DNA of 64,000 nucleotides from Escherichia phage BAU.Micro_ELP-22: the sequence record OR699282.2, one strand, 5' to 3'. The notes under the pieces are model-generated. The model was not told where the DNA came from. It ran no database searches and saw nothing but the letters and a program-made list of their open reading frames with translations. The translations under genes were made by a program, and so were the position numbers. Below, piece after piece: positions 1 to 64,000 of this stretch (position 1 is its first letter; each line of letters opens with the position of its first letter).

Positions 1-365
1 AGTAGGCAGAGGAAGTCTGCCGTACTTTGTAGTTTCCAAGCTCCTTTTCCATTTTTCAAATTACATCAAATGTAATCAAAAGTAATCACGCAATGATTAG
101 TACTGAATTATTACTTTCACCTTAATTTCAATTACCCCTTTACCCTTCGGGGTAAAATTCCATTACCCCTTGAGGCTCCAGCAAAAAGTTGGTTAGTACT
201 CCATCCTAAATCTCGATCCTAAAAATTTTGGAGTACCTATGAAATAAAAGTTGGATCTTCGAAAGTTGAAATTTACGTTGGGACGTTTATGATTTGTGGG
301 ATATAATGATGTTTGTAGTCGGGTAGTTCTCAAGAATATCAGTACTGAATGGTGAAAGAAAGTTA

Positions 366-393
366 TTGACATTATGATTCAGTACTGTATAAT
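366..393 (+). promoter_or_regulatory. sigma70-like promoter without downstream ORF
   Basis: TTGACA 366-371, 16-bp spacer with CAGTACTG, TATAAT 388-393. Confidence 0.45.
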
Positions 394-782
394 GTTCTAC
401 ATAGAGAGATGAGTTGCTGCGAACAATTCATTTACTCTACCTCCTGTCGTGAGACAGTACAGAAAAGATAGTTCCTCCTGTGGTGGTACATCTTTTTGAA
501 CCTCATATGAAAATCGTAATAACAGTACTGATATTAACAGAATGGTGTCAGTACTGATTTTAATCTAAATCATTATGCCACCAGCACAAGCTGGTGGATT
601 CCCTCTAACAGTATTCAGTACTACATGATAGTCTTCATCCTCCTAGGGTAACATAGTGAGGGCTATGATGGCAGTACTGAATACTCCCTTTCAAAAGATA
701 GATCTATGGTATAGTACTGACGGATTTTGGGTGTAGTTACCCTGGATGGATTTTGGGCGTAGATATGTCTAGCCCTCCAGAA

Positions 783-897
783 GTCTGGAAGTAAAGATGG
801 CTATCCATCTAGACGGCTAAACGGCTAGATTTCTGGATGGCTGGATGGCTAGACGTTTGGACGGCTAAACGGCTAGATGGTTACACGTCTGGAAGTA
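783..897. repeat. Short imperfect direct repeats
   Basis: ACGGCTAAACGGCTAGAT at 813-830 and 861-878; GTCTGGAAGTA at 783-793 and 887-897. Confidence 0.6.
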
Positions 898-1527
898 TAG
901 ACGGCTAAATCAAAATTTTATTTTGTTTTTTCCAATAGTTCCCCTACCGCGTGGGGATAGTTTCCCCGCAGTATCTGGTGTTAGATTTTTCTGAATCTGG
1001 AATCATTATCTTATAAACTGGGGGCAATGTCAACGACCTGGACGGATATTTTTAAAAATTTTTTCAGTACTGAATTTTGGGCGTAACTATGCACCCGGTG
1101 GGCTGGAGTCTTTCTCGACTTGATGGAACTATTATACAGTACTGGAAAAATAAAGCAATACCCTGGAAGCAAAAAAGTTTTAATTAATTTGCTTGCTATC
1201 CTGGGCCGGACTATGGTACTATAATTCAGTACTGAGAAAGTGCGTTTGCCTGCTAGGGTGCGGGAGTGTATCCTTTTTTTATATCTTGAATTTTGGGCGT
1301 AATTCCGCACCCTCTGGGGTTTCCGCTTTCTCGTGTCTATGTAGTAATTATACGCTTTTTCAGGATCAAGTCAATACCTAAAAACAAAATAATTGAAAAT
1401 AATTTAACGCGTTTAAACGGCCTGTAAAGCCCTGGAATGATTGGAATGGTGCAAATGTATAGCTTATGTGTATTAATGCGTTAGAATGCGTCTGAGGCCG
1501 TTTTTTGGGGTGTAGTAGTGATTTGGT

Positions 1528-1619
1528 TGATTCAGTACTGAATAATAGTACTCCTATATAGAAAGATAGTTCCCCTGGATTGATTCAGTACTGAATAATA
1601 GTACTCCTATATAGAAAGA
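1528..1619. repeat. Direct repeat, two copies of 39 bp
   Basis: TGATTCAGTACTGAATAATAGTACTCCTATATAGAAAGA at 1528-1566 and 1581-1619. Confidence 0.8.
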
Positions 1620-1645
1620 AAACTATTTTAAAAGTATTTGTAGAA

Positions 1646-1709
1646 AGTACTTGCACCGTACTGATAAAAGCGTATAATGTTTTACATCGAGAGCGGGAAC
1701 ACTTCCCGC
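1646..1709 (+). promoter_or_regulatory. Early promoter + stem-loop cassette (PeSL-like)
   Basis: AGTACT 1646-1651, -35 TTGCAC 1651-1656, -10 TATAAT 1673-1678, hairpin GCGGGAA-CAC-TTCCCGC 1693-1709. Confidence 0.7.
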
Positions 1710-1724
1710 TACACTTTAAAAGAG

Positions 1725-2096
1725 ATGAAAACGATGGCGACTCAAATCAATAAAATCATGCTTAACCTGGTAAACTTCCGCGATGAGATGAAAGGTCTTC
1801 CGGCTGAAACTGTAAAAATTCACATTGCAGCTTATCGGGAACTTATTGCAATGTTGCCGCTTAAGCGTGAACAATACGCCGCTACTTTGATGCTGGATTC
1901 AATGATCCATATAATGATCTCAAATGATTTGACGATGGTTTATCAGTATATGGGCGAAAATTTCGCGGTGTGTAGTAAGCCAGTACCAGGGATGGCAACA
2001 ACTGAGGAATTGCACGGCTTAAACTTAAAACAAGATGCATGGGATAATATGCCTCGTTTCCTGGTATGGGCTGACAGTGGCAAAATTTACAAATAA
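1725..2096 (+). CDS. hypothetical protein (123 aa)
   Basis: Track ORF 1677..2096 trimmed to first ATG after promoter/hairpin; SD-like AAGAG just upstream. Confidence 0.65.
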   Translation: MKTMATQINKIMLNLVNFRDEMKGLPAETVKIHIAAYRELIAMLPLKREQYAATLMLDSMIHIMISNDLTMVYQYMGENFAVCSKPVPGMATTEELHGLNLKQDAWDNMPRFLVWADSGKIYK

Positions 2097-2105
2097 GTTT
2101 AATAA

Positions 2106-2169
2106 AGTACTTGCATACTAAGTTAAAACAAGTATAATACTTTCTATCAGGTGGGGAATAGTTCCCCAC
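2106..2169 (+). promoter_or_regulatory. PeSL-like promoter cassette
   Basis: AGTACT 2106-2111, TTGCAT 2111-2116, TATAAT 2133-2138, hairpin GTGGGGAATAGTTCCCCAC 2151-2169. Confidence 0.7.
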
Positions 2170-2190
2170 TATAATTAAGAGATTAATTTT

Positions 2191-2424
2191 ATGAGTACTA
2201 TTTTAACTGTTTCTCAATCCGTTGCACTGACTGACCTATTAAACGCTTTAAGCCGTTGCACTGAGGTTGGCTTGTTTGATGTGGTTGACGTTGCACCGGA
2301 CGTTATTAATCATTTTTGTGATGCGATGGAAGAATGTAAGGAAGATGATAGCCGTATGATGGCGGTCGCCTTTGAGGAAGTACAGCCAGGTGAGATCAAA
2401 GGTTTACCAGTACTGAAAAAATAG
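2191..2424 (+). CDS. hypothetical protein (77 aa)
   Basis: ATG 2191 after SD-like AAGAG; downstream of PeSL 2106-2169. Confidence 0.7.
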   Translation: MSTILTVSQSVALTDLLNALSRCTEVGLFDVVDVAPDVINHFCDAMEECKEDDSRMMAVAFEEVQPGEIKGLPVLKK

Positions 2425-2486
2425 TACTTGCAAACTAAGTTTAAAAGCGTATAATGTTTTACATCAGGTGGGGAATAGTTCCCCAC
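2423..2486 (+). promoter_or_regulatory. PeSL-like promoter cassette
   Basis: AGTACT 2423-2428, TTGCAA 2428-2433, TATAAT 2450-2455, hairpin 2468-2486. Confidence 0.7.
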
Positions 2487-2506
2487 TATATAAGAGGATT
2501 AAAAAA

Positions 2507-2746
2507 ATGGCAAAATCAAAAATGTTCTTAGGTCACAAAAACAAAACTCATTGGAATGTAAGCCTGTGGATTAATAACGATGAGGGATTGTATCGGTTGG
2601 CCCTGGATTTTATTAACGACAACACTAATCGCAATGATGCGGCCCGTCATATGATGTTATTTTTAGAACAGACTGGACAAGATAAAACACCGGACGGATT
2701 CAAATATAGCACTACTGCGATCCGTGCGGCGATGGTTGGAATGTAA
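2507..2746 (+). CDS. hypothetical protein, early paralog family A (79 aa)
   Basis: Track ORF 2468 trimmed to ATG 2507 (SD AAGAGGA); paralog of 4620..4859 (GHKNKTHWNVSLWINN ... TPDGFKYSTTAIRAAMVGM). Confidence 0.7.
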   Translation: MAKSKMFLGHKNKTHWNVSLWINNDEGLYRLALDFINDNTNRNDAARHMMLFLEQTGQDKTPDGFKYSTTAIRAAMVGM

Positions 2747-2765
2747 TAGAATAGAATTTATTTAA

Positions 2766-2799
2766 AGTACTATCGCAAAAAATGATAGTACTTTATAAT
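2766..2799 (+). promoter_or_regulatory. Promoter-like site with AGTACT inverted repeat
   Basis: AGTACTATC...GATAGTACT inverted repeat 2766-2792, TATAAT 2794-2799; no clear -35. Confidence 0.45.
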
Positions 2800-2836
2800 A
2801 GTGTTTTATTCATACACCAACGATAAGGGCAACAGC

Positions 2837-3103
2837 ATGAATATTAAGTATTTTGCGACGCGTGAACAAGCTCGGATCGCCGCACGCCAGGACGGGGCAA
2901 CGTTTAAAGATATGGGCGTACAATCGGAACGTGGTAAACGTTGGGCCATTGTAAAGCGTAGTACCGCCAGATCATTACAGTACTGGTTAGCGGCCTTAAA
3001 AAGTCCCGATAGTGTATCGCGTCGAGTGGTAGAAATAAAGCTCGACCGAAAGGGCAACCGCGTGACCGTGTACCGTACTAAAAAGATTGCAGTACTTGAA
3101 TAA
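2837..3103 (+). CDS. hypothetical protein, early paralog family B (88 aa)
   Basis: Track ORF 2801 trimmed to ATG 2837; N-terminal YFATREQARIAAR..TFKDMG and C-terminal DRKGNRVTVY shared with 16025..16420. Confidence 0.65.
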   Translation: MNIKYFATREQARIAARQDGATFKDMGVQSERGKRWAIVKRSTARSLQYWLAALKSPDSVSRRVVEIKLDRKGNRVTVYRTKKIAVLE

Positions 3104-3105
3104 AA

Positions 3106-3169
3106 AGTACTTGCAAACTAAGTTTAAAAGCGTATAATGTTTTACATCGAGAGCGGGAACACTTCCCGC
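3106..3169 (+). promoter_or_regulatory. PeSL-like promoter cassette
   Basis: AGTACT 3106-3111, TTGCAA 3111-3116, TATAAT 3133-3138, hairpin GCGGGAACACTTCCCGC 3153-3169. Confidence 0.7.
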
Positions 3170-3190
3170 CTATAACCTGGAGTAATAAAA

Positions 3191-3421
3191 ATGACTAATA
3201 TGTATATGACTGAAGTTAAAACCGTAAAAGATACTACCACAAATAAAGTTACTTACTTACAGCGGATCTGTGGTGTATGGCAACGTATCAGCAAATCAAA
3301 GTACTTTAAATTAACATCATATGCAAACCGTTCGGATTCATTCAGTACTGAAATAAAAGGTAATAAAGTACACCAATATGGCACTTATTATTATTATAGC
3401 CTGGACGCGATTGCAGTATAA
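3191..3421 (+). CDS. hypothetical protein (76 aa)
   Basis: ATG 3191 with SD GGAG; follows PeSL. Confidence 0.7.
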   Translation: MTNMYMTEVKTVKDTTTNKVTYLQRICGVWQRISKSKYFKLTSYANRSDSFSTEIKGNKVHQYGTYYYYSLDAIAV

Positions 3422-3451
3422 GCAGTTTACAAATCTTTACAATTGCCGGTA

Positions 3452-3530
3452 TTGACTTATTTTGTCAGTACTGGCATAATGTATTCATTGGCAGATAAGC
3501 CGTAGCCCATAGGGTGCGGGAGTGTATCTA
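3452..3530 (+). repeat. Repeated intergenic element, type A (promoter-like + conserved GCCCAyAGGGTGC segment)
   Basis: TTGACT 3452-3457, CATAAT 3475-3480, then CATTG..AGATA..TAGCCCATAGGGTGCGGGAGTGTATCT; related copies at 10639, 14687, 17668, 19931. Confidence 0.6.
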
Positions 3531-3561
3531 TAGAAAAATTAGTTTAGTATAGTTACAATTG

Positions 3562-3625
3562 TGCACCCGGTGGGTTAGCTGTTGTCATGTGGTATATTAT
3601 GCCAGTACTTGATAATGCTGTCAAT
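3562..3625 (-). repeat. Repeated intergenic element, type B (minus-strand promoter-like + CTAACCCACCGGGTGC)
   Basis: Reverse complement reads TTGACA-17-CATAAT then ..CTAACCCACCGGGTGCAC; convergent with element at 3452-3530; similar to 5798-5869 and 12313-12388. Confidence 0.55.
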
Positions 3626-3665
3626 ACTTTTTTTTACTATTCAGTACTGAAAACTATTTTTAAAA

Positions 3666-3698
3666 AGTACTTGCAAACTATGTTTAAAGGCGTATAAT
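3666..3698 (+). promoter_or_regulatory. PeSL-type promoter driving a non-coding element
   Basis: AGTACT 3666-3671, TTGCAA 3671-3676, TATAAT 3693-3698. Confidence 0.65.
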
Positions 3699-3705
3699 GT
3701 TTTAC

Positions 3706-3780
3706 ATCAGGACGGGGAACGAAATAAGTAACTTCCCGTTAAGTAGCCCAGGAGTAAGGCACACGAAAAACTCCCCTGAT
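3706..3780 (+). ncRNA. Candidate small structured RNA (repeated about 75-nt element)
   Basis: Starts at predicted TSS; closing helix ATCAGG/CCTGAT plus internal helix ACGGGGAA/TTCCCGT; no ATG; second copy at 14831-14903 with substitutions and a 2-nt indel. Confidence 0.4.
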
Positions 3781-3788
3781 AAAATAGT

Positions 3789-3816
3789 TTGACAAATGTT
3801 TTTAAAAGCGTATAAT
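3789..3816 (+). promoter_or_regulatory. sigma70-like promoter
   Basis: TTGACA 3789-3794, 16-bp spacer, TATAAT 3811-3816. Confidence 0.6.
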
Positions 3817-3848
3817 ACTTACATCAACTACTGAATGAGGGTTACAAA

Positions 3849-4537
3849 ATGAAAACTATCACTACTACTACTTTCGTTATGGATTTTTCTGAATTGAACG
3901 CAGAACAAAAAACGTCAGCTATCGAACTGGTTCGGGAACGTGAAAAAAACTCAAACGACATTTTTCTGAATTGAACGCAGAACAAAAAACGTCAGCTATC
4001 GAACTGGTTCGGGAACGTGAAAAAAACTCAAACGACAATTATTTTTCTGAAAGTGAAATTGAATACTATAAAGAAACAGTACTACCGGAATATGGCATTA
4101 ATGACGCTGAAATACAATTCAGTGGTTTTTGGTCCCAGGGTGACGGTGCATCAATCAGTACTGACCACGTTGACGCAGTGAAGTTTTTACGCAAGGTAAG
4201 AGCATTAACTAAGTATCGCTCAATCCGTCACTTGCTGAATGAAGATGATTTGGCGATGAGTGTAAAGCGTTCGCACTCCCACTACTCGCATGAGAATACT
4301 GTAAGCGGGTACATTGAATCGGCTTACACTGATTTAACCGCAAAACAAGAAACGTTAGTTAATGAGCTTGAGGAACTACTCACTGAAACTATTCGTGAAT
4401 TGTCCCGCAAGTTGTACCGTGATTTAGAGAATGCATATGAGGATCAATTCACTACTGAAAACATTACGGCACTGATTGAGGGTAACGAGTATCAATTCAA
4501 TGTTATTGATGGCGTAGTGGAATCAATCGAATATTAA
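3849..4537 (+). pseudogene. Acidic hypothetical protein gene disrupted by a 77-bp perfect tandem duplication
   Basis: ATG 3849; units 3884-3960 and 3961-4037 identical; 77 is not a multiple of 3, so frame from 3849 stops at 3972-3974 and the remainder (3971..4537) lacks an ATG; removing one unit restores one ORF. Confidence 0.7.
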
Positions 4538-4544
4538 TTTAAAA

Positions 4545-4600
4545 AGTACTTGTTTAAAGGCGTATAATACTTTATATCGAGGCGGGGAGTGGTTCCCCGC
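4545..4600 (+). promoter_or_regulatory. Degenerate PeSL cassette (shortened spacer)
   Basis: AGTACT 4545-4550, TATAAT 4563-4568 but -35/-10 spacing collapsed relative to other copies; hairpin GCGGGGAGTGGTTCCCCGC 4582-4600. Confidence 0.4.
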
Positions 4601-4619
4601 TCAAACGAGGATTAAAAAA

Positions 4620-4859
4620 ATGGCTAGTACTAAAACTTACAACGGGCACAAAAACAAAACTCATTGGAATGTAAGCCTTTGGATTAATAACGGTGAGTCA
4701 TTGTATCGGCTTGCTCAAAGTTGCATCGCACAAAGTAGAACTAAAGATATTGCAGCGGAATGTATGTACCGCAGATTAAAAGCCAACGGTACTACTACAA
4801 CGCCGGACGGATTCAAATATAGCACTACTGCGATCCGTGCGGCGATGGTTGGAATGTAA
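4620..4859 (+). CDS. hypothetical protein, early paralog family A (79 aa)
   Basis: ATG 4620, SD GAGGA; paralog of 2507..2746. Confidence 0.7.
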   Translation: MASTKTYNGHKNKTHWNVSLWINNGESLYRLAQSCIAQSRTKDIAAECMYRRLKANGTTTTPDGFKYSTTAIRAAMVGM

Positions 4860-4916
4860 TATTCAGTACTGAGATAATGGCGGGTAATAGTTCCCGCCTT
4901 TACTGAGGGTTATCTA

Positions 4917-5204
4917 ATGAGTAAAGTAATAAAGTACAATGTGTTAAGCAAATCATTGTCTATCAGTGAATGCACCGATGGTTTTTGGATGTACGATGAA
5001 ACGCGTGGCATGAATTTAGCTATGCGTGCAAAAACTGCTGAGGCGGCGTATATTCAAGCACTGGAATACTACCAGGAACGTTTAAAGGAAGTAGAAGAAG
5101 ATTATAAAAGCCTCAAAGCGAAAGTAGATCATTTCGTCGGTCAATTCGTGGAAGACAACGACGAGGACGGGCACTACTGCGACCGTTGCGGATCTTACAG
5201 TTAA
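4917..5204 (+). CDS. hypothetical protein (95 aa), C-terminal Cys pair
   Basis: ATG 4917, SD GAGGG; start context CTGAGGGTTATCTAATGAGT repeated at next gene. Confidence 0.65.
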   Translation: MSKVIKYNVLSKSLSISECTDGFWMYDETRGMNLAMRAKTAEAAYIQALEYYQERLKEVEEDYKSLKAKVDHFVGQFVEDNDEDGHYCDRCGSYS

Positions 5205-5221
5205 GTACTGAGGATTATCTA

Positions 5222-5425
5222 ATGAGTGATTTAATCGACCGCATCAAAGAGCTTGAAGAAAAAGAATTGCAGTTGATCGGGTTACGGAATAAAGTATTCC
5301 ATGATTTAGGTGGCTTTATTAATGCCTGGGATAGTGGCGATCCTGATGCGTTACCTGCTAACCGCCAGGCGATGATCAATGATGTGCGTGGTGTCTTTGA
5401 GTATGTTTTAAAGCAATTAAATTAA
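5222..5425 (+). CDS. hypothetical protein (67 aa)
   Basis: Track ORF 5186 (TTG) trimmed to ATG 5222; SD GAGGA. Confidence 0.65.
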   Translation: MSDLIDRIKELEEKELQLIGLRNKVFHDLGGFINAWDSGDPDALPANRQAMINDVRGVFEYVLKQLN

Positions 5426-5428
5426 AAA

Positions 5429-5492
5429 AGTACTTGCAATTAGTTTTCAGTACTGTATAATGGTTTACATCAAAGGGAGAAATGGTTCTCCC
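5429..5492 (+). promoter_or_regulatory. PeSL-like promoter cassette
   Basis: AGTACT 5429-5434, TTGCAA 5434-5439, TATAAT 5456-5461, hairpin GGGAGAAATGGTTCTCCC 5475-5492. Confidence 0.7.
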
Positions 5493-5511
5493 TGGTAATG
5501 AGGAAAATAAA

Positions 5512-5733
5512 ATGGCAAATATCACTACTCTTTCCCAACTGGAAGCACTGGTTAAATCTATGCGGGAACATGCCGACAAAATCGGCGTACAAGATCCAGC
5601 CGTTTGCTTCTGCGACGAATTGAATGATGATACCCTGGTAATAGCAGAAGTCCAGGACGTTTCTAACTATTCCTCGCGTTACACTGGCGGCGTAGCAAAT
5701 AAAGGTGACTTCTGTTTATACCTTACAAAATAA
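5512..5733 (+). CDS. hypothetical protein (73 aa)
   Basis: Track ORF 5482 trimmed to ATG 5512; SD GAGGAA. Confidence 0.7.
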   Translation: MANITTLSQLEALVKSMREHADKIGVQDPAVCFCDELNDDTLVIAEVQDVSNYSSRYTGGVANKGDFCLYLTK

Positions 5734-5738
5734 CAACG

Positions 5739-5768
5739 CGGGGAGATAATAACTCCCCGTTACTTTTT
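5739..5768 (+). terminator. Rho-independent terminator
   Basis: Stem CGGGGAG/CTCCCCG 5739-5759 with loop ATAATAA, then TTACTTTTTC. Confidence 0.65.
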
Positions 5769-5797
5769 CAGTACTGAATCATTTAATAGACGGATCT

Positions 5798-5869
5798 CGG
5801 CACCCGGTGGGTTAGTGACTGTTTCGTCTTGATGTAGTAATTATGCCAGTACTGGATGCACTTGTCAAC
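5798..5869 (-). repeat. Repeated intergenic element, type B
   Basis: Reverse complement: TTGACA-17-CATAAT then ACATCAAGACGAAACAGTCACTAACCCACCGGGTGC. Confidence 0.55.
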
Positions 5870-5901
5870 AACTATTTTTCAAATACTTTTTATTAAAATA
5901 C

Positions 5902-5954
5902 TTGCTAATAGTTTTTAAACGCGTATAATGTTTTGCATAGGGGAGCGGTTCCCC
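5902..5954 (+). promoter_or_regulatory. PeSL-like promoter cassette
   Basis: TTGCTA 5902-5907, TATAAT 5924-5929, hairpin GGGGAGCGGTTCCCC 5940-5954. Confidence 0.65.
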
Positions 5955-5975
5955 TGGTAACTAAGGAATAAGAAA

Positions 5976-6212
5976 ATGCTTGAACAAATCAAATCAACGT
6001 CTGCTAATGTAACGGGAACGGTATCACACTTTATTGGTGATGAATCGCGGGGCGTTCCCTATTGTGCTGTACATGTAAACACTGAGGGTAACTACTGGTT
6101 TACGGTTTACGGATCATATTCATTTGGACGGCCAGGGCATCAAAAAATTCTGGATAAAGTACAGCCAACGGGTAAAAATATCACGGCTGAAATGTTTTAT
6201 AAAAAATCATAA
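5976..6212 (+). CDS. hypothetical protein (78 aa)
   Basis: ATG 5976, SD AAGGAA. Confidence 0.7.
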   Translation: MLEQIKSTSANVTGTVSHFIGDESRGVPYCAVHVNTEGNYWFTVYGSYSFGRPGHQKILDKVQPTGKNITAEMFYKKS

Positions 6213-6276
6213 AGTACTTGATAATAGTTTTTAGTACTGTATAATATTTTACATAGCACGGGGGAGCGGTTCCCCC
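6213..6276 (+). promoter_or_regulatory. PeSL-like promoter cassette
   Basis: AGTACT 6213-6218, TTGATA 6218-6223, TATAAT 6240-6245, hairpin GGGGGAGCGGTTCCCCC 6260-6276. Confidence 0.7.
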
Positions 6277-6296
6277 TGGTAACTAAGGATAATCAA

Positions 6297-6596
6297 ATGA
6301 AAATTGCAATCATCGCCCTGGCTTTATCTGTTTCCTCTTTCGCTGTTAATGCGTCGTTAGATGTGAGTAGTGAAAAATTCATTCAGTGCACTGTTGCGAT
6401 GACCAATGAAAGTACGGGCGAGATTGTTTTAAAGGATTTAGAGATCCAGCCACAAGCATTTAAAAACGGGCCGTTCCATGAAGAAGACGAAAACGGTAGC
6501 ACAACCATTTACTATGATGCCAGTACTAAACGCGGTTCGGTCACGGTTATGGATACTGAGAAAGTAACTCATACAGGCGTTATTAATTGCCGTTGA
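6297..6596 (+). CDS. small secreted/periplasmic protein (99 aa) with N-terminal signal peptide
   Basis: MKIAIIALALSVSSFAVNA-SLD: basic N-terminus, hydrophobic core, AxA-like cleavage motif; SD AAGGA. Confidence 0.65.
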   Translation: MKIAIIALALSVSSFAVNASLDVSSEKFIQCTVAMTNESTGEIVLKDLEIQPQAFKNGPFHEEDENGSTTIYYDASTKRGSVTVMDTEKVTHTGVINCR

Positions 6597-6617
6597 TTGA
6601 TACTACGGGGTAACATC

Positions 6618-6848
6618 ATGACAGCACGAATAGTTTTACTTAACGAAAGCAGTACTACACAACTACTTAACGCCGTGCATTATGATATTGAAACGAGCGT
6701 TAATCTTATCAGTACTGTCGTACTGTTGGACACTGGAAAGGTCGCCAATGATAAAGCGATTGCAGGTATACTAACGGATCTTGAGCCTGGTAGCAGTGCA
6801 CCAATAACGTTAAATGGTAAAGTGTTTAACATTTTACTTACTGATTAA
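6618..6848 (+). CDS. hypothetical protein (76 aa)
   Basis: Track ORF 6597 trimmed to ATG 6618 (GGGG upstream); immediately follows 6297..6596. Confidence 0.55.
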   Translation: MTARIVLLNESSTTQLLNAVHYDIETSVNLISTVVLLDTGKVANDKAIAGILTDLEPGSSAPITLNGKVFNILLTD

Positions 6849-6854
6849 GTACAT

Positions 6855-6883
6855 AGCCCACCTGGTGGGCTTTTTTGTTTTTG
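6855..6883 (+). terminator. Rho-independent terminator
   Basis: AGCCCACC..GGTGGGCT stem followed by TTTTTTGTTTTTG. Confidence 0.7.
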
Positions 6884-6930
6884 TAGTATCGTAGTACTGA
6901 GATACTTTGAAAATAGTTTTAAAAAAGTAG

Positions 6931-6958
6931 TTGACATTACCGCAGAAAAGCGTAGAAT
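6931..6958 (+). promoter_or_regulatory. sigma70-like promoter
   Basis: TTGACA 6931-6936, 16-bp spacer, TAGAAT 6953-6958. Confidence 0.6.
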
Positions 6959-6965
6959 GTATTAC

Positions 6966-7027
6966 ATCAAGACGGGGAGCACTAAGTAGACCGCCAGTAA
7001 GTCGAACGAAAAACTGGACACGTCGAG
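6966..7027 (+). ncRNA. Diverged third copy of the candidate structured RNA element
   Basis: ATCAAGACGGGGAGC..AAGTAG..CAGTAAG..ACGAAAAACT resembles 3706-3780 and 14831-14903; no ORF. Confidence 0.3.
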
Positions 7028-7081
7028 AAAACTTTGATACACTAATAAACGTAAACTAAACTTTAATTGAGGATTTATAAA

Positions 7082-7564
7082 ATGGCTAATGTAAAATCAT
7101 TCATCAAAGCACTGGTAGCAAATGAAACTAACGTCGCGGCTGAGATCCTGGCTGAACTGGATAACGATACCATGAAAGCGGTACGCAATAATTTTAACAT
7201 CGCGTACAGTACTGCGAAAGAACTACAAGCAAATAAAGCGGCAGAAATTGAAGCGGCAAAGGCGGCCCGTGAAGCAGAACTACAAGCAACAATCGAAAGT
7301 ATTCAGGCGGCAGTAGTTGGATTGGATCTGGAAGTAGTTACAGAGATGGCACAAAAAGCCCTGGCGGTTAAGTATGGGGAAGACAAGCCAGAAGTAAAAG
7401 CCAAAAAATGGATTCAGGAACGCGTAGCGGTAGTACTGGACAACGGGGAAGAATATCTGATTCCGGTGCGTGGTAACTGTATTGCGGTAGTACTGGACGC
7501 GATTAACTCCAGTGGTATGACTCGCGAGGAATGGATCGAAGCTCATCGCAAAGTTGAAGCATAA
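7082..7564 (+). CDS. hypothetical protein (160 aa), Ala/Glu-rich helical N-terminus
   Basis: Track ORF 7067 trimmed to ATG 7082, SD GAGGA; followed by strong terminator. Confidence 0.7.
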   Translation: MANVKSFIKALVANETNVAAEILAELDNDTMKAVRNNFNIAYSTAKELQANKAAEIEAAKAAREAELQATIESIQAAVVGLDLEVVTEMAQKALAVKYGEDKPEVKAKKWIQERVAVVLDNGEEYLIPVRGNCIAVVLDAINSSGMTREEWIEAHRKVEA

Positions 7565-7585
7565 CAATTAAAGTACTGAATCACT

Positions 7586-7613
7586 AGCCCACCTTAAACG
7601 GTGGGCTTTTTTG
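7586..7613 (+). terminator. Rho-independent terminator
   Basis: AGCCCACC-TTAAAC-GGTGGGCT then TTTTTTG. Confidence 0.8.
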
Positions 7614-7761
7614 TGTTTATCGTTTACCAGGCCACCAGCACCGCCTAGAAACGATTCTAACGCATTAAACTGATTATCTGATGCATTGCCCTAGCTGGTG
7701 GCGTTAAGGTCGTTGTAATGCGATTGAGAGCGTTTAAAGTATTTTGCAAAAAGTAATAAAA

Positions 7762-7822
7762 AGTACTTGCACGATTAAGAGATTAGCGTATAATGTTTTA
7801 CATCGAGAGGGGGAAACGGTTC
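7762..7822 (+). promoter_or_regulatory. PeSL-like promoter cassette
   Basis: AGTACT 7762-7767, TTGCAC 7767-7772, TATAAT 7789-7794, hairpin in GAGAGGGGGAAACGGTTCTCC. Confidence 0.65.
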
Positions 7823-7849
7823 TCCTTCCAAATCAAAGGAATCAAAACA

Positions 7850-8077
7850 ATGGCTATTATCATTACTCGCGTATCTGGTACTACTGGCAACGAACAAGTA
7901 GTTGCAGTCATTACCAACAAGGAAGGTGCGGAATTGCAAAATGCAATGAATACCTGGGCCGTTAATGAGTTCGGTCAGTGGGCAAGTGTAGCATACATTG
8001 AAACCTATCAAGTGCCGTCGATTAGTTTAACTGATTTGGGCGTTGAGCGTATCCTTTGCCTGGATGAATTAAATTAA
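7850..8077 (+). CDS. hypothetical protein (75 aa)
   Basis: Track ORF 7793 (starts inside promoter) trimmed to ATG 7850; SD AAGGAA. Confidence 0.7.
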   Translation: MAIIITRVSGTTGNEQVVAVITNKEGAELQNAMNTWAVNEFGQWASVAYIETYQVPSISLTDLGVERILCLDELN

Positions 8078-8080
8078 AAA

Positions 8081-8145
8081 AGTACTTGCAAAGTAAATCG
8101 AATAAAGTATAATACATTACATCAAGGGGAGAAATGATTCTCCCC
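8081..8145 (+). promoter_or_regulatory. PeSL-like promoter cassette
   Basis: AGTACT 8081-8086, TTGCAA 8086-8091, TATAAT 8108-8113, hairpin GGGGAGAAATGATTCTCCCC 8126-8145. Confidence 0.7.
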
Positions 8146-8162
8146 ACTACAAGGAAACTAAT

Positions 8163-8306
8163 ATGAAAACTTGTCAATGTGGTCAGAAATCTATTACTGG
8201 TTTAAAGCGGGGCGTTGCTCTTTGCCAGTACCATTATAATTTACAAGTATGGGGTAAAGAATGGGCCGACCAGGTGGAAGCAGCAAAGAAAGCAAAAAGT
8301 AAGTAA
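8163..8306 (+). CDS. small Cys-containing protein (47 aa), not in ORF track
   Basis: ATG 8163 after SD AAGGAA and PeSL; MKTCQCGQ...CQYHY possible metal-binding Cys cluster; stop 8304-8306. Confidence 0.5.
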   Translation: MKTCQCGQKSITGLKRGVALCQYHYNLQVWGKEWADQVEAAKKAKSK

Positions 8307-8318
8307 AAATATTATCAC

Positions 8319-8354
8319 AGTACTATTGACATAGTTTGATAGTACTGGCATAAT
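8319..8354 (+). promoter_or_regulatory. Class-II promoter (AGTACT-TTGACA ... AGTACT-CATAAT), no stem-loop
   Basis: AGTACT 8319-8324, TTGACA 8326-8331, AGTACT 8341-8346, CATAAT 8349-8354; near-identical at 11513-11548. Confidence 0.65.
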
Positions 8355-8397
8355 AGATTTTATCAAAACGACACATATTAATTTAAGGAATACCAAA

Positions 8398-8721
8398 ATG
8401 GCTAAAACTATCATCAACACCGTTTCCCTGGCTGCAATCCGTGCAATCAATGTTGACGGTAAACGTTGGACTGATTCATATGGCAATACTTATCATTCTT
8501 GTCATGTAAGCGTTGAACTGGATAACGGTTTGAATGATCTGGCGGTTGAATCATTTACTTATGGCTATGAAGATGCATATCAACAAACGGCGTTTGATCT
8601 CTTAAAGGAATCAGTAGACGGGCTTGATACTGTTGAAACCTCCCTTACTCGTTTATGTAATGATTTGTCTATCCCGTTGCATTGTACTGTACAGAATGTT
8701 AAACGTAAAAAAGATCTTTAA
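8398..8721 (+). CDS. hypothetical protein, early paralog family C (107 aa)
   Basis: ATG 8398, SD AAGGAA; shares RWTDSxGNTYHSC and DVKRKKD with 15606..15929. Confidence 0.7.
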   Translation: MAKTIINTVSLAAIRAINVDGKRWTDSYGNTYHSCHVSVELDNGLNDLAVESFTYGYEDAYQQTAFDLLKESVDGLDTVETSLTRLCNDLSIPLHCTVQNVKRKKDL

Positions 8722-8801
8722 TTAGCTTTACTTTATGCAGATACTTTGATATAGTGTCTGCATAGGGGAAAGAAATTAAATTAACTTAAGAGGATAGTAT
8801 A

Positions 8802-9071
8802 ATGAAAAATATCAGTACTTTAATCGATGCAGGTACACATGTTCGTCGGTCTATGGTTACAACCAGTACTACAAAACAAGTAGCAAGCGGTTATCTTGTA
8901 TTTGTGCACGATGGAAAACTCCTGGAACGTTCAATCAATTTTGATGTTAAAAACAATTGCCGTTTTATTATCTTTAAGCGTGAACAATATAAAATCGATT
9001 TACCAGCGAAGCCCATAAGCGGGGCGTACAACGTGCAATCATTGTTTGAGCGTCAACCATACACCTATTAA
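8802..9071 (+). CDS. hypothetical protein (89 aa)
   Basis: ATG 8802, SD AAGAGGA; imperfect palindrome ATGCAGATA...TGTCTGCAT upstream (8736-8765). Confidence 0.65.
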   Translation: MKNISTLIDAGTHVRRSMVTTSTTKQVASGYLVFVHDGKLLERSINFDVKNNCRFIIFKREQYKIDLPAKPISGAYNVQSLFERQPYTY

Positions 9072-9122
9072 TCAAAACATCGTTAGCGGTCGATTCAGGC
9101 CGCTTATATTGGGGATTATACC

Positions 9123-9395
9123 ATGAACGTTAATCAAGTACTGAATGAGATCGAAAGCATCATTAAACCGATGAAGCGTACTGATGCTATGTTAACACCG
9201 GAAGAATGCCGCCTTTATGAGCGTTACAGCGTCGAACAAGTCCAGGCAATGGCTATGGCTACCCCAGCCGTTAAACCGCCTGAGAATGCGTTACAGGACG
9301 TTACAGGGGATTATATCATTAATCCAGTACTAGGGAAGATGGCTGCAATCACCGAAGATCAACAAGACTACTTAAGCCAGTACTTAAAAGGTTAA
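9123..9395 (+). CDS. hypothetical protein (90 aa)
   Basis: ATG 9123, SD GGGG. Confidence 0.6.
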   Translation: MNVNQVLNEIESIIKPMKRTDAMLTPEECRLYERYSVEQVQAMAMATPAVKPPENALQDVTGDYIINPVLGKMAAITEDQQDYLSQYLKG

Positions 9396-9400
9396 TTAAT

Positions 9401-9610
9401 ATGCTTACTGTACAGGATAAGATCGACATCTTAAAGGTTAATATGTATGTGATTGATGCAGTACCTGGTAAAGTATTTGCATACGATGACACTACTGTAA
9501 GCAATTTCTACTATAGCCAGGACGTGGGGGATCTTTCTGTACAGTCGGTTATTGAAAACGTAGTTAATGCAGCGTATGAGCATTTACTTTCAAATAGTAC
9601 TTGCAATTAG
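9401..9610 (+). CDS. hypothetical protein (69 aa)
   Basis: ATG 9401 tightly following previous gene; last codons overlap the -35 of the next PeSL. Confidence 0.6.
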   Translation: MLTVQDKIDILKVNMYVIDAVPGKVFAYDDTTVSNFYYSQDVGDLSVQSVIENVVNAAYEHLLSNSTCN

Positions 9611-9660
9611 TTTTTAAACGCGTATAATGTTTTACATGAAGGGGAGAAATGATTCTCCCC
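9596..9660 (+). promoter_or_regulatory. PeSL-like promoter cassette
   Basis: AGTACT 9596-9601, TTGCAA 9601-9606, TATAAT 9623-9628, hairpin GGGGAGAAATGATTCTCCCC 9641-9660. Confidence 0.7.
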
Positions 9661-9679
9661 ACTAATTAAGGAATATGAA

Positions 9680-9826
9680 ATGAAAGCATCAAAAAAGAGT
9701 AATACTAAGAAAGCACGTTCAACCTTAGATGGGGTATTCCCTTTACGTTTCGTTGATGAAGTAGTTTCCTACCCGCCGGGCCTTACTCCTGAGATGGTAG
9801 AAAGTTTGCGTAAATCTAAAAAATAG
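9680..9826 (+). CDS. small basic protein (48 aa), not in ORF track
   Basis: ATG 9680 with SD AAGGAA at 7-nt spacing, directly after PeSL; Lys/Arg-rich. Confidence 0.5.
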   Translation: MKASKKSNTKKARSTLDGVFPLRFVDEVVSYPPGLTPEMVESLRKSKK

Positions 9827-9885
9827 TACTTGCAATTAGTTTTTAGTACTGTATAATAGTTTACATGAAGGGGAAAACGTTCCCC
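9825..9885 (+). promoter_or_regulatory. PeSL-like promoter cassette
   Basis: AGTACT 9825-9830, TTGCAA 9830-9835, TATAAT 9852-9857, hairpin GGGGAAAACGTTCCCC 9870-9885. Confidence 0.7.
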
Positions 9886-9908
9886 TTACACCTAACGAGG
9901 AAAGTATA

Positions 9909-10160
9909 ATGGAAACAATTTTAATCAAAGACACTGCTACTACTGTAACTTATGATAATGATTGCATTATCCCAGGGACTGAGTACGGCGAACGTGTACC
10001 CGTTCAAGTAGAGATTGATACCACATACATCGACAAGGCTGACCAGTGTATCACTATTGTAATTGGTGAATATCGTTTTCTACCAGAAGAGATCCAAAAA
10101 TGGCAGAATATGATTGACCGTGCGAAATTAGTCGCACAAAGTTTAAAATACAAAGTTTAA
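9909..10160 (+). CDS. hypothetical protein (83 aa)
   Basis: ATG 9909, SD GAGGAAAG. Confidence 0.7.
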   Translation: METILIKDTATTVTYDNDCIIPGTEYGERVPVQVEIDTTYIDKADQCITIVIGEYRFLPEEIQKWQNMIDRAKLVAQSLKYKV

Positions 10161-10163
10161 AAT

Positions 10164-10228
10164 AATACTTGCAATTAGTTTTTAGTACTGTATAATGTTT
10201 TACATGAAGGGGAGAAATGATTCTCCCC
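10164..10228 (+). promoter_or_regulatory. PeSL-like promoter cassette
   Basis: TTGCAA 10169-10174, TATAAT 10191-10196, hairpin GGGGAGAAATGATTCTCCCC 10209-10228. Confidence 0.7.
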
Positions 10229-10246
10229 AATAACAGGAGAAACAAA

Positions 10247-10399
10247 ATGAAACAATACAACGCTCGGTTTGATGTTACTATCGGTAACGGCAAAGGTCAA
10301 TTCTCTTTCAGTACTCGCCGCAGTTATACAGAAAACTTCCTGCGTAATTGTGCACTGACCGCCGCTCAAATTAAACATTATTTTCAGGCTAAAAAATGA
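10247..10399 (+). CDS. hypothetical protein (50 aa)
   Basis: Track ORF 10217 trimmed to ATG 10247; SD AGGAGA. Confidence 0.6.
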   Translation: MKQYNARFDVTIGNGKGQFSFSTRRSYTENFLRNCALTAAQIKHYFQAKK

Positions 10400-10485
10400 G
10401 ATCATTAGCTTATTACAGTTCGGCCCTGGTCGGTGCATTGATCGCGGCGTTGTTAGTAACCTATCTATTCTTTATGGTGATTTAA
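10396..10485 (+). CDS. tiny hydrophobic peptide (29 aa), candidate membrane peptide
   Basis: ATG 10396 overlaps upstream stop (ATGA); single hydrophobic stretch SALVGALIAALLVTYLFFMVI. Confidence 0.4.
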   Translation: MRSLAYYSSALVGALIAALLVTYLFFMVI

Positions 10486-10629
10486 ATGAATCCAACAGGT
10501 TTAAACTATAAAAGTTGTTCGGCATTTACGAAAGCAAATAAAGCGAATGCACGTAAAGCGAAAGTACAGGAATACATCAAGCAAGGCATGACGCGAAAGG
10601 CGGCGATTCTAAAAGCTAAAAATAAATGA
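10486..10629 (+). CDS. small basic protein (47 aa)
   Basis: ATG 10486 directly after TAA of preceding peptide; Lys-rich; not in ORF track. Confidence 0.35.
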   Translation: MNPTGLNYKSCSAFTKANKANARKAKVQEYIKQGMTRKAAILKAKNK

Positions 10630-10638
10630 AAAAAGTGG

Positions 10639-10717
10639 TTGACTCCGGTCAGCCATTTTGCTATTATATATTCATTGAGAGATAGCTCACTAGCCCACAG
10701 GGTGCAGGAGTGTATCT
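10639..10717 (+). repeat. Repeated intergenic element, type A
   Basis: TTGACTCCGGTCAG..TATTATAT then CATTGAGAGATAGCTCACTAGCCCACAGGGTGCAGGAGTGTATCT. Confidence 0.6.
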
Positions 10718-10766
10718 ATTGTATAATGTTTGAGTACTGAAAACTATTTTAAAGTATTTGATAAAA

Positions 10767-10830
10767 AGTACTTGCAAACTATCTCAATAAGCGTATAATG
10801 TTTTACATCGCAAGGGGAAACGGTTTCCCC
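10767..10830 (+). promoter_or_regulatory. PeSL-like promoter cassette
   Basis: AGTACT 10767-10772, TTGCAA 10772-10777, TATAAT 10794-10799, hairpin GGGGAAACGGTTTCCCC 10814-10830. Confidence 0.7.
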
Positions 10831-10850
10831 TAGTAATAAGGAAACGAATC

Positions 10851-11192
10851 ATGACTATCTCAATTGCTCAATCTAACTTTGAAAATGAAATCATCGCCCA
10901 GGCACTGCGTTTAAATGATGGTCGGGCCGAAATCAATTACGGTTTCAATTCAGGCGGTTGTGAAAAATATCAGTACTTTGTAACGGCTGATGGCGGTGTC
11001 CTGGGTATCAATACAGTTATTGTAAACATCCAAAAAATTAATTTCAATGATCCAGACGATAGCCAGTTTTACATCACTGGCGTAGACGTGAACTATGAGG
11101 ATGACTCACTAACTGATGATCACACTGGTGAGCGGTTAGAAAGTGCATACGGTGAAGATGATTATCAGTCCGGTCCAGAAGATTTCGAATAA
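10851..11192 (+). CDS. acidic hypothetical protein (113 aa) with D/E-rich C-terminal tail
   Basis: ATG 10851; C-terminal third strongly acidic (DDSLTDDHTGERLESAYGEDDYQSGPEDFE). Confidence 0.7.
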   Translation: MTISIAQSNFENEIIAQALRLNDGRAEINYGFNSGGCEKYQYFVTADGGVLGINTVIVNIQKINFNDPDDSQFYITGVDVNYEDDSLTDDHTGERLESAYGEDDYQSGPEDFE

Positions 11193-11206
11193 TATAAAAA
11201 AATAGT

Positions 11207-11265
11207 TTGACAATAGATTATAGTACTGTATAATAGTTTACATCAAGGGGAGAATAGTTCTCCCC
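11207..11265 (+). promoter_or_regulatory. PeSL-like promoter cassette
   Basis: TTGACA 11207-11212, TATAAT 11229-11234, hairpin GGGGAGAATAGTTCTCCCC 11247-11265. Confidence 0.7.
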
Positions 11266-11287
11266 ACTAACAGAGAGAGAAAACAAA

Positions 11288-11500
11288 ATGGCTAATATCC
11301 GGTCGAAATTAAAAAATGCAAAACAAGTTTTATTTTCAGATCATGAATACTTTAATAAAGATATTACAGGAGTTACAAGTATCAAGGAAGTAAAAGAAAA
11401 AACCGGCGTTTTGTGTGATGTGCGATTAGTTGGAACATTTGGGAATAACGTGCTATATCGCTGCGGTGATTACAATTTTACACTGACTATCATTAACTAA
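11288..11500 (+). CDS. hypothetical protein (70 aa)
   Basis: ATG 11288, SD-like GAGAGAGA. Confidence 0.65.
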   Translation: MANIRSKLKNAKQVLFSDHEYFNKDITGVTSIKEVKEKTGVLCDVRLVGTFGNNVLYRCGDYNFTLTIIN

Positions 11501-11512
11501 AAATATTATCAC

Positions 11513-11548
11513 AGTACTATTGACATAGTTTGATAGTACTGACATAAT
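11513..11548 (+). promoter_or_regulatory. Class-II promoter
   Basis: AGTACT 11513-11518, TTGACA 11520-11525, AGTACT 11535-11540, CATAAT 11543-11548. Confidence 0.65.
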
Positions 11549-11582
11549 AACTTTTATCAACTACACTACTAAGGAATTAAAA

Positions 11583-11762
11583 ATGGCTATCATCGCAAAA
11601 ACTGAAATCATCGGCCTGGATTCTATCATCATGACGTTTGAAGATCAAAAAGGTATGTATGTGGTTTCCTATGGTGATTATGTTCGGGAGTATGAAACGG
11701 TAGACGAAGCCTTTGAAAGTTACATTCGCCAGGTGAATAAAGCATACGACGACTACCGCTAA
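11583..11762 (+). CDS. hypothetical protein (59 aa), not in ORF track
   Basis: ATG 11583 with SD AAGGAA; downstream of class-II promoter. Confidence 0.55.
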   Translation: MAIIAKTEIIGLDSIIMTFEDQKGMYVVSYGDYVREYETVDEAFESYIRQVNKAYDDYR

Positions 11763-11773
11763 AATATATTACC

Positions 11774-11817
11774 AGTACTATTAAATCTATTGACAATGTT
11801 TGATAGTACTGTATAAT
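11774..11817 (+). promoter_or_regulatory. Class-II promoter
   Basis: AGTACT upstream, TTGACA 11790-11795, TATAAT 11812-11817. Confidence 0.6.
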
Positions 11818-11861
11818 AAGTTTTATCAACAGTAGTTAACTTAACCTAAGAGAGAAACAAA

Positions 11862-12005
11862 ATGATCGCACTGGATTCATTCATCGACGCAGTACTGGCA
11901 AAAACTGGCGAGGATCTGACCGCAGAACAATACGCAATGATCGAGCAATGCCAGCAAGACGGTAAATCGGTGAAAGATACTGTTAAGATTATCCGCAAGA
12001 TGTAA
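11862..12005 (+). CDS. hypothetical protein (47 aa), not in ORF track
   Basis: ATG 11862 with SD AAGAGAGA; followed by stem-loop 12012-12037. Confidence 0.5.
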   Translation: MIALDSFIDAVLAKTGEDLTAEQYAMIEQCQQDGKSVKDTVKIIRKM

Positions 12006-12011
12006 GATTAT

Positions 12012-12040
12012 AGCCCACTGGTTAACGCTGGTGGGCTTTA
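12012..12040 (+). terminator. Stem-loop, possible terminator (weak U-run)
   Basis: AGCCCAC..GTGGGCT then TTTAATTC. Confidence 0.45.
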
Positions 12041-12110
12041 ATTCATTACCCTATACAATGCCAGTACTAAACCGTTTATCTCGTTAGAATGCGTTACAGG
12101 ACGTTTAACA

Positions 12111-12308
12111 ATGATTAGCATGAAATCAGTACAAAAACAAATAGAAACATTATCAAAAATTAAACGTAAACAGTACTCCTTAGAATATACAATCAATGGT
12201 AACTATCATCTAATGAAAGAAAATAATTTTATAGTCATTGATGAATCATTGCAAATCATTAGTATAGTACTGAAAGCATTAATCAATGACAGAAAAAAAT
12301 TAAAATAA
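12111..12308 (+). CDS. hypothetical protein (65 aa)
   Basis: ATG 12111; weak SD; AT-rich. Confidence 0.4.
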   Translation: MISMKSVQKQIETLSKIKRKQYSLEYTINGNYHLMKENNFIVIDESLQIISIVLKALINDRKKLK

Positions 12309-12312
12309 ACTA

Positions 12313-12388
12313 TTGACAATATCATCCAGTACTGGCATAATACTTACATCAAGACGAGAACGTCACTAACCCATAGGGTGCACAAATG
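12313..12388 (+). repeat. Repeated intergenic element (B-type sequence, plus orientation)
   Basis: TTGACA 12313-12318, CATAAT 12336-12341, then ACATCAAGACGAGAACGTCACTAACCCATAGGGTGCACA. Confidence 0.55.
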
Positions 12389-12403
12389 TAACTGTATAAT
12401 ATT

Positions 12404-12434
12404 GATCAAAAAATGATCTGATCAATACTTGATC
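12404..12434. promoter_or_regulatory. Cluster of four GATC sites (TGATCA repeats)
   Basis: GATC at 12404, 12415, 12420, 12431 within 31 bp, directly downstream of TATAAT 12395-12400. Confidence 0.4.
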
Positions 12435-12639
12435 AATTTGCGTAAAGTAGTATAATTCTATGCAGTTGGTTAGACGAAAGGTTATGATTAGTAGTGCAAG
12501 TGTATAAAAATTTTCATGGTGTATCGTTCCGCACATATGGGGATGAATATGTGGTATCATGTGGATTGGAAAAAGTAAGAACAAGTAATATTATTGTCGC
12601 ATTACAGTACTATAGTATTTTTATAATGAGGTTAAAATA

Positions 12640-12897
12640 ATGGCTGTAGGATTCGCGAAAGATGGGGCCGAACAAGACGAGATTAACGCAGTGATTCAGG
12701 CTGCCGTTAACCACGCTAGAAAGCAAATTAACGCACAAATAGAATCACTGATACATTGCCTCGACTGCGGCGATATAATCCCTGAGAAACGACGCCAGGC
12801 CGTTAAGGGATGTAAGTACTGCATAACTTGCCAGGAGGATCATGATAGTACTTTTAAACGTCCCCCGCGTAATTGTTGGCATAGATCTATGAGATAA
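12640..12897 (+). CDS. TraR/DksA-family C4 zinc-finger protein (85 aa)
   Basis: C-x2-C...C-x2-C (CLDCGDIIPEKRRQAVKGCKYCITC) C-terminal zinc-finger arrangement typical of TraR/DksA; SD GAGG. Confidence 0.7.
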   Translation: MAVGFAKDGAEQDEINAVIQAAVNHARKQINAQIESLIHCLDCGDIIPEKRRQAVKGCKYCITCQEDHDSTFKRPPRNCWHRSMR

Positions 12898-12904
12898 AAA
12901 GTAA

Positions 12905-12932
12905 TTGACAGTACTGAAAGATAGTGTATAAT
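12905..12932 (+). promoter_or_regulatory. sigma70-like promoter
   Basis: TTGACA 12905-12910, 16-bp spacer with CAGTACTG, TATAAT 12927-12932. Confidence 0.65.
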
Positions 12933-12961
12933 GTTTTATATCTTAACTGAGGATAGTAATC

Positions 12962-13318
12962 ATGGGAATACAACATATCACGCGTACTACTGACAATGGC
13001 GAGATCACTGGCTATCAAGTACAGGGCAAAGTAGCACAATTGCAGTACTGGTTTGTTAAACGTGGAATCATTGCACCGGATCTTGATTATGACCGTGTAG
13101 CGTTTATTGATTCTCTTTATGTTGATCCTGATAGTCGGGGCAATGGTGAAGGTAACGAATTAATGAATGCCTTTATCGATGCCGCCGATGATTCAGATTG
13201 TATCATCTTAGAATGCGATACGGGAGAAGATAACGCCTTTAATCTTAAAGAATGGTACGAAGGTTTCGGATTCGAGGTATTGATAGATAGTGAATATCCT
13301 ATCATGATTTTATCATAG
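12962..13318 (+). CDS. GNAT-family N-acetyltransferase (118 aa)
   Basis: IDSLYVDPDSRGNGEGNELMNAFIDAA matches the GNAT acetyl-CoA binding motif (V-x-P-x-x-R-G-x-G); SD GAGGA. Confidence 0.65.
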   Translation: MGIQHITRTTDNGEITGYQVQGKVAQLQYWFVKRGIIAPDLDYDRVAFIDSLYVDPDSRGNGEGNELMNAFIDAADDSDCIILECDTGEDNAFNLKEWYEGFGFEVLIDSEYPIMILS

Positions 13319-13378
13319 TACTTGCATTTAGTTTTCAGTACTGTTATAGTACTTGCATCAAGGGGAAACATCTTCCCC
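13317..13378 (+). promoter_or_regulatory. PeSL-like promoter cassette
   Basis: AGTACT 13317-13322, TTGCAT 13322-13327, TATAGT 13345-13350, hairpin GGGGAA-ACAT-CTTCCCC 13363-13378. Confidence 0.6.
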
Positions 13379-13396
13379 TACTAAGAGGAAATAAAA

Positions 13397-13585
13397 ATGG
13401 AAAACTTATCAAGTATTTTAGTACAAGATGATTTCGGTAATCCTGGAAGTGCTATCATTGTTCGGGGTAATAAAGCAACATTTGTTATTGCTGGTGGACC
13501 TGTACAGCGTAGCATTAAAAACAATGCCGTTACTATTAATAATGTACGCTATCGCTTAGATAAAGAATTGATTCATAAACTGTAA
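13397..13585 (+). CDS. hypothetical protein (62 aa)
   Basis: ATG 13397, SD AAGAGGAA. Confidence 0.65.
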   Translation: MENLSSILVQDDFGNPGSAIIVRGNKATFVIAGGPVQRSIKNNAVTINNVRYRLDKELIHKL

Positions 13586-13612
13586 TATTAATTTAATAGA
13601 GGATAACAATAA

Positions 13613-13936
13613 ATGTACATTCATACTACTATCACAAAGGAAGTCCGTTGCCAGTTCGAAAGTATTCCGGGCGTATGTTTCATCACTGGTACGTTTTCCC
13701 CTGGTGATCGTGATAATCCAGTACTGTTACAATTACGCCATCCATCATGGGATAAAGCATTTGATCTACCGTTGAATGAATTCGCAACTACTGCTGAAAA
13801 GTACATTAAAAATATTCGCGAGAATGATCGACTATTCATTAATGCTTTTAGTGATTCCGCGTTAAGCGAGATCCACGGCGTATTGGTTGCAATCATGGAA
13901 TCAATGCAGAAAACTAAATTCAAACAAGGTGAATAA
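13613..13936 (+). CDS. hypothetical protein (107 aa)
   Basis: ATG 13613, SD AGAGGA; no own promoter, likely co-transcribed. Confidence 0.65.
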   Translation: MYIHTTITKEVRCQFESIPGVCFITGTFSPGDRDNPVLLQLRHPSWDKAFDLPLNEFATTAEKYIKNIRENDRLFINAFSDSALSEIHGVLVAIMESMQKTKFKQGE

Positions 13937-13942
13937 AAACTA

Positions 13943-14002
13943 TTGACAATGCAATCCAGTACTGTATAATAAGTTACATGAAGGGGAGAAATGATTCTCC
14001 CC
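13943..14002 (+). promoter_or_regulatory. PeSL-like promoter cassette
   Basis: TTGACA 13943-13948, TATAAT 13965-13970, hairpin GGGGAGAAATGATTCTCCCC 13983-14002. Confidence 0.7.
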
Positions 14003-14019
14003 ACTGAGAGGAAAGAAAA

Positions 14020-14232
14020 ATGCAAGGTCAACTAATCGTTCGTAAATGGTCTGATACTAACGAAAAACCGTGGGATGTACAATACATCGGACCGGATGGG
14101 GTATCACGTTATCAGCCTGGCGTAACGCATAGTACTGAGCAATATGCCGCCGCTCACCGCGAACGCCTGTTAGAATCCATGAAACAGGGATACGGTGAAA
14201 AATTCATTCAAGATCATTGGCTGAAAGATTAA
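14020..14232 (+). CDS. hypothetical protein (70 aa)
   Basis: ATG 14020, SD GAGAGGAAAG. Confidence 0.7.
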   Translation: MQGQLIVRKWSDTNEKPWDVQYIGPDGVSRYQPGVTHSTEQYAAAHRERLLESMKQGYGEKFIQDHWLKD

Positions 14233-14249
14233 TAGAAGGAGTACAGCTT

Positions 14250-14342
14250 ATGCAAATGAATCCGATGATTATTGTTTTAGCTGTACTTATGATCATTCAT
14301 GCAATTGTAGAAGTATTAACGCAATCAGGAGTAATAAAATGA
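14250..14342 (+). CDS. tiny hydrophobic peptide (30 aa), candidate membrane peptide
   Basis: ATG 14250 with strong SD AAGGAG at 7 nt; MQMNPMIIVLAVLMIIHAIVEVL hydrophobic; not in ORF track. Confidence 0.5.
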   Translation: MQMNPMIIVLAVLMIIHAIVEVLTQSGVIK

Positions 14343-14512
14343 TTCAAGTAGAATTATCAGTACTGAAAGATCTGTTTTATCGGTTAGGTACTACTGGAGA
14401 GTATCCTAAAAGTGATACCGCAAAACTTTTTGTATCACTCGACTTATGGCAACGCGAACAATTAGTAATGTCCTGGCGTAAAGGTAAAGCAGATAGCGAG
14501 GTGAAAGCATGA
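14339..14512 (+). CDS. hypothetical protein (57 aa)
   Basis: ATG 14339 overlaps upstream stop (ATGA); not in ORF track. Confidence 0.45.
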   Translation: MIQVELSVLKDLFYRLGTTGEYPKSDTAKLFVSLDLWQREQLVMSWRKGKADSEVKA

Positions 14513-14658
14513 AAGAATTCTTATTCGAAGTAGTGTTTCAAGGTGTCGGTAGTAACCAACTGATTCGCTCAAGTGGTTACAATGTTAACCAGGCATGGAA
14601 TAACATTAAACAAATGTACCCGAACGCTATCACCTATCGCAACCCGAAAGAAGTTTAA
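14509..14658 (+). CDS. hypothetical protein (49 aa)
   Basis: ATG 14509 overlaps upstream stop (ATGA); third member of a coupled mini-operon. Confidence 0.45.
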   Translation: MKEFLFEVVFQGVGSNQLIRSSGYNVNQAWNNIKQMYPNAITYRNPKEV

Positions 14659-14686
14659 AAATAATTGAAAAAGGGATTGACTCCGG

Positions 14687-14750
14687 TCAGTCCCTTTGCT
14701 ATTATATACGCATAGAAACAAATCAGCCCACAGGGTGCATAAATGTATCT
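14687..14750 (+). repeat. Repeated intergenic element, type A
   Basis: TTGACTCCGGTCAGTCCCTTTGCTATTATAT then CGCATAGAAACAAATCAGCCCACAGGGTGCATAAATGTATCT. Confidence 0.6.
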
Positions 14751-14790
14751 ATTGTTAGCTGGTGGCTAGTACTGAAAACTATTTTTAAAA

Positions 14791-14823
14791 AGTACTTGCA
14801 TTGTACTTAGAATCAAGTATAAT
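14791..14823 (+). promoter_or_regulatory. PeSL-type promoter driving non-coding element
   Basis: AGTACT 14791-14796, TTGCAT 14796-14801, TATAAT 14818-14823. Confidence 0.65.
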
Positions 14824-14830
14824 GTTTTAC

Positions 14831-14903
14831 ATCAGGACGGGGAACGAAACAAGTAACCCCGTTAAGTAGTCCAGGAGTAAGACATACGAAAACCTCCCCT
14901 GAT
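14831..14903 (+). ncRNA. Candidate small structured RNA (second copy)
   Basis: ATCAGGACGGGGAACGAAACAAGTAACCCCGTTAAGTAGTCCAGGAGTAAGACATACGAAAACCTCCCCTGAT; same layout as 3706-3780. Confidence 0.4.
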
Positions 14904-14911
14904 AAAAAAGA

Positions 14912-14940
14912 TTGACAATAGTTTGAAGTACTGATAAAAT
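14912..14940 (+). promoter_or_regulatory. sigma70-like promoter
   Basis: TTGACA 14912-14917, 17-bp spacer with AGTACT, TAAAAT 14935-14940. Confidence 0.5.
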
Positions 14941-14972
14941 AATCACATCAACTACTGATAAGGAAACATAAA

Positions 14973-15248
14973 ATGCGGATTCTACTGACAGCTAACGAAA
15001 TCGAACAAGTACTGACTACTAACCTGGAAGACTGGAAACGTGAAGCAGATATCCAGGCGGTTCAATGGCTTAACGATAAGTTAACGCCGGATGACTTAAG
15101 CAAGATTGTAGATCCTCAATTCTACGAAGATATTCACGACACCGCGTTAAGCGTCGAGGATGTACTAGATAAGCACTACATTGATACTGATTTGCAGGTT
15201 TACGGTCGTAAAAACTTTATCACTATTCACGATATTTACAATAATTAA
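14973..15248 (+). CDS. hypothetical protein (91 aa)
   Basis: ATG 14973, SD AAGGAA. Confidence 0.7.
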   Translation: MRILLTANEIEQVLTTNLEDWKREADIQAVQWLNDKLTPDDLSKIVDPQFYEDIHDTALSVEDVLDKHYIDTDLQVYGRKNFITIHDIYNN

Positions 15249-15249
15249 G

Positions 15250-15310
15250 TATTGACAAAGTATCTTAGTACTGTATAATAGTTTACATCGAGAGGGGGAA
15301 TGGTTCCCCT
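15250..15310 (+). promoter_or_regulatory. PeSL-like promoter cassette (identical 44-bp promoter, copy 1 of 3)
   Basis: TTGACA 15252-15257, TATAAT 15274-15279, hairpin GGGGGAATGGTTCCCC; same promoter at 15519 and 18096. Confidence 0.7.
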
Positions 15311-15334
15311 CCTAACTAAAAGAGAGAAATAAAA

Positions 15335-15517
15335 ATGGCTAAGTGCACTATCTGTAATAAAGAAATAGTATTAGTTCCAAGTGCCCGTGAACGTGCCGCT
15401 CGGTTCGGTGGCAAAGCGTCAGACTATACAAAAATGTTTACTGCCCATACAGCTTGCCAGGTAGCAAAACGTTCACAAGAAAGCGTAGAATTAATGCGTA
15501 AACTTTCCAAAAAATAA
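15335..15517 (+). CDS. small Cys-containing protein (60 aa)
   Basis: ATG 15335; CTICNKE ... HTACQ possible zinc-ribbon; SD-like AGAGAGA. Confidence 0.65.
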   Translation: MAKCTICNKEIVLVPSARERAARFGGKASDYTKMFTAHTACQVAKRSQESVELMRKLSKK

Positions 15518-15518
15518 G

Positions 15519-15582
15519 TATTGACAAAGTATCTTAGTACTGTATAATAGTTTACATCAAGTGAGGGGAAACGGTTCCCCTC
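15519..15582 (+). promoter_or_regulatory. PeSL-like promoter cassette (copy 2 of 3)
   Basis: TTGACA 15521-15526, TATAAT 15543-15548, hairpin GAGGGGAAACGGTTCCCCTC 15564-15582. Confidence 0.7.
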
Positions 15583-15605
15583 CTAACAAAGAGAGAGAAA
15601 TAAAA

Positions 15606-15929
15606 ATGGCTATGATCCTTACCCAGAAAGTGGAACTGAAAATTGTAACCTCCTTTGACATTAACGTTAATCGGTGGACTGATTCACACGGCAATACTTA
15701 CCACTCTTGCTACGTGTCTGCTTTAATTGGCGACCGCTGGGAAGACCTGGGACACGAAACCTTTACATACGGTTACGGTACACAAGGCGAATACACGGGC
15801 TTGGAGATCATTAAAGAAACCGTTATAGGTTTCAACCCGAAAGAAAAAGTTATTCACCGCATCGAGGAAGAGATCAACAAAGAAATAACAGTTCGCTACC
15901 ACGATGTAAAACGTAAGAAAGACATGTAA
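15606..15929 (+). CDS. hypothetical protein, early paralog family C (107 aa)
   Basis: Track ORF 15561 trimmed to ATG 15606; paralog of 8398..8721. Confidence 0.7.
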   Translation: MAMILTQKVELKIVTSFDINVNRWTDSHGNTYHSCYVSALIGDRWEDLGHETFTYGYGTQGEYTGLEIIKETVIGFNPKEKVIHRIEEEINKEITVRYHDVKRKKDM

Positions 15930-15943
15930 TAGAATCCATTTAA

Positions 15944-15980
15944 AGTACTATTTGACATTGCCCAGATAGTACTTTATAAT
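15944..15980 (+). promoter_or_regulatory. Class-II promoter
   Basis: AGTACT 15944-15949, TTGACA 15952-15957, 17-bp spacer with AGTACT, TATAAT 15975-15980. Confidence 0.65.
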
Positions 15981-16024
15981 AGACTCTAACTTGTAGTACT
16001 AACTTAACTAATAGGATGTATACC

Positions 16025-16420
16025 ATGATTACTAAATTCTACGCTACCCGTGAAGCTGCCCGTATTGTTGCACGCGAGGAAGGCGAAACATTTAAAGACA
16101 TGGGCAAAGATGCACCGAAAGGTCAACGCTGGGCCGTACAGTTCAAAGAGATCTCTGATATTGTGAATTCACCGGAGCCAGTACTAACAGCAGCAGAACT
16201 AAAACGAGCGGATTTACTGGCGTCAATACTTGATGCACAAGATGAGTTTATCGCTGATTCTGATATCAAAGTACAGACAAACCATACCGCATGGACTCAC
16301 GCGGATCACCTGGCAAACCTTAAGCGTCCAAGTGAACTGATTCGCAACCAGAAAGAGATCCGACACGACCGTAAGGGTAATCGTGTAACAGTATACAGTA
16401 AACGCCGCCAGGTTATCTAA
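16025..16420 (+). CDS. hypothetical protein, early paralog family B (131 aa)
   Basis: ATG 16025 (SD AGGA at 8 nt; alternative ATG 16016); paralog of 2837..3103. Confidence 0.65.
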   Translation: MITKFYATREAARIVAREEGETFKDMGKDAPKGQRWAVQFKEISDIVNSPEPVLTAAELKRADLLASILDAQDEFIADSDIKVQTNHTAWTHADHLANLKRPSELIRNQKEIRHDRKGNRVTVYSKRRQVI

Positions 16421-16441
16421 TAACTTGCAGTACTAACAACA

Positions 16442-16468
16442 CGGCGGGATCAGTTCCCGCCTTTTTTA
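16442..16468 (+). terminator. Rho-independent terminator
   Basis: GGCGGGA-TCAG-TTCCCGCC then TTTTTTA. Confidence 0.75.
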
Positions 16469-16481
16469 TAGGACAAACAAA

Positions 16482-16736
16482 ATGATTAAGGTTCAACTAT
16501 ATAAAGATAACATCTTACGGGTACACTATAAAGCACCACAGAGAATCATCACAAAGGCCGTACAGCTTGCTAATGAGTTTATTAATGGTAACCTATTACC
16601 TAGGAAGTTAAGCAACGGGAAACTGCGTGTAATCGACGTGGACACTAACAACAGGATAGTAATCGAGAACACAGGAAAGATAAACCTTTATGAGCATCAA
16701 CAATACAATAAGAAAATAAAACTAATATCACGTTGA
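16482..16736 (+). CDS. hypothetical protein (84 aa)
   Basis: ATG 16482; SD weak. Confidence 0.6.
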   Translation: MIKVQLYKDNILRVHYKAPQRIITKAVQLANEFINGNLLPRKLSNGKLRVIDVDTNNRIVIENTGKINLYEHQQYNKKIKLISR

Positions 16737-16790
16737 CAGTACTCAAATGTTTTAGTACTATATGTACATACCAACACGGGGAGAAACAAA

Positions 16791-17033
16791 ATGATTACTT
16801 TAGAAAAACGTATCAAAGAAACTACATCGCTGGTGGAACTGTTAACAGTACTCAAATGTAAAACTACTCGGTTTAGTACACCGGACTTTATTAATATGGT
16901 TGATGTTAACGGTCGTTATCGTATTGCAGTAGAACAAGGCACGGCAAAAGTATTCAGTACTAAAAACACTAAGGAAGTGATTCACGCGGTTAGTGTGAAA
17001 AAAGTGGTTGCCATTGATAGTAAAGTACTGTAA
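16791..17033 (+). CDS. hypothetical protein (80 aa)
   Basis: ATG 16791, SD GGGGAG. Confidence 0.65.
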   Translation: MITLEKRIKETTSLVELLTVLKCKTTRFSTPDFINMVDVNGRYRIAVEQGTAKVFSTKNTKEVIHAVSVKKVVAIDSKVL

Positions 17034-17064
17034 GATAGTTTCATTAACTCAAGGAGAACATGCA

Positions 17065-17649
17065 ATGCGTAATTATACTAAATTCATCCGTACCCTGTCA
17101 GAAATGGAAACCAACAAAGAGATCCTTTCAGCTTGTCGGTTAGCTGGCCTGGAGATCATCGGTGCTGGTTCTTCCCGTATAGTTTTCGCTTTAAATGATC
17201 GGTTAGTGATTAAGGTCGCGAATTGTGATGCGGGTGTAGAACAAAATGAAACTGAATGTAAGGTATGGAATTTTTTAGACTATGACCGCCCTCAGTTGAA
17301 ACAGTACTTTGCAAAGGTGCATATGCATTTATGCGATCCTGATAATATGTTTATCGTTATGGATCGGTTGAGTACTGCAAGCAAAGGCAGTGTGAAGCAC
17401 GTAAACGCGTGCAATGAATTAAAGTACAATATTAAACGTAATGCAATCGAACGCCAGCACCGCTTTGCTGATGCACTACAACACGTTGATGATACATTAT
17501 CAACACTAACGATAAGAGATATCAGAAAACAGAATATCGGCCAGGATCGTAATGGACTTATTAAAGTACTTGATTACGGTTTAACCAGCAATATCTGGAA
17601 TCAGTACTATAAAAAGCGTGATGTGGCAGCAAGTAAGGTAACACGATAA
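17065..17649 (+). CDS. minimal Ser/Thr protein kinase-like protein (194 aa)
   Basis: Track ORF 17008 trimmed to ATG 17065 (SD AAGGAG, 8 nt); Gly-rich loop GAGSSRIVF, Lys in VIKVAN, catalytic-loop-like RDIRKQNIG, DFG-like LDYG. Confidence 0.65.
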   Translation: MRNYTKFIRTLSEMETNKEILSACRLAGLEIIGAGSSRIVFALNDRLVIKVANCDAGVEQNETECKVWNFLDYDRPQLKQYFAKVHMHLCDPDNMFIVMDRLSTASKGSVKHVNACNELKYNIKRNAIERQHRFADALQHVDDTLSTLTIRDIRKQNIGQDRNGLIKVLDYGLTSNIWNQYYKKRDVAASKVTR

Positions 17650-17667
17650 AAAAGATTAAAAAAGGGA

Positions 17668-17746
17668 TTGACTCCGGTCAGTCCCTTTGCTATTATATAT
17701 CCATTGAGAGATAACTCACTGACCCATAGGGTGCGGAAGTGTATCT
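17668..17746 (+). repeat. Repeated intergenic element, type A
   Basis: TTGACTCCGGTCAGTCCCTTTGCTATTATAT then CATTGAGAGATAACTCACTGACCCATAGGGTGCGGAAGTGTATCT. Confidence 0.6.
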
Positions 17747-17785
17747 ATTATATAAGTATTCAGTACTGAAAACTATTTGATAAAA

Positions 17786-17850
17786 AGTACTTGCATTGTA
17801 CTTAGAATCAAGTATAATGTTTTATATCGAGAGGGGGAAATGGTTCTCCC
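17786..17850 (+). promoter_or_regulatory. PeSL-like promoter cassette
   Basis: AGTACT 17786-17791, TTGCAT 17791-17796, TATAAT 17813-17818, hairpin GGGGGAAATGGTTCTCCC 17833-17850. Confidence 0.7.
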
Positions 17851-17872
17851 TGGTATATTAAGGAATAAAATC

Positions 17873-18094
17873 ATGACTACAATGACTTGCATTTACGCTT
17901 CCAATCTTCTGAATGATGCGGCCTTTAATGTTGATTCAGAATATCAATGTTATCGGGATGAAAATAAAAAAGTTTTTGTAGTTGATAATAATGGTTTCCA
18001 TATTGAATTGCAATCCGGTTTCACTGGTGTTGATGGTAAATCAGTATGGGGCGTACAGGATGATAAAGGCACATATCATTTTAAACGTAATTAA
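17873..18094 (+). CDS. hypothetical protein (73 aa)
   Basis: Track ORF 17777 trimmed to ATG 17873; SD AAGGAA. Confidence 0.7.
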   Translation: MTTMTCIYASNLLNDAAFNVDSEYQCYRDENKKVFVVDNNGFHIELQSGFTGVDGKSVWGVQDDKGTYHFKRN

Positions 18095-18095
18095 G

Positions 18096-18156
18096 TATTG
18101 ACAAAGTATCTTAGTACTGTATAATAGTTTACATCAAGGGGAGAATAGTTCTCCCC
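18096..18156 (+). promoter_or_regulatory. PeSL-like promoter cassette (copy 3 of identical promoter)
   Basis: TTGACA 18098-18103, TATAAT 18120-18125, hairpin GGGGAGAATAGTTCTCCCC 18138-18156. Confidence 0.7.
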
Positions 18157-18180
18157 ACACCAATAAAAGGAAACATAATT

Positions 18181-18453
18181 ATGTCTAGCTACTCCGCTAC
18201 TATGATCATTAAAGATATGAACGGTAATCCTACTTCTGCTGGTGGATCATTTGGAAACATTAATTTAGATGGTCGGTTATCCATGCAATCAGCAATCGAT
18301 GCAGCGAAAGAAGTTTTTAAGAATGAATGTACTGTTAGTAAGCTGGATTATATGGGATTTGCTATCGAAAAAACTAATCGTTTTGTGAACTACAAAAAAC
18401 CATTGATGATTGATACTAACCTGAAAGCTAACGAAGTGGAGTACTTATTATGA
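18181..18453 (+). CDS. hypothetical protein (90 aa)
   Basis: ATG 18181, SD AAAGGAAA. Confidence 0.7.
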   Translation: MSSYSATMIIKDMNGNPTSAGGSFGNINLDGRLSMQSAIDAAKEVFKNECTVSKLDYMGFAIEKTNRFVNYKKPLMIDTNLKANEVEYLL

Positions 18454-18641
18454 CAGTTGAAGAAGTTAAAAAAGTACTGGCAGTACTACGCTATCATAAT
18501 CATTGCAAGGTGAAGAATGATCCTGATTATCTCGATTCATCCCTGGAAGAGGATACACTACAAGCAATAAGCCATATGCAAACATTAGCAAAGCGTATGA
18601 CTGAAAAGAACATGCCGGACTATATCGGAAATAAAATTTAA
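18450..18641 (+). CDS. hypothetical protein (63 aa)
   Basis: ATG 18450 overlaps upstream stop (ATGA). Confidence 0.6.
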   Translation: MTVEEVKKVLAVLRYHNHCKVKNDPDYLDSSLEEDTLQAISHMQTLAKRMTEKNMPDYIGNKI

Positions 18642-18643
18642 AA

Positions 18644-18710
18644 AGTACTTGCATTGTAGTTAGATTAACGTATAATGTTTTATATCGAGAGGGGGAAATG
18701 GTTTCCCCTC
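18644..18710 (+). promoter_or_regulatory. PeSL-like promoter cassette
   Basis: AGTACT 18644-18649, TTGCAT 18649-18654, TATAAT 18671-18676, hairpin GAGGGGGAAATGGTTTCCCCTC 18687-18710. Confidence 0.7.
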
Positions 18711-18728
18711 AAGTCCAGGAGATACACC

Positions 18729-18992
18729 ATGAACACTATCGAAATCACTATCAATGCACACGTATACGACAACGTAGTACTGCAAACTACTATGACCGCT
18801 AATGATACCAGTACTTTGCGGAATACTGTTATTAGTGCCGTATGTGCCGCTATCGGTGATGTCGCCCTGGAAAATGCAAAACACGTAAACGATGGTTTCA
18901 CTATGTGCAAACGTGATAACGCAAAACATATCATCGTAGAAGGTTACGGCGGTGTAGAATATAATGTTTATATGAAAAAAGTACTTGCATAA
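18729..18992 (+). CDS. hypothetical protein (87 aa)
   Basis: Track ORF 18675 trimmed to ATG 18729 (SD AGGAGA); C-terminal codons overlap -35 of next PeSL. Confidence 0.7.
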   Translation: MNTIEITINAHVYDNVVLQTTMTANDTSTLRNTVISAVCAAIGDVALENAKHVNDGFTMCKRDNAKHIIVEGYGGVEYNVYMKKVLA

Positions 18993-19041
18993 TAACTAAA
19001 ACAAAGTATAATGTTTTGCATAGGGGGAGATATCCTCCCCC
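18980..19041 (+). promoter_or_regulatory. PeSL-like promoter cassette
   Basis: AGTACT 18980-18985, TTGCAT 18985-18990, TATAAT 19007-19012, hairpin GGGGGAGATATCCTCCCCC 19023-19041. Confidence 0.7.
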
Positions 19042-19059
19042 ACTAAAAGGAGTAATAAA

Positions 19060-19284
19060 ATGGCTAACTTTGATGAACTGATGCGGGAAGTAGCTACCCT
19101 GGCAGAAGAAAAGAAATCATTCGATTCTATCTATAGCACCGCTCACCGTGATTCAGTACTGGCATGTAACCAGGATCAAAAAGATGAACTAATCGCCACC
19201 TATCATGAAGCATGGAAGTACTACCGACAATGGGAGAAAGAAGAAAGAGAGTCTACCATTGACGGCCTCAATAATCTAATCTAA
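19060..19284 (+). CDS. hypothetical protein (74 aa)
   Basis: ATG 19060, SD AAGGAG. Confidence 0.7.
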   Translation: MANFDELMREVATLAEEKKSFDSIYSTAHRDSVLACNQDQKDELIATYHEAWKYYRQWEKEERESTIDGLNNLI

Positions 19285-19296
19285 AAGTTTTATTTC

Positions 19297-19333
19297 AGTA
19301 CTATTGACATAGCTTGATAGTACTGATGTAATA
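19297..19333 (+). promoter_or_regulatory. Class-II promoter
   Basis: AGTACT 19297-19302, TTGACA 19304-19309, AGTACT in spacer, -10-like GTAATA. Confidence 0.55.
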
Positions 19334-19360
19334 ACTTTACTAACTACAAGGGGAAACATA

Positions 19361-19618
19361 ATGGAACAGTTCACACAATATCGGGTAAATCCTCAAGCTA
19401 TGGCCTACGTAGAAGACCATAAAACATTACCAGTACTAACACCAATTAAAGGCCATATCTATCGTGCAATGTCATGGAATACCGCCCAGGATAGATATAC
19501 TACCGCTGGCGTGGGTATGTATTGCGGGAATGGTGAATGGTTTGATCCAAATAATCCGGTAGCCATTGACAGTACTGAAAAAATGAAATGGGCCGACTAC
19601 ATCGAAGATATTTCATAA
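19361..19618 (+). CDS. hypothetical protein (85 aa)
   Basis: ATG 19361, SD GGGGAAA. Confidence 0.65.
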   Translation: MEQFTQYRVNPQAMAYVEDHKTLPVLTPIKGHIYRAMSWNTAQDRYTTAGVGMYCGNGEWFDPNNPVAIDSTEKMKWADYIEDIS

Positions 19619-19625
19619 AAACTAT

Positions 19626-19686
19626 TTGACAGTACTAACCAGTAATGTATAATGTTTTACATAGAGCGGGGGAATAGTTCTCCCGC
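19626..19686 (+). promoter_or_regulatory. PeSL-like promoter cassette
   Basis: TTGACA 19626-19631, TATAAT 19648-19653, hairpin GCGGGGGAATAGTTCTCCCGC 19666-19686. Confidence 0.7.
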
Positions 19687-19708
19687 CAATAGTTTGGAGT
19701 AAAACATT

Positions 19709-19909
19709 ATGTCTATCGCTATCGCCCTGGTTGAAGTACTGAAAGAAGCTAAAGCCAACCAGATCGACGTAAAGATCCAGGAACTACAAAACGGCGTAAT
19801 CGGCTGTACTTGTACCGCTGGTGGAGCGGCAGACTATCGAGAACACGAATCACTCGAATCACTGGTTCGGTATCTTACCATGATCGTTGATGATTGGAGA
19901 ATCATCTAA
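19709..19909 (+). CDS. hypothetical protein (66 aa)
   Basis: ATG 19709, SD GGAG. Confidence 0.65.
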   Translation: MSIAIALVEVLKEAKANQIDVKIQELQNGVIGCTCTAGGAADYREHESLESLVRYLTMIVDDWRII

Positions 19910-19930
19910 CAAAAAAGAATAAAAAAGGGA

Positions 19931-20004
19931 TTGACTCCGGTCAGTCCCTTTGCTATTATATACGCATAGACAAAAACTAGCCCACAGGGTGCATAGGTGT
20001 ATCC
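19931..20004 (+). repeat. Repeated intergenic element, type A
   Basis: TTGACTCCGGTCAGTCCCTTTGCTATTATAT then CGCATAGACAAAAACTAGCCCACAGGGTGCATAGGTGTATCC. Confidence 0.6.
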
Positions 20005-20070
20005 AAAATATATAGTTAATAACGGTGAGTAACTATCTGCTGGTGGAGTGAAAACTATTAATAAAAAAGT

Positions 20071-20100
20071 ATTGACAAAGTATATCAGTACTGCGATAAT
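20071..20100 (+). promoter_or_regulatory. sigma70-like promoter
   Basis: TTGACA 20071-20076, spacer with CAGTACTG, GATAAT 20095-20100. Confidence 0.55.
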
Positions 20101-20153
20101 GTATCTCGTAGGGCGGCAATGGTGCAACGGCCCACAAAGTTAGGAGATTCAAA

Positions 20154-20486
20154 ATGAGTACTTCAATCGCTATCGTTAAAGCTTTCATCCGTACCAATGT
20201 TTCATCTGTATTCATCGACGGACTGGATCGTGAAGTAGAATACTCAATCATTATCGCACAGACTGCAAACGGTGCTCGGTATATCCTCAATGATAGTGAA
20301 GCAAATCACTACTACTTCACTAAAGCTACTGGCTTTAAACGCATCGATGCCGATGTAGTATACGCTAAGATGAATAAGCTGGTAGACAAGATTAACGCTA
20401 AAGGCACTATTGATTTACAGTACTGGACCGAAACCGATCCAGAATATGGATCTCACCGCTACCTGAATCCAGGTATCAAAATGTAA
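20154..20486 (+). CDS. hypothetical protein (110 aa)
   Basis: ATG 20154, SD AGGAGA. Confidence 0.7.
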   Translation: MSTSIAIVKAFIRTNVSSVFIDGLDREVEYSIIIAQTANGARYILNDSEANHYYFTKATGFKRIDADVVYAKMNKLVDKINAKGTIDLQYWTETDPEYGSHRYLNPGIKM

Positions 20487-20488
20487 AA

Positions 20489-20554
20489 AGTACTTGCATA
20501 GTACTTAGATTCATGTATAATGTTTTACATAGAGAGGGGGAAATGGTTCTCCCT
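20489..20554 (+). promoter_or_regulatory. PeSL-like promoter cassette
   Basis: AGTACT 20489-20494, TTGCAT 20494-20499, TATAAT 20516-20521, hairpin GAGGGGGAAATGGTTCTCCCTC 20533-20554. Confidence 0.7.
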
Positions 20555-20575
20555 CCTAAATTAAGGAGTTTTATC

Positions 20576-20977
20576 ATGACCTTCTCAATCACTTCCTTCG
20601 CTGACGTTTTAGTACTGGCTCGGACTTTTGGTAAAGATGCACTGGAGTACGCTGTAAGTAATGGCACTATCCAACCGGAACAGTGCCGCATCATTGGAAA
20701 CTGCAAACGTTGGGCGGTATCCAATACTATTGCACTGGAAAACTTCCACGATGGCAACAATGAATATTCTGTTGATGTAGTATTCGAAGCCGTTGATCTC
20801 GGCGGTATCTATAATACTAACCTGAATGATGTGCGTATCGTTCGCACTGGGTTCGGTGCTTATGATGTATCTATTCGTGAAGCTATGAACACCGGATACA
20901 TTAGCAAGGACTTACTTGCTCACATCATGCAGCTGTGTACGGAACGTAACGAAGCACGCACTATCTTAGGACTGTAA
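20576..20977 (+). CDS. hypothetical protein (133 aa)
   Basis: Track ORF 20513 trimmed to ATG 20576; SD AAGGAG. Confidence 0.7.
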   Translation: MTFSITSFADVLVLARTFGKDALEYAVSNGTIQPEQCRIIGNCKRWAVSNTIALENFHDGNNEYSVDVVFEAVDLGGIYNTNLNDVRIVRTGFGAYDVSIREAMNTGYISKDLLAHIMQLCTERNEARTILGL

Positions 20978-21045
20978 GCGTTACACATCACCAAACATCA
21001 TAGGCCGCTCTCTAGCGGCCTTAACTATATCAGGAGTACATACAC

Positions 21046-21255
21046 ATGATCTATACAGTATACAGCGTCCTAGGCACTATTGCAGGCGTACATGATAACG
21101 TCGATAGTGCTATGCGTACAGTACTGCAACAGGTTCCACTAAAGCCTAAGACCATTAAGCAGATGACAGCACGACTAACCAGGGCGACCGATGGCGTGGA
21201 AGTATGGCAGGACTACGGGGATACACAGATAATCGTTAGCGTAACGAAGGATTAA
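21046..21255 (+). CDS. hypothetical protein (69 aa)
   Basis: ATG 21046, SD AGGAG; last gene before the compositional shift. Confidence 0.65.
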   Translation: MIYTVYSVLGTIAGVHDNVDSAMRTVLQQVPLKPKTIKQMTARLTRATDGVEVWQDYGDTQIIVSVTKD

Positions 21256-21505
21256 TGCGTAAAGGGATCTAGTACTGATTCAGAAAAAAGTCAAGGCGTT
21301 TTTTAAATTATGCGTTAAAAAAATGCATAGGTAATCCCTTGACTTTTTTGAAATAAAAGGGATTGGACTATGGCAAAATGCGTAGGGGGCTAAAGGGCGG
21401 GTAACCTTTAGCGACTTCGATAAAGGGGTATTACGAATAAAATGTTATTGATTTTTTATACGAATCGTATATTATAGGATTGATATTATTTTTAATGGAG
21501 TCCCT
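21256..21505. promoter_or_regulatory. Boundary intergenic region with nested inverted repeats; probable array promoter
   Basis: AAAAAAGTCAAGG (21283-21296) / CCTTGACTTTTTT (21337-21350); GCTAAAGG..CCTTTAGC hairpin near 21388-21412; TTGATT 21448-21453 plus TATTAT-like -10. Confidence 0.45.
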
Positions 21506-21703
21506 ATGCGTATTTTAACTAAAGAACAGCACCACGAAAGACTTATCAATAACATGGCTATGATAATGTATAAGTCCCATGACCGTGGTATTGCCTATAA
21601 GCGTGAATTAATTATGGCACTATTCATTGGAACTAACTTTCAGGAAAGGTATGTCAACGATTGGATTTGGTATTTAATTGAAGATATAACGAGTAAACTA
21701 TGA
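21506..21703 (+). CDS. small tandem family F1 paralog (65 aa)
   Basis: ATG 21506, SD GGAG; C-terminal FIGTNFQERYV..WI..LI..I core. Confidence 0.65.
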   Translation: MRILTKEQHHERLINNMAMIMYKSHDRGIAYKRELIMALFIGTNFQERYVNDWIWYLIEDITSKL

Positions 21704-21900
21704 AAATGCGTATTTTAAATAAAGAAGAATATCAATCACTGTTACGTAAAAACTTCACAAAGATTTATAATACAGACACACACGTAGAACGAATGGAGTT
21801 ATACCTTTTGATTACTTTGGGAACTAACTATCAGGAAAGATGGGTGATTCAATATATGGATACATTGAAAAATAAAATATTGTCCACGAGGAAACAATGA
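21700..21900 (+). CDS. F1 paralog (66 aa)
   Basis: ATGA stop/start overlap; LGTNYQERWV core. Confidence 0.65.
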   Translation: MKMRILNKEEYQSLLRKNFTKIYNTDTHVERMELYLLITLGTNYQERWVIQYMDTLKNKILSTRKQ

Positions 21901-22106
21901 AAACTATAACACGAACCCAATCATACGGTCTTATCTTGAAATACATGGACTTAATGGTGGATATCAGCAAAGACCTTCCTAAAACTGAAATTGAAGTTGC
22001 AAGAGCAGAGATCCGCATGTTGGCTGTACTGAACACAAACCATCAGGAAGATTATGTTGAAGAATGGATTCGATTTTTAATAGAAGATATTAAGAGTAAA
22101 CTATGA
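21897..22106 (+). CDS. F1 paralog (69 aa)
   Basis: ATGA overlap; LNTNHQEDYV core. Confidence 0.65.
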   Translation: MKTITRTQSYGLILKYMDLMVDISKDLPKTEIEVARAEIRMLAVLNTNHQEDYVEEWIRFLIEDIKSKL

Positions 22107-22318
22107 TTATTATAGAAAACTCATATCAATATACTGAACGCATCGCTGCCAGACAACTTGAAATCCTCATAATATACGAAGAGACTTCTGATTTAAACTT
22201 AGCCGAGGTATTGGAAAATGATATACTATTGGGTGCATTCTTAGGAACAGACTATCAGAAGTATTATGAGGAAAAGTATTTGTCATCTCTTGAGAAATAT
22301 ATCAGGAGCAAATTATGA
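22103..22318 (+). CDS. F1 paralog (71 aa)
   Basis: ATGA overlap; LGTDYQKYY core. Confidence 0.65.
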   Translation: MIIIENSYQYTERIAARQLEILIIYEETSDLNLAEVLENDILLGAFLGTDYQKYYEEKYLSSLEKYIRSKL

Positions 22319-22527
22319 TTTTTTTAACACCAGAAGAATATAAGAAACGTTTCAATTCCGCACAGGGTGAAATCTTACTTATATACCTTTCAAATGCAGA
22401 CCTTAACTTATCAAGGGTATTAGAAAAAGATTTACTTATGGGTGCATTCCTTGATACAGACTTTCAGGTGTATTATGTAGGGGAATACTTAATTGCACTT
22501 CAGAATTATATCAGGAGTAAACTATGA
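22315..22527 (+). CDS. F1 paralog (70 aa)
   Basis: ATGA overlap; LDTDFQVYYV core; close to 22103..22318. Confidence 0.65.
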   Translation: MIFLTPEEYKKRFNSAQGEILLIYLSNADLNLSRVLEKDLLMGAFLDTDFQVYYVGEYLIALQNYIRSKL

Positions 22528-22742
22528 AACATTTAAGTAACTCCGAGAAGAATAAAATTATCGTTGCTGCAATAAACAAATATTTTACACTTCCTCACAC
22601 AGAAGGTTTATGTGTAAGGGAACACAGGATAAACACCACCGATATACGCATGATGGCTGTACTGGGGACGAACTTTCAGGAAGAGTATGTTGTTGCACAC
22701 ATAGTTGCCCTCACTGATCTAATAAGGGACAAATGTAAATGA
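22524..22742 (+). CDS. F1 paralog (72 aa)
   Basis: ATGA overlap; LGTNFQEEYV core. Confidence 0.65.
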   Translation: MKHLSNSEKNKIIVAAINKYFTLPHTEGLCVREHRINTTDIRMMAVLGTNFQEEYVVAHIVALTDLIRDKCK

Positions 22743-22996
22743 AACACTTAACTGATGATGAATTTGAAACTATAATTCGTAAACTAACCCCCATCACAAG
22801 GATAGTCTACGGTGACCCCAGCCTTACATGGAACCAAATGCGAGCTAAAGTTAATGAGCTATGGTTGCTGTACTTTATGGGGACTCAATATCAAGATAAG
22901 TTTTGCACAGAATATATCGAACAATTAACGAATGTTATACAGGATAAACTAGATGATTATTTGCTCACAAAACATGAAGACTTTATCAGGAGTTGA
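22739..22996 (+). CDS. F1 paralog (85 aa) with C-terminal extension
   Basis: ATGA overlap; MGTQYQDKF core; stop displaced so the reading frame runs into the next gene. Confidence 0.6.
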   Translation: MKHLTDDEFETIIRKLTPITRIVYGDPSLTWNQMRAKVNELWLLYFMGTQYQDKFCTEYIEQLTNVIQDKLDDYLLTKHEDFIRS

Positions 22997-23225
22997 GTAT
23001 CAAACTGCCCTATTCTCTTTAATCCATGCCCTTAGAAAAAACAATGCCTTATATGGTGCACCTGAAGTGGATGTTATCAACGGTGAACTTTATCTTATGA
23101 AATTCATTGGAACAAACTATCAAGATCTGTTCATTCAACGATACTTATCAGCATTAAGAAACCAAATCCAATATAAAACCCAGAGAGCCAAAAAAGAATG
23201 GAATAAACAATGCGACACAGACTAA
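22953..23225 (+). CDS. F1 paralog (90 aa; start uncertain, alt ATG 22974)
   Basis: IGTNYQDLFI core. Confidence 0.6.
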   Translation: MIICSQNMKTLSGVEYQTALFSLIHALRKNNALYGAPEVDVINGELYLMKFIGTNYQDLFIQRYLSALRNQIQYKTQRAKKEWNKQCDTD

Positions 23226-23458
23226 ATCACAAAATGTATTGTAAACTATTACAGACACTGGCACAGAAACACTATGACACGGTATCTGGAATATTACCCT
23301 ATGATATCATGCGTTTACTTCACTGTGAGGCCGAGATGCTTGTACTGATGACAGGCACTGATAAAAACGCAATTGCCAAATCAATAGATATGTTCATCGA
23401 AGCACACTGCCAACACATGAGAACCGAAATCTGGAGGAAAGAGAATGATAATCCTTAA
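23210..23458 (+). CDS. F1 paralog, divergent (82 aa; start uncertain)
   Basis: MTGTDKNAIAKSIDMFI core variant. Confidence 0.55.
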   Translation: MRHRLNHKMYCKLLQTLAQKHYDTVSGILPYDIMRLLHCEAEMLVLMTGTDKNAIAKSIDMFIEAHCQHMRTEIWRKENDNP

Positions 23459-23660
23459 TGAGTATCAGTATCATTGGAGGTTACAAACTATCAAATCAAA
23501 AGTGTATAGTATTGTGTTAAACAAATCTATTGCACAAGAGGACAAATGTGTTATAATAGCTGAAATGAAGTTGGGTGCTTTCGTAGGGACAAACTATCAA
23601 AACATCTACACTGACGTATTGTTAAGTGCCTTACGTAACAAGGTGGTATCCAAAATATGA
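23445..23660 (+). CDS. F1 paralog (71 aa)
   Basis: VGTNYQNIY core. Confidence 0.65.
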   Translation: MIILNEYQYHWRLQTIKSKVYSIVLNKSIAQEDKCVIIAEMKLGAFVGTNYQNIYTDVLLSALRNKVVSKI

Positions 23661-23875
23661 GAAATTTACAAGGCTTTGAATACATCAGACTCCTGAAAAC
23701 ATGTGGAAGCAGAAGGAGAATGATATCAAGCGATAAGAGCATCCAAGCTAACCTTAAGCACGCACTAGTAACTGAACTCTATGTAGGTGCACTCTTAGGC
23801 ACAAACTATCAACAAATGTATGTAGATCTATGGATTGACGCTCTACAGAAAGAGGTTAAAAGTAAATGCAAATGA
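23657..23875 (+). CDS. F1 paralog (72 aa)
   Basis: ATGA overlap; LGTNYQQMYV core. Confidence 0.65.
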   Translation: MRNLQGFEYIRLLKTCGSRRRMISSDKSIQANLKHALVTELYVGALLGTNYQQMYVDLWIDALQKEVKSKCK

Positions 23876-24084
23876 TTAATTTAAGTAAAGACGAATTTTA
23901 TGTTATACTGGCGAAAACTTATCCAGCACGTAAGGCCGTTTATGATAGTCACATTATTGAACCCTCAAAGAAGTTGATTTTAGTAAATGAGATAAAGATG
24001 CTTTCAGTCTTAGGAACAAACTATCAAGAGAATGCTGTACTGATGTTAATTGATGCCCTCCAGAGAGAGGTTAAACGTAAATGA
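23866..24084 (+). CDS. F1 paralog (72 aa)
   Basis: LGTNYQENAV core. Confidence 0.65.
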   Translation: MQMINLSKDEFYVILAKTYPARKAVYDSHIIEPSKKLILVNEIKMLSVLGTNYQENAVLMLIDALQREVKRK

Positions 24085-24311
24085 AAATGATTAATTTAAC
24101 TTACCATGAATATCAAAAACGTTTAAATGCATCCAGAGATATAAGGATTCAAATATTCAATAACAAAAAATTGAAACCTGATACCAGAAGAATCAAAATC
24201 ATAGAAGCCGTGTTGTGTAACTTCCTAGGGACTAACTATCAGGAAGGTAAGGTAGAAAACTATCTTATAGAACTCATGAATAGTATTGAAAATAAATGTA
24301 AGGGTAATTAA
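24081..24311 (+). CDS. F1 paralog (76 aa)
   Basis: ATGA overlap; LGTNYQEGKV core. Confidence 0.65.
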   Translation: MKMINLTYHEYQKRLNASRDIRIQIFNNKKLKPDTRRIKIIEAVLCNFLGTNYQEGKVENYLIELMNSIENKCKGN

Positions 24312-24312
24312 C

Positions 24313-24552
24313 ATGAAAATGATTAAATTATCTCAAGCAAAATATAAAGAACGCCTGGTGAAAATTGCACCTGGACTTAATGAAATCCATCACGGAGAAG
24401 TCATTAAACACGGAAATAAGATGATTATGAAACTTGAGTTAAAGGTGGGTGCATTCATAGGAACAAACTATCAGGAGTATTATGTAGATGAATACATAAT
24501 CGCACTTAAGAGATACATTGGAAGAAAACTATATATACAAACTAAAGAATAG
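24313..24552 (+). CDS. F1 paralog (79 aa)
   Basis: Track ORF 24286 trimmed to ATG 24313; IGTNYQEYYV core; shares about 50-bp junction repeat with next gene. Confidence 0.6.
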   Translation: MKMIKLSQAKYKERLVKIAPGLNEIHHGEVIKHGNKMIMKLELKVGAFIGTNYQEYYVDEYIIALKRYIGRKLYIQTKE

Positions 24553-24581
24553 TATTGAAAATAAATGTAAGGGTATTTAAC

Positions 24582-24845
24582 ATGAAAATGATTAATTTAA
24601 GTAAAGATGAATATACCGAGCGTATGACAAAAATTACGCACAAACGTAATACAATCTATCACAACCCAGAAATTCAACACAGTAAGAAAATGATTATGAT
24701 GCGTGAGTTAAAGATGGGTGTATTCTTAGGAACAAACTATCAAGATACAGAAGTAAATCGCTTAATCGCGGAGTTACTACTGGAAATCAGAGGTAAGCTG
24801 TACTTTCATCAAATGACCCAACCACTGAGGTGTACTGATCGATGA
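24582..24845 (+). CDS. F1 paralog (87 aa)
   Basis: Track ORF 24555 trimmed to ATG 24582; LGTNYQDTEV core. Confidence 0.6.
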   Translation: MKMINLSKDEYTERMTKITHKRNTIYHNPEIQHSKKMIMMRELKMGVFLGTNYQDTEVNRLIAELLLEIRGKLYFHQMTQPLRCTDR

Positions 24846-25093
24846 ATGCGATGAATATTGTGAATAACATCAGATTAGCAGAAAGATTTGATAGAATTGG
24901 GGAAGCACTGAGAAGATACGATAAAGAATATGGTCATTTGAGCTTTTCTATAGAAAAGAGATATGAACTTGAAGCAGAGTTTAAAATGCAGAGTCTCTTA
25001 GGCACACAGTATCAAAACCAATATATTCAAACTTGGATTGATTGTTTAATCCAGACAATTTACGTAAGAAACATTAAATGCAAAATGAAATGA
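24842..25093 (+). CDS. F1 paralog (83 aa)
   Basis: ATGA overlap; LGTQYQNQYI core. Confidence 0.65.
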   Translation: MNAMNIVNNIRLAERFDRIGEALRRYDKEYGHLSFSIEKRYELEAEFKMQSLLGTQYQNQYIQTWIDCLIQTIYVRNIKCKMK

Positions 25094-25332
25094 TATACTT
25101 AACACATGATGAGTTAACAGAAAGACTAGATAAATCCAAAAGACTTACAAATAAACTTCCTCACAACACAAATCAAACCCCAGCAGAAAGGAGTGCAGAA
25201 GTTTTATTCCAAAGATTACCATACCTTCTTGGAACTGATAGGCAAGAGTATCACATTGAACGTATAATTAAATATCTCAAAATTACTATTAAGGAAAAAG
25301 TAAATGCAAATGAAATACTTAACAGACGATGA
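25078..25332 (+). CDS. F1 paralog (84 aa; start uncertain)
   Basis: LGTDRQEYHI core; close paralog of 25304..25555. Confidence 0.6.
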   Translation: MQNEMIYLTHDELTERLDKSKRLTNKLPHNTNQTPAERSAEVLFQRLPYLLGTDRQEYHIERIIKYLKITIKEKVNANEILNRR

Positions 25333-25555
25333 GTTAAAAGAACGACTAATTAAATCCAGAAAACTTACAAATCAACTTCCAAACGACACAAACAAGTCAC
25401 ATGCCGAAAGGAGTGCAGAAGTTTTATACATTCAACTCATGTACTTTCTTGGCACTGACAGACAAGAGTATTACATTGAAAGTATGCTTCGATATCTTAA
25501 ATTCTCTATAAAGGAAAAGATACATGCTCAAGAATTTAAAAATCCTAACAGTTAA
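25304..25555 (+). CDS. F1 paralog (83 aa; start uncertain)
   Basis: LGTDRQEYYI core; shares HAERSAEVL with previous gene. Confidence 0.6.
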   Translation: MQMKYLTDDELKERLIKSRKLTNQLPNDTNKSHAERSAEVLYIQLMYFLGTDRQEYYIESMLRYLKFSIKEKIHAQEFKNPNS

Positions 25556-25766
25556 TGAATATCATACGATTGTAATGAAAACTAATAGTGCAATTTCTAA
25601 AAAATCAAACCCCAAGTACATACTGGAACACACATTTGAAGAACGTCAATTAGCTTTAGTTGAAGCAAAACTTCTTGCACTCCTAGGAACAAACTATCAA
25701 GAAGAATACATCAGAAAACTAATATACCTTTTAACTAAACATATAAGAAAAAGAAAAAATGCATGA
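25524..25766 (+). CDS. F1 paralog (80 aa)
   Basis: LGTNYQEEYI core. Confidence 0.6.
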   Translation: MLKNLKILTVNEYHTIVMKTNSAISKKSNPKYILEHTFEERQLALVEAKLLALLGTNYQEEYIRKLIYLLTKHIRKRKNA

Positions 25767-25993
25767 AACACTTGACAGATGATGAACATGGGCTTATAGT
25801 AATGGATGTAATCAACATCGAATACAAAAAGTTGATACGCTACCGTTGTTATGAAGATAAGCAACTCGTTCTAGCAGAACAGAAGTTGTTTCGACTCTTA
25901 AACACAAACTTCCAAGCACAATACGAAGAATCGTATATGTACCTTTTGGCGAGGAAAGCAAAAAGAGATTATGAAAATTTTAAGCAAAGGTGA
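25763..25993 (+). CDS. F1 paralog (76 aa)
   Basis: ATGA overlap; LNTNFQAQY core. Confidence 0.65.
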   Translation: MKHLTDDEHGLIVMDVINIEYKKLIRYRCYEDKQLVLAEQKLFRLLNTNFQAQYEESYMYLLARKAKRDYENFKQR

Positions 25994-26186
25994 TTCAGTA
26001 ATATTACTTATAGAGAGTTCAAGTAAATTCTTAAACATAACACTGTCTGATATAGATGAAGATGACAAAGAAGTACTGAGAGCAGATTTAAGAGTACTGT
26101 TACATATCGGAACAAACCTACAAGAAGAATATGTAGAGTGCTACATCAATGAACTTAAAGAATTAGTACTGAGAACATGCAAATGA
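25971..26186 (+). CDS. F1 paralog (71 aa)
   Basis: IGTNLQEEYV core. Confidence 0.6.
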   Translation: MKILSKGDSVILLIESSSKFLNITLSDIDEDDKEVLRADLRVLLHIGTNLQEEYVECYINELKELVLRTCK

Positions 26187-26419
26187 AAATCCTTTCACCA
26201 AGTGAATACCACGAACTATTAAGTAGTTTAATTCTAAAATTGTATATAGCAAAGACCACAGATTTACCTGATGAAGAAAAAAATATTCTAATGAGTGAAA
26301 TCTATGTTAATTCTACCCTAGGGACTAACTATCAAGAATGTAATATTAATGATTACATCAAAGAACTAAAAAGGTTTATCCAATGCAAATGCGAATCATT
26401 ACCGAAACAGAATACCTAA
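26177..26419 (+). CDS. F1 paralog (80 aa)
   Basis: LGTNYQECNI core; close paralog of next gene. Confidence 0.65.
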   Translation: MQMKILSPSEYHELLSSLILKLYIAKTTDLPDEEKNILMSEIYVNSTLGTNYQECNINDYIKELKRFIQCKCESLPKQNT

Positions 26420-26625
26420 CAATCATAAATGGACTGTTTTTGAAGTTATTTGCCATTAACACATCAAAACTACCAGATACTGATAAAATTATTAAGTTAA
26501 ATGAAATCTATGTTCAAGCTACACTGGGAACTAACTATCAAGAAGCCAATGTGTATAATTACATTAATACACTCAAAAGGGTAATAAAATTAAAATGCAC
26601 AAACAGCCAATACACAAACCACTAG
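26383..26625 (+). CDS. F1 paralog (80 aa)
   Basis: LGTNYQEANV core. Confidence 0.65.
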   Translation: MQMRIITETEYLTIINGLFLKLFAINTSKLPDTDKIIKLNEIYVQATLGTNYQEANVYNYINTLKRVIKLKCTNSQYTNH

Positions 26626-26825
26626 GAACAGCAGAATACATTGAACTCATGGCATTACACTTCTCATCCTTTCAGAAACTTAGGCGAGAATCAAAGAATG
26701 ATTTAGAATATACCATCAGAGGTTCCGATTTAAGAATGCTTCTCACCCTAGACACAGATTCCCAAGAGCGATTTGTCAATGAGCATATTAGAGCACTTTT
26801 AATGGAAATTCAAAGTAAACTATGA
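26595..26825 (+). CDS. F1 paralog (76 aa)
   Basis: LDTDSQERFV core. Confidence 0.6.
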   Translation: MHKQPIHKPLGTAEYIELMALHFSSFQKLRRESKNDLEYTIRGSDLRMLLTLDTDSQERFVNEHIRALLMEIQSKL

Positions 26826-27037
26826 AGATAATATCAAACCAAGAGTACTTGGCACTATTCAGGAAGAATAATCACAAATATATGGCACTTGATTCAAGAA
26901 CTGATATAAGTGAACTTGAAAAAAATCTTTTGCGTTCAGATATGATAGTACTGACACTCTTAGGAACACAGCATCAAGAGAGAACTGTTAATTCACACAT
27001 AGGGATTCTTATGCAGATAGTACAGGAAAAGATATGA
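26822..27037 (+). CDS. F1 paralog (71 aa)
   Basis: ATGA overlap; LGTQHQERTV core. Confidence 0.65.
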   Translation: MKIISNQEYLALFRKNNHKYMALDSRTDISELEKNLLRSDMIVLTLLGTQHQERTVNSHIGILMQIVQEKI

Positions 27038-27255
27038 GAATCATAACACAACAAGATATTCTTAAGTTCACAAGGGTTCATGCATCTGAATTTGATGCTA
27101 TATTATCAAAAAGTTACAACAACCCTTATACACAAGATGTACATTACAGTGAATTATGGATGTATATACTTTTAGGTACAAATAAGCAAGAGCAAGCCGT
27201 ACAGAAGTATTTGACAGCTTTACGTGATGCTACTGCTAATGGAGTACATGTTTAA
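27034..27255 (+). CDS. F1 paralog (73 aa)
   Basis: ATGA overlap; LGTNKQEQAV core. Confidence 0.65.
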   Translation: MRIITQQDILKFTRVHASEFDAILSKSYNNPYTQDVHYSELWMYILLGTNKQEQAVQKYLTALRDATANGVHV

Positions 27256-27256
27256 T

Positions 27257-27499
27257 ATGAAAGTACTGACAGAACTAGAAATGTATCATAGATTTAATAA
27301 GTACTATCATTTACTTAAGCCTATACAGAGGATTAAATGTCCATTTGAAGAGAAACAGGTTTTAATCTATGAGCACAAGTTCTTTGTATCATTAGGTACA
27401 GATCAACAAGAGTACTATTTGACGTTGTACTTGATTACATTAATAGATTTAATTCACTATAAAACCAAACAAGCTAATAAAGAGAAATATGAAAACTAA
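27257..27499 (+). CDS. F1 paralog (80 aa)
   Basis: Track ORF 27224 trimmed to ATG 27257; LGTDQQEYYL core. Confidence 0.6.
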   Translation: MKVLTELEMYHRFNKYYHLLKPIQRIKCPFEEKQVLIYEHKFFVSLGTDQQEYYLTLYLITLIDLIHYKTKQANKEKYEN

Positions 27500-27833
27500 T
27501 ATACAACTCAAGGTATATAAATCATTTGAACATACATATATCAAAAGTAGTCTATGTAGAGATGTAATGGATTACAAGGGTAAGCCATTCACAATTACCT
27601 ATGATTCTTATGTTAGTGATTTATATATATCATTTGTTAATTACGAAAATAAAATATACAAGCACGTTGATATTAAAGATTTAAGTACTTTATCACCAGA
27701 GGAATACTTTCAGGAATCATTAGTATGGGATTTAGAGTTTCCTATGCCATTAGTACATAAGATGATAGTACTAATGAAAGAATCTAAACAGGAGCCTAAT
27801 GGTGATTATGAAGAACACACAGTTGAGTATTAA
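27489..27833 (+). CDS. large tandem family F2 paralog (114 aa)
   Basis: PEEYFQESLVWD core followed by short helical C-terminus. Confidence 0.6.
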   Translation: MKTNIQLKVYKSFEHTYIKSSLCRDVMDYKGKPFTITYDSYVSDLYISFVNYENKIYKHVDIKDLSTLSPEEYFQESLVWDLEFPMPLVHKMIVLMKESKQEPNGDYEEHTVEY

Positions 27834-28203
27834 AAGTACTGATAATATTAAGAGTTATACAAGCTCAAGTACTGTGACAATCGAAGTGAATTCTCTTAAT
27901 GCTGGTAATACAGTAGATAAGTTCTTTATTGCTCAAGGGTACAGGAAAGATATTCATCAATATTGTTCAGTATATGGGGAGTACAATAGTACTGAAGATA
28001 TAATTTATTGGTCAACACATCAAGATTATATAACTAAAATTGGCGTTCCAGATGTTAGTACTTTATCTGAAGAAGAATACTTTCAGTACAGCTTAATATG
28101 TGATGTACCTATACCTTTAGGGTTAATCAAGGGTATACAGGAAGAGGTTCATAAGCTTAAATCCATGAGTAAAGGTACTTTCATTAGAACAGTGCAATAC
28201 TAG
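27799..28203 (+). CDS. F2 paralog (134 aa; start uncertain)
   Basis: EEEYFQYSLICD core. Confidence 0.6.
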   Translation: MVIMKNTQLSIKSTDNIKSYTSSSTVTIEVNSLNAGNTVDKFFIAQGYRKDIHQYCSVYGEYNSTEDIIYWSTHQDYITKIGVPDVSTLSEEEYFQYSLICDVPIPLGLIKGIQEEVHKLKSMSKGTFIRTVQY

Positions 28204-28204
28204 C

Positions 28205-28233
28205 TTGACAGTACTTTTCATTACTGATATAGT
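28205..28233 (+). promoter_or_regulatory. sigma70-like promoter inside array
   Basis: TTGACA 28205-28210, 17-bp spacer with AGTACT, TATAGT 28228-28233. Confidence 0.55.
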
Positions 28234-28262
28234 ACACTAACGTTAATCATAGGGTAAAAATT

Positions 28263-28508
28263 ATGTTAAATTTTTTAAATTTTCTTATCGTCTTGTGTAT
28301 TGTTCTTGGGATTGCACCATTTGTATTGTATTTCATGGATTCAGATGAAATGCAAAAGATGAATTGCACAAGGACAGGACAGAGTAGAGTAGAGACGATT
28401 CTTATGCCTGTTACGGTTATTGTTAATAATATGCCCATTACCAACATGGTCCCTACCCTAACGACAACGTACCAGTACTCTTGTGCTGACGGAGAGAGGT
28501 GGAGATGA
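28263..28508 (+). CDS. small membrane protein (81 aa), not a family member
   Basis: N-terminal hydrophobic helix FLNFLIVLCIVLGIAPFVLYF; own promoter; SD AGGG. Confidence 0.6.
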   Translation: MLNFLNFLIVLCIVLGIAPFVLYFMDSDEMQKMNCTRTGQSRVETILMPVTVIVNNMPITNMVPTLTTTYQYSCADGERWR

Positions 28509-28816
28509 AATTTAATATAGCAAAAACATCGAGTATATGTATTTTTGGTTATGCAGAAGAGTTAGGTGATATTGACATTCTTTTGTACAAAAAGGATGGT
28601 GTTATGCATTTCAAGTACCAGGATGAAGAGGCAGACAATTATCTTTTACCTAATTTAGTACAAATGCAGGAAGAGGAATTATTCCAGTACAGCTTAGTAT
28701 ACGACATTGATATTTGCACGATGCCAGTACTAATTAGTATTCAAAAAGTGATGCTCGATATGTATGATAAGCTAATACAAGGTATGTCAGGGAGGATCAT
28801 TGAAATTGACATATAA
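28505..28816 (+). CDS. F2 paralog (103 aa)
   Basis: Track ORF 28499 (GTG) trimmed to ATG 28505; EEELFQYSLVYD core. Confidence 0.6.
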   Translation: MKFNIAKTSSICIFGYAEELGDIDILLYKKDGVMHFKYQDEEADNYLLPNLVQMQEEELFQYSLVYDIDICTMPVLISIQKVMLDMYDKLIQGMSGRIIEIDI

Positions 28817-28838
28817 GAATATACCTAATGCATATGAA

Positions 28839-29012
28839 ATGAAGTACAGGGAGTTTATTAAAAATGTACACACCGATCCTTTTAATATCAAAATATCAGA
28901 GTTTGATGTATTATTTTATCTAGGGTCAATAGCACAGGATCAATGCGTTGATAAGCTCATATGGTCCTTGAAAATGGAGATACAATGCAGACCCAAATAT
29001 ATAAAAAGGTAG
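28839..29012 (+). CDS. F1-type paralog embedded in F2 array (57 aa)
   Basis: Track ORF 28800 (TTG) trimmed to ATG 28839; FYLGSIAQDQCV core. Confidence 0.55.
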   Translation: MKYREFIKNVHTDPFNIKISEFDVLFYLGSIAQDQCVDKLIWSLKMEIQCRPKYIKR

Positions 29013-29248
29013 ATTCTTTATTGTACGCTTCAAAGTACAGGGATTTTTGTTTACGAGGGGGAGAGGAAGATTTCTCTCTGAGATTATCTGAATTTAATAT
29101 GTTATTTTATCTTGGTACAAAAGATCAAGAAGATACAGTACAGAAATTTATCAAGCACCTTGAACAAAAAATTAATATGCAAATTTTGATGCTTAAGTTA
29201 CAGAATGAGATAAATGAATATGAATCCAGAAATAGTTCAGGATCTTAA
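28961..29248 (+). CDS. F1-type paralog embedded in F2 array (95 aa; alt ATG 28985)
   Basis: FYLGTKDQEDTV core. Confidence 0.55.
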   Translation: MVLENGDTMQTQIYKKVDSLLYASKYRDFCLRGGEEDFSLRLSEFNMLFYLGTKDQEDTVQKFIKHLEQKINMQILMLKLQNEINEYESRNSSGS

Positions 29249-29606
29249 AAAAGTAATATTTCTTTTGAATACCAGAAGTGAATTGTATACAGAGTTAAAA
29301 GAGATTAATGCATTTTATCAGAATTTTGTAATCCAAGAGATCAGTGATTTAATTACAGATGCATTATTTGAATTCTCGGAGAAATACAAAGGTTCAGAGT
29401 TCAGTGTTAAGAATGTTATTCGTCCAAGTGCAAGGAAAATTATATTATCACATTTTACATTTGACAATAAAGATTTATTCAGTCATAATCCAAGTACAGC
29501 TTTATATTTTATTCCTGATTCAGACAAAAATCATCCTATTCATTACGGATGGATTTTGTCATATATAGTACAAGGAAAGGAGTATCCTATTAAATGGAAA
29601 GATTAG
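29214..29606 (+). CDS. hypothetical protein (130 aa)
   Basis: Long ORF in array, no family core recognised. Confidence 0.5.
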   Translation: MNMNPEIVQDLKKVIFLLNTRSELYTELKEINAFYQNFVIQEISDLITDALFEFSEKYKGSEFSVKNVIRPSARKIILSHFTFDNKDLFSHNPSTALYFIPDSDKNHPIHYGWILSYIVQGKEYPIKWKD

Positions 29607-29754
29607 GGCGATTAGATTATTACACAATTAATACAAATTATTTGTTGCGTAATATAAAATCCGATTACAAAATATGGATAAAGAACAGAGATAGCATGTG
29701 TTATGAATTTTATTTAGATTATGCTATCAAACGATTTTTAAGAGAAGAACATTA

Positions 29755-29958
29755 ATGCAAAAGATTAATACGATAACATTAAATGCATTACAGGATTCAT
29801 TATTAGATAGTATTAAGATGTATTACAATATACATTTGAAGGGTGGTATTGATAATTACGATTATTATTTGAGTTTAATTACATTTGAGCACCTTTCAGT
29901 ACAGGACAGGATTTTACATCCTACAAATCCTAGGTATCCATCGATAGGTAAATTATGA
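29755..29958 (+). CDS. hypothetical protein (67 aa)
   Basis: ATG 29755; ATGA overlap with next gene. Confidence 0.5.
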   Translation: MQKINTITLNALQDSLLDSIKMYYNIHLKGGIDNYDYYLSLITFEHLSVQDRILHPTNPRYPSIGKL

Positions 29959-30503
29959 ATGAGATAGAGTTATTAGCACACAAGATAAGTACAATAATGC
30001 TTATCCTCAATAACAACCATCCTATATCGCATATAGATGGAATCCTGAGTCAGAGAACAGGTGGTAGTTTATATTTGTCCATAAACGCAGATATCGCAAG
30101 GAAATACATTGATATTGATGTTGAAATCGAATATGATACAACGGGGATTGTTGATGTAGGTGCATTAATCAGTTCAAATCCAGTATCAGCATCCCCATTG
30201 ACCAAAGGTGTTAGTACAGGATTCGAAGGGTATTTGTGGTACAATACCAATGATGATTATTTTATATATCAGCATTCCAATACAAATTATGATGAAGACA
30301 AATTTCAGTTCATAGACCCTTATGATGAAGCTGGCGTATTCCAACAATCATTAATCACAAAACCGCATGAGATGATGTATCTAATGTTATTCAGTACAAT
30401 GCATTTGAATTCATTAATTAAAGGTTTAAAATTTTATATTCAATTAAATTTAGTCCATGTAGTTTATGATTTATTAATGCAAGGATATAGTTATGAAGTA
30501 TAA
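29955..30503 (+). CDS. F2 paralog (182 aa), member of duplicated unit
   Basis: MNEIELLAHKIST N-terminus and LMQGYSYEV C-terminus shared with 30575..31081; VFQQSLI core. Confidence 0.65.
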   Translation: MNEIELLAHKISTIMLILNNNHPISHIDGILSQRTGGSLYLSINADIARKYIDIDVEIEYDTTGIVDVGALISSNPVSASPLTKGVSTGFEGYLWYNTNDDYFIYQHSNTNYDEDKFQFIDPYDEAGVFQQSLITKPHEMMYLMLFSTMHLNSLIKGLKFYIQLNLVHVVYDLLMQGYSYEV

Positions 30504-30574
30504 AATGTTGTATACCCCAAGATATGATTTATGTTGAATTAGAAGATGATGCATCCATCAATAGGTAATAATAT
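30493..30574 (+). pseudogene. Truncated, frameshifted remnant of a copy of gene 31071..31382
   Basis: ATGAAGTATAAAATGTTGTATACCCCAAGATATGATTTATGTTGAATTAGAAGATGATG matches start of 31071 gene but has 1-nt insertion and early stop. Confidence 0.6.
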
Positions 30575-31081
30575 ATGAATGAGATAGAATTATTAGCACA
30601 CAAGATTAGTACAGTAATGCTTATGCTCAAGAATAATCATTCTATGCATAAGTACATTTATATAGGTGATTTACGCATAGAAGATAGATATGATAAATTA
30701 TCGTTTTTGTTTAAAGATGAAAGTAATGCAAAAGTTTGTTTTGCAGCATTTGCCCAAGGCAATCCAGAACAAGCATCTCCTGTTATATACGAAAATAGTG
30801 AAGGGTATTTGTGGGTCAACACAAACGATTATTTCTTTTATGATTTGAAACAAAATGATGAAGTAGAAGCACGAATTGATTTAATTGATATTAGTTCAGA
30901 TTGTAGTTCTGAATTATTTCAGAAATCGTTATTATACAGTCCTCGTCAAATACATTATCTAAAGTTATTCAGTTCATTGTACGCGAATCCTTTAATTAAG
31001 GGTTTTAAATTTTATATCAAAATTCCGTACCTTTCAAACGTTTATGATATTTTGATGCAAGGATATAGTTATGAAGTATAA
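30575..31081 (+). CDS. F2 paralog (168 aa), duplicated unit
   Basis: Paralog of 29955..30503; ELFQKSLLY core. Confidence 0.65.
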   Translation: MNEIELLAHKISTVMLMLKNNHSMHKYIYIGDLRIEDRYDKLSFLFKDESNAKVCFAAFAQGNPEQASPVIYENSEGYLWVNTNDYFFYDLKQNDEVEARIDLIDISSDCSSELFQKSLLYSPRQIHYLKLFSSLYANPLIKGFKFYIKIPYLSNVYDILMQGYSYEV

Positions 31082-31382
31082 AATGATGTATACCCCAGAT
31101 ATGATTTATGTTGAATTAGAAGATGATGACGATGGGTGGAATTTGATTTATTCAAGAAGTTCAGGTTGGTACATGGCACATTTAAATGATTCGATAGTTA
31201 CAGATTATTTTGTAGATTTCAATACATTATCCGATGAAGAATTGTTCCAACAGCAATTAGTGATTGACACGGGTGGTTATGATGTCTTATTATTAAAAAA
31301 GATACAAAAAGCTGTTATTGATTTTAAGCCCATGATATGGCAAAGGAAATATTATGACCTCGAAGTACCATACCAGCAATGA
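31071..31382 (+). CDS. F2 paralog (103 aa)
   Basis: DEELFQQQLVID core. Confidence 0.6.
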   Translation: MKYKMMYTPDMIYVELEDDDDGWNLIYSRSSGWYMAHLNDSIVTDYFVDFNTLSDEELFQQQLVIDTGGYDVLLLKKIQKAVIDFKPMIWQRKYYDLEVPYQQ

Positions 31383-31920
31383 AATTCAGTACACCTACGC
31401 TAATGCCATCCTTATGGGACAAAAGTTAGCTTGTATTGTTGCAGCCTTATATAATGCCCAGAAATATCACAAGCGTCATTTCCACAAATGTATTGGTATT
31501 ATTCCATCGAAGTACAATACATATATTGCGTGCACGAGTCATTTTGATAAACGATTCAATACACCTGATACCCCAAATTCCCGTAGTGTTATTGGTCTTT
31601 TGGATTTCGCCCCTGGTGCTGTTATTGGAAAGAATGATTTAGAGTACGCATGGTATAATAAAAATGCCCCGTTAGTAATGGTAAAATATGATACAGAAAC
31701 GAACAAAACAATAGAGTACAATACATATAAATCAGAGGAAGAATTTTTCCAAGGTTCATTGCTTGTACCAGTGCGTTTGTTGTTTTATAATGTCCTTATT
31801 AGTACAGTACACAATAGTCCATTACACAAGAATCACAAAATTAATTTCAATTTTTGTGCTTATGCGATTGATGGTGTGTATGAGTGTTTAATGGAGGTAT
31901 TGAGTTATGAAGCTGAATAA
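31354..31920 (+). CDS. F2 paralog (188 aa; start uncertain)
   Basis: EEEFFQGSLL core. Confidence 0.6.
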   Translation: MTSKYHTSNEIQYTYANAILMGQKLACIVAALYNAQKYHKRHFHKCIGIIPSKYNTYIACTSHFDKRFNTPDTPNSRSVIGLLDFAPGAVIGKNDLEYAWYNKNAPLVMVKYDTETNKTIEYNTYKSEEEFFQGSLLVPVRLLFYNVLISTVHNSPLHKNHKINFNFCAYAIDGVYECLMEVLSYEAE

Positions 31921-32248
31921 TACATTTGATATTAATAAGTTAAGAGAATGGTTTTATAGTATTGAAATTGAAGCCATCCCGTATCATAGATATGAACAAT
32001 ATAATTTAACCAGTATTGATATCAGTGAGTTGTACGCGTATTATCAAAGTGCATTAGAGATGCATAAGTTATTTTTGAGTACAGATTTTGTTCTAAATTA
32101 CAATTTTGAGGAATTTAAAAATTATAATTTAGTACAGAAATATGTAGTAGCAAAGTACATGTACAATCAAGGAATCAAAGGTTGCATCGAATTCAATACC
32201 GTTCTTGTTTTAGTTGAGGTAATTTTATGCACCGCATGTCTGATTTAG
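31907..32248 (+). CDS. F2-like paralog, divergent (113 aa)
   Basis: ELYAYYQSAL variant core. Confidence 0.5.
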   Translation: MKLNNTFDINKLREWFYSIEIEAIPYHRYEQYNLTSIDISELYAYYQSALEMHKLFLSTDFVLNYNFEEFKNYNLVQKYVVAKYMYNQGIKGCIEFNTVLVLVEVILCTACLI

Positions 32249-32733
32249 AGTTCAGTTTAGATGCAGCATTTAAATTTGTTCACAAAATAGAAACAATATA
32301 CAGTACATTATGTGCAATAACATCAGTATCAAAAGAGCTTGATGTTGGTGAAAGGTATCAGGTGTGGAATAATTCATTTTTTAATAAAGAACATTCTTCG
32401 ACGGCATTTTATATTTTAGCATTTAATCCCAGCAATTGTTACCCAGAGAAGCATGAACGTTATCCGAATGACGACATGTGGTTTGAGTACAAAGAAGATT
32501 CTGATATGTCGTCAATTGTAGTTCCTGATGATTTTAATGCACAAGATTTAACAGAAGAGTGGTGGTTCCAGCAGAATTTAGTACATGATGATATTGATTT
32601 ATTTTTCTATATTGCATTTAAAATGCTTTATCACAACAATATAGTTAAAGAAAGTGTATCGTTTTCATGTCTATATATTGATGATTTGTACAATGAAATT
32701 CAAATAAACATGCCCAGAACGCCTGTATCGTAA
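32227..32733 (+). CDS. F2 paralog (168 aa)
   Basis: EEWWFQQNLVHD core. Confidence 0.6.
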   Translation: MHRMSDLEFSLDAAFKFVHKIETIYSTLCAITSVSKELDVGERYQVWNNSFFNKEHSSTAFYILAFNPSNCYPEKHERYPNDDMWFEYKEDSDMSSIVVPDDFNAQDLTEEWWFQQNLVHDDIDLFFYIAFKMLYHNNIVKESVSFSCLYIDDLYNEIQINMPRTPVS

Positions 32734-32815
32734 GATATGGGCTTTTTTCGTTTTGGTATTGACATAGAAGACCAAAGCTGTTATCATGTGTATTCATTTT
32801 AAAGGAGAACATATA

Positions 32816-33328
32816 GTGAGTTTCATAATCCCAAGTACATACGAAGATGCATCAAGTGCAGTTCATAAGATTCATTATATTTTTAATTTAATTATTAGAT
32901 CTGCAAAAATTAAAATGTATGCACCTCTTGTGACAAATAATCGAAATGAAGAAATTTTTATTAGCACAGACAAAATTATTTTTCCATATTTCAATGAAGA
33001 TAGATTGTGGTTCATACATTTAGCTGCATTACAAAAATATAAGATGTCAATTCGTAATAATTTGGTTATACCGTTATATCATCCCGATATTGGAGAGGAT
33101 GAGTATTTTCAGTACAGCACAGTACACCGCCATGAAGATATCTTTGCTGCTATGCTTATTGCTAAATTGAACACCGTTGATTTGGAGCAGTACAAATACA
33201 ATAATAAATCATGTAAGATCATAATCCCTGCATTCATAGCTCTTTATGATTATGTGGTGCATAACAAAAAAGATGATACATATGCTTTCAATGAAGAGTA
33301 TTTGAATTTTTTTAAGGAGAAAATATGA
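32816..33328 (+). CDS. F2 paralog (about 170 aa; GTG start favoured)
   Basis: GTG 32816 has strong SD AAGGAG at 8 nt; alternative ATG 32786 lacks SD; EDEYFQYSTVH core. Confidence 0.55.
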   Translation: MSFIIPSTYEDASSAVHKIHYIFNLIIRSAKIKMYAPLVTNNRNEEIFISTDKIIFPYFNEDRLWFIHLAALQKYKMSIRNNLVIPLYHPDIGEDEYFQYSTVHRHEDIFAAMLIAKLNTVDLEQYKYNNKSCKIIIPAFIALYDYVVHNKKDDTYAFNEEYLNFFKEKI

Positions 33329-33864
33329 GCAGTACAACAGTATCAAAAGTACAGAAAGCAATGTCATTCAATGAAATTGGTACATTTAAAGATAAGATCA
33401 TTGATTGCCTTGAATACATGATTTGTAGTAATATCGAAAGTATCGAGATATTTAACAAGACAAATCGCTCTTACCATATGATGTACATTGCAAACAATAA
33501 TGGTATCATTCCATTTATTTCGGATAGTACAATATGGTACGCATGTGATACGAAAAAATACACAGCAGGTTCGTATAGCTTAGGGTCACATACGGAATTG
33601 ATTATTCCTGAGCATTGTATGCAAGAAGAAGAATATTTTCAAATGCAATGTATACATTCACCATTAGTGTTGTTTAGTTTATATATTATACCTTATATCA
33701 CCAAATGTGTTCATGAGAATAAAGCTCCGTGGAATCATGAATTTGTATCGTTGAAGTTATTGTATAATGTATTAGTAGAATATTATGATTACAGGCACAA
33801 TGGTACAATCAGTGATGTATGGGAATTTGAATCGCTAAGGGTGAAAACATACACAGGTGAATGA
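33325..33864 (+). CDS. F2 paralog (179 aa)
   Basis: ATGA overlap; EEEYFQMQCIH core. Confidence 0.6.
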   Translation: MSSTTVSKVQKAMSFNEIGTFKDKIIDCLEYMICSNIESIEIFNKTNRSYHMMYIANNNGIIPFISDSTIWYACDTKKYTAGSYSLGSHTELIIPEHCMQEEEYFQMQCIHSPLVLFSLYIIPYITKCVHENKAPWNHEFVSLKLLYNVLVEYYDYRHNGTISDVWEFESLRVKTYTGE

Positions 33865-34480
33865 TATGACCAGAATTAAAATGTATGATTTGATGCAGTA
33901 CAGTAAAATTGCCATTCCAGTGCTTAATAAAGTGCTGGATGCATTCATTGCCAAATACCCTGAGAATTCAGTGTTATGTATTCCATTTAGTGTTCCAGAT
34001 AAAGATGATATATTCCAAGTGAATGTCAGTACACGTGGTATTACATTACAGCAGAAATACATGGATACGGAATATTATGGAATAAAGTTGGATTCAGTAC
34101 AGGGTTCAAAATCAGCCTATGATTTTTTTGTTCCTAATAATATAGAGTCATGGGAAACAAACATTTCAAAGAAAGATGAAAATGATGTTCCTATTAGTGG
34201 TGTGTTCAACAATAAAGTTTTTTATTATTACGAAACCGACAAATTCCCTGAAGAGTTATATTACAATTCAGAAATGAATGAAGATGTAGATGCATTCATG
34301 TTTCAATTATCTTTAGTACATGATATCATTGATGTTCAAGAGTTAAGAGCAGAAATCAATTTAGCTAAAGAGTTATCGGACATGCTGCCACCGTTTAGTA
34401 TGCTTTTTTGTGAAGGTGGTTATTTTTCAAAAGAAGTGTTTGAACATTTCGTAGATGTTGTAAAAGGGTTGGATATATAG
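33857..34480 (+). CDS. F2 paralog (207 aa)
   Basis: DAFMFQLSLVHD core. Confidence 0.6.
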   Translation: MNDMTRIKMYDLMQYSKIAIPVLNKVLDAFIAKYPENSVLCIPFSVPDKDDIFQVNVSTRGITLQQKYMDTEYYGIKLDSVQGSKSAYDFFVPNNIESWETNISKKDENDVPISGVFNNKVFYYYETDKFPEELYYNSEMNEDVDAFMFQLSLVHDIIDVQELRAEINLAKELSDMLPPFSMLFCEGGYFSKEVFEHFVDVVKGLDI

Positions 34481-34481
34481 T

Positions 34482-34676
34482 ATGCTTACAGTTGATGTTA
34501 AACAAAAATACCGTAAGTTTGATTGGTTCACCGACAGTTTCCAGCTTGAATTATTACATTTGAATATCTGTGAAACATTATGTGCAGAAACACAAGATGA
34601 ATTTGATGATAGAGTGATGAACATAGTAATGCTTTCTTGCTTTAAACATTTTGGTTATTTTTTCGGACAGAATTGA
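34482..34676 (+). CDS. hypothetical protein (64 aa)
   Basis: ORF between family members; no core recognised. Confidence 0.45.
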   Translation: MLTVDVKQKYRKFDWFTDSFQLELLHLNICETLCAETQDEFDDRVMNIVMLSCFKHFGYFFGQN

Positions 34677-34684
34677 GGTAAAAA

Positions 34685-35203
34685 ATGCATCAACACAAGC
34701 ATCATTCATATGATTTTGCAATTAACATTATGAAGTTCATTCGAGCGTTGGAGGATGGGAAGCTTAGTCATAAGTACAGAAAAGAGGGTAACAATTGGTT
34801 CAGAAATGATGATGATGAGTTCAGAAGTCATAAGATTGTTTACAGCAATAATTACAGTGCCAATTACCTACAAGATGTAGTGATGTGTTTTGAATACGTG
34901 TTGCAGTTCAGGGGTTCAATCCAGGATGAGTTGATGGAGCACATGTACATCAGATACCTTCCAATGCTCAAAGATGAAAATGTATTATTAAATTCAATAT
35001 ACCAACGAGTTCGTGAAATTGAGTGCAGGGATATATTAGATACAGAAGAATCGTATTTCCAGCAATCCCTGATTTATGCACCTGATTTATTACAGGTACA
35101 TAATTTGTTTAATACATTACGTCAAAACATCAGTACAGACATATTTTTGTCATTATCGGATTATGATACATTTGTCAAAGATTTAGAGGAAATAGGTTTA
35201 TGA
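34685..35203 (+). CDS. F2 paralog (172 aa)
   Basis: EESYFQQSLIY core. Confidence 0.6.
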   Translation: MHQHKHHSYDFAINIMKFIRALEDGKLSHKYRKEGNNWFRNDDDEFRSHKIVYSNNYSANYLQDVVMCFEYVLQFRGSIQDELMEHMYIRYLPMLKDENVLLNSIYQRVREIECRDILDTEESYFQQSLIYAPDLLQVHNLFNTLRQNISTDIFLSLSDYDTFVKDLEEIGL

Positions 35204-35544
35204 GTCAATTTTCGGTTTATATAGTAAACGTCAGTAAAGATGGTAGTTTAATTGAATTTGATGTAGTTGATAACAATGATAATTCATATGGTATTAAGGT
35301 ACAGGACAATGATGTACAGTTCAGTACAAGGACAAATTTTGAGAATCCAGTCCAAGTTCCGAATTTCATAGAAGATGAAGCTGCACGATTCCAATACGAA
35401 ACGGCATATGACAATGTACATATGCATATTATTATGCAAACGAGTTTAGTTCAATTAGTTCCTTTGTTCAGACAAAATATATATGTACATGAAGTGTCGA
35501 TTAATGGCATTCAAAGTTCCGTTTTGTTCGGTACAAATATGTAA
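35200..35544 (+). CDS. F2 paralog, divergent (114 aa)
   Basis: ATGA overlap; ARFQYETAYD core variant. Confidence 0.55.
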   Translation: MSQFSVYIVNVSKDGSLIEFDVVDNNDNSYGIKVQDNDVQFSTRTNFENPVQVPNFIEDEAARFQYETAYDNVHMHIIMQTSLVQLVPLFRQNIYVHEVSINGIQSSVLFGTNM

Positions 35545-35554
35545 GGAAAGTACA

Positions 35555-36106
35555 ATGAGTTCAATGAGTTTATTAGATACATTAGAAAAAGACAGAAGTG
35601 CAATTAAGCGTTTAAAAGAGCAAGTACAAAAGATTGTATACAACGTTGATAAGTTTGAAGTCCCAGGAAGATTTGGTGATATTTCCCATACGGAGATCAA
35701 ATCCCTTAAGTCAGATTTGTTGATTAAAAATAAAAATGGGTTGATTTTAGTTTTGAGTTCAGATATGATGGGGGCAACACATAGTTATAATGCAGTATCG
35801 GTGCGTTCAGAGTGTGAAGGTATATATCTATCACAGGGTTTCAATAGCGAGACACAGGTTTGTTTTTGTGATGCAGTACATGACCCTATGAAGTTCACGA
35901 GAAGTGAAGCCCAAGCGTTATTAGAGCTATCAGACGAGAGTTTGTTTCAGTACAGTACAATGTATGACAATGATAAGCTTCGTTGTATGTACGCTGTAAA
36001 GCATTATACACAGGAGTTTTCTGGATTTGCATACCTTTTAGTTAGAACCAATACCAGATATATTGATATGTTAGAAGATTACATCGATAAAGTTGTTAAT
36101 GTATGA
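35555..36106 (+). CDS. F2 paralog (183 aa)
   Basis: Track ORF 35483 trimmed to ATG 35555 (SD AAGGAAAG); DESLFQYSTMYD core. Confidence 0.6.
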   Translation: MSSMSLLDTLEKDRSAIKRLKEQVQKIVYNVDKFEVPGRFGDISHTEIKSLKSDLLIKNKNGLILVLSSDMMGATHSYNAVSVRSECEGIYLSQGFNSETQVCFCDAVHDPMKFTRSEAQALLELSDESLFQYSTMYDNDKLRCMYAVKHYTQEFSGFAYLLVRTNTRYIDMLEDYIDKVVNV

Positions 36107-36296
36107 TGTATTATTATGGGATGGGATAATGCTGATGAAAGAGTTATTTGAAGATCAGTTCAATACATATGTGGATAATATTCTTTATTCCAGCCGTGCT
36201 AGTCAACGAGGAAATCGTGCTTACAATATAGATTACCTATTAGTGGTGCTGAGTTCACAGTACACCTACGCTGTACAGAGGACATATTATGAATAA
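36093..36296 (+). CDS. hypothetical protein (67 aa)
   Basis: Small overlapping ORF, no core. Confidence 0.4.
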   Translation: MLMYDVLLWDGIMLMKELFEDQFNTYVDNILYSSRASQRGNRAYNIDYLLVVLSSQYTYAVQRTYYE

Positions 36297-36492
36297 TTTT
36301 AGAGATGTTGCTAAGGAGAAGTTCAAGTGCAGTTTAGATTACGGTTTAAATGATTTTCTTACATGCACAATGTACAGGAATGATGATTATGAGCAATCCG
36401 TAATTTCGTTGCACAGATATTTCGAAATAATTTACGCAAGATATCTTAGAAGGTTAGATGGGATAGGGGATTGGAATTATGATTACGTTTGA
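36289..36492 (+). CDS. hypothetical protein (67 aa)
   Basis: Small overlapping ORF, no core. Confidence 0.4.
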   Translation: MNNFRDVAKEKFKCSLDYGLNDFLTCTMYRNDDYEQSVISLHRYFEIIYARYLRRLDGIGDWNYDYV

Positions 36493-36688
36493 AGAGCCGG
36501 AAGTGTTAAGTTCGCATAGTATTAAGGGTTTTGAATACATGATGGATTTGATTTTGAAGGATACATATTTGGTTCAGAGTGTAGATAATACGGTACACCG
36601 AGTATTGAATTTATACGAGATGACGAGTCGAAGGCTTTGTGCGATGAAAAGGATTGAAGAAATCAAGCTTTCTAGGCTGAATAAATAG
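36479..36688 (+). CDS. hypothetical protein (69 aa)
   Basis: Small overlapping ORF, no core. Confidence 0.4.
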   Translation: MITFEEPEVLSSHSIKGFEYMMDLILKDTYLVQSVDNTVHRVLNLYEMTSRRLCAMKRIEEIKLSRLNK

Positions 36689-36884
36689 AGACGTTTCATT
36701 TTTACAGGCCGCAGGGGGTCAAAAAAATTTCCGCTGAAAAACATGCTAAGGTATATGTTTAATATAAAGTTTTATATTGTGTTTTTCAGAGTACAGTCCA
36801 TGTTTCCTGAAACAAAAAATACCCCGCCCCCGCAACGTGCTCCTTATATTGGAGTTTACCTTATTAATTATAGTAGAGATTAAG

Positions 36885-37262
36885 ATGGAAATAAAATATA
36901 ATGAATTTTGTGCAAGGACATGGATGTACACTGGTGAGTTAGTTACGCACTCTAACTTATACAAGGGTGATTTAAACTACGCTAGGGACAAGATTTTAAA
37001 GTACTGGAATGCTGACTTTTATTTGATGGATTTTAGTACTGGGTTTCATGGGATATCTATCGAGATGCCGGACTATACAGTACTTGATGATGCTGCACTG
37101 TTCCAGGAGGCATTAGTATTTGATAAGAAGTACATCTGTACATTAGAAGAGATGATTGAATTACAGCGTAGAATTAAATGTATTCACAGGGAATGTATAG
37201 ATATCTGGTGCAGTACTGGTGAGGCCGATTTCTGGAAATTTTTTAATCTAGGAGAAGAGTGA
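36885..37262 (+). CDS. F2 paralog, subfamily ELFQESLVFDKKY (125 aa)
   Basis: Track ORF 36777 trimmed to ATG 36885; MPDYTVLDDAALFQEALVFDKKYICTLEE. Confidence 0.6.
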   Translation: MEIKYNEFCARTWMYTGELVTHSNLYKGDLNYARDKILKYWNADFYLMDFSTGFHGISIEMPDYTVLDDAALFQEALVFDKKYICTLEEMIELQRRIKCIHRECIDIWCSTGEADFWKFFNLGEE

Positions 37263-37618
37263 TGGAATTTGATTTTTTAATATCAGTACATACTTTCAAG
37301 CACAGTTATCAGTACTTTTGTAATTTAAACAAAGGTGATTTAATGCACAGTGCGAATGAGTATGTTCATTACACTCAGGGTAAATTTACATTCATTGATT
37401 ACAGTTCATTACAGTATCCACACCAAGATATGCCGGACTATACATTAATGGATACCGCAGAACTATTCCAAGAATCATTAGTATTTGATAAGAAGTACTT
37501 GTGTACATTTGAAGAAGTTATTGCAATACAAAATGAAATGAAAGAGTATGCTGCTTTGCATAAACCCAATGCAAGTATTAATCAAGAATACAAATTCAAT
37601 TTAGGAATTCAAGAATGA
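37259..37618 (+). CDS. F2 paralog, same subfamily (119 aa)
   Basis: ATGA overlap; MPDYTLMDTAELFQESLVFDKKYLCTFEE. Confidence 0.65.
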   Translation: MMEFDFLISVHTFKHSYQYFCNLNKGDLMHSANEYVHYTQGKFTFIDYSSLQYPHQDMPDYTLMDTAELFQESLVFDKKYLCTFEEVIAIQNEMKEYAALHKPNASINQEYKFNLGIQE

Positions 37619-37974
37619 CATATGATTATTCTATGTACTATTATAAGTTACCTAAAGGATGGGACTTGTGCTGTAATCTTATTAAGGGCGACTCGGAACA
37701 TGAGTTGAGTTTATATATGCATTACAAAGATTCTTGTTTTAAATTTATTCATGTATCACATGACGACTATGACTATGAATCTGAGAGTCTTATAGATTAT
37801 ACAGTACTGGACGATGGCGAACTATTTCAGGCTGCATTAGTGTTTGATAAGAATAAGTACTCCTGTACATTTGAAGAAATGGTTTCTTTGCAAAATGAAA
37901 TGAAGAGATTTGAAAAAGAAAACGTATTTAATCCATCCCCATCAAGAACGAATAATTATTATTTCAATATATGA
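37615..37974 (+). CDS. F2 paralog, same subfamily (119 aa)
   Basis: ATGA overlap; IDYTVLDDGELFQAALVFDKNKYSCTFEE. Confidence 0.65.
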   Translation: MTYDYSMYYYKLPKGWDLCCNLIKGDSEHELSLYMHYKDSCFKFIHVSHDDYDYESESLIDYTVLDDGELFQAALVFDKNKYSCTFEEMVSLQNEMKRFEKENVFNPSPSRTNNYYFNI

Positions 37975-37983
37975 GATTATAAA

Positions 37984-38475
37984 ATGACATTACAGAGTTC
38001 ATTGGAAAAAGCAAAGAAGATTCATGAGTACATGAATATGGCAAAAGAAGGTTCAGTTTACGGTGTTTTCAAAGACACAAGTACTCAATATTATGTACCG
38101 GATAACCTCCTTTATAATGACTGCTCAGATACAGAAACGTGCGTACTGGATACAGAAACGTGCATACTAGATACCGACCCTAATGATTATGAATGCTTCA
38201 TTAATATGCATAATGAGTACATGGTCTATATTAATGATACAGATACCATCAACAGTACTGACAGCGATTCCAATGACATTATAATTCCGAGTGAAGTACT
38301 GGAAGGTCCGTGGGATAGTGAAGAGTATTACTTCCAACAAAGTACTGTATATGATAATGAAGTACTTGATGTTATTATAATTATGTGGTACTTTAAAAGT
38401 ATTGGTTCTGGGAACTTCTATTTCGATTACAAATACGTAAAGAAAACTGTAGATAACGGTATTAACAGGGGTTGA
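37984..38475 (+). CDS. F2 paralog, subfamily MSLESALK (163 aa)
   Basis: EEYYFQQSTVYDNEVLDVIIIMWYFKSIG; very close to 39387..39878. Confidence 0.65.
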   Translation: MTLQSSLEKAKKIHEYMNMAKEGSVYGVFKDTSTQYYVPDNLLYNDCSDTETCVLDTETCILDTDPNDYECFINMHNEYMVYINDTDTINSTDSDSNDIIIPSEVLEGPWDSEEYYFQQSTVYDNEVLDVIIIMWYFKSIGSGNFYFDYKYVKKTVDNGINRG

Positions 38476-38476
38476 A

Positions 38477-38947
38477 ATGAGTTTAGAAAGAGCATTAGAG
38501 ATTGCGAAGTTAATTGATTTATGCAGCAAAGAAATTGTAGCAAATTGTCTTAATGGATATCTATTCAAGGAAGGTAAATCTTATTGTCGAATGAGATACG
38601 ATGACAGTAGTGAGTACATTCACATGTATGAAGAAAACTTAGATTCTTCTGAAACAACACTCAATGGGTGTGATGTTAATTTGGAAGATAATTACATGTA
38701 CTTCTGTCGTGATGCTGATATTTTAATACAAGATTCTGACATTATATCTGGTGCAGCAGAGAAACATCTTCCGTATTCAGTACTGGATAATGACTGGGGA
38801 AGTGAAGAGTTCTACTTCCAGCAGAATACTATCTACGAGGAATATGTGCTTGACAAGCTTGTCATTCTGTGGTACTTTAATAATACCGATTGTCCTAGCT
38901 TCTATCTGGACTTGGATCTACTACGAGTTATTAAAGAGGATATATGA
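38477..38947 (+). CDS. F2 paralog, same subfamily (156 aa)
   Basis: EEFYFQQNTIYEEYVLDKLVILWYF. Confidence 0.65.
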   Translation: MSLERALEIAKLIDLCSKEIVANCLNGYLFKEGKSYCRMRYDDSSEYIHMYEENLDSSETTLNGCDVNLEDNYMYFCRDADILIQDSDIISGAAEKHLPYSVLDNDWGSEEFYFQQNTIYEEYVLDKLVILWYFNNTDCPSFYLDLDLLRVIKEDI

Positions 38948-39384
38948 GTTTAGCAAGTGCACTTAAACTGGCACACAAAATACATCACTTCCACGATAAC
39001 ATAAAAAGTGGTTTCTATGGTGATAAAGTAAGTGCATTTGGTAATGAGTATTATCTATCAGGTATAAAGACATACTCTGATGATATTTTACTTATGGGCC
39101 ATGATAAAGACAATACTATACAGTACTCTTCATGTAGTCAATATACTAGTTTCTTTGTATATATTCCAGGTACTAAGATTACTTTTGACACATCAAATAC
39201 ACCTGTTGACTTCGGGGTACTTGATGGGCCGTGGGGTACTGAAGAGTATTACTTCCAACAGAGTCTTATTTTTAACCAAGAAATGCTTGATTCCTTGGTT
39301 GTTTTGTGGTACTTTAAGGAATTGAATTTTGAACCCTTCTTCCTTGACTGGGGAGCATGTGAATATTTAAGTACAGGGGATTAG
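38944..39384 (+). CDS. F2 paralog, same subfamily (146 aa)
   Basis: ATGA overlap; EEYYFQQSLIFNQEMLDSLVVLWYF. Confidence 0.65.
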   Translation: MSLASALKLAHKIHHFHDNIKSGFYGDKVSAFGNEYYLSGIKTYSDDILLMGHDKDNTIQYSSCSQYTSFFVYIPGTKITFDTSNTPVDFGVLDGPWGTEEYYFQQSLIFNQEMLDSLVVLWYFKELNFEPFFLDWGACEYLSTGD

Positions 39385-39386
39385 TA

Positions 39387-39878
39387 ATGTCATTAGAAAG
39401 TGCATTGAAAGAAGCAAAGAAGATTCATGAGTACATGATTATGGTACAAGAAGGTTCAGTGCCTGGTGTGTATAAAACATCTGATACTGAATTTTTTGTA
39501 AAAGACCGCGACGATTATGATGAGTCAGAGATACATGCAGAAACGTTAGTACTACACACTGATACGGGTGATACTGATGACTGTGAATATCATATGTACA
39601 ATCAGTACATTAGTTATTGTAGAGATGAAGATATTATAATTTACAGCCCTGATTACGATGATTATGACACAATCATTCCGTATTCAGTACTAGAAGGTCC
39701 GTGGGATAGTGAAGAATATTACTTCCAGAATAGTACGTTGTACAATGAAGAAGAATTAGATGTTATTGTAATTATGTGGTACTTTAAAAGTATTGGTTCT
39801 GATAGTTTCTATTTCGATTATGAATACGTAGAGAATACTGTAGGGGAAGATAATGTCATTACAAAGTGCTCTGGATAA
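39387..39878 (+). CDS. F2 paralog, same subfamily (163 aa)
   Basis: EEYYFQNSTLYNEEELDVIVIMWYFKSIG. Confidence 0.65.
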   Translation: MSLESALKEAKKIHEYMIMVQEGSVPGVYKTSDTEFFVKDRDDYDESEIHAETLVLHTDTGDTDDCEYHMYNQYISYCRDEDIIIYSPDYDDYDTIIPYSVLEGPWDSEEYYFQNSTLYNEEELDVIVIMWYFKSIGSDSFYFDYEYVENTVGEDNVITKCSG

Positions 39879-40296
39879 AGCAAAAGAACTACAGGTATAT
39901 ATTGAAGATATCAAGGCTGGGAAGTTCGAAGAAGTATACAAAGCCGAGAATGGTAACTACTACAAGGATAGTGATTTTGCTACAACTACAGTTATTCTTG
40001 GGTTGAATTCCAAAAGTCCCGCAGATTTTTCACAATACAATCCAGATGCAGAATTTATCAGTTATGCTTATGGTGGTGAAATCCGTTTTTATAATCGCAG
40101 CAGACCTTTAAAATTGAACTTTGAAGTACTGAAAGGTCCGTGGGATAGTGAAGAGTATTACTTTCAGAATAGTACTTTGTATGATGATGAAGTACTAGAT
40201 ACTTTAGTTATTATGTGGTACTTTAAAAGTATTGATAGTACAAGGTTTTATTTGGATTATGAATATGTACGTGCCGAACATAAGGGTAAACGATGA
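39853..40296 (+). CDS. F2 paralog, same subfamily (147 aa)
   Basis: EEYYFQNSTLYDDEVLDTLVIMWYFKSID. Confidence 0.65.
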   Translation: MSLQSALDKAKELQVYIEDIKAGKFEEVYKAENGNYYKDSDFATTTVILGLNSKSPADFSQYNPDAEFISYAYGGEIRFYNRSRPLKLNFEVLKGPWDSEEYYFQNSTLYDDEVLDTLVIMWYFKSIDSTRFYLDYEYVRAEHKGKR

Positions 40297-40607
40297 AATT
40301 ATTATACAGTATTCAGTACATTCCAGGTACAATTAGTTTAATGTATTTCTTCGATCATGATAATTTCCAGCACCTTGCCGTTAGAAGATGTAATGAATCT
40401 TTAATGATTGAATATCTTCACGATTGTGATTATCTTCCTGACTTCCTTGAATGTGATTACAGAGATGATCATGAATCATTTATTTTTCAGGAATCACTTG
40501 TATGGGATAAGAGAATTAATTTTTATGCTTTACTTGAGATACAAAAACATGTGAAGTACTACTGGGATTACTTAATTACCCAAAAATATATAGAGATTGA
40601 AATATAA
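40293..40607 (+). CDS. F2 paralog (104 aa)
   Basis: ATGA overlap; HESFIFQESLVWD core. Confidence 0.6.
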   Translation: MKLLYSIQYIPGTISLMYFFDHDNFQHLAVRRCNESLMIEYLHDCDYLPDFLECDYRDDHESFIFQESLVWDKRINFYALLEIQKHVKYYWDYLITQKYIEIEI

Positions 40608-41080
40608 TGTACGAAAGTGATCTTAAGCACGCTGAGGAATTAGTTAATATAGTAAAGTTCTTTCAAAATAATGTAAAGTACTTAGACGACAAAGGGGCAT
40701 ATATTAGTACTATAAGTGTTGGTACAGATATTCTAGGATTAGGTAATGAATATAAGTACGAGTCCCATGATTATGATTTGGAATTCAAGTACTTCGAATG
40801 GAATCCTGGAACTTTCTATTCAATCGATGAAAGTGGGAAATATTTTGAATTCACCGAAGAAGACGTACTATTCTTAAATTCAGAAGATGCTTACTTCCAG
40901 TACAGTACTATATACCCAAATAGTGCATTAAGATCTTTAGTAGTTTTTAATGCATTTCTGAAAGAGAACTTTAATAATTCTATATTCATTGATTTAAATT
41001 ATGTATATGAACTAAATCAGGTGATATATATGGAGTCCAGAAAAAATGAGTTACGAAAGTGCAATCAAGAAAGCAAATGA
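40607..41080 (+). CDS. F2 paralog (157 aa)
   Basis: EDAYFQYSTIY core. Confidence 0.6.
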   Translation: MYESDLKHAEELVNIVKFFQNNVKYLDDKGAYISTISVGTDILGLGNEYKYESHDYDLEFKYFEWNPGTFYSIDESGKYFEFTEEDVLFLNSEDAYFQYSTIYPNSALRSLVVFNAFLKENFNNSIFIDLNYVYELNQVIYMESRKNELRKCNQESK

Positions 41081-41492
41081 TATTCTAAAAGTTGTTAAGT
41101 TCTTCAAAGAAAATCCTGAATACGTAGATGATGAACGAAGAGAAGTTTCTAATGGCACGAAGATTACAATTGATTCTTTATTTGATACTAGCAACAACAA
41201 CTGTAGTACTATTGAATTAGCATACGATTATATTTCATTGAACAGAAAATATGATGAAGTTACGATAGAGCGTCATGAGAATGAAGAATCTTTTAAAATT
41301 TCTGATATTTTATCTCTGAGTACAGAAGAAGGGTACTTCCAGGGAAGTACTGTTTATAATGAAGGAACACTAGACAATCTATGTACATTTAGTGTACTAT
41401 ATCAGAAGTCAGTACTGGATATATTTTATCTAGACACTGAAAAACTTGATAGGTTAGTTGATTTCGTTACTATAGAAGAGGCATCCGTTTGA
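41046..41492 (+). CDS. F2 paralog (148 aa)
   Basis: EEGYFQGSTVY core. Confidence 0.6.
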   Translation: MSYESAIKKANDILKVVKFFKENPEYVDDERREVSNGTKITIDSLFDTSNNNCSTIELAYDYISLNRKYDEVTIERHENEESFKISDILSLSTEEGYFQGSTVYNEGTLDNLCTFSVLYQKSVLDIFYLDTEKLDRLVDFVTIEEASV

Positions 41493-42025
41493 GAAAAATT
41501 AACATTAATGATTATGATGCATTACAAGATTTATCAAAAAAGATTCGCACTATCGTACCAGTACTGAAGAAATGCAGTACTGGTTTAATCGATCCTAGTA
41601 CTGTTGTTAATGAGAAGTACAATTTTCATTATGTATTACAGGGTACTGGGGCATTCCAGAAGTGTGAGGTGCGTGAGACACACGTAATTGATACATCATT
41701 GTTTTCTATTGGTGCACCTGTGTCGAATAATACTATTTTCCTAGACAACGCTGGAAATATTCAACAATTAACATTTAAGAAAAGGAAAAAGAACAATAAC
41801 ATTGGTGTGTATGCGATGAAGTGGGGTCAACCTGATTTGAAGCGTGAAATTCACATCCCTAAGTACAATTACAATGCATTTGACGAACAGTGTTTTCAAC
41901 TATCGTGTACTGACCCTGACTATGCTATTATTCAGTTCTATATGGAATTGCAGATAGCATTTAACAGTAATTTGTATATTAACTTATTGGCGATGAACAT
42001 CGATGAAGTATTCAAAAACATTTAA
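41489..42025 (+). CDS. F2 paralog, divergent (178 aa)
   Basis: ATGA overlap; DEQCFQLSCTD core variant. Confidence 0.55.
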   Translation: MRKININDYDALQDLSKKIRTIVPVLKKCSTGLIDPSTVVNEKYNFHYVLQGTGAFQKCEVRETHVIDTSLFSIGAPVSNNTIFLDNAGNIQQLTFKKRKKNNNIGVYAMKWGQPDLKREIHIPKYNYNAFDEQCFQLSCTDPDYAIIQFYMELQIAFNSNLYINLLAMNIDEVFKNI

Positions 42026-42221
42026 TCGAATTGAATACATGAGAACTGTGAGTGCAGTGTGGGACATATGGTTCACTACTAAACCAAAAATGGATTACCA
42101 TGACTTTAAGCTCTTGTTCTTCGTTGGCTCTAACAAACAGGATGTTGCAATGAAGGGTTATATTCAGCACTTACAGGAACTAATCCAGAAGAGAATATAT
42201 GAAAATAATAGACCAAAATGA
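42003..42221 (+). CDS. F1-type paralog embedded in F2 array (72 aa)
   Basis: FFVGSNKQDVAMKGYIQHLQELI core. Confidence 0.55.
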   Translation: MKYSKTFNRIEYMRTVSAVWDIWFTTKPKMDYHDFKLLFFVGSNKQDVAMKGYIQHLQELIQKRIYENNRPK

Positions 42222-42390
42222 CATTGCTAAACTATTCAATATATATTCTACTAGAATGATGCAAACAGACTCATATAGTACTGAATTCAAAGAGTTGAAA
42301 GTCCTGATGTACTTGGGAACCCAATATCAGGAACAAGTTATTTTGGAATATATTAATTCGCTGAAGAAGGATATCCGTTATGTACGATGA
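42199..42390 (+). CDS. F1-type paralog embedded in F2 array (63 aa)
   Basis: MYLGTQYQEQVILEYINSL core. Confidence 0.6.
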   Translation: MKIIDQNDIAKLFNIYSTRMMQTDSYSTEFKELKVLMYLGTQYQEQVILEYINSLKKDIRYVR

Positions 42391-42940
42391 TTTAGATCTT
42401 GCGTTTGAACGTATGGTAATTTTAATGCAATGTGCAGAAATGCATGAAACAATCCGTCGCACCAAAGGGATTGAATATACAAGTAAACTATTCTCATACG
42501 AAAGTCGTCGAGGGATGGATCATTTTTACTGCACTGATTGTTCAAAGTTTTCAGTACTGAAATATTATCATCCTACTGTTTCCAATAATAGTTTAATATC
42601 CACATATGACGGTGATCTGTTTAGTGTAATGTATGACACATTACATCCATCAATTTCAATCTATAAAGATTGCGATAGTAGTTTATCGTATATAATTGAA
42701 GATTACTTATCTCCTAATACTGAAGAGAATATTTTTCAGAACAGTGTGTTGTATGATGAATTAAGTATAAAATGCATCTATATGTTCAATAAGTTAAAAG
42801 AGTACGCCGATAATAATTACTTAATTGATAAGTTAGCAGTATTGTCTGTTTCCGTTTTTAATACAAATGACATTGATATGAAATACTATAATGAGATTTG
42901 TAAAGTACATCATATGTATAAGGAACTATTATGTCAATAA
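42380..42940 (+). CDS. F2 paralog (186 aa)
   Basis: EENIFQNSVLYD core. Confidence 0.6.
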   Translation: MYDDLDLAFERMVILMQCAEMHETIRRTKGIEYTSKLFSYESRRGMDHFYCTDCSKFSVLKYYHPTVSNNSLISTYDGDLFSVMYDTLHPSISIYKDCDSSLSYIIEDYLSPNTEENIFQNSVLYDELSIKCIYMFNKLKEYADNNYLIDKLAVLSVSVFNTNDIDMKYYNEICKVHHMYKELLCQ

Positions 42941-43533
42941 ATGCAAATAAATGTTGTAGTGCAGATGTGCATTTGTTTTTTAAGAAATTAGCAAATGATA
43001 TTATATATATGCAGGAAATGATTTATCACAAACGAGCGGATTTAGAAAAAGCATTAGTACAGTTCTCATTTATGCTTGATGGTGATATATTTCTAGAGAG
43101 TGATGCATTGCGAATAGTATTAGACAAAAATGCTAAAAGATTTTTATTTCATATAGATAATAAATTATGTTCCTCCGTATGTCGTACTTTTTATAATCGT
43201 GATTCGGACTTATATCAATTCCTTTATTCTAAAGGTGCAGTAGAAGCATCATATGGTGATGGTTATGCCCTAGGAAAGAGTATTCCATTTATGAAATCAT
43301 TTAAAATAGAACACATCAGTACTGATGAAGATGTAATGTTCACAAATGATATAACTATGGGACGTGAAGATGCAATGCGATATATTACAAATTCTATGCA
43401 TACATTCTTTCAACGAACAGAATTTGATAATGTATATATATCAAATGTAAATATTTTCAATGACCTGTGTCAGTACTTGAAAAGTGTTTGTGATTTTGAT
43501 GAAAGCTATTGTAAGCTATACACTGAGGTATAA
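42931..43533 (+). CDS. hypothetical protein in array (200 aa), core not evident
   Basis: Long ORF; possible degenerate core DVMFTNDIT. Confidence 0.5.
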   Translation: MSINANKCCSADVHLFFKKLANDIIYMQEMIYHKRADLEKALVQFSFMLDGDIFLESDALRIVLDKNAKRFLFHIDNKLCSSVCRTFYNRDSDLYQFLYSKGAVEASYGDGYALGKSIPFMKSFKIEHISTDEDVMFTNDITMGREDAMRYITNSMHTFFQRTEFDNVYISNVNIFNDLCQYLKSVCDFDESYCKLYTEV

Positions 43534-43538
43534 AACCA

Positions 43539-43901
43539 ATGAACACATTAAGTATTACATACTATACAACTAAAAAATTAGTTACTTGTTTAATATCATT
43601 GAAGACAAATCATGATGATATGTTTGATATGGCGGCATATGAATTAGAATTATCAGAAGATGGCTTCAAGAGCTATGAAGTATATAGCTATGTTCGTGAA
43701 GATGTAATTGACACTACACTAATGCAAGAGGATGAGTTATTCCAAGAAAGTTTAGTATGGGATAATAAGTACGATTGTAACTTTGATTTCTTATGTTTAA
43801 TCCAGAAAGAAATGAAAAGAATCTTTGATAATTATCCAGTGAAGAGATTGAGTACTGGACCGGAGCAGTACAGGAGAATTTTATTCCGTTATGAAGACTG
43901 A
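43539..43901 (+). CDS. F2 paralog, ELFQESLV subfamily (120 aa)
   Basis: EDELFQESLVWDNKYDCNFD. Confidence 0.6.
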   Translation: MNTLSITYYTTKKLVTCLISLKTNHDDMFDMAAYELELSEDGFKSYEVYSYVREDVIDTTLMQEDELFQESLVWDNKYDCNFDFLCLIQKEMKRIFDNYPVKRLSTGPEQYRRILFRYED

Positions 43902-44226
43902 ATTAGTGAAAGTAATGTACGCTACTCATATTAAACTACTACTTGTGAAATTTGATTATAATAAAAAACATAATGATTTCTATACTTTAATTCGTGATGA
44001 AAATACATTCTCCTTGCGATGCAACAATATACCGTTGAAGATAAATGATTTTACTTCACTTGACGAGGGTGAATTATTTCAAGAATCATTAGTTTTTAAT
44101 AGTAATATAAAAATTGATATAGAAGTTATTAAAAAATACCAGATTTTATTGAACAAAATTATGAATTGTTATCCATGTGAAATAGGTGGTCATATGCAGT
44201 TCAAATCAAAAATGTATGAATTATGA
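43891..44226 (+). CDS. F2 paralog, ELFQESLV subfamily (111 aa)
   Basis: EGELFQESLVFNSN. Confidence 0.6.
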   Translation: MKTELVKVMYATHIKLLLVKFDYNKKHNDFYTLIRDENTFSLRCNNIPLKINDFTSLDEGELFQESLVFNSNIKIDIEVIKKYQILLNKIMNCYPCEIGGHMQFKSKMYEL

Positions 44227-44233
44227 GGTTTAT

Positions 44234-44770
44234 ATGTTAGATGAAAAAATGAACAATGGAACACAATATAATCATCTTAAGTTAGATACATTCGAATCAG
44301 CTATCAGTACTGCACAAGATATAATTGATATTATCAAGTTCATTAAAGAAAATAAGTTCAAATGTTTGAAAATACTAAATCGTTCAATGTACCGTGATAA
44401 CAATATTCATGTATCAGTACGTAGACCGAAAGATAAAGAAAGTGGGAGAGATTTCTATAACAACAGTGAGCAGTTCGAATGTGAATATGATCCAGAATTC
44501 AGAGGCGGTTTCATGTGTTACAGTATAAAGGATACCTCACACATTGAGATACGTTCATCGAAAGGTGGCATACGTACATTAGAGTTCATTGATATAGTTT
44601 TAAATCAGGAATACTACTTTCAACTATCATTATTGTTTCCTGCATACGATTTAGGAGTTCTATTCATGTATAAGTACTTTTATGAGCACTGGAATGAAGA
44701 CTTCTATCTGGACTTAGAAGATTACCAATTAGTTTGGAAAGAAATGGTAGAACTTCGCAATCCCTCTTGA
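44234..44770 (+). CDS. F2 paralog (178 aa)
   Basis: Track ORF 44186 trimmed to ATG 44234 (SD GAGG); QEYYFQLSLLF core. Confidence 0.6.
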   Translation: MLDEKMNNGTQYNHLKLDTFESAISTAQDIIDIIKFIKENKFKCLKILNRSMYRDNNIHVSVRRPKDKESGRDFYNNSEQFECEYDPEFRGGFMCYSIKDTSHIEIRSSKGGIRTLEFIDIVLNQEYYFQLSLLFPAYDLGVLFMYKYFYEHWNEDFYLDLEDYQLVWKEMVELRNPS

Positions 44771-44819
44771 CACCCACCGATTCTTTGTGATATAATCCCT
44801 TTATATTAATTGTAAAGGG
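44767..44819 (+). promoter_or_regulatory. Internal array promoter with stem-loop
   Basis: TTGACA 44767-44772, 18-bp spacer, TG-n-TATAAT 44791-44796, hairpin CCCTTTA..TAAAGGG 44797-44819. Confidence 0.6.
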
Positions 44820-44829
44820 TTATAACACA

Positions 44830-45306
44830 ATGTCCAAAGACCTATCATTTAGCAATGCACAAAAAATAGCAAAAGACATTATCAGGGTTTATAAATTCCT
44901 TGCGAATGTTACTGAAGATTTTTCCGTGGGGGAACATAAAGTTATTAAACGAAATGGATACCTTTCATTTATGGATGGGTTACTCTATAGTTCAGATGAA
45001 TCAACTTGTAGCATTAGAGTACTTGATGAAGTACCAAGTGGTGATTTTATTTCATACCATTTTCCAAGTTCAGATAATTTCAAATACTACAATCATCTTC
45101 TTATAAATGAAGCATTTAATACGATTGTAATTAACACTGAAGAAGAGTTCTTCCAGTACAGTACTGTGTATCCAGAGAGGATTGTTTTCAGTTCAGTGAT
45201 TTTAACAGCCCTTAAAAATGAACTAAATTCCGATAGTGATCATTTCTACTTGGACCTGAACAATGTCGATTGTATTATTGAGTACCTGGAGAAAAATGGT
45301 TTATGA
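44830..45306 (+). CDS. F2 paralog (158 aa)
   Basis: EEEFFQYSTVYP core. Confidence 0.6.
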   Translation: MSKDLSFSNAQKIAKDIIRVYKFLANVTEDFSVGEHKVIKRNGYLSFMDGLLYSSDESTCSIRVLDEVPSGDFISYHFPSSDNFKYYNHLLINEAFNTIVINTEEEFFQYSTVYPERIVFSSVILTALKNELNSDSDHFYLDLNNVDCIIEYLEKNGL

Positions 45307-45788
45307 TTACTACAGAATATGATTACTATGGTGTTTTAGAATTTACAGAAAATATCTATCGCATTGCAAAGGAGTTCAGAAGTCCTAAGCCTTTTGGTGG
45401 AATGCCTTTTGGTGGTATGTTTCAATACGATGAGTTCAGTTCATCTAAAGGAAGACTAGCATTTACTAATGGTAGAGGTAATCAAATCTACGCGGAGTAC
45501 TTTGATGATAATGACTTTCATTACAAAGCCGAATACATTTCATATTGCCCTGGGTCTGATTTGAAGATTAATATTGATACATTTAGAGAAGCAGTATTTG
45601 TTCCGTATAATGATTTAGTCTTCATGTCAGAGGAAATGTACTTTCAGGGTTCTTGTATTCATGATGTAAAAGTACTTAATGCTATGTTATTTTATGGTGC
45701 ACTACTTAATCATTACAAATACAATCAACGATTCTTTTTAGATTTAGCAGTCTACTATAAATGCGTGGATTATTTGAATGCAAAATAA
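45303..45788 (+). CDS. F2 paralog (161 aa)
   Basis: ATGA overlap; EEMYFQGSCIHD core. Confidence 0.6.
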   Translation: MITTEYDYYGVLEFTENIYRIAKEFRSPKPFGGMPFGGMFQYDEFSSSKGRLAFTNGRGNQIYAEYFDDNDFHYKAEYISYCPGSDLKINIDTFREAVFVPYNDLVFMSEEMYFQGSCIHDVKVLNAMLFYGALLNHYKYNQRFFLDLAVYYKCVDYLNAK

Positions 45789-46140
45789 GAAAACAATTCA
45801 GTACATGACGGATGGCAATGAATGCTTTGCTTCAAGATATGAATTCAACAAGAACCATTTCGTAACCTATATCCCTGAATATAATCAGTTTTATCTACAG
45901 ATTTACCAAAATGATTCATATATGAATGAGATATATTCTGAAATAAAAATCCTGGATTATAGTACTTTATCAGAAGAGGAATTGTTTCAGCAGAGCACTA
46001 TCAGTACTGAAGATGTGTATGAAATAATGGAATACCAGAAGGTACTTAAATATTTCCATGAAGTTCAGGATATACAAATGGATAGTGTTAAAGCGTGGAA
46101 TTATAACACATACGAGGTAAATTATGTTCGAAATGATTAA
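45778..46140 (+). CDS. F2 paralog (120 aa)
   Basis: EEELFQQSTIS core. Confidence 0.6.
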   Translation: MQNKKTIQYMTDGNECFASRYEFNKNHFVTYIPEYNQFYLQIYQNDSYMNEIYSEIKILDYSTLSEEELFQQSTISTEDVYEIMEYQKVLKYFHEVQDIQMDSVKAWNYNTYEVNYVRND

Positions 46141-46537
46141 AATTATGCAACGATGTATTGTAGACCAACACGGGATATATGGATATAGTTTAAGTGCTCC
46201 TATTGACAAAAATAAAACAACCTATGTAAGCTATAATGCTGTACAAGGATTTGATATATTCATTGATGCCAACAATAAAATCAAACAAGCTAAGGATGTG
46301 TCTATAATGACCCCTGACGAGCTATTTCAGTACAGCTTAGTTCTGCCTACCTGTATTGATTTACAACGTCTAGGAGCTATACAGAAGGTTTTACGCGAAC
46401 ATAAAGTACAACCCAATAAAGTCACACACATTCCAGAAACAATCTTCAAAACCATAGAAGTAGAAACTCCTGATTATATGTTAAGTGATGATGAGTACTA
46501 CGAGAAACACTTCCCTGGTAAAGTTTGGAGAGACTAA
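46124..46537 (+). CDS. F2 paralog (137 aa)
   Basis: PDELFQYSLVLP core. Confidence 0.6.
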   Translation: MFEMIKIMQRCIVDQHGIYGYSLSAPIDKNKTTYVSYNAVQGFDIFIDANNKIKQAKDVSIMTPDELFQYSLVLPTCIDLQRLGAIQKVLREHKVQPNKVTHIPETIFKTIEVETPDYMLSDDEYYEKHFPGKVWRD

Positions 46538-47019
46538 TGAACCGAAAGTACAGAGAAACTATGAAGTTCGCTAAGGAGTGTTTAGAGACAGTTGATTTCA
46601 TTTTCGATAACAAAGACTCACTGGGTCATCACTTCGTAATTACAAAGAAAGAAGATAAGAGATACAAGTGTGAAAGATTAGGATACAGTATTGAGTTCTC
46701 CTTAATGATTGATGGAATGATAAACTCCTTATATGAATGTGGTAAGACTGATTACCTTTCATTTAGATCATGGAGTGAAGGTATCATGTTCTTGAGAACA
46801 AATGGAGTTTTATATCCGTTTCTTGATGATTTATCAGAAGAAAGTTACTTTCAAAATAGTTTAATTTACACAGAAAAAGAACTCAAGATGCTATTCATTA
46901 TGTCGTACTTTAAAAAGTACTGCAATTTTAAATCATTATCTTTTGAGATCTCTGCAATGAAAGTATTCATTAAAAATGTAAAAGAATTAAAGAGGATTTA
47001 CGATGTACATAGAAAATGA
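46525..47019 (+). CDS. F2 paralog (164 aa)
   Basis: EESYFQNSLIY core. Confidence 0.6.
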   Translation: MERLMNRKYRETMKFAKECLETVDFIFDNKDSLGHHFVITKKEDKRYKCERLGYSIEFSLMIDGMINSLYECGKTDYLSFRSWSEGIMFLRTNGVLYPFLDDLSEESYFQNSLIYTEKELKMLFIMSYFKKYCNFKSLSFEISAMKVFIKNVKELKRIYDVHRK

Positions 47020-47545
47020 TAATGTAAAATGCATTGCCGACATTTGTATAAAATTAATGAAAATTTTCATTAACCCAAAATACAAGACTCGTTCTTTACG
47101 TCATAATATTGATGAGCATTGTACCATTAATATACTAGGTAGTATTCTTGATGTAAAATATGATGGTAAAATGTTATTCGGTATAAGAGAAGAGAAGATA
47201 GATGATGCATTCTTTTCTTCTAAAGATAAATTTGAACCTTCTGATTATAAAGTGATTATTCGTGATGATAGCATCTATATTAGTAGTGATTATTCAAATT
47301 ACTTCGATAAAATATACACTGAAAACGTTGACTACCATTATGAAATGATTGATTTACCAGTAACAGACATTGATATGGAGAGAATCAAATTTTCATTATC
47401 AGATAATGAGTACTTAGGTATACAAACATATTATTCACTACAAGGAAAGATTCCACCTGCTATGTATATAAGGATTGAGATTGGTAATGTATTCAATGAT
47501 AAGGTTATATCAATTGCTGATAAAATATTGAGGGTTGAATTATGA
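47003..47545 (+). CDS. hypothetical protein in array (180 aa), core not evident
   Basis: Long ORF, ATGA coupling to next gene. Confidence 0.5.
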   Translation: MYIENDNVKCIADICIKLMKIFINPKYKTRSLRHNIDEHCTINILGSILDVKYDGKMLFGIREEKIDDAFFSSKDKFEPSDYKVIIRDDSIYISSDYSNYFDKIYTENVDYHYEMIDLPVTDIDMERIKFSLSDNEYLGIQTYYSLQGKIPPAMYIRIEIGNVFNDKVISIADKILRVEL

Positions 47546-48105
47546 ATATCAATGATTACCAATTTCATAGGCTTGAATTTCGTCATTGTGTTGCATTTGC
47601 AAAAACATTGATGTGCATCATTGACACTCTTTCATCCAAACAATTTCGTAAGGATAATGATTTATTTCTGAAAAAAGGTCGTGTAACATCATCCGATATC
47701 AGTGTTGAACTATTTGTTGATATCAGTGTTGATACCGGAGACAGTACAAGGGTTGGTTGTATAGGTCATATTGGTACACATTGCTTCACATGGAATCCAA
47801 ATACAAGTCAAGTACGAATTGATTATAGAAATTCACGTTGGGTTGATCTTAGTACTGAATCCGATTTAGAATCAGCTATGTTCCAGCTAAGTTTAATTCA
47901 CAATCCTAATGAACTTCTTTACATTATTACTTTCAGTTATCTGTTACAAAACTACGATAATCCATCAGGGTTTTTCATAGAATCGGATATAGAAGAAATT
48001 ATGGAAGAGTTTCCTAGTTTAAAGGATATTCTGGAAGAAAAAGATTTCTATGAAGACTTCAGAGATTTATACGACATGCACTTGGAGTTATTTAAGAATG
48101 GATAA
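47542..48105 (+). CDS. F2 paralog (187 aa)
   Basis: ATGA overlap; LESAMFQLSLIHN core. Confidence 0.6.
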   Translation: MNINDYQFHRLEFRHCVAFAKTLMCIIDTLSSKQFRKDNDLFLKKGRVTSSDISVELFVDISVDTGDSTRVGCIGHIGTHCFTWNPNTSQVRIDYRNSRWVDLSTESDLESAMFQLSLIHNPNELLYIITFSYLLQNYDNPSGFFIESDIEEIMEEFPSLKDILEEKDFYEDFRDLYDMHLELFKNG

Positions 48106-48616
48106 AGATGATATTCTAATTAGACTAATTAAGAGTTTAATAAAGTTCTCAAATAATGATGTCGATACATACAAAGTAGGGGATATTGAATTCAAATCAT
48201 TTGGTATGTACGGTGAGGACAAAACATATTATGCGTCAATGAAAATTCAAGATTTTCACGAGATGTTAATATCGTTATCATATGAAGATGTTGATCCAAG
48301 ATGGAGTTCCAGTATTTCACTATCGAGAATGGTAATTCGTAGTAAGCATCGTTACATTTCGTCAAAGAATACTCCTAACTTGATTAATATTGTGTTGAAT
48401 GAAAATACCAATCCTATATCTAAACTTGATATCGTACCGTTAACCGATGAAGTACTTTTTCAATTGAGTACCATTTGTGATGAAGATGTGATATCATGTA
48501 TGAAAATTTATGAGACGGTTGGGAGTGATATTCCCATGAACTATTACCTAACGATAGATGGAACATACCTCAGAGATGAAGCTCTAGCGTACATTGACAG
48601 TGTTTTACCAAAATAA
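48098..48616 (+). CDS. F2 paralog (172 aa)
   Basis: Track ORF 48050 trimmed to ATG 48098 (overlaps upstream stop); DEVLFQLSTICD core. Confidence 0.55.
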   Translation: MDKDDILIRLIKSLIKFSNNDVDTYKVGDIEFKSFGMYGEDKTYYASMKIQDFHEMLISLSYEDVDPRWSSSISLSRMVIRSKHRYISSKNTPNLINIVLNENTNPISKLDIVPLTDEVLFQLSTICDEDVISCMKIYETVGSDIPMNYYLTIDGTYLRDEALAYIDSVLPK

Positions 48617-48640
48617 AGACCCTTATTGGGTCTTTTTGTG
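48617..48640 (+). terminator. Rho-independent terminator inside array
   Basis: AGACCC-TTATT-GGGTCT then TTTTTGTGTTT. Confidence 0.75.
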
Positions 48641-48648
48641 TTTACGTC

Positions 48649-48677
48649 TTTACAGTAGCATTCAGATGTGTTATAAT
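48649..48677 (+). promoter_or_regulatory. Promoter with extended -10
   Basis: TG-T-TATAAT 48669-48677; weak -35 TTACAG; precedes gene 48705. Confidence 0.5.
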
Positions 48678-48704
48678 CGCTTTTAATAGAGTACAGGAGA
48701 AGAT

Positions 48705-49271
48705 ATGAGTACTGAATTAATTAAAGAAGTTACCTTACTTCTGAAGCATTGTTTTAAGTTCATTCCTGATACTGGTTCACGCCAGTACATTAAAGTTAAT
48801 GAGAAATATAACATCAATATCCTTGTATCTGAAACTGCGAGCAGTTATGCTAACATTGAGTTGGATTCTGAAGAAAAATATACAGTATTACAAATCATAG
48901 CAGATGTACAACGTAAACAAGATTATCGTTCTTCATTTTACAACGATTATCTGTGTGTTTGCTCAAACTTCAGTGAGAATAAAATTGTGTATAAGAATTT
49001 ATACACACATGAAGTGATTGATACATATAATTATAAAATTTCATCTGATGAATACAATGTGCTAATGTTCAACGCAAACCTTTTGTATGATGCCAGTACT
49101 GTACGCTGTTTAGAGTTAGCATATAAAATTCCAAAGATCATGGAAAGAAAAGATTTGATTCACTTTAAAACTATTTTAAAATACAGTACAAAAGAATTAG
49201 AGGATTTAGTACAGGCTCTTAAGAATTTCATTAATGAACATGTACCTGTTAAATTCGAGGATGCACAATGA
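48705..49271 (+). CDS. F2-like paralog (188 aa)
   Basis: SD AGGAGA; variant core VLMFNANLLYD. Confidence 0.55.
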   Translation: MSTELIKEVTLLLKHCFKFIPDTGSRQYIKVNEKYNINILVSETASSYANIELDSEEKYTVLQIIADVQRKQDYRSSFYNDYLCVCSNFSENKIVYKNLYTHEVIDTYNYKISSDEYNVLMFNANLLYDASTVRCLELAYKIPKIMERKDLIHFKTILKYSTKELEDLVQALKNFINEHVPVKFEDAQ

Positions 49272-49852
49272 ACCATATCAGAACTAAAATTTTGAGACTC
49301 ATGCATGACATTGCAGAACTTTCAGAGATTCATGACATTACAGAAATTGTTGAATTTGATGATTATCGACTGAAAATTGAAAACAAATCCAAACATCGTT
49401 TTGGATCAGTTCAGTTGGATGTATATAAAACTTATGAATTTTCTAAAAAAATTAAAAGTTCATGGGATACGATTACTATGTACATTCGCACATCCAGAAA
49501 TCGTGAACGTATTGGTTCTATTTCTTCTAATATGGTATTTGCGAATGCATTACATGAAAAAATGAATAAAATTGTAGAATCTGATTTCAGTGAAGATGAT
49601 GGTTTTATTGGGTTGGATGTTCCACCAGAATTAGACCAAAGTGAAGATATTCGAGATGCATTCATTTTCCAGAAATCATTGTTGGACAATTACAAAGAAT
49701 TCGAGTACTTAATGCTTTGTTACGATACTGCAAAAGTTCTTGATTGTGGTGAACTAGTTATGTACAATGATTTTATCAATTACAAGACTGATGTTCTGAA
49801 TACACTACTTCAAAATATAGAATCGGTTAAGGAAAAATATGAACGCTTATAG
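49268..49852 (+). CDS. F2 paralog (194 aa)
   Basis: ATGA overlap; DAFIFQKSLLDN core. Confidence 0.6.
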   Translation: MNHIRTKILRLMHDIAELSEIHDITEIVEFDDYRLKIENKSKHRFGSVQLDVYKTYEFSKKIKSSWDTITMYIRTSRNRERIGSISSNMVFANALHEKMNKIVESDFSEDDGFIGLDVPPELDQSEDIRDAFIFQKSLLDNYKEFEYLMLCYDTAKVLDCGELVMYNDFINYKTDVLNTLLQNIESVKEKYERL

Positions 49853-50417
49853 TTATATGACAGAACGCCATCAGTTATTATATGATATCAGTACAAAAAT
49901 GTTATCAATTGTTAGTAGTGCAAAAGAAATTGAAAAACAATACCTCATCCGTGATGTAGCAATTTCATCTAAATGTTGGTCCAATGAATATTACGATCAC
50001 GGTATTCTTACTATTTCTGGGGCTAGAAATATTTGTATTGTAAAAAATAAAAATAAAAGTAATGAAGAGTGTGAGATTATAACCGATATACAAATTAAGG
50101 ATGATGGAAGTTTTTCACACCACCCATTCCATATTAGTACTATTGGTGTTTTATATAATATTAAAGTACTATTCGGTGATGAAGAGTATGTGTTAAAATC
50201 TATCAATCCAGAATCAAGTACAGTTGAAGAAGAACTGTTCCAGATGAGCACTGTTATACCTGAAGAGGTTCTTAGTACTGTTATTTTTTGTAGTTTAATT
50301 TATCATGAATACAAAAAGTACCAGTTCGATTTCCACATGTTAGGAACATACATCTTCAATAATTTGAATGTAGATCGTTTAACAGCATTAAATGCAGCAA
50401 TGGATAAGGTGCTATAA
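49839..50417 (+). CDS. F2 paralog (192 aa)
   Basis: EEELFQMSTVIP core. Confidence 0.6.
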   Translation: MNAYSYMTERHQLLYDISTKMLSIVSSAKEIEKQYLIRDVAISSKCWSNEYYDHGILTISGARNICIVKNKNKSNEECEIITDIQIKDDGSFSHHPFHISTIGVLYNIKVLFGDEEYVLKSINPESSTVEEELFQMSTVIPEEVLSTVIFCSLIYHEYKKYQFDFHMLGTYIFNNLNVDRLTALNAAMDKVL

Positions 50418-50845
50418 TGACAAGAGATGATTGTTTGTACATATGGGATATAATTGAAACTACACTTTCAAATCCAGAAAATTATAAAACAAAAAAAAGA
50501 CAACGACACAAAATATGGATAGATTTGTTCGTTGAGGGCATACACGCAGTGACTATTTGGGATTCACCGAGGGCATCATCATCTACTCTGTTGGACAATG
50601 AATGCATTGATTGCATTAATTCCACTTTTCATCTCCACGGTACTACAATTTTTGGTACATTTCTGGATATTGAAAGTAAAGATGATATTGATTCACTTGC
50701 GTTACAATACCAAGTACTATATAATACTAAATTAATTTACGATTTAGTACTAGCTTCTTATGTGTATAAATTAATGATGAAATATAATCATATTTCTGTT
50801 TCAGTTTATACTAAGGATATTCTTTCATTAAGAGACAAAACATGA
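50417..50845 (+). CDS. F2-like paralog, divergent (142 aa)
   Basis: Variant core SLALQYQVLYN. Confidence 0.5.
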   Translation: MTRDDCLYIWDIIETTLSNPENYKTKKRQRHKIWIDLFVEGIHAVTIWDSPRASSSTLLDNECIDCINSTFHLHGTTIFGTFLDIESKDDIDSLALQYQVLYNTKLIYDLVLASYVYKLMMKYNHISVSVYTKDILSLRDKT

Positions 50846-51351
50846 GTTTATTAAATGCACGCGAATTGGTTGAGATGTATGAGATTTTGTCTTCATATAA
50901 AAATTCTCCAAAAGATGTAATTCTAAACAAAAAGTTCCATGTCAGTGTTGAACATATAACAAATATAGATATGATTTCTTTGGTGGAAAGTAATAAGTCA
51001 GGTCTGGAGCGTGATATCATGCGTTTGATTTATATTCCTAAACCATCATATACTAATGATAGTACTATTAGCAATGAGACATTCATGTATAGTCCTGGTA
51101 CGGATTCTACTATAGTATCGCTGTCCAATAAATCAATGGATACTTTCCAATTCATCTATACCAGTACTGATAACATTGAAGAAATTGAATTTCAAAACAA
51201 TACATTAAGTCCATGTAGTAGTGTTATAACCTTTATGTCATATCTATGGTCAACTAAAACAAGTGCTGTTGTATATAGTTCAAATTATACACAAGATAGT
51301 ATTGTTGAATCATATAAAGTTCTAAAGGAATACTATGAAAATAACAAATGA
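50842..51351 (+). CDS. hypothetical protein in array (169 aa)
   Basis: ATGA overlap; weak variant MDTFQFIYTSTD. Confidence 0.5.
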   Translation: MSLLNARELVEMYEILSSYKNSPKDVILNKKFHVSVEHITNIDMISLVESNKSGLERDIMRLIYIPKPSYTNDSTISNETFMYSPGTDSTIVSLSNKSMDTFQFIYTSTDNIEEIEFQNNTLSPCSSVITFMSYLWSTKTSAVVYSSNYTQDSIVESYKVLKEYYENNK

Positions 51352-51916
51352 TTTTATTAAAAGTGTAGTACACCCTATGCTTAGTATTATGAAAAAAATA
51401 CAGAATCTACCGGAAGATAACGATTACAAGTTTAATCGTTTTGATTCAGATGTGTTTTGTATTGAAATTGAAATTAATAACAATCGTAATTTACATTTAA
51501 AATTCAAAGAATCTTCGAGTCCGTACTACAACTTTGATATGAATTTTAAAATAGATACTGACATTGAAGAAAACGTAATATCAAATCATACTAGCAAAAA
51601 TGGTTTTATGCATAGAACTACTATGTACAATAATAAAAATAGTATTATATCTAAATGGAATCAACAATTCACTAAAATTTGTGAAATTGAATATAATGAT
51701 TTTGGTGAAGAACATTACTTTCAGTTAAGTACAATTCATGAACTTCCACCATATGATTATGTTAAAACATGGTTTGATATTCATAATATAATTGATGATG
51801 CAATCAAACTTCCATTTGGTGTGTCAATATCATATACTGCTCCTAAAACATTTGTTTTTACTGAAGATATGATTATGAAAAAGATATGGGCAATCATCCC
51901 ACTTATGATGGATTAA
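51335..51916 (+). CDS. F2 paralog (193 aa)
   Basis: EEHYFQLSTIHE core. Confidence 0.6.
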   Translation: MKITNDFIKSVVHPMLSIMKKIQNLPEDNDYKFNRFDSDVFCIEIEINNNRNLHLKFKESSSPYYNFDMNFKIDTDIEENVISNHTSKNGFMHRTTMYNNKNSIISKWNQQFTKICEIEYNDFGEEHYFQLSTIHELPPYDYVKTWFDIHNIIDDAIKLPFGVSISYTAPKTFVFTEDMIMKKIWAIIPLMMD

Positions 51917-51921
51917 ATTTG

Positions 51922-51947
51922 TACCAGGGGTTGACTCTGGTTTTTTT
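51922..51947 (+). terminator. Possible terminator (short stem, long T-run)
   Basis: ACCAGG..CTGGT then TTTTTTT; overlaps candidate -35 TTGACT. Confidence 0.4.
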
Positions 51948-51977
51948 GTATGATACATTGTTCTCAAGGAGAATTTT

Positions 51978-52529
51978 ATGAACTACAATCATGATCTTTT
52001 TACATTATGTGCATCCAAATGTGTTGAAGGATGGGCAGATAAAATCAATACCATAATTCATCGATATCTCGTCTTTAGTTCCCGTGCACGAAGTGAGGGG
52101 GCTATGGATTTCAAATATACACTATCTATTGATGGTGTAACTATCCATGCAGACGAAGAACGTCTGAACATTAATTTGTATGATTCCTGTGTATTTGCTA
52201 TTCACCAAAAGATGGGGAAAGGATGGGGTTGTAATAACATTAACTCCAAAGCTATCTTTTGGGTTGGTCACCATCAGACAGTACTTGATCCTTCAATCAA
52301 ATCTAATCTTTTATCCGATAATATGGTTTATGATTTATTGTACTCCGAAGAACAACATTTTCAGTTAAGTACATTACATGATCTGGCACAGTACGAGGAT
52401 TGTTACAAAACATTAGAACTATGCCATTCCCTTGAACTTAAAGATAAATTGATACAAGTTTACCCTTCATTCTTTCATGAAGAAGTACAAAGTACACTAG
52501 ATCATATTTTATATGGATACGATAAATGA
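51978..52529 (+). CDS. F2 paralog (183 aa)
   Basis: SD AAGGAG; EEQHFQLSTLHD core. Confidence 0.6.
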   Translation: MNYNHDLFTLCASKCVEGWADKINTIIHRYLVFSSRARSEGAMDFKYTLSIDGVTIHADEERLNINLYDSCVFAIHQKMGKGWGCNNINSKAIFWVGHHQTVLDPSIKSNLLSDNMVYDLLYSEEQHFQLSTLHDLAQYEDCYKTLELCHSLELKDKLIQVYPSFFHEEVQSTLDHILYGYDK

Positions 52530-53128
52530 GAAAAAGTTATCAAGAAGCTATTGACTTAATTCGTGAAGTTATCAAGGTGGCTCCTGCTGCTATTGAGTTC
52601 AAGAAGTCCATATACAAGAAGTATGGTTCAATGTCGAGTATGTGCTTTCAAAAGAAACGTAGAGCATTCACTACCCAGTACTGGAATGATTCTATCATCC
52701 TGAGCAATGAGACTCAGCGTATTTTAACACTAGAATCTGAACCTAATGAGTACGGGGAAGGGAACATTTGTGTACCTGATTATGATGAAATTAACTTCAA
52801 CTGCGGTGATTTTGAAACAACATTATTACTTCATGAGGGTTATCCAGAAGGTGATGTATTAGCTGAGTACAATCCAAAAACTAAAATTCTCAAAAGAGGA
52901 ATCCAGTTCACTATTAATAACAAAGATGATGTTCAAGCAGCACTGATGCAACTGAGTACAAGTGAACCTATCACTATTAGTGTAGAAGAGTTATGGGGAA
53001 TTATTTCAGTACTCAATGAGTGCTACAAAGTAAAATCATTGCGTAAACACAGCATTATATTACATACCAATATGGCAAATATAAAATGTAAGCACATTCA
53101 AGAAATGGTGGTTCCAGATGGACTTTAA
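52526..53128 (+). CDS. F2-like paralog (200 aa)
   Basis: ATGA overlap; variant AALMQLSTSEP. Confidence 0.5.
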   Translation: MRKSYQEAIDLIREVIKVAPAAIEFKKSIYKKYGSMSSMCFQKKRRAFTTQYWNDSIILSNETQRILTLESEPNEYGEGNICVPDYDEINFNCGDFETTLLLHEGYPEGDVLAEYNPKTKILKRGIQFTINNKDDVQAALMQLSTSEPITISVEELWGIISVLNECYKVKSLRKHSIILHTNMANIKCKHIQEMVVPDGL

Positions 53129-53702
53129 AGAAATTGAAAGTAAATTAAAGTACTTCAAAGATATCAAACTTCTTTGGAAAAAGTATAAAGTTGATTACAA
53201 TTTCAGTGATGATGAGACAATAAAATACATTGAGATTAATATCAAAATCAAGTTCAAGAATAATAATTATGGTGAAGTAACCTTAAATCATACTGGTATA
53301 TCACTCAAGGACTATGATGGTACAACACTCGCATATTTTGACTTCACACCAGAACCAGGTGAAACACTACTTAGTGAGATAAATTCCTATGACATGGAAG
53401 TGTTCGGCGGGAATCCGTTACTGTTCCGACTTTCTGAAGAGTGGAGTGAAGAGTACTACACTTACAAAGATGGTGTAGTACTTGACATTCATGGAGAAGT
53501 TGTGAATGACTTGGAAGAACGTTTGTTCCAAGAATTGTGTGTTTCAAATACTTCATATGCATACAATCATATCCTTGACATGTTTGATTTATATAGTAAA
53601 ATAGATGCTGAAATGAAGGCACATGGTATTCATTACCTTACAATTAACGACTATGCTCAACTCGAAACCGCTGTGAAAGCATTGACTAAAGTACTGAAAT
53701 AG
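53118..53702 (+). CDS. F2 paralog (194 aa)
   Basis: EERLFQELCVSN core. Confidence 0.55.
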   Translation: MDFKEIESKLKYFKDIKLLWKKYKVDYNFSDDETIKYIEINIKIKFKNNNYGEVTLNHTGISLKDYDGTTLAYFDFTPEPGETLLSEINSYDMEVFGGNPLLFRLSEEWSEEYYTYKDGVVLDIHGEVVNDLEERLFQELCVSNTSYAYNHILDMFDLYSKIDAEMKAHGIHYLTINDYAQLETAVKALTKVLK

Positions 53703-53711
53703 GAATGAAAT

Positions 53712-54125
53712 ATGAAACTGTATCATGCGAGTACTGTAAAAATTGATAACTTTTATATCCCGTATGGTGGTCTTCATATGGGAGGTAAACACAGTGCTTT
53801 GGAAGCTGCATTACGCAAGCTGAGAAGCCCACTGAACGTAGTAGACGCATGTACAGTATACTTGCATACCTTAGAAGTTGATGTTGATAACGTGCTTCTG
53901 TGTGAAGATTTAGGCAGTGATGATGAGTGGCGTTCACTTATTGAGAATTGCACTGCTCAAGGTTATGATGCTGTTCAGTACAAAAATGATTACGAGCCAG
54001 ACAATGTTCCTAGCTTTATGATTTGGGATGCATCTAAAGTTCGCATCATTGAAGTTGATGCTATGCATATGGATGAAGCTGAAATGATTATCGAAGATTT
54101 TCTTGATGAATATGAAGGTGTATAA
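53712..54125 (+). CDS. hypothetical protein (137 aa), not a family member
   Basis: ATG 53712 with SD AGGAA; no F1/F2 core; acidic C-terminus. Confidence 0.55.
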   Translation: MKLYHASTVKIDNFYIPYGGLHMGGKHSALEAALRKLRSPLNVVDACTVYLHTLEVDVDNVLLCEDLGSDDEWRSLIENCTAQGYDAVQYKNDYEPDNVPSFMIWDASKVRIIEVDAMHMDEAEMIIEDFLDEYEGV

Positions 54126-54661
54126 TGACTGACCCGATGGTAGCACTGGCACGTACTAAGTTACTATTAAAGATTGGTGAGATTTTTACGGTTCTTCTGT
54201 CCAATAATATTGATATTACTGAGCTAGATATTAAGCAACCGTGGGAAGTGACTATGTTCTCGGCGTTCCACCGATTGTCATATAAAGGTGAAAGTGTTCT
54301 TGATTTTAACCCTAAAGCAAAATTCATAGATTATGCTGCGTTGTACAGAGAGTTGCACCGAAATATTTATTCCGGTTGTATAACCAATAACTTCAAAGAA
54401 ATTAAAGTTCAAACTGCATCACATGAGTTCAATGATTTACTTTATCCAGAATTTAATCTAACGGAAGAATTACTCTTTCAGTACTCGTTAATTCTCACAA
54501 ATCTCGAAACGCTAGAGTACTACAAAGAGTTAGTAGATATTTTTATGAATACACGTCTTTCAAAAGATATTGTGATATTCTGGTATACAGAGCATGTTAC
54601 GGAGGAATTGCTTACTGAATTTCTTCTAAATATGACAGCTATAAAGGAGAAGTTATGTTAG
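54125..54661 (+). CDS. F2 paralog (178 aa)
   Basis: TEELLFQYSLIL core. Confidence 0.6.
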   Translation: MTDPMVALARTKLLLKIGEIFTVLLSNNIDITELDIKQPWEVTMFSAFHRLSYKGESVLDFNPKAKFIDYAALYRELHRNIYSGCITNNFKEIKVQTASHEFNDLLYPEFNLTEELLFQYSLILTNLETLEYYKELVDIFMNTRLSKDIVIFWYTEHVTEELLTEFLLNMTAIKEKLC

Positions 54662-55128
54662 ATATTTTAGGAAACATCGACACTGCAAATTATTTTATTC
54701 AAGATGCATTGTTTAATACAGTACAACAAGGTTTAGAAGTTCACCACAATGTTTATCAGGGTGATGGATATTTTGTTGATATTATCGAGACACGTAAAAA
54801 TACATTTAATGTTAACATTACGACGCTTGGAAGACAGAACATTGCACGAATTTTAGTAAGTAAAGATGAAATAGTACTGAGATACAGTGCTAAGTTTATG
54901 TTGACTTATAAGAAAAAAACTGATATGTTCAGTACTAATTTATTTGATGAGCCATTTGACCTTGAAGATATTGAAGCTACTTTCTTTACTCAAAGTACTA
55001 TGGTAAAATACACTGATGTTCAATTTTCTGCTGATGTAATGTCGGAAACATTACAAATGATCAAGGTATTATTTTATGCATTTGAGCAATTTAGAGAAGA
55101 AAGAAACAAGGTTAACAACCACAGATGA
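54655..55128 (+). CDS. F2-like paralog (157 aa)
   Basis: Variant core EATFFTQSTMV. Confidence 0.5.
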   Translation: MLDILGNIDTANYFIQDALFNTVQQGLEVHHNVYQGDGYFVDIIETRKNTFNVNITTLGRQNIARILVSKDEIVLRYSAKFMLTYKKKTDMFSTNLFDEPFDLEDIEATFFTQSTMVKYTDVQFSADVMSETLQMIKVLFYAFEQFREERNKVNNHR

Positions 55129-55489
55129 ACTAATAGAGGCGATCACTAAGGAGTCAAAATACCACAAAGGGATTCGTCTATATTTTATAGATATTGGTTC
55201 AATGGAAGGCATATACATTTATGGTTCACAATCTTTATCTTATGATGTAATGCCAAAAAAACATGTAAAAATCTTTTTAGGTTCAGATAAAAAAACTTTC
55301 TTGACAATTAATGATAAAAACGTTATTATGAATTCGTTGGGTCATGATAAGGTGGAAATTGATCTAAACACACTGGAGGATATTGATTTTTTTCAATACG
55401 AGTGTTTAGGTGTTGACTTACATGGCATTAGTAGCGATATGATAAAATCATTAATCAAATATTTCGAAGGTGTTCATAAATGTATCTAA
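55076..55489 (+). CDS. F2-like paralog (137 aa; start uncertain)
   Basis: Variant core DIDFFQYECLG. Confidence 0.5.
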   Translation: MHLSNLEKKETRLTTTDELIEAITKESKYHKGIRLYFIDIGSMEGIYIYGSQSLSYDVMPKKHVKIFLGSDKKTFLTINDKNVIMNSLGHDKVEIDLNTLEDIDFFQYECLGVDLHGISSDMIKSLIKYFEGVHKCI

Positions 55490-55977
55490 CTAAATCAATG
55501 AAAAATTCATTTGATAAAATCAAGAGTTGTCTTGATGGGGAAAATATTACAAGTGTTACACAAACTGCTGACCAAATTCAAAGCAGTTCAAGTGATTGTA
55601 CTGTTATTTTAGGTTTACATAGTCTACGTTTATCAATAGTAAATAATATTGACAACACTGCTATTGTAATCACACCATGCCATATTCAAAATGAGAATGG
55701 TGTATATCTTCATCACATGGGAACAGTATTTCATATTTTCAATACAAACGAAAACATTGTTAAGGAATACAAATCTCTTAATATTGATTCAGGTGAATTA
55801 TTTCAAATGAGTACTTTGTACTCATGTAATTTTACAGATACTTCATGTATTTTGCCATTTTTCTTGGAAATTATTAAGAAAATGGAAAATTTAAAACGTG
55901 AATACAATAAAGAAATGGTTCCTGAAGCTATATTAAATATTACTAATGCTATAGAGAAGTATAATGCAGTGACTTAA
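55480..55977 (+). CDS. F2 paralog (165 aa)
   Basis: SGELFQMSTLYS core; last member before array ends. Confidence 0.6.
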   Translation: MYLTKSMKNSFDKIKSCLDGENITSVTQTADQIQSSSSDCTVILGLHSLRLSIVNNIDNTAIVITPCHIQNENGVYLHHMGTVFHIFNTNENIVKEYKSLNIDSGELFQMSTLYSCNFTDTSCILPFFLEIIKKMENLKREYNKEMVPEAILNITNAIEKYNAVT

Positions 55978-56019
55978 TAAAAACGCACATGGAGTGCATT
56001 AGAAGATCAAGGATAGATC

Positions 56020-56493
56020 ATGGAGATTAAAACTGTTGAAAATGGGAAAATTGATGACATTTTAGAGTTGGACGCATTCAAAGTTCATGATATAATGTTT
56101 AATGTGAAGGACATTATTCAATGTCTATTTTTGTGTAGCAAGACAATGCATGATTTTTTTCACAACCCAAATACTAACGTTTTTATACTAACAATCAGTA
56201 CTGAAAACTCGTTTATCATGGGTATGCCTATGAGTACAAATGAACAATATATTGATTGTGTTATTCGTAATAACGATAGTATTACGCCACAATCTGAAGT
56301 ACGTAAAAAGAAAAACACCTACACAATCAAAGATGATAAAATTATGATGTGCTGTAGTAAAGGGTTTATATTAGATAATTTTATCATCAAAGACAGTTAT
56401 CACGACTTTAAAGTGTCTGAAAATCAATCCAATGTAGTTCTTTATGCGAGTGACATAGAAAGTCTAACAGTTAAAGATCCCAGTTTGGAGTAA
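56020..56493 (+). CDS. hypothetical protein (157 aa)
   Basis: ATG 56020, SD-like AAGGA; no family core. Confidence 0.6.
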   Translation: MEIKTVENGKIDDILELDAFKVHDIMFNVKDIIQCLFLCSKTMHDFFHNPNTNVFILTISTENSFIMGMPMSTNEQYIDCVIRNNDSITPQSEVRKKKNTYTIKDDKIMMCCSKGFILDNFIIKDSYHDFKVSENQSNVVLYASDIESLTVKDPSLE

Positions 56494-56495
56494 GT

Positions 56496-56627
56496 ATGGC
56501 TAAGAAAGTAAACAATTTCGTACAGAAACACATGAATGAGTTTAACAAGCCTCAGACACATGTTGATCGTAAGAAAGAAATGAAAAATGGTAAAGTAAAA
56601 CACAAGTCGAGATTTATTCTCGACTAA
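56496..56627 (+). CDS. small basic protein (43 aa), not in ORF track
   Basis: ATG 56496 with SD GGAG at 5 nt; Lys-rich. Confidence 0.45.
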   Translation: MAKKVNNFVQKHMNEFNKPQTHVDRKKEMKNGKVKHKSRFILD

Positions 56628-56656
56628 TTTTTTGTCTAAATTTATGGAGATTTTAT

Positions 56657-57508
56657 ATGTTAGATAGCACTGACTTTCGCAATTTCAAAAAGTATTCAGT
56701 TCTTGAACATATAAACGAATTTCTAAATTCTACTACACCATTTGGCATCAGTGCGTTCGACTCATACGATGGGTATAGAATCTTCTCATGCAATGACTTT
56801 CAAATTTCCGTCAAAAAAGGTTTTACAAAAGAAGTTGCAATTCGTGATGTAGTACTGTATAGCGATTCTTCCATTTCTTACTGTCATGATGCGAACAATT
56901 TTGAATCTCTTTCAACACCTAATTGTTCATACTACAAATCCCATGACACGATGATGTACAAAGAACAACATATCAATGGTGTTTCGTTCTATAAAACGAA
57001 CAGTGATAAGTCATATACATCGAGAGATGATTTTGGAAAGTACACATGTACTATGCACGCGGATAATGAAAAAACAAGCTACACACATTCATTCGAGTCC
57101 AAATTCAAAGAGAGTGACTTTTCAAATATCACTATTCAAGAACAAGTTACAGAAGAAGGTGTTGTATATCGTAGTACTGCATTCTTTCGCATGAAAGATA
57201 TTGTCACTGGTAGACCAATGATGTACAATATTGACATATATATGAAAGGTGATATATCCGAAGTAGTGATTAGTACTGGTTATCGTGAAAAATATACAGT
57301 TACGATGGAATCACCAGATGCATCACTAGTTCACCTCTTTAACAATTTATACACATTCCAATTCGAACTTAGTTTCGAACCCAATGAATATCAAATATTC
57401 GATGTATTAAAAAGTAATATTATTAATAAGTTAGAATATTACTACAAGTTAGGTGGGAAAATGAGCATAGTTAATACTATGTTACATAACATAAAAGAAA
57501 CATTATAA
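56657..57508 (+). CDS. hypothetical protein (283 aa)
   Basis: ATG 56657, SD GGAG; Ser/Thr/Tyr-rich. Confidence 0.65.
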   Translation: MLDSTDFRNFKKYSVLEHINEFLNSTTPFGISAFDSYDGYRIFSCNDFQISVKKGFTKEVAIRDVVLYSDSSISYCHDANNFESLSTPNCSYYKSHDTMMYKEQHINGVSFYKTNSDKSYTSRDDFGKYTCTMHADNEKTSYTHSFESKFKESDFSNITIQEQVTEEGVVYRSTAFFRMKDIVTGRPMMYNIDIYMKGDISEVVISTGYREKYTVTMESPDASLVHLFNNLYTFQFELSFEPNEYQIFDVLKSNIINKLEYYYKLGGKMSIVNTMLHNIKETL

Positions 57509-57523
57509 ATTGGAGGATTTGGG

Positions 57524-57817
57524 ATGGATACTAAATTCAAAGTTATATTTAAAACTAAGCCGTATATTCCGCATACAGCAGAACGTTTTATACCACATGG
57601 TGCAGAGGAAATTATTCACCATGATGGTACAAAGTTATATCTAGTGCCATGTTCATATGAACGTGCAGTAGAAATGTTACTCATGAATTCTAAATTATGT
57701 ACAAACAAGTACATTAGCTACTTATACAATGAACATATTTTAGATTTTAATGATGAAAATATGTTTATTCTAGCAATTGAAGATTTTAATAATTGGTACA
57801 ACATTATTAAAATCTGA
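57524..57817 (+). CDS. hypothetical protein (97 aa)
   Basis: ATG 57524, SD GGAGGA. Confidence 0.65.
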   Translation: MDTKFKVIFKTKPYIPHTAERFIPHGAEEIIHHDGTKLYLVPCSYERAVEMLLMNSKLCTNKYISYLYNEHILDFNDENMFILAIEDFNNWYNIIKI

Positions 57818-57825
57818 TAAAAATA

Positions 57826-57863
57826 TTGTGAACATATTAAATCTTTATGATATAATGTTCACA
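57826..57863 (+). promoter_or_regulatory. Promoter overlapped by 9-bp inverted repeat (candidate operator)
   Basis: TGTGAACAT 57827-57835 and ATGTTCACA 57855-57863 flank/overlap TATAAT 57851-57856. Confidence 0.5.
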
Positions 57864-57887
57864 TCTTTTTTGATAATGGAGATATAG

Positions 57888-58274
57888 ATGAATACAAGTT
57901 CAATCCTAAAAGCAATTGGTGGTGTTTTACTTATTGAAGTGAAAGGTGAACCAAAACTATGCTGTTTGGAAGATATGAAGAATACAAAACACTTCAGTAC
58001 TGGTCAGATTTTTAATGCCATTCGTGTTCTAAATGATAAATCAATCGCTGATTATGGTAAAGTTTGGCCTGTATATCAAAACGCAGAGGGTGATATCAGT
58101 TCTGACTGGAAAACCATCGAAGCAGTTCGACAAAGTTGCGATAGTGACTGGGACTTTATTGTCGAAGTATGTGATCAACTACAAGAAGATGTTCCAGAAA
58201 TTGTCGAACGAAAAGAAGTCCTAGCACGACTTGAAAAATTCCGTCACGGAACACTACAGTATGACACAATCTAA
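57888..58274 (+). CDS. hypothetical protein (128 aa)
   Basis: ATG 57888, SD GGAG. Confidence 0.65.
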   Translation: MNTSSILKAIGGVLLIEVKGEPKLCCLEDMKNTKHFSTGQIFNAIRVLNDKSIADYGKVWPVYQNAEGDISSDWKTIEAVRQSCDSDWDFIVEVCDQLQEDVPEIVERKEVLARLEKFRHGTLQYDTI

Positions 58275-58323
58275 TCTGCTTATTAAAAATATCTAATTAA
58301 CATTATATAAAAGGAATTTAAAA

Positions 58324-58629
58324 ATGGAAGACAATGGAATGAAATTTGATATGTTTGAAGGTGTACCAGAGTTCGATTTCAATAAACTTGAAAATGGTGA
58401 AGAATCAGAACTAGTAAGTGTTACACTAAAATCAGATACCAAAAAGAAATATTCCCCATCAGTTCGTTCACGTTCTCAAGAAGAATATGAAACCTTCATT
58501 GAGAGTATTCATTACGAAACGTTCCATCATGCAGATGGTACTCCGTATGAAGTTCGTGTTACAGTACTGAAGCCTGAAGTAAACCCAATGGAAAATCTAC
58601 GTCCTGTTTACTGCTGGGCAAGCCACTAA
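58324..58629 (+). CDS. hypothetical protein (101 aa)
   Basis: ATG 58324, SD AAGGAA; followed by strong terminator. Confidence 0.65.
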   Translation: MEDNGMKFDMFEGVPEFDFNKLENGEESELVSVTLKSDTKKKYSPSVRSRSQEEYETFIESIHYETFHHADGTPYEVRVTVLKPEVNPMENLRPVYCWASH

Positions 58630-58639
58630 TAAACCAAAG

Positions 58640-58669
58640 GACGGGATATAATATCTCGTCTTTTTTTTT
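58640..58669 (+). terminator. Rho-independent terminator
   Basis: GACGGGATAT..ATATCTCGTC stem then nine T. Confidence 0.8.
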
Positions 58670-58681
58670 GTCTGGAGATAT

Positions 58682-59530
58682 ATGAAACTTTATCTAATCG
58701 TTGACTACAGTAAGGGTTATTATGACTACGCAGAAGAATCTGAAGGGTATTGCTCGTCTACTAATGTCAATGTACGCACCAGTAGTACACATGAGCATGA
58801 ATCTATTACAAACCTAAAAGATTTCATCGCATATCGAGCATTTGAAAAGAATTTCTGTCGTAGTAGATATTCGAAGTTTGAGTACCCGTTAATTGATGTT
58901 CCTGATGAATTGATGTTCCAGTTAATGCTCACTGGAGTACAAGATTATGATTACATCGCGTACAATCACATTACTAAGAAAATTTATATCGGTACGTCAA
59001 CACATGACATTTCTATGTATGCATCATGCCCCGATGATCGAATGAATGATAGAAAATCATACTATAGTGGATCAGTTGGTTCAAATGATTCATTAAATAA
59101 AAATTTATTCTTTGAGTACGAGTTTGATAATCATCGAGGGAAAAAAGACCGAGAAGATTATTGTACTGAAATTGATAGTACCAATGGATATGAAGAAGTG
59201 AAAGAAGCGATAATGCCATATATCCTTGACAAGTACTACAAAGATTTTCAGTACTGTAGTAATTTTCTAATCCGAAATTCTATCATAATCGGTCGTCAAA
59301 GTACTGCATTCTCTAAGTACTACAATGATTCCCCTGTTGCTGAAAATGAAAACTGTAATATTCTCTCAATCCCACGTGAAGATATGGTATTCATGTTCAC
59401 ATCTTTCATTGAAGATGATGAGTTGTATGTAAAAAACAAGCACAGGTTCATGCCAAGTAAGATTGAGGTTATGAGAAGCTTAAGTGCAGATATCTTAACT
59501 AATTTCACTGAAAAAACAGAATACAACTGA
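58682..59530 (+). CDS. hypothetical protein (282 aa)
   Basis: ATG 58682, SD GGAGA. Confidence 0.65.
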   Translation: MKLYLIVDYSKGYYDYAEESEGYCSSTNVNVRTSSTHEHESITNLKDFIAYRAFEKNFCRSRYSKFEYPLIDVPDELMFQLMLTGVQDYDYIAYNHITKKIYIGTSTHDISMYASCPDDRMNDRKSYYSGSVGSNDSLNKNLFFEYEFDNHRGKKDREDYCTEIDSTNGYEEVKEAIMPYILDKYYKDFQYCSNFLIRNSIIIGRQSTAFSKYYNDSPVAENENCNILSIPREDMVFMFTSFIEDDELYVKNKHRFMPSKIEVMRSLSADILTNFTEKTEYN

Positions 59531-59560
59531 GACATACCATAAGTTTATGATATAATGTAA

Positions 59561-59594
59561 GGTGACAGCAGAATATGTTGTCGCCTTTTTTTTT
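59561..59594 (+). terminator. Rho-independent terminator
   Basis: GGTGACAGC-AGAATAT-GTTGTCGCC (G-U tolerant) then nine T. Confidence 0.7.
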
Positions 59595-60132
59595 AATCCT
59601 GAAAGGTTCCATATGGAAATGATTAAAGCCTAATCCACTCGAAAAGTAGAGGGTAGATGAGTAGTCCTTTCAGTACGAACAGCAAATGAAACCCGTTAGA
59701 TGATGGCATAGTTTGAACCACTCACGGCAATGCGGCTGTATAAAGAACTCCAATAGGATAAAGAGAGTTCCTCGATAGACATATAAGGATCGCACCTTAC
59801 CAATTATCTAAGGGAGATTTCATGAGAAATTTGCGGTCGTAATTTATACAAAATAGTTGCGTCCAAAATTCGTGAAATCAAATACAAGTACTGGTCATAT
59901 GGTATTTGTATTATGTGTCGGGATGTTTAAGACCGACGACCGTTGCTACAAGAACCGCGATAGAGAGAAACAGAGCAACCCGCTTTCGTCTCGTAAGAGA
60001 ATTCGTGATATGAACTATGTGAAGGCCACCAGCGTCAAACTTTTTTGTTCTTTCCCCTGCGGGGGGATGAAATATGCTCAAGCAAACCCCGTCAATATTA
60101 ATTAAAAGAAAATAGTACTTGTAGAATTAGAC
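59595..60132. other. Non-coding island, GC-richer than flanks
   Basis: No ORF with RBS; contains hairpin TCCCCTGCGGGGGGA near 60052-60068; no tRNA-like T-loop seen. Confidence 0.45.
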
Positions 60133-60753
60133 ATGCGTAGCATGGTAATTCTACTGATGTTGATGGAATCAACGTCACGTATATTCATTGATGTTTCCAT
60201 AGGAATAATGATGGCATTTATTAGAAAACAAAAAACTTTTACCTATAAGACTTTGGATTTTGTTGATTGTGAAAACCAATTACAAGATGAAGATAACTTT
60301 ACAGGATTTGTTGTTATTAAAGAAAAAGGATGCATTTCGTATATAAAGGAATTACAGAACGGCATTGAAGTTACTTCAGTCAAATTACTTCCTACACAAA
60401 AACCAACAATATTAAAAGCACAGTATGGTAATTATTTCGAGGAAAGATATAGTAATAATTTAATAAGTGTTAAGGCTCATATTATAAAAGGAGAACTAGA
60501 AGGAGAATATAGAAAATACAACCCACAAGGAAAATGTGTTTGGGTTAAATACTTCAATTCAGGAAATGATGTAACATCTGAAATAATTGAGTTTTTAGGT
60601 TTAACATGTACCCCTGAAACTCTTCATGATTACAAATTTAATACTGAAGAAGAGTTTAATCTGATGATGCGTTATGGTTCACATTTTAAATTTTTATATG
60701 AATATAACATTGACAGTAGTACTTTTGATAAGATAGTACAGAACTGTCTCTAA
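60133..60753 (+). CDS. hypothetical protein (206 aa; alternative start ATG 60208 with SD AGGAA)
   Basis: Long ORF; possible MORN-like G..Y..NG repeats (weak). Confidence 0.55.
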   Translation: MRSMVILLMLMESTSRIFIDVSIGIMMAFIRKQKTFTYKTLDFVDCENQLQDEDNFTGFVVIKEKGCISYIKELQNGIEVTSVKLLPTQKPTILKAQYGNYFEERYSNNLISVKAHIIKGELEGEYRKYNPQGKCVWVKYFNSGNDVTSEIIEFLGLTCTPETLHDYKFNTEEEFNLMMRYGSHFKFLYEYNIDSSTFDKIVQNCL

Positions 60754-60769
60754 CAAAAGGAATTATATA

Positions 60770-61291
60770 ATGTCGAAGAAGGATGCTTCGAAAAAACATT
60801 CAGTACATTTTAGTACTGGTAAAGATAACTGGACAACTCCAAAAGATTTCTTTGAAGAGTTAGATGAGTTATGGGGATTTACGCTTGATGCTGCTTGTGT
60901 TGATGAGACTGCATTATGTGAGAATTATTTTACACCAAATGATGATTCTCTTTCACAGGATTGGGGAAAGAATATAGTTTGGTTGAACCCTCCATATAGT
61001 GATTTGAAAACATGGTTATCTAAAGCAGTAGATGCGTATAATAAAGGAGCAACTGTATTAATTCTTGTACCATCAAGAACGGATACTATAGCCTTTCAGG
61101 ATTATGCTGCGAAAGTTTGTGATTGTATTTGTTTTATTAAGGGAAGGTTACGATTTGGTATCCCAGAAGAACCAGAGAAGAAAACAGATTCAGCACCATT
61201 TCCTTCGTGTCTGATAGTACTGGATAAGTACTTAACCACTGCTAAAATCAATTATCTTAAATCTCTTGGATTGGTGATGAAGAATTTATGA
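60770..61291 (+). CDS. dam: DNA N6-adenine methyltransferase, phage Dam type (173 aa)
   Basis: FTLDAAC...VWLNPPYS: target-binding/catalytic NPPY motif and overall layout typical of small phage Dam methylases; SD AAGGAA. Confidence 0.8.
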   Translation: MSKKDASKKHSVHFSTGKDNWTTPKDFFEELDELWGFTLDAACVDETALCENYFTPNDDSLSQDWGKNIVWLNPPYSDLKTWLSKAVDAYNKGATVLILVPSRTDTIAFQDYAAKVCDCICFIKGRLRFGIPEEPEKKTDSAPFPSCLIVLDKYLTTAKINYLKSLGLVMKNL

Positions 61292-61821
61292 AAGAAACAT
61301 GCGTATTAACTTTTGGACGTGTTAATCCCGTACATCGTGGACATGGTTTAGTTTTTGAAAAGGCCAAAACATTACAAGAACAGTACAATGCTGATTTAAA
61401 AATATATCTAAGCACCAGTACTGACAATATAAAAAACCCACTCCCACCTGAACTAAAAATGTATTATACAGAGGGATTTTATCCTTCAGTGCAAGAGAAC
61501 ATCTACACAGAAGACAATCTGTTTGATATAATGAGAGAACTGGATGGAAAGTACTTAGATGTTCTTTTCATATGTGGTTCTGACCGTATTGATTCTTTTC
61601 AAAAAACTCTTGACATGTACAATGGTAAGTTGTATAATTTTTGTAGTATAAAAGTAATTCAAGCAGGTATTGACCGTAATGTAAGTCAATATAGCTCAAC
61701 ACAAATGCGTAACTTCGCAAAAAATGAAGATTTTGATAGTTTTCGTGAGTTTTTACCTGGAAATGACGAGAACTTAAAAATACAATTATTTGAAGACGTT
61801 ATAAAATACATGAGGAAATAA
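61288..61821 (+). CDS. HxGH-motif nucleotidyltransferase (NMNAT/NadD-like adenylyltransferase) (177 aa)
   Basis: ATGA overlap with dam; FGRVNPVHRGH (G-x-F-x-P-x-H-x-G-H) and C-terminal SSTQMR (S-x-T-x-x-R) motifs. Confidence 0.7.
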   Translation: MKETCVLTFGRVNPVHRGHGLVFEKAKTLQEQYNADLKIYLSTSTDNIKNPLPPELKMYYTEGFYPSVQENIYTEDNLFDIMRELDGKYLDVLFICGSDRIDSFQKTLDMYNGKLYNFCSIKVIQAGIDRNVSQYSSTQMRNFAKNEDFDSFREFLPGNDENLKIQLFEDVIKYMRK

Positions 61822-61823
61822 TT

Positions 61824-62117
61824 ATGTCAGTACTGTTCAAAACCAATCCAGTACTTTGGGATCAAAATGAGCAATCAGGATTTCGTTCCATCCATGTTGA
61901 ATACAAAGGTAATACTGTAGTTGCAATTATTGCTAACAAAACTCTAGGAAACTGGACTGCACAGGTTGTTCCTATGGGATATTCTTACACATCTGATGAG
62001 GTTCAATTCCTGGCTGAACTATATCGTCAAGTGCCGTTTATCATTAATGTACTAGAAGGTAATGATACATTATCACATGCAGATGTGATTAATTTTCTTG
62101 GAAACTTGCATGTGTGA
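61824..62117 (+). CDS. hypothetical protein (97 aa)
   Basis: ATG 61824 two nt after upstream stop. Confidence 0.6.
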   Translation: MSVLFKTNPVLWDQNEQSGFRSIHVEYKGNTVVAIIANKTLGNWTAQVVPMGYSYTSDEVQFLAELYRQVPFIINVLEGNDTLSHADVINFLGNLHV

Positions 62118-62397
62118 TGAAATAAATCTTACAGGATATTTTTTACAAGAATCAATGATTAAATTTAGTGATAAATTTTCAGTACTGGATGGTATCGAAA
62201 TGTGGCATGTCAAACCACTGTTCCACACTTTCAGTAAAGAGCACAAAATGTTATTGACTGAAGCGAGTAAATCAAATAACATATGTGAAATCAAAATTGG
62301 TGTAAATGTCTATAAAGGGATGGTTATCTTTTTTGACAATAACAGCAACTACTTTTATATTGTTAAGGAGCATTACGTTGACAAATACAAATACTAA
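62110..62397 (+). CDS. hypothetical protein (95 aa)
   Basis: Track ORF 62098 (TTG) trimmed to ATG 62110; overlaps upstream gene by 8 nt. Confidence 0.55.
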   Translation: MCDEINLTGYFLQESMIKFSDKFSVLDGIEMWHVKPLFHTFSKEHKMLLTEASKSNNICEIKIGVNVYKGMVIFFDNNSNYFYIVKEHYVDKYKY

Positions 62398-62992
62398 TAC
62401 ATACTTCCGTTATCTTCGCTTAGGTCTTTCCCTACGTCCGATCCGTGGAAAGTGCGATTCACTCGCTGACCTTGACTATGCATATGCATTACATCATGAA
62501 GGTGTACAGTATGTATTGGGTGATTATGGTGAATTTGAAGAAACAAATGACAGTACTGGAATTAATGCTGGTGTAGAAAATCTTAACAACATTGCTAACA
62601 GTTCTCGCCATGACATTGTGTTACAGATTCAAAACTTTATTGAGCAGCACACAGGTAAACGTGTTTGGTGCTATGTCGGTACTGATGCACAAATGTCAAT
62701 TTCATTCGGTAACGATGAAGGATATGTTGCACAGCTTATTATGGATTTTGAATCTGAAGAGAAGTTTTTAGAATTCAAAGAAAAGATTATTCAGTCACTT
62801 GTTGATATGGGTATCCCCGAAGATAAAATGCCAGAAGTTCAAAACATTGATGAATTTGTTTTGATTCCATCTGATGAGAAATATGATGCAATGTTTACTG
62901 CCCTTAATATTCCAGGAGTTATTGTGGAGTACTTTGATGATGGTGATGATAGTATCTATATCGATCTAGATGACGATGACGACGATGAATAA
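62378..62992 (+). CDS. acidic hypothetical protein (204 aa), poly-Asp C-terminus, probable TTG start
   Basis: TTG 62378 preceded by SD AAGGAG at 7 nt; C-terminus DDGDDSIYIDLDDDDDDE. Confidence 0.55.
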   Translation: MTNTNTNTYFRYLRLGLSLRPIRGKCDSLADLDYAYALHHEGVQYVLGDYGEFEETNDSTGINAGVENLNNIANSSRHDIVLQIQNFIEQHTGKRVWCYVGTDAQMSISFGNDEGYVAQLIMDFESEEKFLEFKEKIIQSLVDMGIPEDKMPEVQNIDEFVLIPSDEKYDAMFTALNIPGVIVEYFDDGDDSIYIDLDDDDDDE

Positions 62993-62998
62993 TGTACA

Positions 62999-63027
62999 TA
63001 GCCCGACATAAGTTCGGGCTATTTTTG
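62999..63027 (+). terminator. Rho-independent terminator
   Basis: TAGCCCGA-CATAAGT-TCGGGCTA then TTTTTG. Confidence 0.8.
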
Positions 63028-63038
63028 TAAGGGGATAT

Positions 63039-63314
63039 ATGAATTATAAAGTTCTACAATATACATACAGTGTTTTGTTTGATTTACATCACAATGGAAG
63101 ATATCTCAATACAATACGAGAAAACACATTCACTCATACTATCTGGATTAATCACTTAATAATGATACGTGAATATTTTGTTAATAGTGAGATAATCATT
63201 CGTGGTAAAAAACAGAAGATAGAACAAGTTAATAGTTTTGGTGGTAAATTAGTACTATCATTTATAGATAGTAATACTAATGAAAGATATAGTATAGATT
63301 TGGTGGACATATGA
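63039..63314 (+). CDS. tandem family F3 paralog (91 aa)
   Basis: MNYKVLQYTYSVLFDLHHNG; SD GGGGA. Confidence 0.6.
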   Translation: MNYKVLQYTYSVLFDLHHNGRYLNTIRENTFTHTIWINHLIMIREYFVNSEIIIRGKKQKIEQVNSFGGKLVLSFIDSNTNERYSIDLVDI

Positions 63315-63577
63315 ATTATAAAGATTTCCTACTAACATACAAGATTATTCGAGATTTAGCACACGACAATGATAGCCCTAGTCTAGAAGACACATGCACT
63401 GAAATGATTCATACAATTCGTGGTAAGATTAAAAAAAAATTCAGTACTGTTATTATTGGTGATGACCATGCAGAATTTTCTGATATAATCATTAGACGTG
63501 ATGGTAAAGTTGAGGTTCAGTACTACACTGATTTTGGATTTACCAGTATTCCGTTGGAGATATTCCCTTGGGATTAA
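63311..63577 (+). CDS. F3 paralog (88 aa)
   Basis: ATGA overlap; MNYKDFLLTYKIIRDLAHDN. Confidence 0.6.
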   Translation: MNYKDFLLTYKIIRDLAHDNDSPSLEDTCTEMIHTIRGKIKKKFSTVIIGDDHAEFSDIIIRRDGKVEVQYYTDFGFTSIPLEIFPWD

Positions 63578-63879
63578 ATTTAAATGATATACAATTCACT
63601 TATAAGATCCTATATGATTTGTATGATGTATACCTTGTTAGTAACAAAATAGGTTCACATAACCCATACAAAGAACAACCATTTATTGATTTATATATTG
63701 AGTACTTAGATTCAGTAGGTGAATATATAAAAAAGAATTACAGTACTTTTATCGATGGAAATGATAAATTCGATTTCTATGGTGTGCAATCATATAATGG
63801 TATAATCCATGTTCAATTTCAGGAAATAACCGATAGGGGATTTATCGAGATTAAAGTTGTGAAGTTGGTGAATTTATAA
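63568..63879 (+). CDS. F3 paralog (103 aa), no in-frame ATG (TTG start?)
   Basis: LNDIQFTYKILYDLYDV; TTG 63568 with SD GGAGA upstream; may be decaying. Confidence 0.45.
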   Translation: MGLNLNDIQFTYKILYDLYDVYLVSNKIGSHNPYKEQPFIDLYIEYLDSVGEYIKKNYSTFIDGNDKFDFYGVQSYNGIIHVQFQEITDRGFIEIKVVKLVNL

Positions 63880-63889
63880 GAGGTTACAT

Positions 63890-64000
63890 ATGTTATTAAA
63901 TGATATACAATTCACATACAAATTTTTGTATATCCAATACGCTACGGTTGATGCTGGAGAATATCTCTACAGTGAAATCTATCGTTCGGTATGGATAAAG
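63890..64000 (+). CDS. F3 paralog, 5' partial (runs off window)
   Basis: ATG 63890; MLLNDIQFTYKFLY matches previous gene. Confidence 0.55.
   Translation, partial: MLLNDIQFTYKFLYIQYATVDAGEYLYSEIYRSVWIK

What the first reader, a model, noticed from the sequence alone, without database searches (positions are those of the whole stretch)
63039..64000. Start of a third tandem paralog family at the window edge
Four consecutive genes share the N-terminal pattern (M)NYK/LNDIQFTYK...(Y/R)DL and ATGA coupling; one (63568..63879) has no in-frame ATG and would need a TTG start, suggesting turnover. The array continues beyond the window.
Basis: seen in the sequence. Interest (0 to 1): 0.5.

Follow-up and report, generated by a model that had tools for sequence, protein, structure and literature searches.

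The report
Small tandem gene family in jumbo phage
The last kilobase of the window holds the first four genes of a real but ordinary tandem family of small, fast-evolving genes of unknown function. The family is found only in 121Q/RaK2-like jumbo coliphages, and the copy with a TTG start is a conserved working gene, not a decaying one.

Summary
The window is a 121Q/PBECO4-like Asteriusvirus jumbo phage. Positions 63039-64000 are the orthologues of 121Q gp422-gp425.

**The family is real.** Leave-one-group-out profiles recover gp422, gp424, gp425 and gp426 at E 1e-6 to 1e-15. ORF2 (gp423) is the weakest member. AlphaFold models of ORF2 and ORF3 (pLDDT 90 and 87) both show a helical hairpin followed by a four-stranded beta-meander.

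**The array continues past the window.** In 121Q it continues with gp426, and, beyond a conserved zinc-ribbon gene, with gp428, gp429 and probably gp434.

**The TTG start is not a sign of decay.** It is conserved in two diverged clades, where it overlaps the upstream stop as TTGA. It has a GGAG 8 nt upstream. The gene is under purifying selection (dN/dS 0.11-0.27).

**Turnover happens at the level of the array.** There are 1, 3 or 5 copies upstream of the zinc-ribbon gene in different lineages. Alleles are swapped at gene 5' ends.

**Function is unknown.** An exhaustive HMMER search found 22 representatives, nearly all small proteins of this family. Those whose source was checked come from Asteriusvirus phages or a similar metagenomic contig. 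There is no match in Pfam, NCBIfam or PADLOC, and no fold match in PDB or BFVD. The phAPEC6 orthologues are absent from the virion proteome. The proteins are most likely soluble non-enzymatic accessory binders, which is an inference. Tandem duplication is already known in this genome, so interest is modest.

The parts
62998..63022 (+). Terminator-like G+C-rich hairpin followed by a T-run, 16 nt upstream of ORF1. It marks the upstream edge of the array.
   Evidence: Found in the terminator scan. The stem GCCCGA..TCGGGC plus T-run is conserved in ph0011, Ecwhy_1, A4 and JNE01, with different loops. It coincides with a mosaic breakpoint.
63039..63314 (+). ORF1, 91 aa, ATG start with an AAGGGG Shine-Dalgarno sequence. 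Orthologue of 121Q gp422. Family member.
   Evidence: Matches phrog_32291 and cross-hits phrog_21004 at 3.5e-5. Leave-one-out HMM gives 7.5e-14. dN/dS is 0.20-0.28.
63311..63577 (+). ORF2, 88 aa, ATG overlapping the ORF1 stop as ATGA. Orthologue of gp423. The most diverged family member.
   Evidence: Matches phrog_35943 only. blastp to gp424 gives 8e-6. Leave-one-out HMM gives only 15.4 bits for the window copy and 24-26 bits for orthologues. The AF2 model has pLDDT 90.4 and the same H-H-E-E-E-E order as ORF3.
63568..63879 (+). ORF3, 103 aa, TTG start overlapping the ORF2 end by 10 nt, with GGAG at 63553-63556. Orthologue of gp424.
   Evidence: Matches phrog_21004 at 1e-51. The TTG is conserved as cccTTGA in ph0011 and Ecwhy_1. 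dN/dS is 0.11-0.27 against the diverged clades. AF2 gives pLDDT 87.1 and pTM 0.77, with helix 1 spanning residues 5-23.
63890..64000 (+). First 37 codons of ORF4, the orthologue of gp425 (103 aa in 121Q). ATG start with an AAGAGG Shine-Dalgarno sequence. Cut by the window end.
   Evidence: The full-length 121Q orthologue matches phrog_21004 at 5.8e-44.
63580..63605 (+). Direct DNA repeat at the 5' ends of ORF3 and ORF4. The second copy is at 63896-63921. The repeat is 26 nt at 92% identity, with 20 nt exact, and the spacing is 316 nt. It encodes the NDIQFTYK motif.
   Evidence: In 121Q versus Ecwhy_1, the left junction of a 562-nt mismatch-free tract falls in this motif at the start of gp425.
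63033..63086 (+). Direct DNA repeat at the 5' ends of ORF1 and ORF2. The second copy is at 63305-63358. It is 54 nt at 70% identity and covers the Shine-Dalgarno sequence plus ATGAATTATAAAG.
63756..63822 (+). Micro-mosaic patch inside ORF3. It holds 12-13 substitutions relative to 121Q, slurp01 and phAPEC6, while the rest of the array is nearly identical.
   Evidence: The encoded residues (KFDFYGVQ...VQFQE) match the PBECO4 and UE-S1 alleles P0015 and P0007.

Best explanation
**What it is.** Positions 63039-64000 are the upstream end of a tightly packed, same-strand run of small genes of about 90-100 codons. The run arose by tandem duplication and divergence of one ancestral gene. That ancestral gene sat next to a conserved zinc-ribbon gene in RaK2/121Q-like jumbo phages.

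**Shown:**
- All four genes, including the TTG-start copy, are intact genes under purifying selection.
- Translation starts are closely spaced or overlapping: ATGA; TTG 10 nt inside the previous gene (TTGA in relatives); and a 10-nt spacer with a Shine-Dalgarno sequence.
- Each modelled protein is a roughly 10-12 kDa soluble domain with no transmembrane helix. It consists of a two-helix hairpin packed against a four-stranded beta-meander.
- Across the family only T and Y of the N-terminal FTYK motif, one glycine in a beta-turn, and hydrophobic positions are conserved.
- The array changes in three ways. Whole units are gained and lost (1, 3 or 5 copies upstream of the zinc-ribbon gene). Duplicates diverge into new types. 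Alleles are exchanged between phage lineages by homologous recombination, with junctions at gene 5' ends.

**Inferred:**
- The genes are co-transcribed and translationally coupled.
- The proteins are non-enzymatic, non-virion accessory proteins that each bind a different host or phage partner during infection. They would be host-takeover or counter-defence modulators.
- Surface variability between paralogues supplies the different specificities.
For: **Identity and synteny:** the window is 98.8% identical to slurp01, and its genes map to 121Q gp422-425.

**Paralogy:** shown by blastp, PHROG cross-hits, the full-length alignment, leave-one-out HMMs and a converging local iteration that adds gp428, gp429 and gp434.

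**Same fold:** both AF2 models show H-H-E-E-E-E, with pLDDT 87 and 90.

**Genes are functional:** dN/dS is 0.1-0.6 with dS up to 1.5, but dN is 3-30 times higher than in flanking gp421 and gp427.

**TTG start:** it is conserved as TTGA in two clades and preceded by GGAG.

**Copy number and type turnover:**
- Five copies in 121Q, ph0011, Ecwhy_1 and A4, three in JNE01 and one in a metagenomic relative. The metagenomic relative has five copies downstream of the zinc ribbon instead.
- A4 slots 1-3 are all gp422-like, with no gp423 or gp424 orthologue.

**Mosaic exchange:**
- gp425 and gp426 are 99-100% identical between 121Q and Ecwhy_1, while gp422-424 are 59-76% identical.
- A 562-nt mismatch-free tract begins in the conserved 5' motif.
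- A micro-patch lies inside ORF3.

**Restricted distribution:**
- 26 hits among 5.8e9 clusters and 22 representatives among 1.84e9.
- Very diverged copies sit in synteny in RaK2.
- No match in complete E. coli genomes.

**Not virion proteins:** phAPEC6 orthologues gp386c-389c are absent from the 62-protein virion proteome (PMC7247149).

**No enzymatic signature:** there are no conserved polar catalytic residues and no Pfam, NCBIfam or PADLOC family match.

**Neighbourhood:** the region carries a Dam methylase and, downstream, RNA ligase and polynucleotide kinase. The phAPEC6 paper links these to protection against restriction and the Prr system.
Against: - There is no direct evidence of expression, timing or binding partners. 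No transcriptome or infected-cell proteome of an Asteriusvirus was found.
- Absence from a virion proteome is weak evidence for 10-kDa proteins.
- A conserved terminator-like hairpin lies directly upstream with no promoter between it and ORF1. How the array is transcribed is therefore unknown.
- The 'binder' role rests on negative evidence: no catalytic motif and no known fold.
- ORF2's membership is weak by sequence alone. Its AF2 model was built with the family alignment, which leans towards the family fold.
- Some copy-number evidence comes from records of uncertain quality. CMSTMSU is flagged UNVERIFIED, and the SD-series Salmonella phages have many fragmented ORFs.
Confidence: 0.7

Rival explanations
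1. The TTG-start copy (63568-63879) is a decaying or untranslated duplicate, and the array is in the process of losing it.
For: - The ORF has no in-frame ATG.
- Annotators disagree on its start. Ecwhy_1 and PBECO4 use internal starts that give 83-86 aa.
- The SD-2_S15, SD-15_S21 and SD-6_S16 Salmonella phage records carry deletions or frameshifts in this gene.
- Its C-terminal half carries a cluster of substitutions.
Against: - The TTG is conserved in clades with dS of about 1, where it forms a TTGA overlap.
- It has a GGAG at optimal spacing.
- dN/dS is 0.11-0.27.
- The N-terminal 17 codons encode the family's best-conserved motif and helix 1 of a confident fold.
- TTG starts make up about 10% of longest ORFs in the window, and the highly conserved zinc-ribbon gene also uses one.
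- The SD records are broadly fragmented, which suggests assembly errors.
Confidence: 0.05
2. The proteins are virion-associated or assembly factors, for example small decoration, whisker-associated or chaperone proteins, rather than intracellular host-interaction proteins.
For: - These phages have unusually complex virions with many unassigned small proteins, and structural genes are scattered along the genome (Figure 2 legend).
- A head maturation protease gene lies about 17 kb downstream.
- Small proteins are easily missed by MS.
Against: - None of phAPEC6 gp381c-397c is among the 62 virion proteins detected.
- The array is embedded among DNA methylase, cytidylyltransferase, RNA ligase, PNK, phosphatase and DNA ligase genes.
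- Copy number and type vary between closely related phages with the same virion architecture.
Confidence: 0.1
3. The paralogues are interchangeable adaptor or regulatory subunits. They would work with the conserved zinc-ribbon protein (gp427) that sits in the middle of the array, for example as specificity factors for a nucleic-acid-binding regulator.
For: - Family members flank the zinc-ribbon gene on both sides in every lineage examined, including RaK2.
- The zinc-ribbon gene is far more conserved than its neighbours, with dN/dS 0.02-0.06.
Against: - The evidence is purely positional, and no co-variation or interaction was tested.
- The zinc-ribbon protein has no Pfam match, and its PHROG has unknown function.
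- The conserved zinc-ribbon gene may simply act as a recombination anchor.
Confidence: 0.12
4. The similarity is chance or compositional, produced by AT-rich coding of short proteins rich in K, N, I and Y, and there is no real family.
For: - Inside the window alone, ORF1 against ORF2 or ORF3 gives only E 0.03-0.04.
- ORF2 scores 15 bits in the leave-one-out test.
- Invariant columns are few.
Against: - Full-length collinear alignment.
- Leave-one-out E values down to 1e-18.
- No other ORF among about 300 controls from the same genome scores below 3.6e-3.
- PHROG cross-hits.
- The same predicted topology.
Confidence: 0.02

Closest known systems
The two large tandem gene arrays of phage 121Q / phAPEC6. 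Hua et al. [quoted passage not shown]
   Same: - Same genome and same strand.
- Same architecture of head-to-tail small genes with overlapping or abutting start and stop codons.
- Same proposed origin by tandem duplication.
- Both arrays lie in this window, at 21506-29248 and 27489-48616.
   Different: - This family is unrelated to them in sequence. No window ORF outside 63039-64000 scores with the family HMM.
- It is much smaller, with 8 members in 121Q.
- It is much more diverged, at 20-30% identity between copies.
- It is interrupted by unrelated genes (zinc ribbon, a TM protein).
Hyperplastic regions of T4-type phages: a plastic periphery of small early ORFans shuffled in modules. This comparison is from my own knowledge (Comeau et al. 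2007; Arbiol et al. 2010) and was not checked with the tools.
   Same: - Dense runs of small genes of unknown function.
- Faster evolution than core genes.
- Differences between close relatives through gain, loss and allele replacement, with junctions at gene boundaries.
- Proximity to RNA ligase and PNK genes, as in T4.
   Different: - The genes here are paralogues of one another rather than unrelated ORFans.
- There are no promoter-plus-stem-loop cassettes between the genes. They overlap, and the recombination junctions fall in a conserved coding motif and in the conserved zinc-ribbon gene.
- Early expression has not been shown.
PHROG families phrog_21004, phrog_32291 and phrog_35943, all of unknown function.
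   Same: ORF3 and ORF4 belong to phrog_21004, ORF1 to phrog_32291 and ORF2 to phrog_35943, each with full-length matches at E of 6e-44 or lower.
   Different: PHROGs keeps these as three separate families and places gp428, gp429 and gp434 in three further ones. The analysis here joins them into one family.
[not shown]
   Different: - The same score range is filled with unrelated helical hairpins.
- Foldseek finds nothing in the PDB at E below 0.2.
- I treat this as a non-match.

Membership tests
Tandem paralogue array (gene family generated by local duplication) | Members are homologous by statistically significant sequence similarity over most of their length. | tested here: met
   blastp gives 1.6e-7 to 8e-6 for four pairs. 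Leave-one-group-out HMMs give 1e-6 to 1e-18. ORF2 is weak, at 15-26 bits.
Tandem paralogue array (gene family generated by local duplication) | Members are adjacent, on the same strand and of similar size. | tested here: met
   The ORFs at 63039, 63311, 63568 and 63890 are all on the + strand and 88-103 aa long, with a 4-nt overlap, a 10-nt overlap and a 10-nt spacer between successive genes.
Tandem paralogue array (gene family generated by local duplication) | Members share one fold. | tested here: met
   AF2 models of ORF3 (pLDDT 87) and ORF2 (pLDDT 90) both show H-H-E-E-E-E. Caveat: both were predicted with family alignments.
Tandem paralogue array (gene family generated by local duplication) | Copy number or content differs between related genomes, as evidence of duplication and loss. 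| tested here: met
   There are 5, 3 or 1 copies upstream of the zinc-ribbon gene in different lineages. A4 has three gp422-like copies and no gp423 or gp424 type.
Pseudogene / decaying copy (claimed for ORF3) | Loss of a usable start, frame disruption, relaxed selection (dN/dS near 1) and absence of conservation in relatives. | tested here: not met
   The TTG start and GGAG are conserved. The ORF is intact in the Escherichia phage records examined (121Q, slurp01, ph0011, Ecwhy_1). It is disrupted only in CMSTMSU and three SD-series Salmonella phage records, whose assemblies are of doubtful quality. dN/dS is 0.11-0.27.
phrog_21004 | Full-length match to the PHROG profile. | tested here: met
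   ORF3 scores 1e-51 and the full-length orthologue of ORF4 scores 5.8e-44. ORF1 scores only 3.5e-5, and ORF2 has no hit.
Any curated protein family or defence/anti-defence family (Pfam-A, NCBIfam, PADLOC) | Score above the curated cut-off, or a consistent hit across members. | tested here: not met
   No Pfam hit is above the gathering score. No NCBIfam model is matched by more than one member. In PADLOC there is only a 16.8-bit REase_II hit for the ORF2 orthologues.
[not shown]
   [not shown]
Phage early / host-takeover accessory genes | Expression before DNA replication, and an effect on a host target. | not testable with these tools
   No transcriptome or infected-cell proteome of an Asteriusvirus was found. 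The only evidence is absence from the virion proteome and gene context.

The most novel reading that the evidence does not exclude
The family is a self-diversifying panel of small binders with a fold not yet seen in solved structures. RaK2/121Q-like jumbo phages would use it against variable host targets such as defence or surface-independent host factors. The conserved 5' coding motif (AATGATATACAATTCAC and its variants) would have two roles. It encodes the first helix, and it also serves as a built-in homology site. That site would let whole gene cassettes be swapped between co-infecting phages, and let units be duplicated or deleted by unequal crossing-over.
Probability: 0.15. Interest if true: 0.6.

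Novelty: new member of a known kind. Interest (0 to 1): 0.3.

Why it matters
This result adds one clearly delimited, structurally coherent gene family to the large 'dark matter' of jumbo phage genomes. About 83% of phAPEC6 genes have no known function. It merges at least six separate PHROG families of unknown function into one family.

It also gives a small, well-resolved example of how such genomes grow and diversify. The processes seen are tandem duplication, divergence into new types, unit gain and loss, and very recent allele exchange between lineages, with junctions at gene 5' ends.

For annotators it settles the start of gp424-type genes. The correct start is the upstream TTG, not the internal starts used in the PBECO4 and Ecwhy_1 records. 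It likewise supports the 94-aa form of gp426 over the 78-aa form annotated in 121Q.

It does not reveal a new mechanism or function.

Tried and rejected
- **Known families.** Pfam, NCBIfam and PADLOC scans gave nothing consistent. The 16.8-bit PADLOC REase_II hit of ORF2 was not followed.
- **Profile against PDB sequences.** The best E was 0.47.
- **Link to the downstream small proteins.** I tried to join the family to gp433, gp437, gp441-456 of 121Q, which show a similar helix / Y-x-G / strand look. hhalign gave a probability of 8%, so they are not linked. Local HMM scores for them are 0.01-0.9.
- **Degenerate-pattern search of IMG/VR.** The alignment had no stretch conserved enough to search with. 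I used the zinc-ribbon gene as an anchor instead, which found RaK2 and one metagenomic contig. The latter has no detectable family members.
- **Expression data.** I found no Asteriusvirus transcriptome.
- **T4-type late promoter motif.** TATAAATA is absent from the + strand of the window and of the 25-kb 121Q stretch. This is uninformative, because the late promoter of these phages is unknown.
- **RNA genes.** Rfam found nothing in 56000-64000, and the tRNA scan found nothing in the whole window.
- **Complete E. coli genomes.** No match.
- **Low-quality records.** The SD-series Salmonella phage records and CMSTMSU show truncated or fused copies. I did not rely on them, because those records are fragmented throughout.
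Full report
**Source and map.** The last 3 kb of the window is 96.9-98.8% identical over its full length to about 18 Escherichia and Salmonella jumbo phage records of the genus Asteriusvirus (slurp01, 121Q, phAPEC6, PBECO4 and others). A further dozen or so more distant records match at about 81-93% identity. Window 63039-64000 corresponds to 121Q genes gp422, gp423, gp424 and the first third of gp425. GenBank annotates all of them as hypothetical proteins.

**Observation.** Four + strand ORFs are present:
- 63039-63314, 91 aa, ATG start.
- 63311-63577, 88 aa, ATG start.
- 63568-63879, 103 aa, TTG start. There is no ATG anywhere in this frame.
- An ORF from ATG 63890 to the window end.

The junctions between them differ. 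ORF1/ORF2 is an ATGA overlap. ORF2/ORF3 is a 10-nt overlap. ORF3/ORF4 is a 10-nt spacer. Each start has a Shine-Dalgarno-like purine run, and for ORF3 this is GGAG 8 nt upstream. The N-terminal motif occurs nowhere else in the six-frame translation of the window. The motif was defined after the fact, so this is only descriptive.

**Is the family real?** Yes, on four lines of evidence.
- *Pairwise blastp.* Among the 121Q proteins it gives gp424-gp425 1.6e-7, gp425-gp426 5.7e-7, gp422-gp426 4.8e-6 and gp423-gp424 8e-6, over nearly full length at 23-31% identity.
- *PHROGs.* gp424 and gp425 fall in one family (phrog_21004). gp422 and gp426 cross-hit that family at 3.5e-5 and 1.6e-4.
- *Leave-one-group-out profiles.* They recover gp422, gp424, gp425, gp426, the three JNE01 copies and a metagenomic copy at E 1e-6 to 1e-18 for a nominal database of a million sequences. 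gp423 (window ORF2) is the outlier at 15-26 bits.
- *Controls.* None of about 300 control ORFs from the same genomes scores better than 3.6e-3.

AlphaFold2 models of ORF3 (pLDDT 87, pTM 0.77) and ORF2 (pLDDT 90, pTM 0.76) have the same order of elements. Two long helices form a hairpin, followed by four beta-strands. Both models used family alignments, so for ORF2 this shows compatibility with the fold rather than independent proof.

**Does the array continue?** Yes.
- In 121Q the next gene, gp426, is a member. Its 94-aa form carries the family N-terminal motif. The 78-aa GenBank annotation truncates that motif.
- A conserved 66-aa zinc-ribbon gene (gp427) follows.
- gp428 and gp429 come next and are diverged members.
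- Beyond a small membrane protein gene and three other genes lies gp434, a probable member.
- A wider set of small proteins further downstream (gp433, gp437, gp441-456) looks superficially similar but could not be linked. hhalign gives a probability of 8%.
- The block gp422-gp433 lies between two terminator-like hairpins.

**The TTG start.** In ph0011 and Ecwhy_1, the orthologous junction reads cccTTGAga. These two lineages are 56-76% identical to the window lineage in gp422-gp424 protein, and dS reaches about 1 or more for gp422 and gp424. At this junction TTG is the start of gp424 and TGA is the stop of gp423, which is a start/stop overlap of the ATGA type. In the window lineage TGA has become TGG, so gp423 runs two codons further.

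Several points support this TTG as the real start:
- GGAG is conserved upstream.
- The 17 codons between this TTG and the next possible start encode the family's best-conserved motif. They form most of helix 1, which is modelled with pLDDT 85-89.
- gp424 has dN/dS 0.11-0.27 against the diverged clades.
- TTG is the first start of 16 of 156 longest non-overlapping ORFs in the window. It also starts the highly conserved zinc-ribbon gene.

The TTG start is therefore ancestral and functional. It is not a mark of decay.

**Turnover at the array level.**
- *Copy number.* Between the gp421-like gene and the zinc-ribbon gene there are five copies in 121Q, ph0011, Ecwhy_1 and A4. There are three in JNE01 and one (also with a TTG start) in a 101-kb metagenomic contig. 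That contig instead has five copies downstream of the zinc ribbon.
- *Paralogue types.* In A4 the first three slots are all gp422-like, and there is no gp423 or gp424 type.
- *Allele mosaicism.* gp425 and gp426 are 99-100% identical between 121Q and Ecwhy_1, although gp422-424 are only 59-76% identical. ph0011 has diverged gp425 and gp426 alleles. gp428 exists as two alleles that share only their first eight codons or so.
- *A recent exchange.* The 121Q/Ecwhy_1 identical tract is 562 nt without a mismatch. It starts at codon 4 of gp425, inside the AATGATATACAATTCAC motif shared by all lineages, and ends in the conserved zinc-ribbon gene.
- *Within the window.* The same motif forms a 20-nt exact direct repeat at the 5' ends of ORF3 and ORF4, 316 nt apart. 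ORF1 and ORF2 share a 54-nt repeat at 70% identity. A 67-nt patch in ORF3 (63756-63822) carries 12-13 substitutions relative to 121Q, slurp01 and phAPEC6, and it matches PBECO4-type alleles.
- *Rate of evolution.* The copies evolve faster than their neighbours. dN is 0.14-0.33 against 0.01-0.10 for gp421 and gp427 at comparable dS, yet dN/dS stays below 1.

**Distribution.**
- A word-seeded search of 5.8 billion clusters found 26 proteins.
- An exhaustive HMMER profile search of 1.84 billion representatives found 22. Twenty are small proteins that align with the family; of the 15 new ones retrieved, two are fused or truncated gp423-derived fragments. The other two hits are marginal matches (E 2.5e-4 and 6.2e-4) to proteins of 648 and 6952 aa and look spurious. 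The source was traced for three of the diverged representatives. Two (P0034, P0040) match phage A4 and one (P0035) lies on the metagenomic contig.
- With the zinc-ribbon gene as anchor, Klebsiella phage RaK2 shows the same synteny. Its flanking small genes are very diverged members, with HMM E-values of 7.5e-7, 8e-4 and 4e-3.
- Complete E. coli genomes have no match.

**What the proteins might do.**
- *Protein families.* No curated family matches.
- *Conservation.* Only T and Y of the FTYK motif and one glycine are nearly invariant. The rest of the conservation is hydrophobic. That pattern argues against an enzyme.
- *Physical properties.* The proteins have no predicted membrane segment and are mostly acidic, with pI 4.8-6 (8.0 for ORF1).
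- *Virion proteome.* The phAPEC6 orthologues gp386c-389c, and every gene from gp381c to gp397c, are absent from the 62-protein virion proteome (PMC7247149).
- *Neighbourhood.* Upstream genes are a Dam methylase and a cytidylyltransferase. Downstream are RNA ligase, polynucleotide kinase, a phosphatase and DNA ligase. All other neighbours are PHROGs of unknown function.

My best reading, which is an inference, is that these are soluble, non-virion accessory proteins acting as a diversified set of binding modules during infection. Timing, targets and even expression remain untested, because no Asteriusvirus transcriptome was found.

**Comparison with what is known.** Tandem duplication is already a recognised route of genome growth in 121Q and phAPEC6 (PMC5646251, PMC7247149). 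The two large arrays those papers refer to lie in this same window. The present family is a third, smaller and older example, unrelated in sequence to the other two. Its mode of change resembles the plastic regions of T4-type phages, a comparison that rests on my own knowledge and was not tested. I found no description of this family as such. PHROGs splits it into at least six families of unknown function.

**Verdict.**
- The feature is a real but ordinary member of a known kind: a tandemly duplicated ORFan family in a jumbo phage.
- The parts of modest interest are the absence of any structural analogue and the clean picture of cassette exchange at a conserved 5' motif.

Noticed in passing
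window 21506-29248 (plus 42003-42390) and 27489-48616: Two very large tandem paralogue arrays. One has about 30 copies of roughly 65-95-aa genes. The other has about 29 copies of roughly 105-190-aa genes. They were found by all-against-all blastp of + strand ORFs. [quoted passage not shown]
   Followed up: partly
window 62998-63022: A terminator-like hairpin plus T-run lies only 16 nt before ORF1. It is conserved in four diverged Asteriusvirus lineages with different loop sequences. There is no room for a promoter between it and the array, so how the array is transcribed is unclear.
   Followed up: partly
window 61610-61638: A perfect 12/12 sigma-70 consensus (TTGACA-17 nt-TATAAT) lies inside the cytidylyltransferase gene. 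An 11/12 site lies at 62333-62361, near the gp420/gp421 boundary.
   Followed up: no
window 59531-60132: About 600 nt have no convincing gene, between the gp415 and gp416 orthologues. The stretch begins with a strong terminator-like hairpin at 59559-59587. It has no Rfam or tRNA match.
   Followed up: partly
L001 7115-7676 (121Q) versus L004 (Ecwhy_1): A 562-nt tract with zero mismatches sits between two phages that are otherwise about 80% identical in this region. This indicates very recent exchange of the gp425-gp426 cassette.
   Followed up: yes
L001 7850-8113 (gp428) and its orthologues in L003, L004 and L013: There are two unrelated-looking gp428 alleles: 121Q/A4 against Ecwhy_1/ph0011. 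They share only the first eight codons or so (MTKAELIV). Nucleotide identity beyond that is 35-50%.
   Followed up: partly
L001 7657-7857 (gp427); L015 5001-5201 (RaK2): A 66-aa zinc-ribbon protein with CxxC...CxxC sits in the middle of the array. It is far more conserved than its neighbours: dN/dS 0.02-0.06, and 71% identity to RaK2. It uses a TTG start in most lineages. It has no Pfam match.
   Followed up: partly
window 63311-63574 (ORF2): A weak PADLOC hit to a Type II restriction enzyme model (PDLC03543): 16.8 bits, E 8e-4, residues 12-83 against profile positions 157-227. Only the gp423 orthologues hit it. It is probably a chance match.
   Followed up: no
L009, L010, L011 (Salmonella phages SD-2_S15, SD-15_S21, SD-6_S16) and L005 (CMSTMSU): These records carry deletions, frameshifts or a gp423::gp424 fusion in the array. 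They are fragmented into many tiny ORFs throughout, so this may be assembly error rather than biology.
   Followed up: partly
L001 7380-7664 (121Q gp426), L004 3061-3312 (Ecwhy1_349), PBECO4 gp141 (P0015): Probable start-codon misannotations in public records. 121Q gp426 is annotated as 78 aa, and the Ecwhy_1 and PBECO4 gp424 orthologues as 83-86 aa. All of these cut off the conserved N-terminal helix of the family.
   Followed up: yes
window 62378-62992 (gp421 orthologue): A conserved 204-aa protein of unknown function (phrog_15575) ends in a run of acidic residues (DDDDDDE). It is conserved as far as RaK2 and is under strong purifying selection.
   Followed up: no
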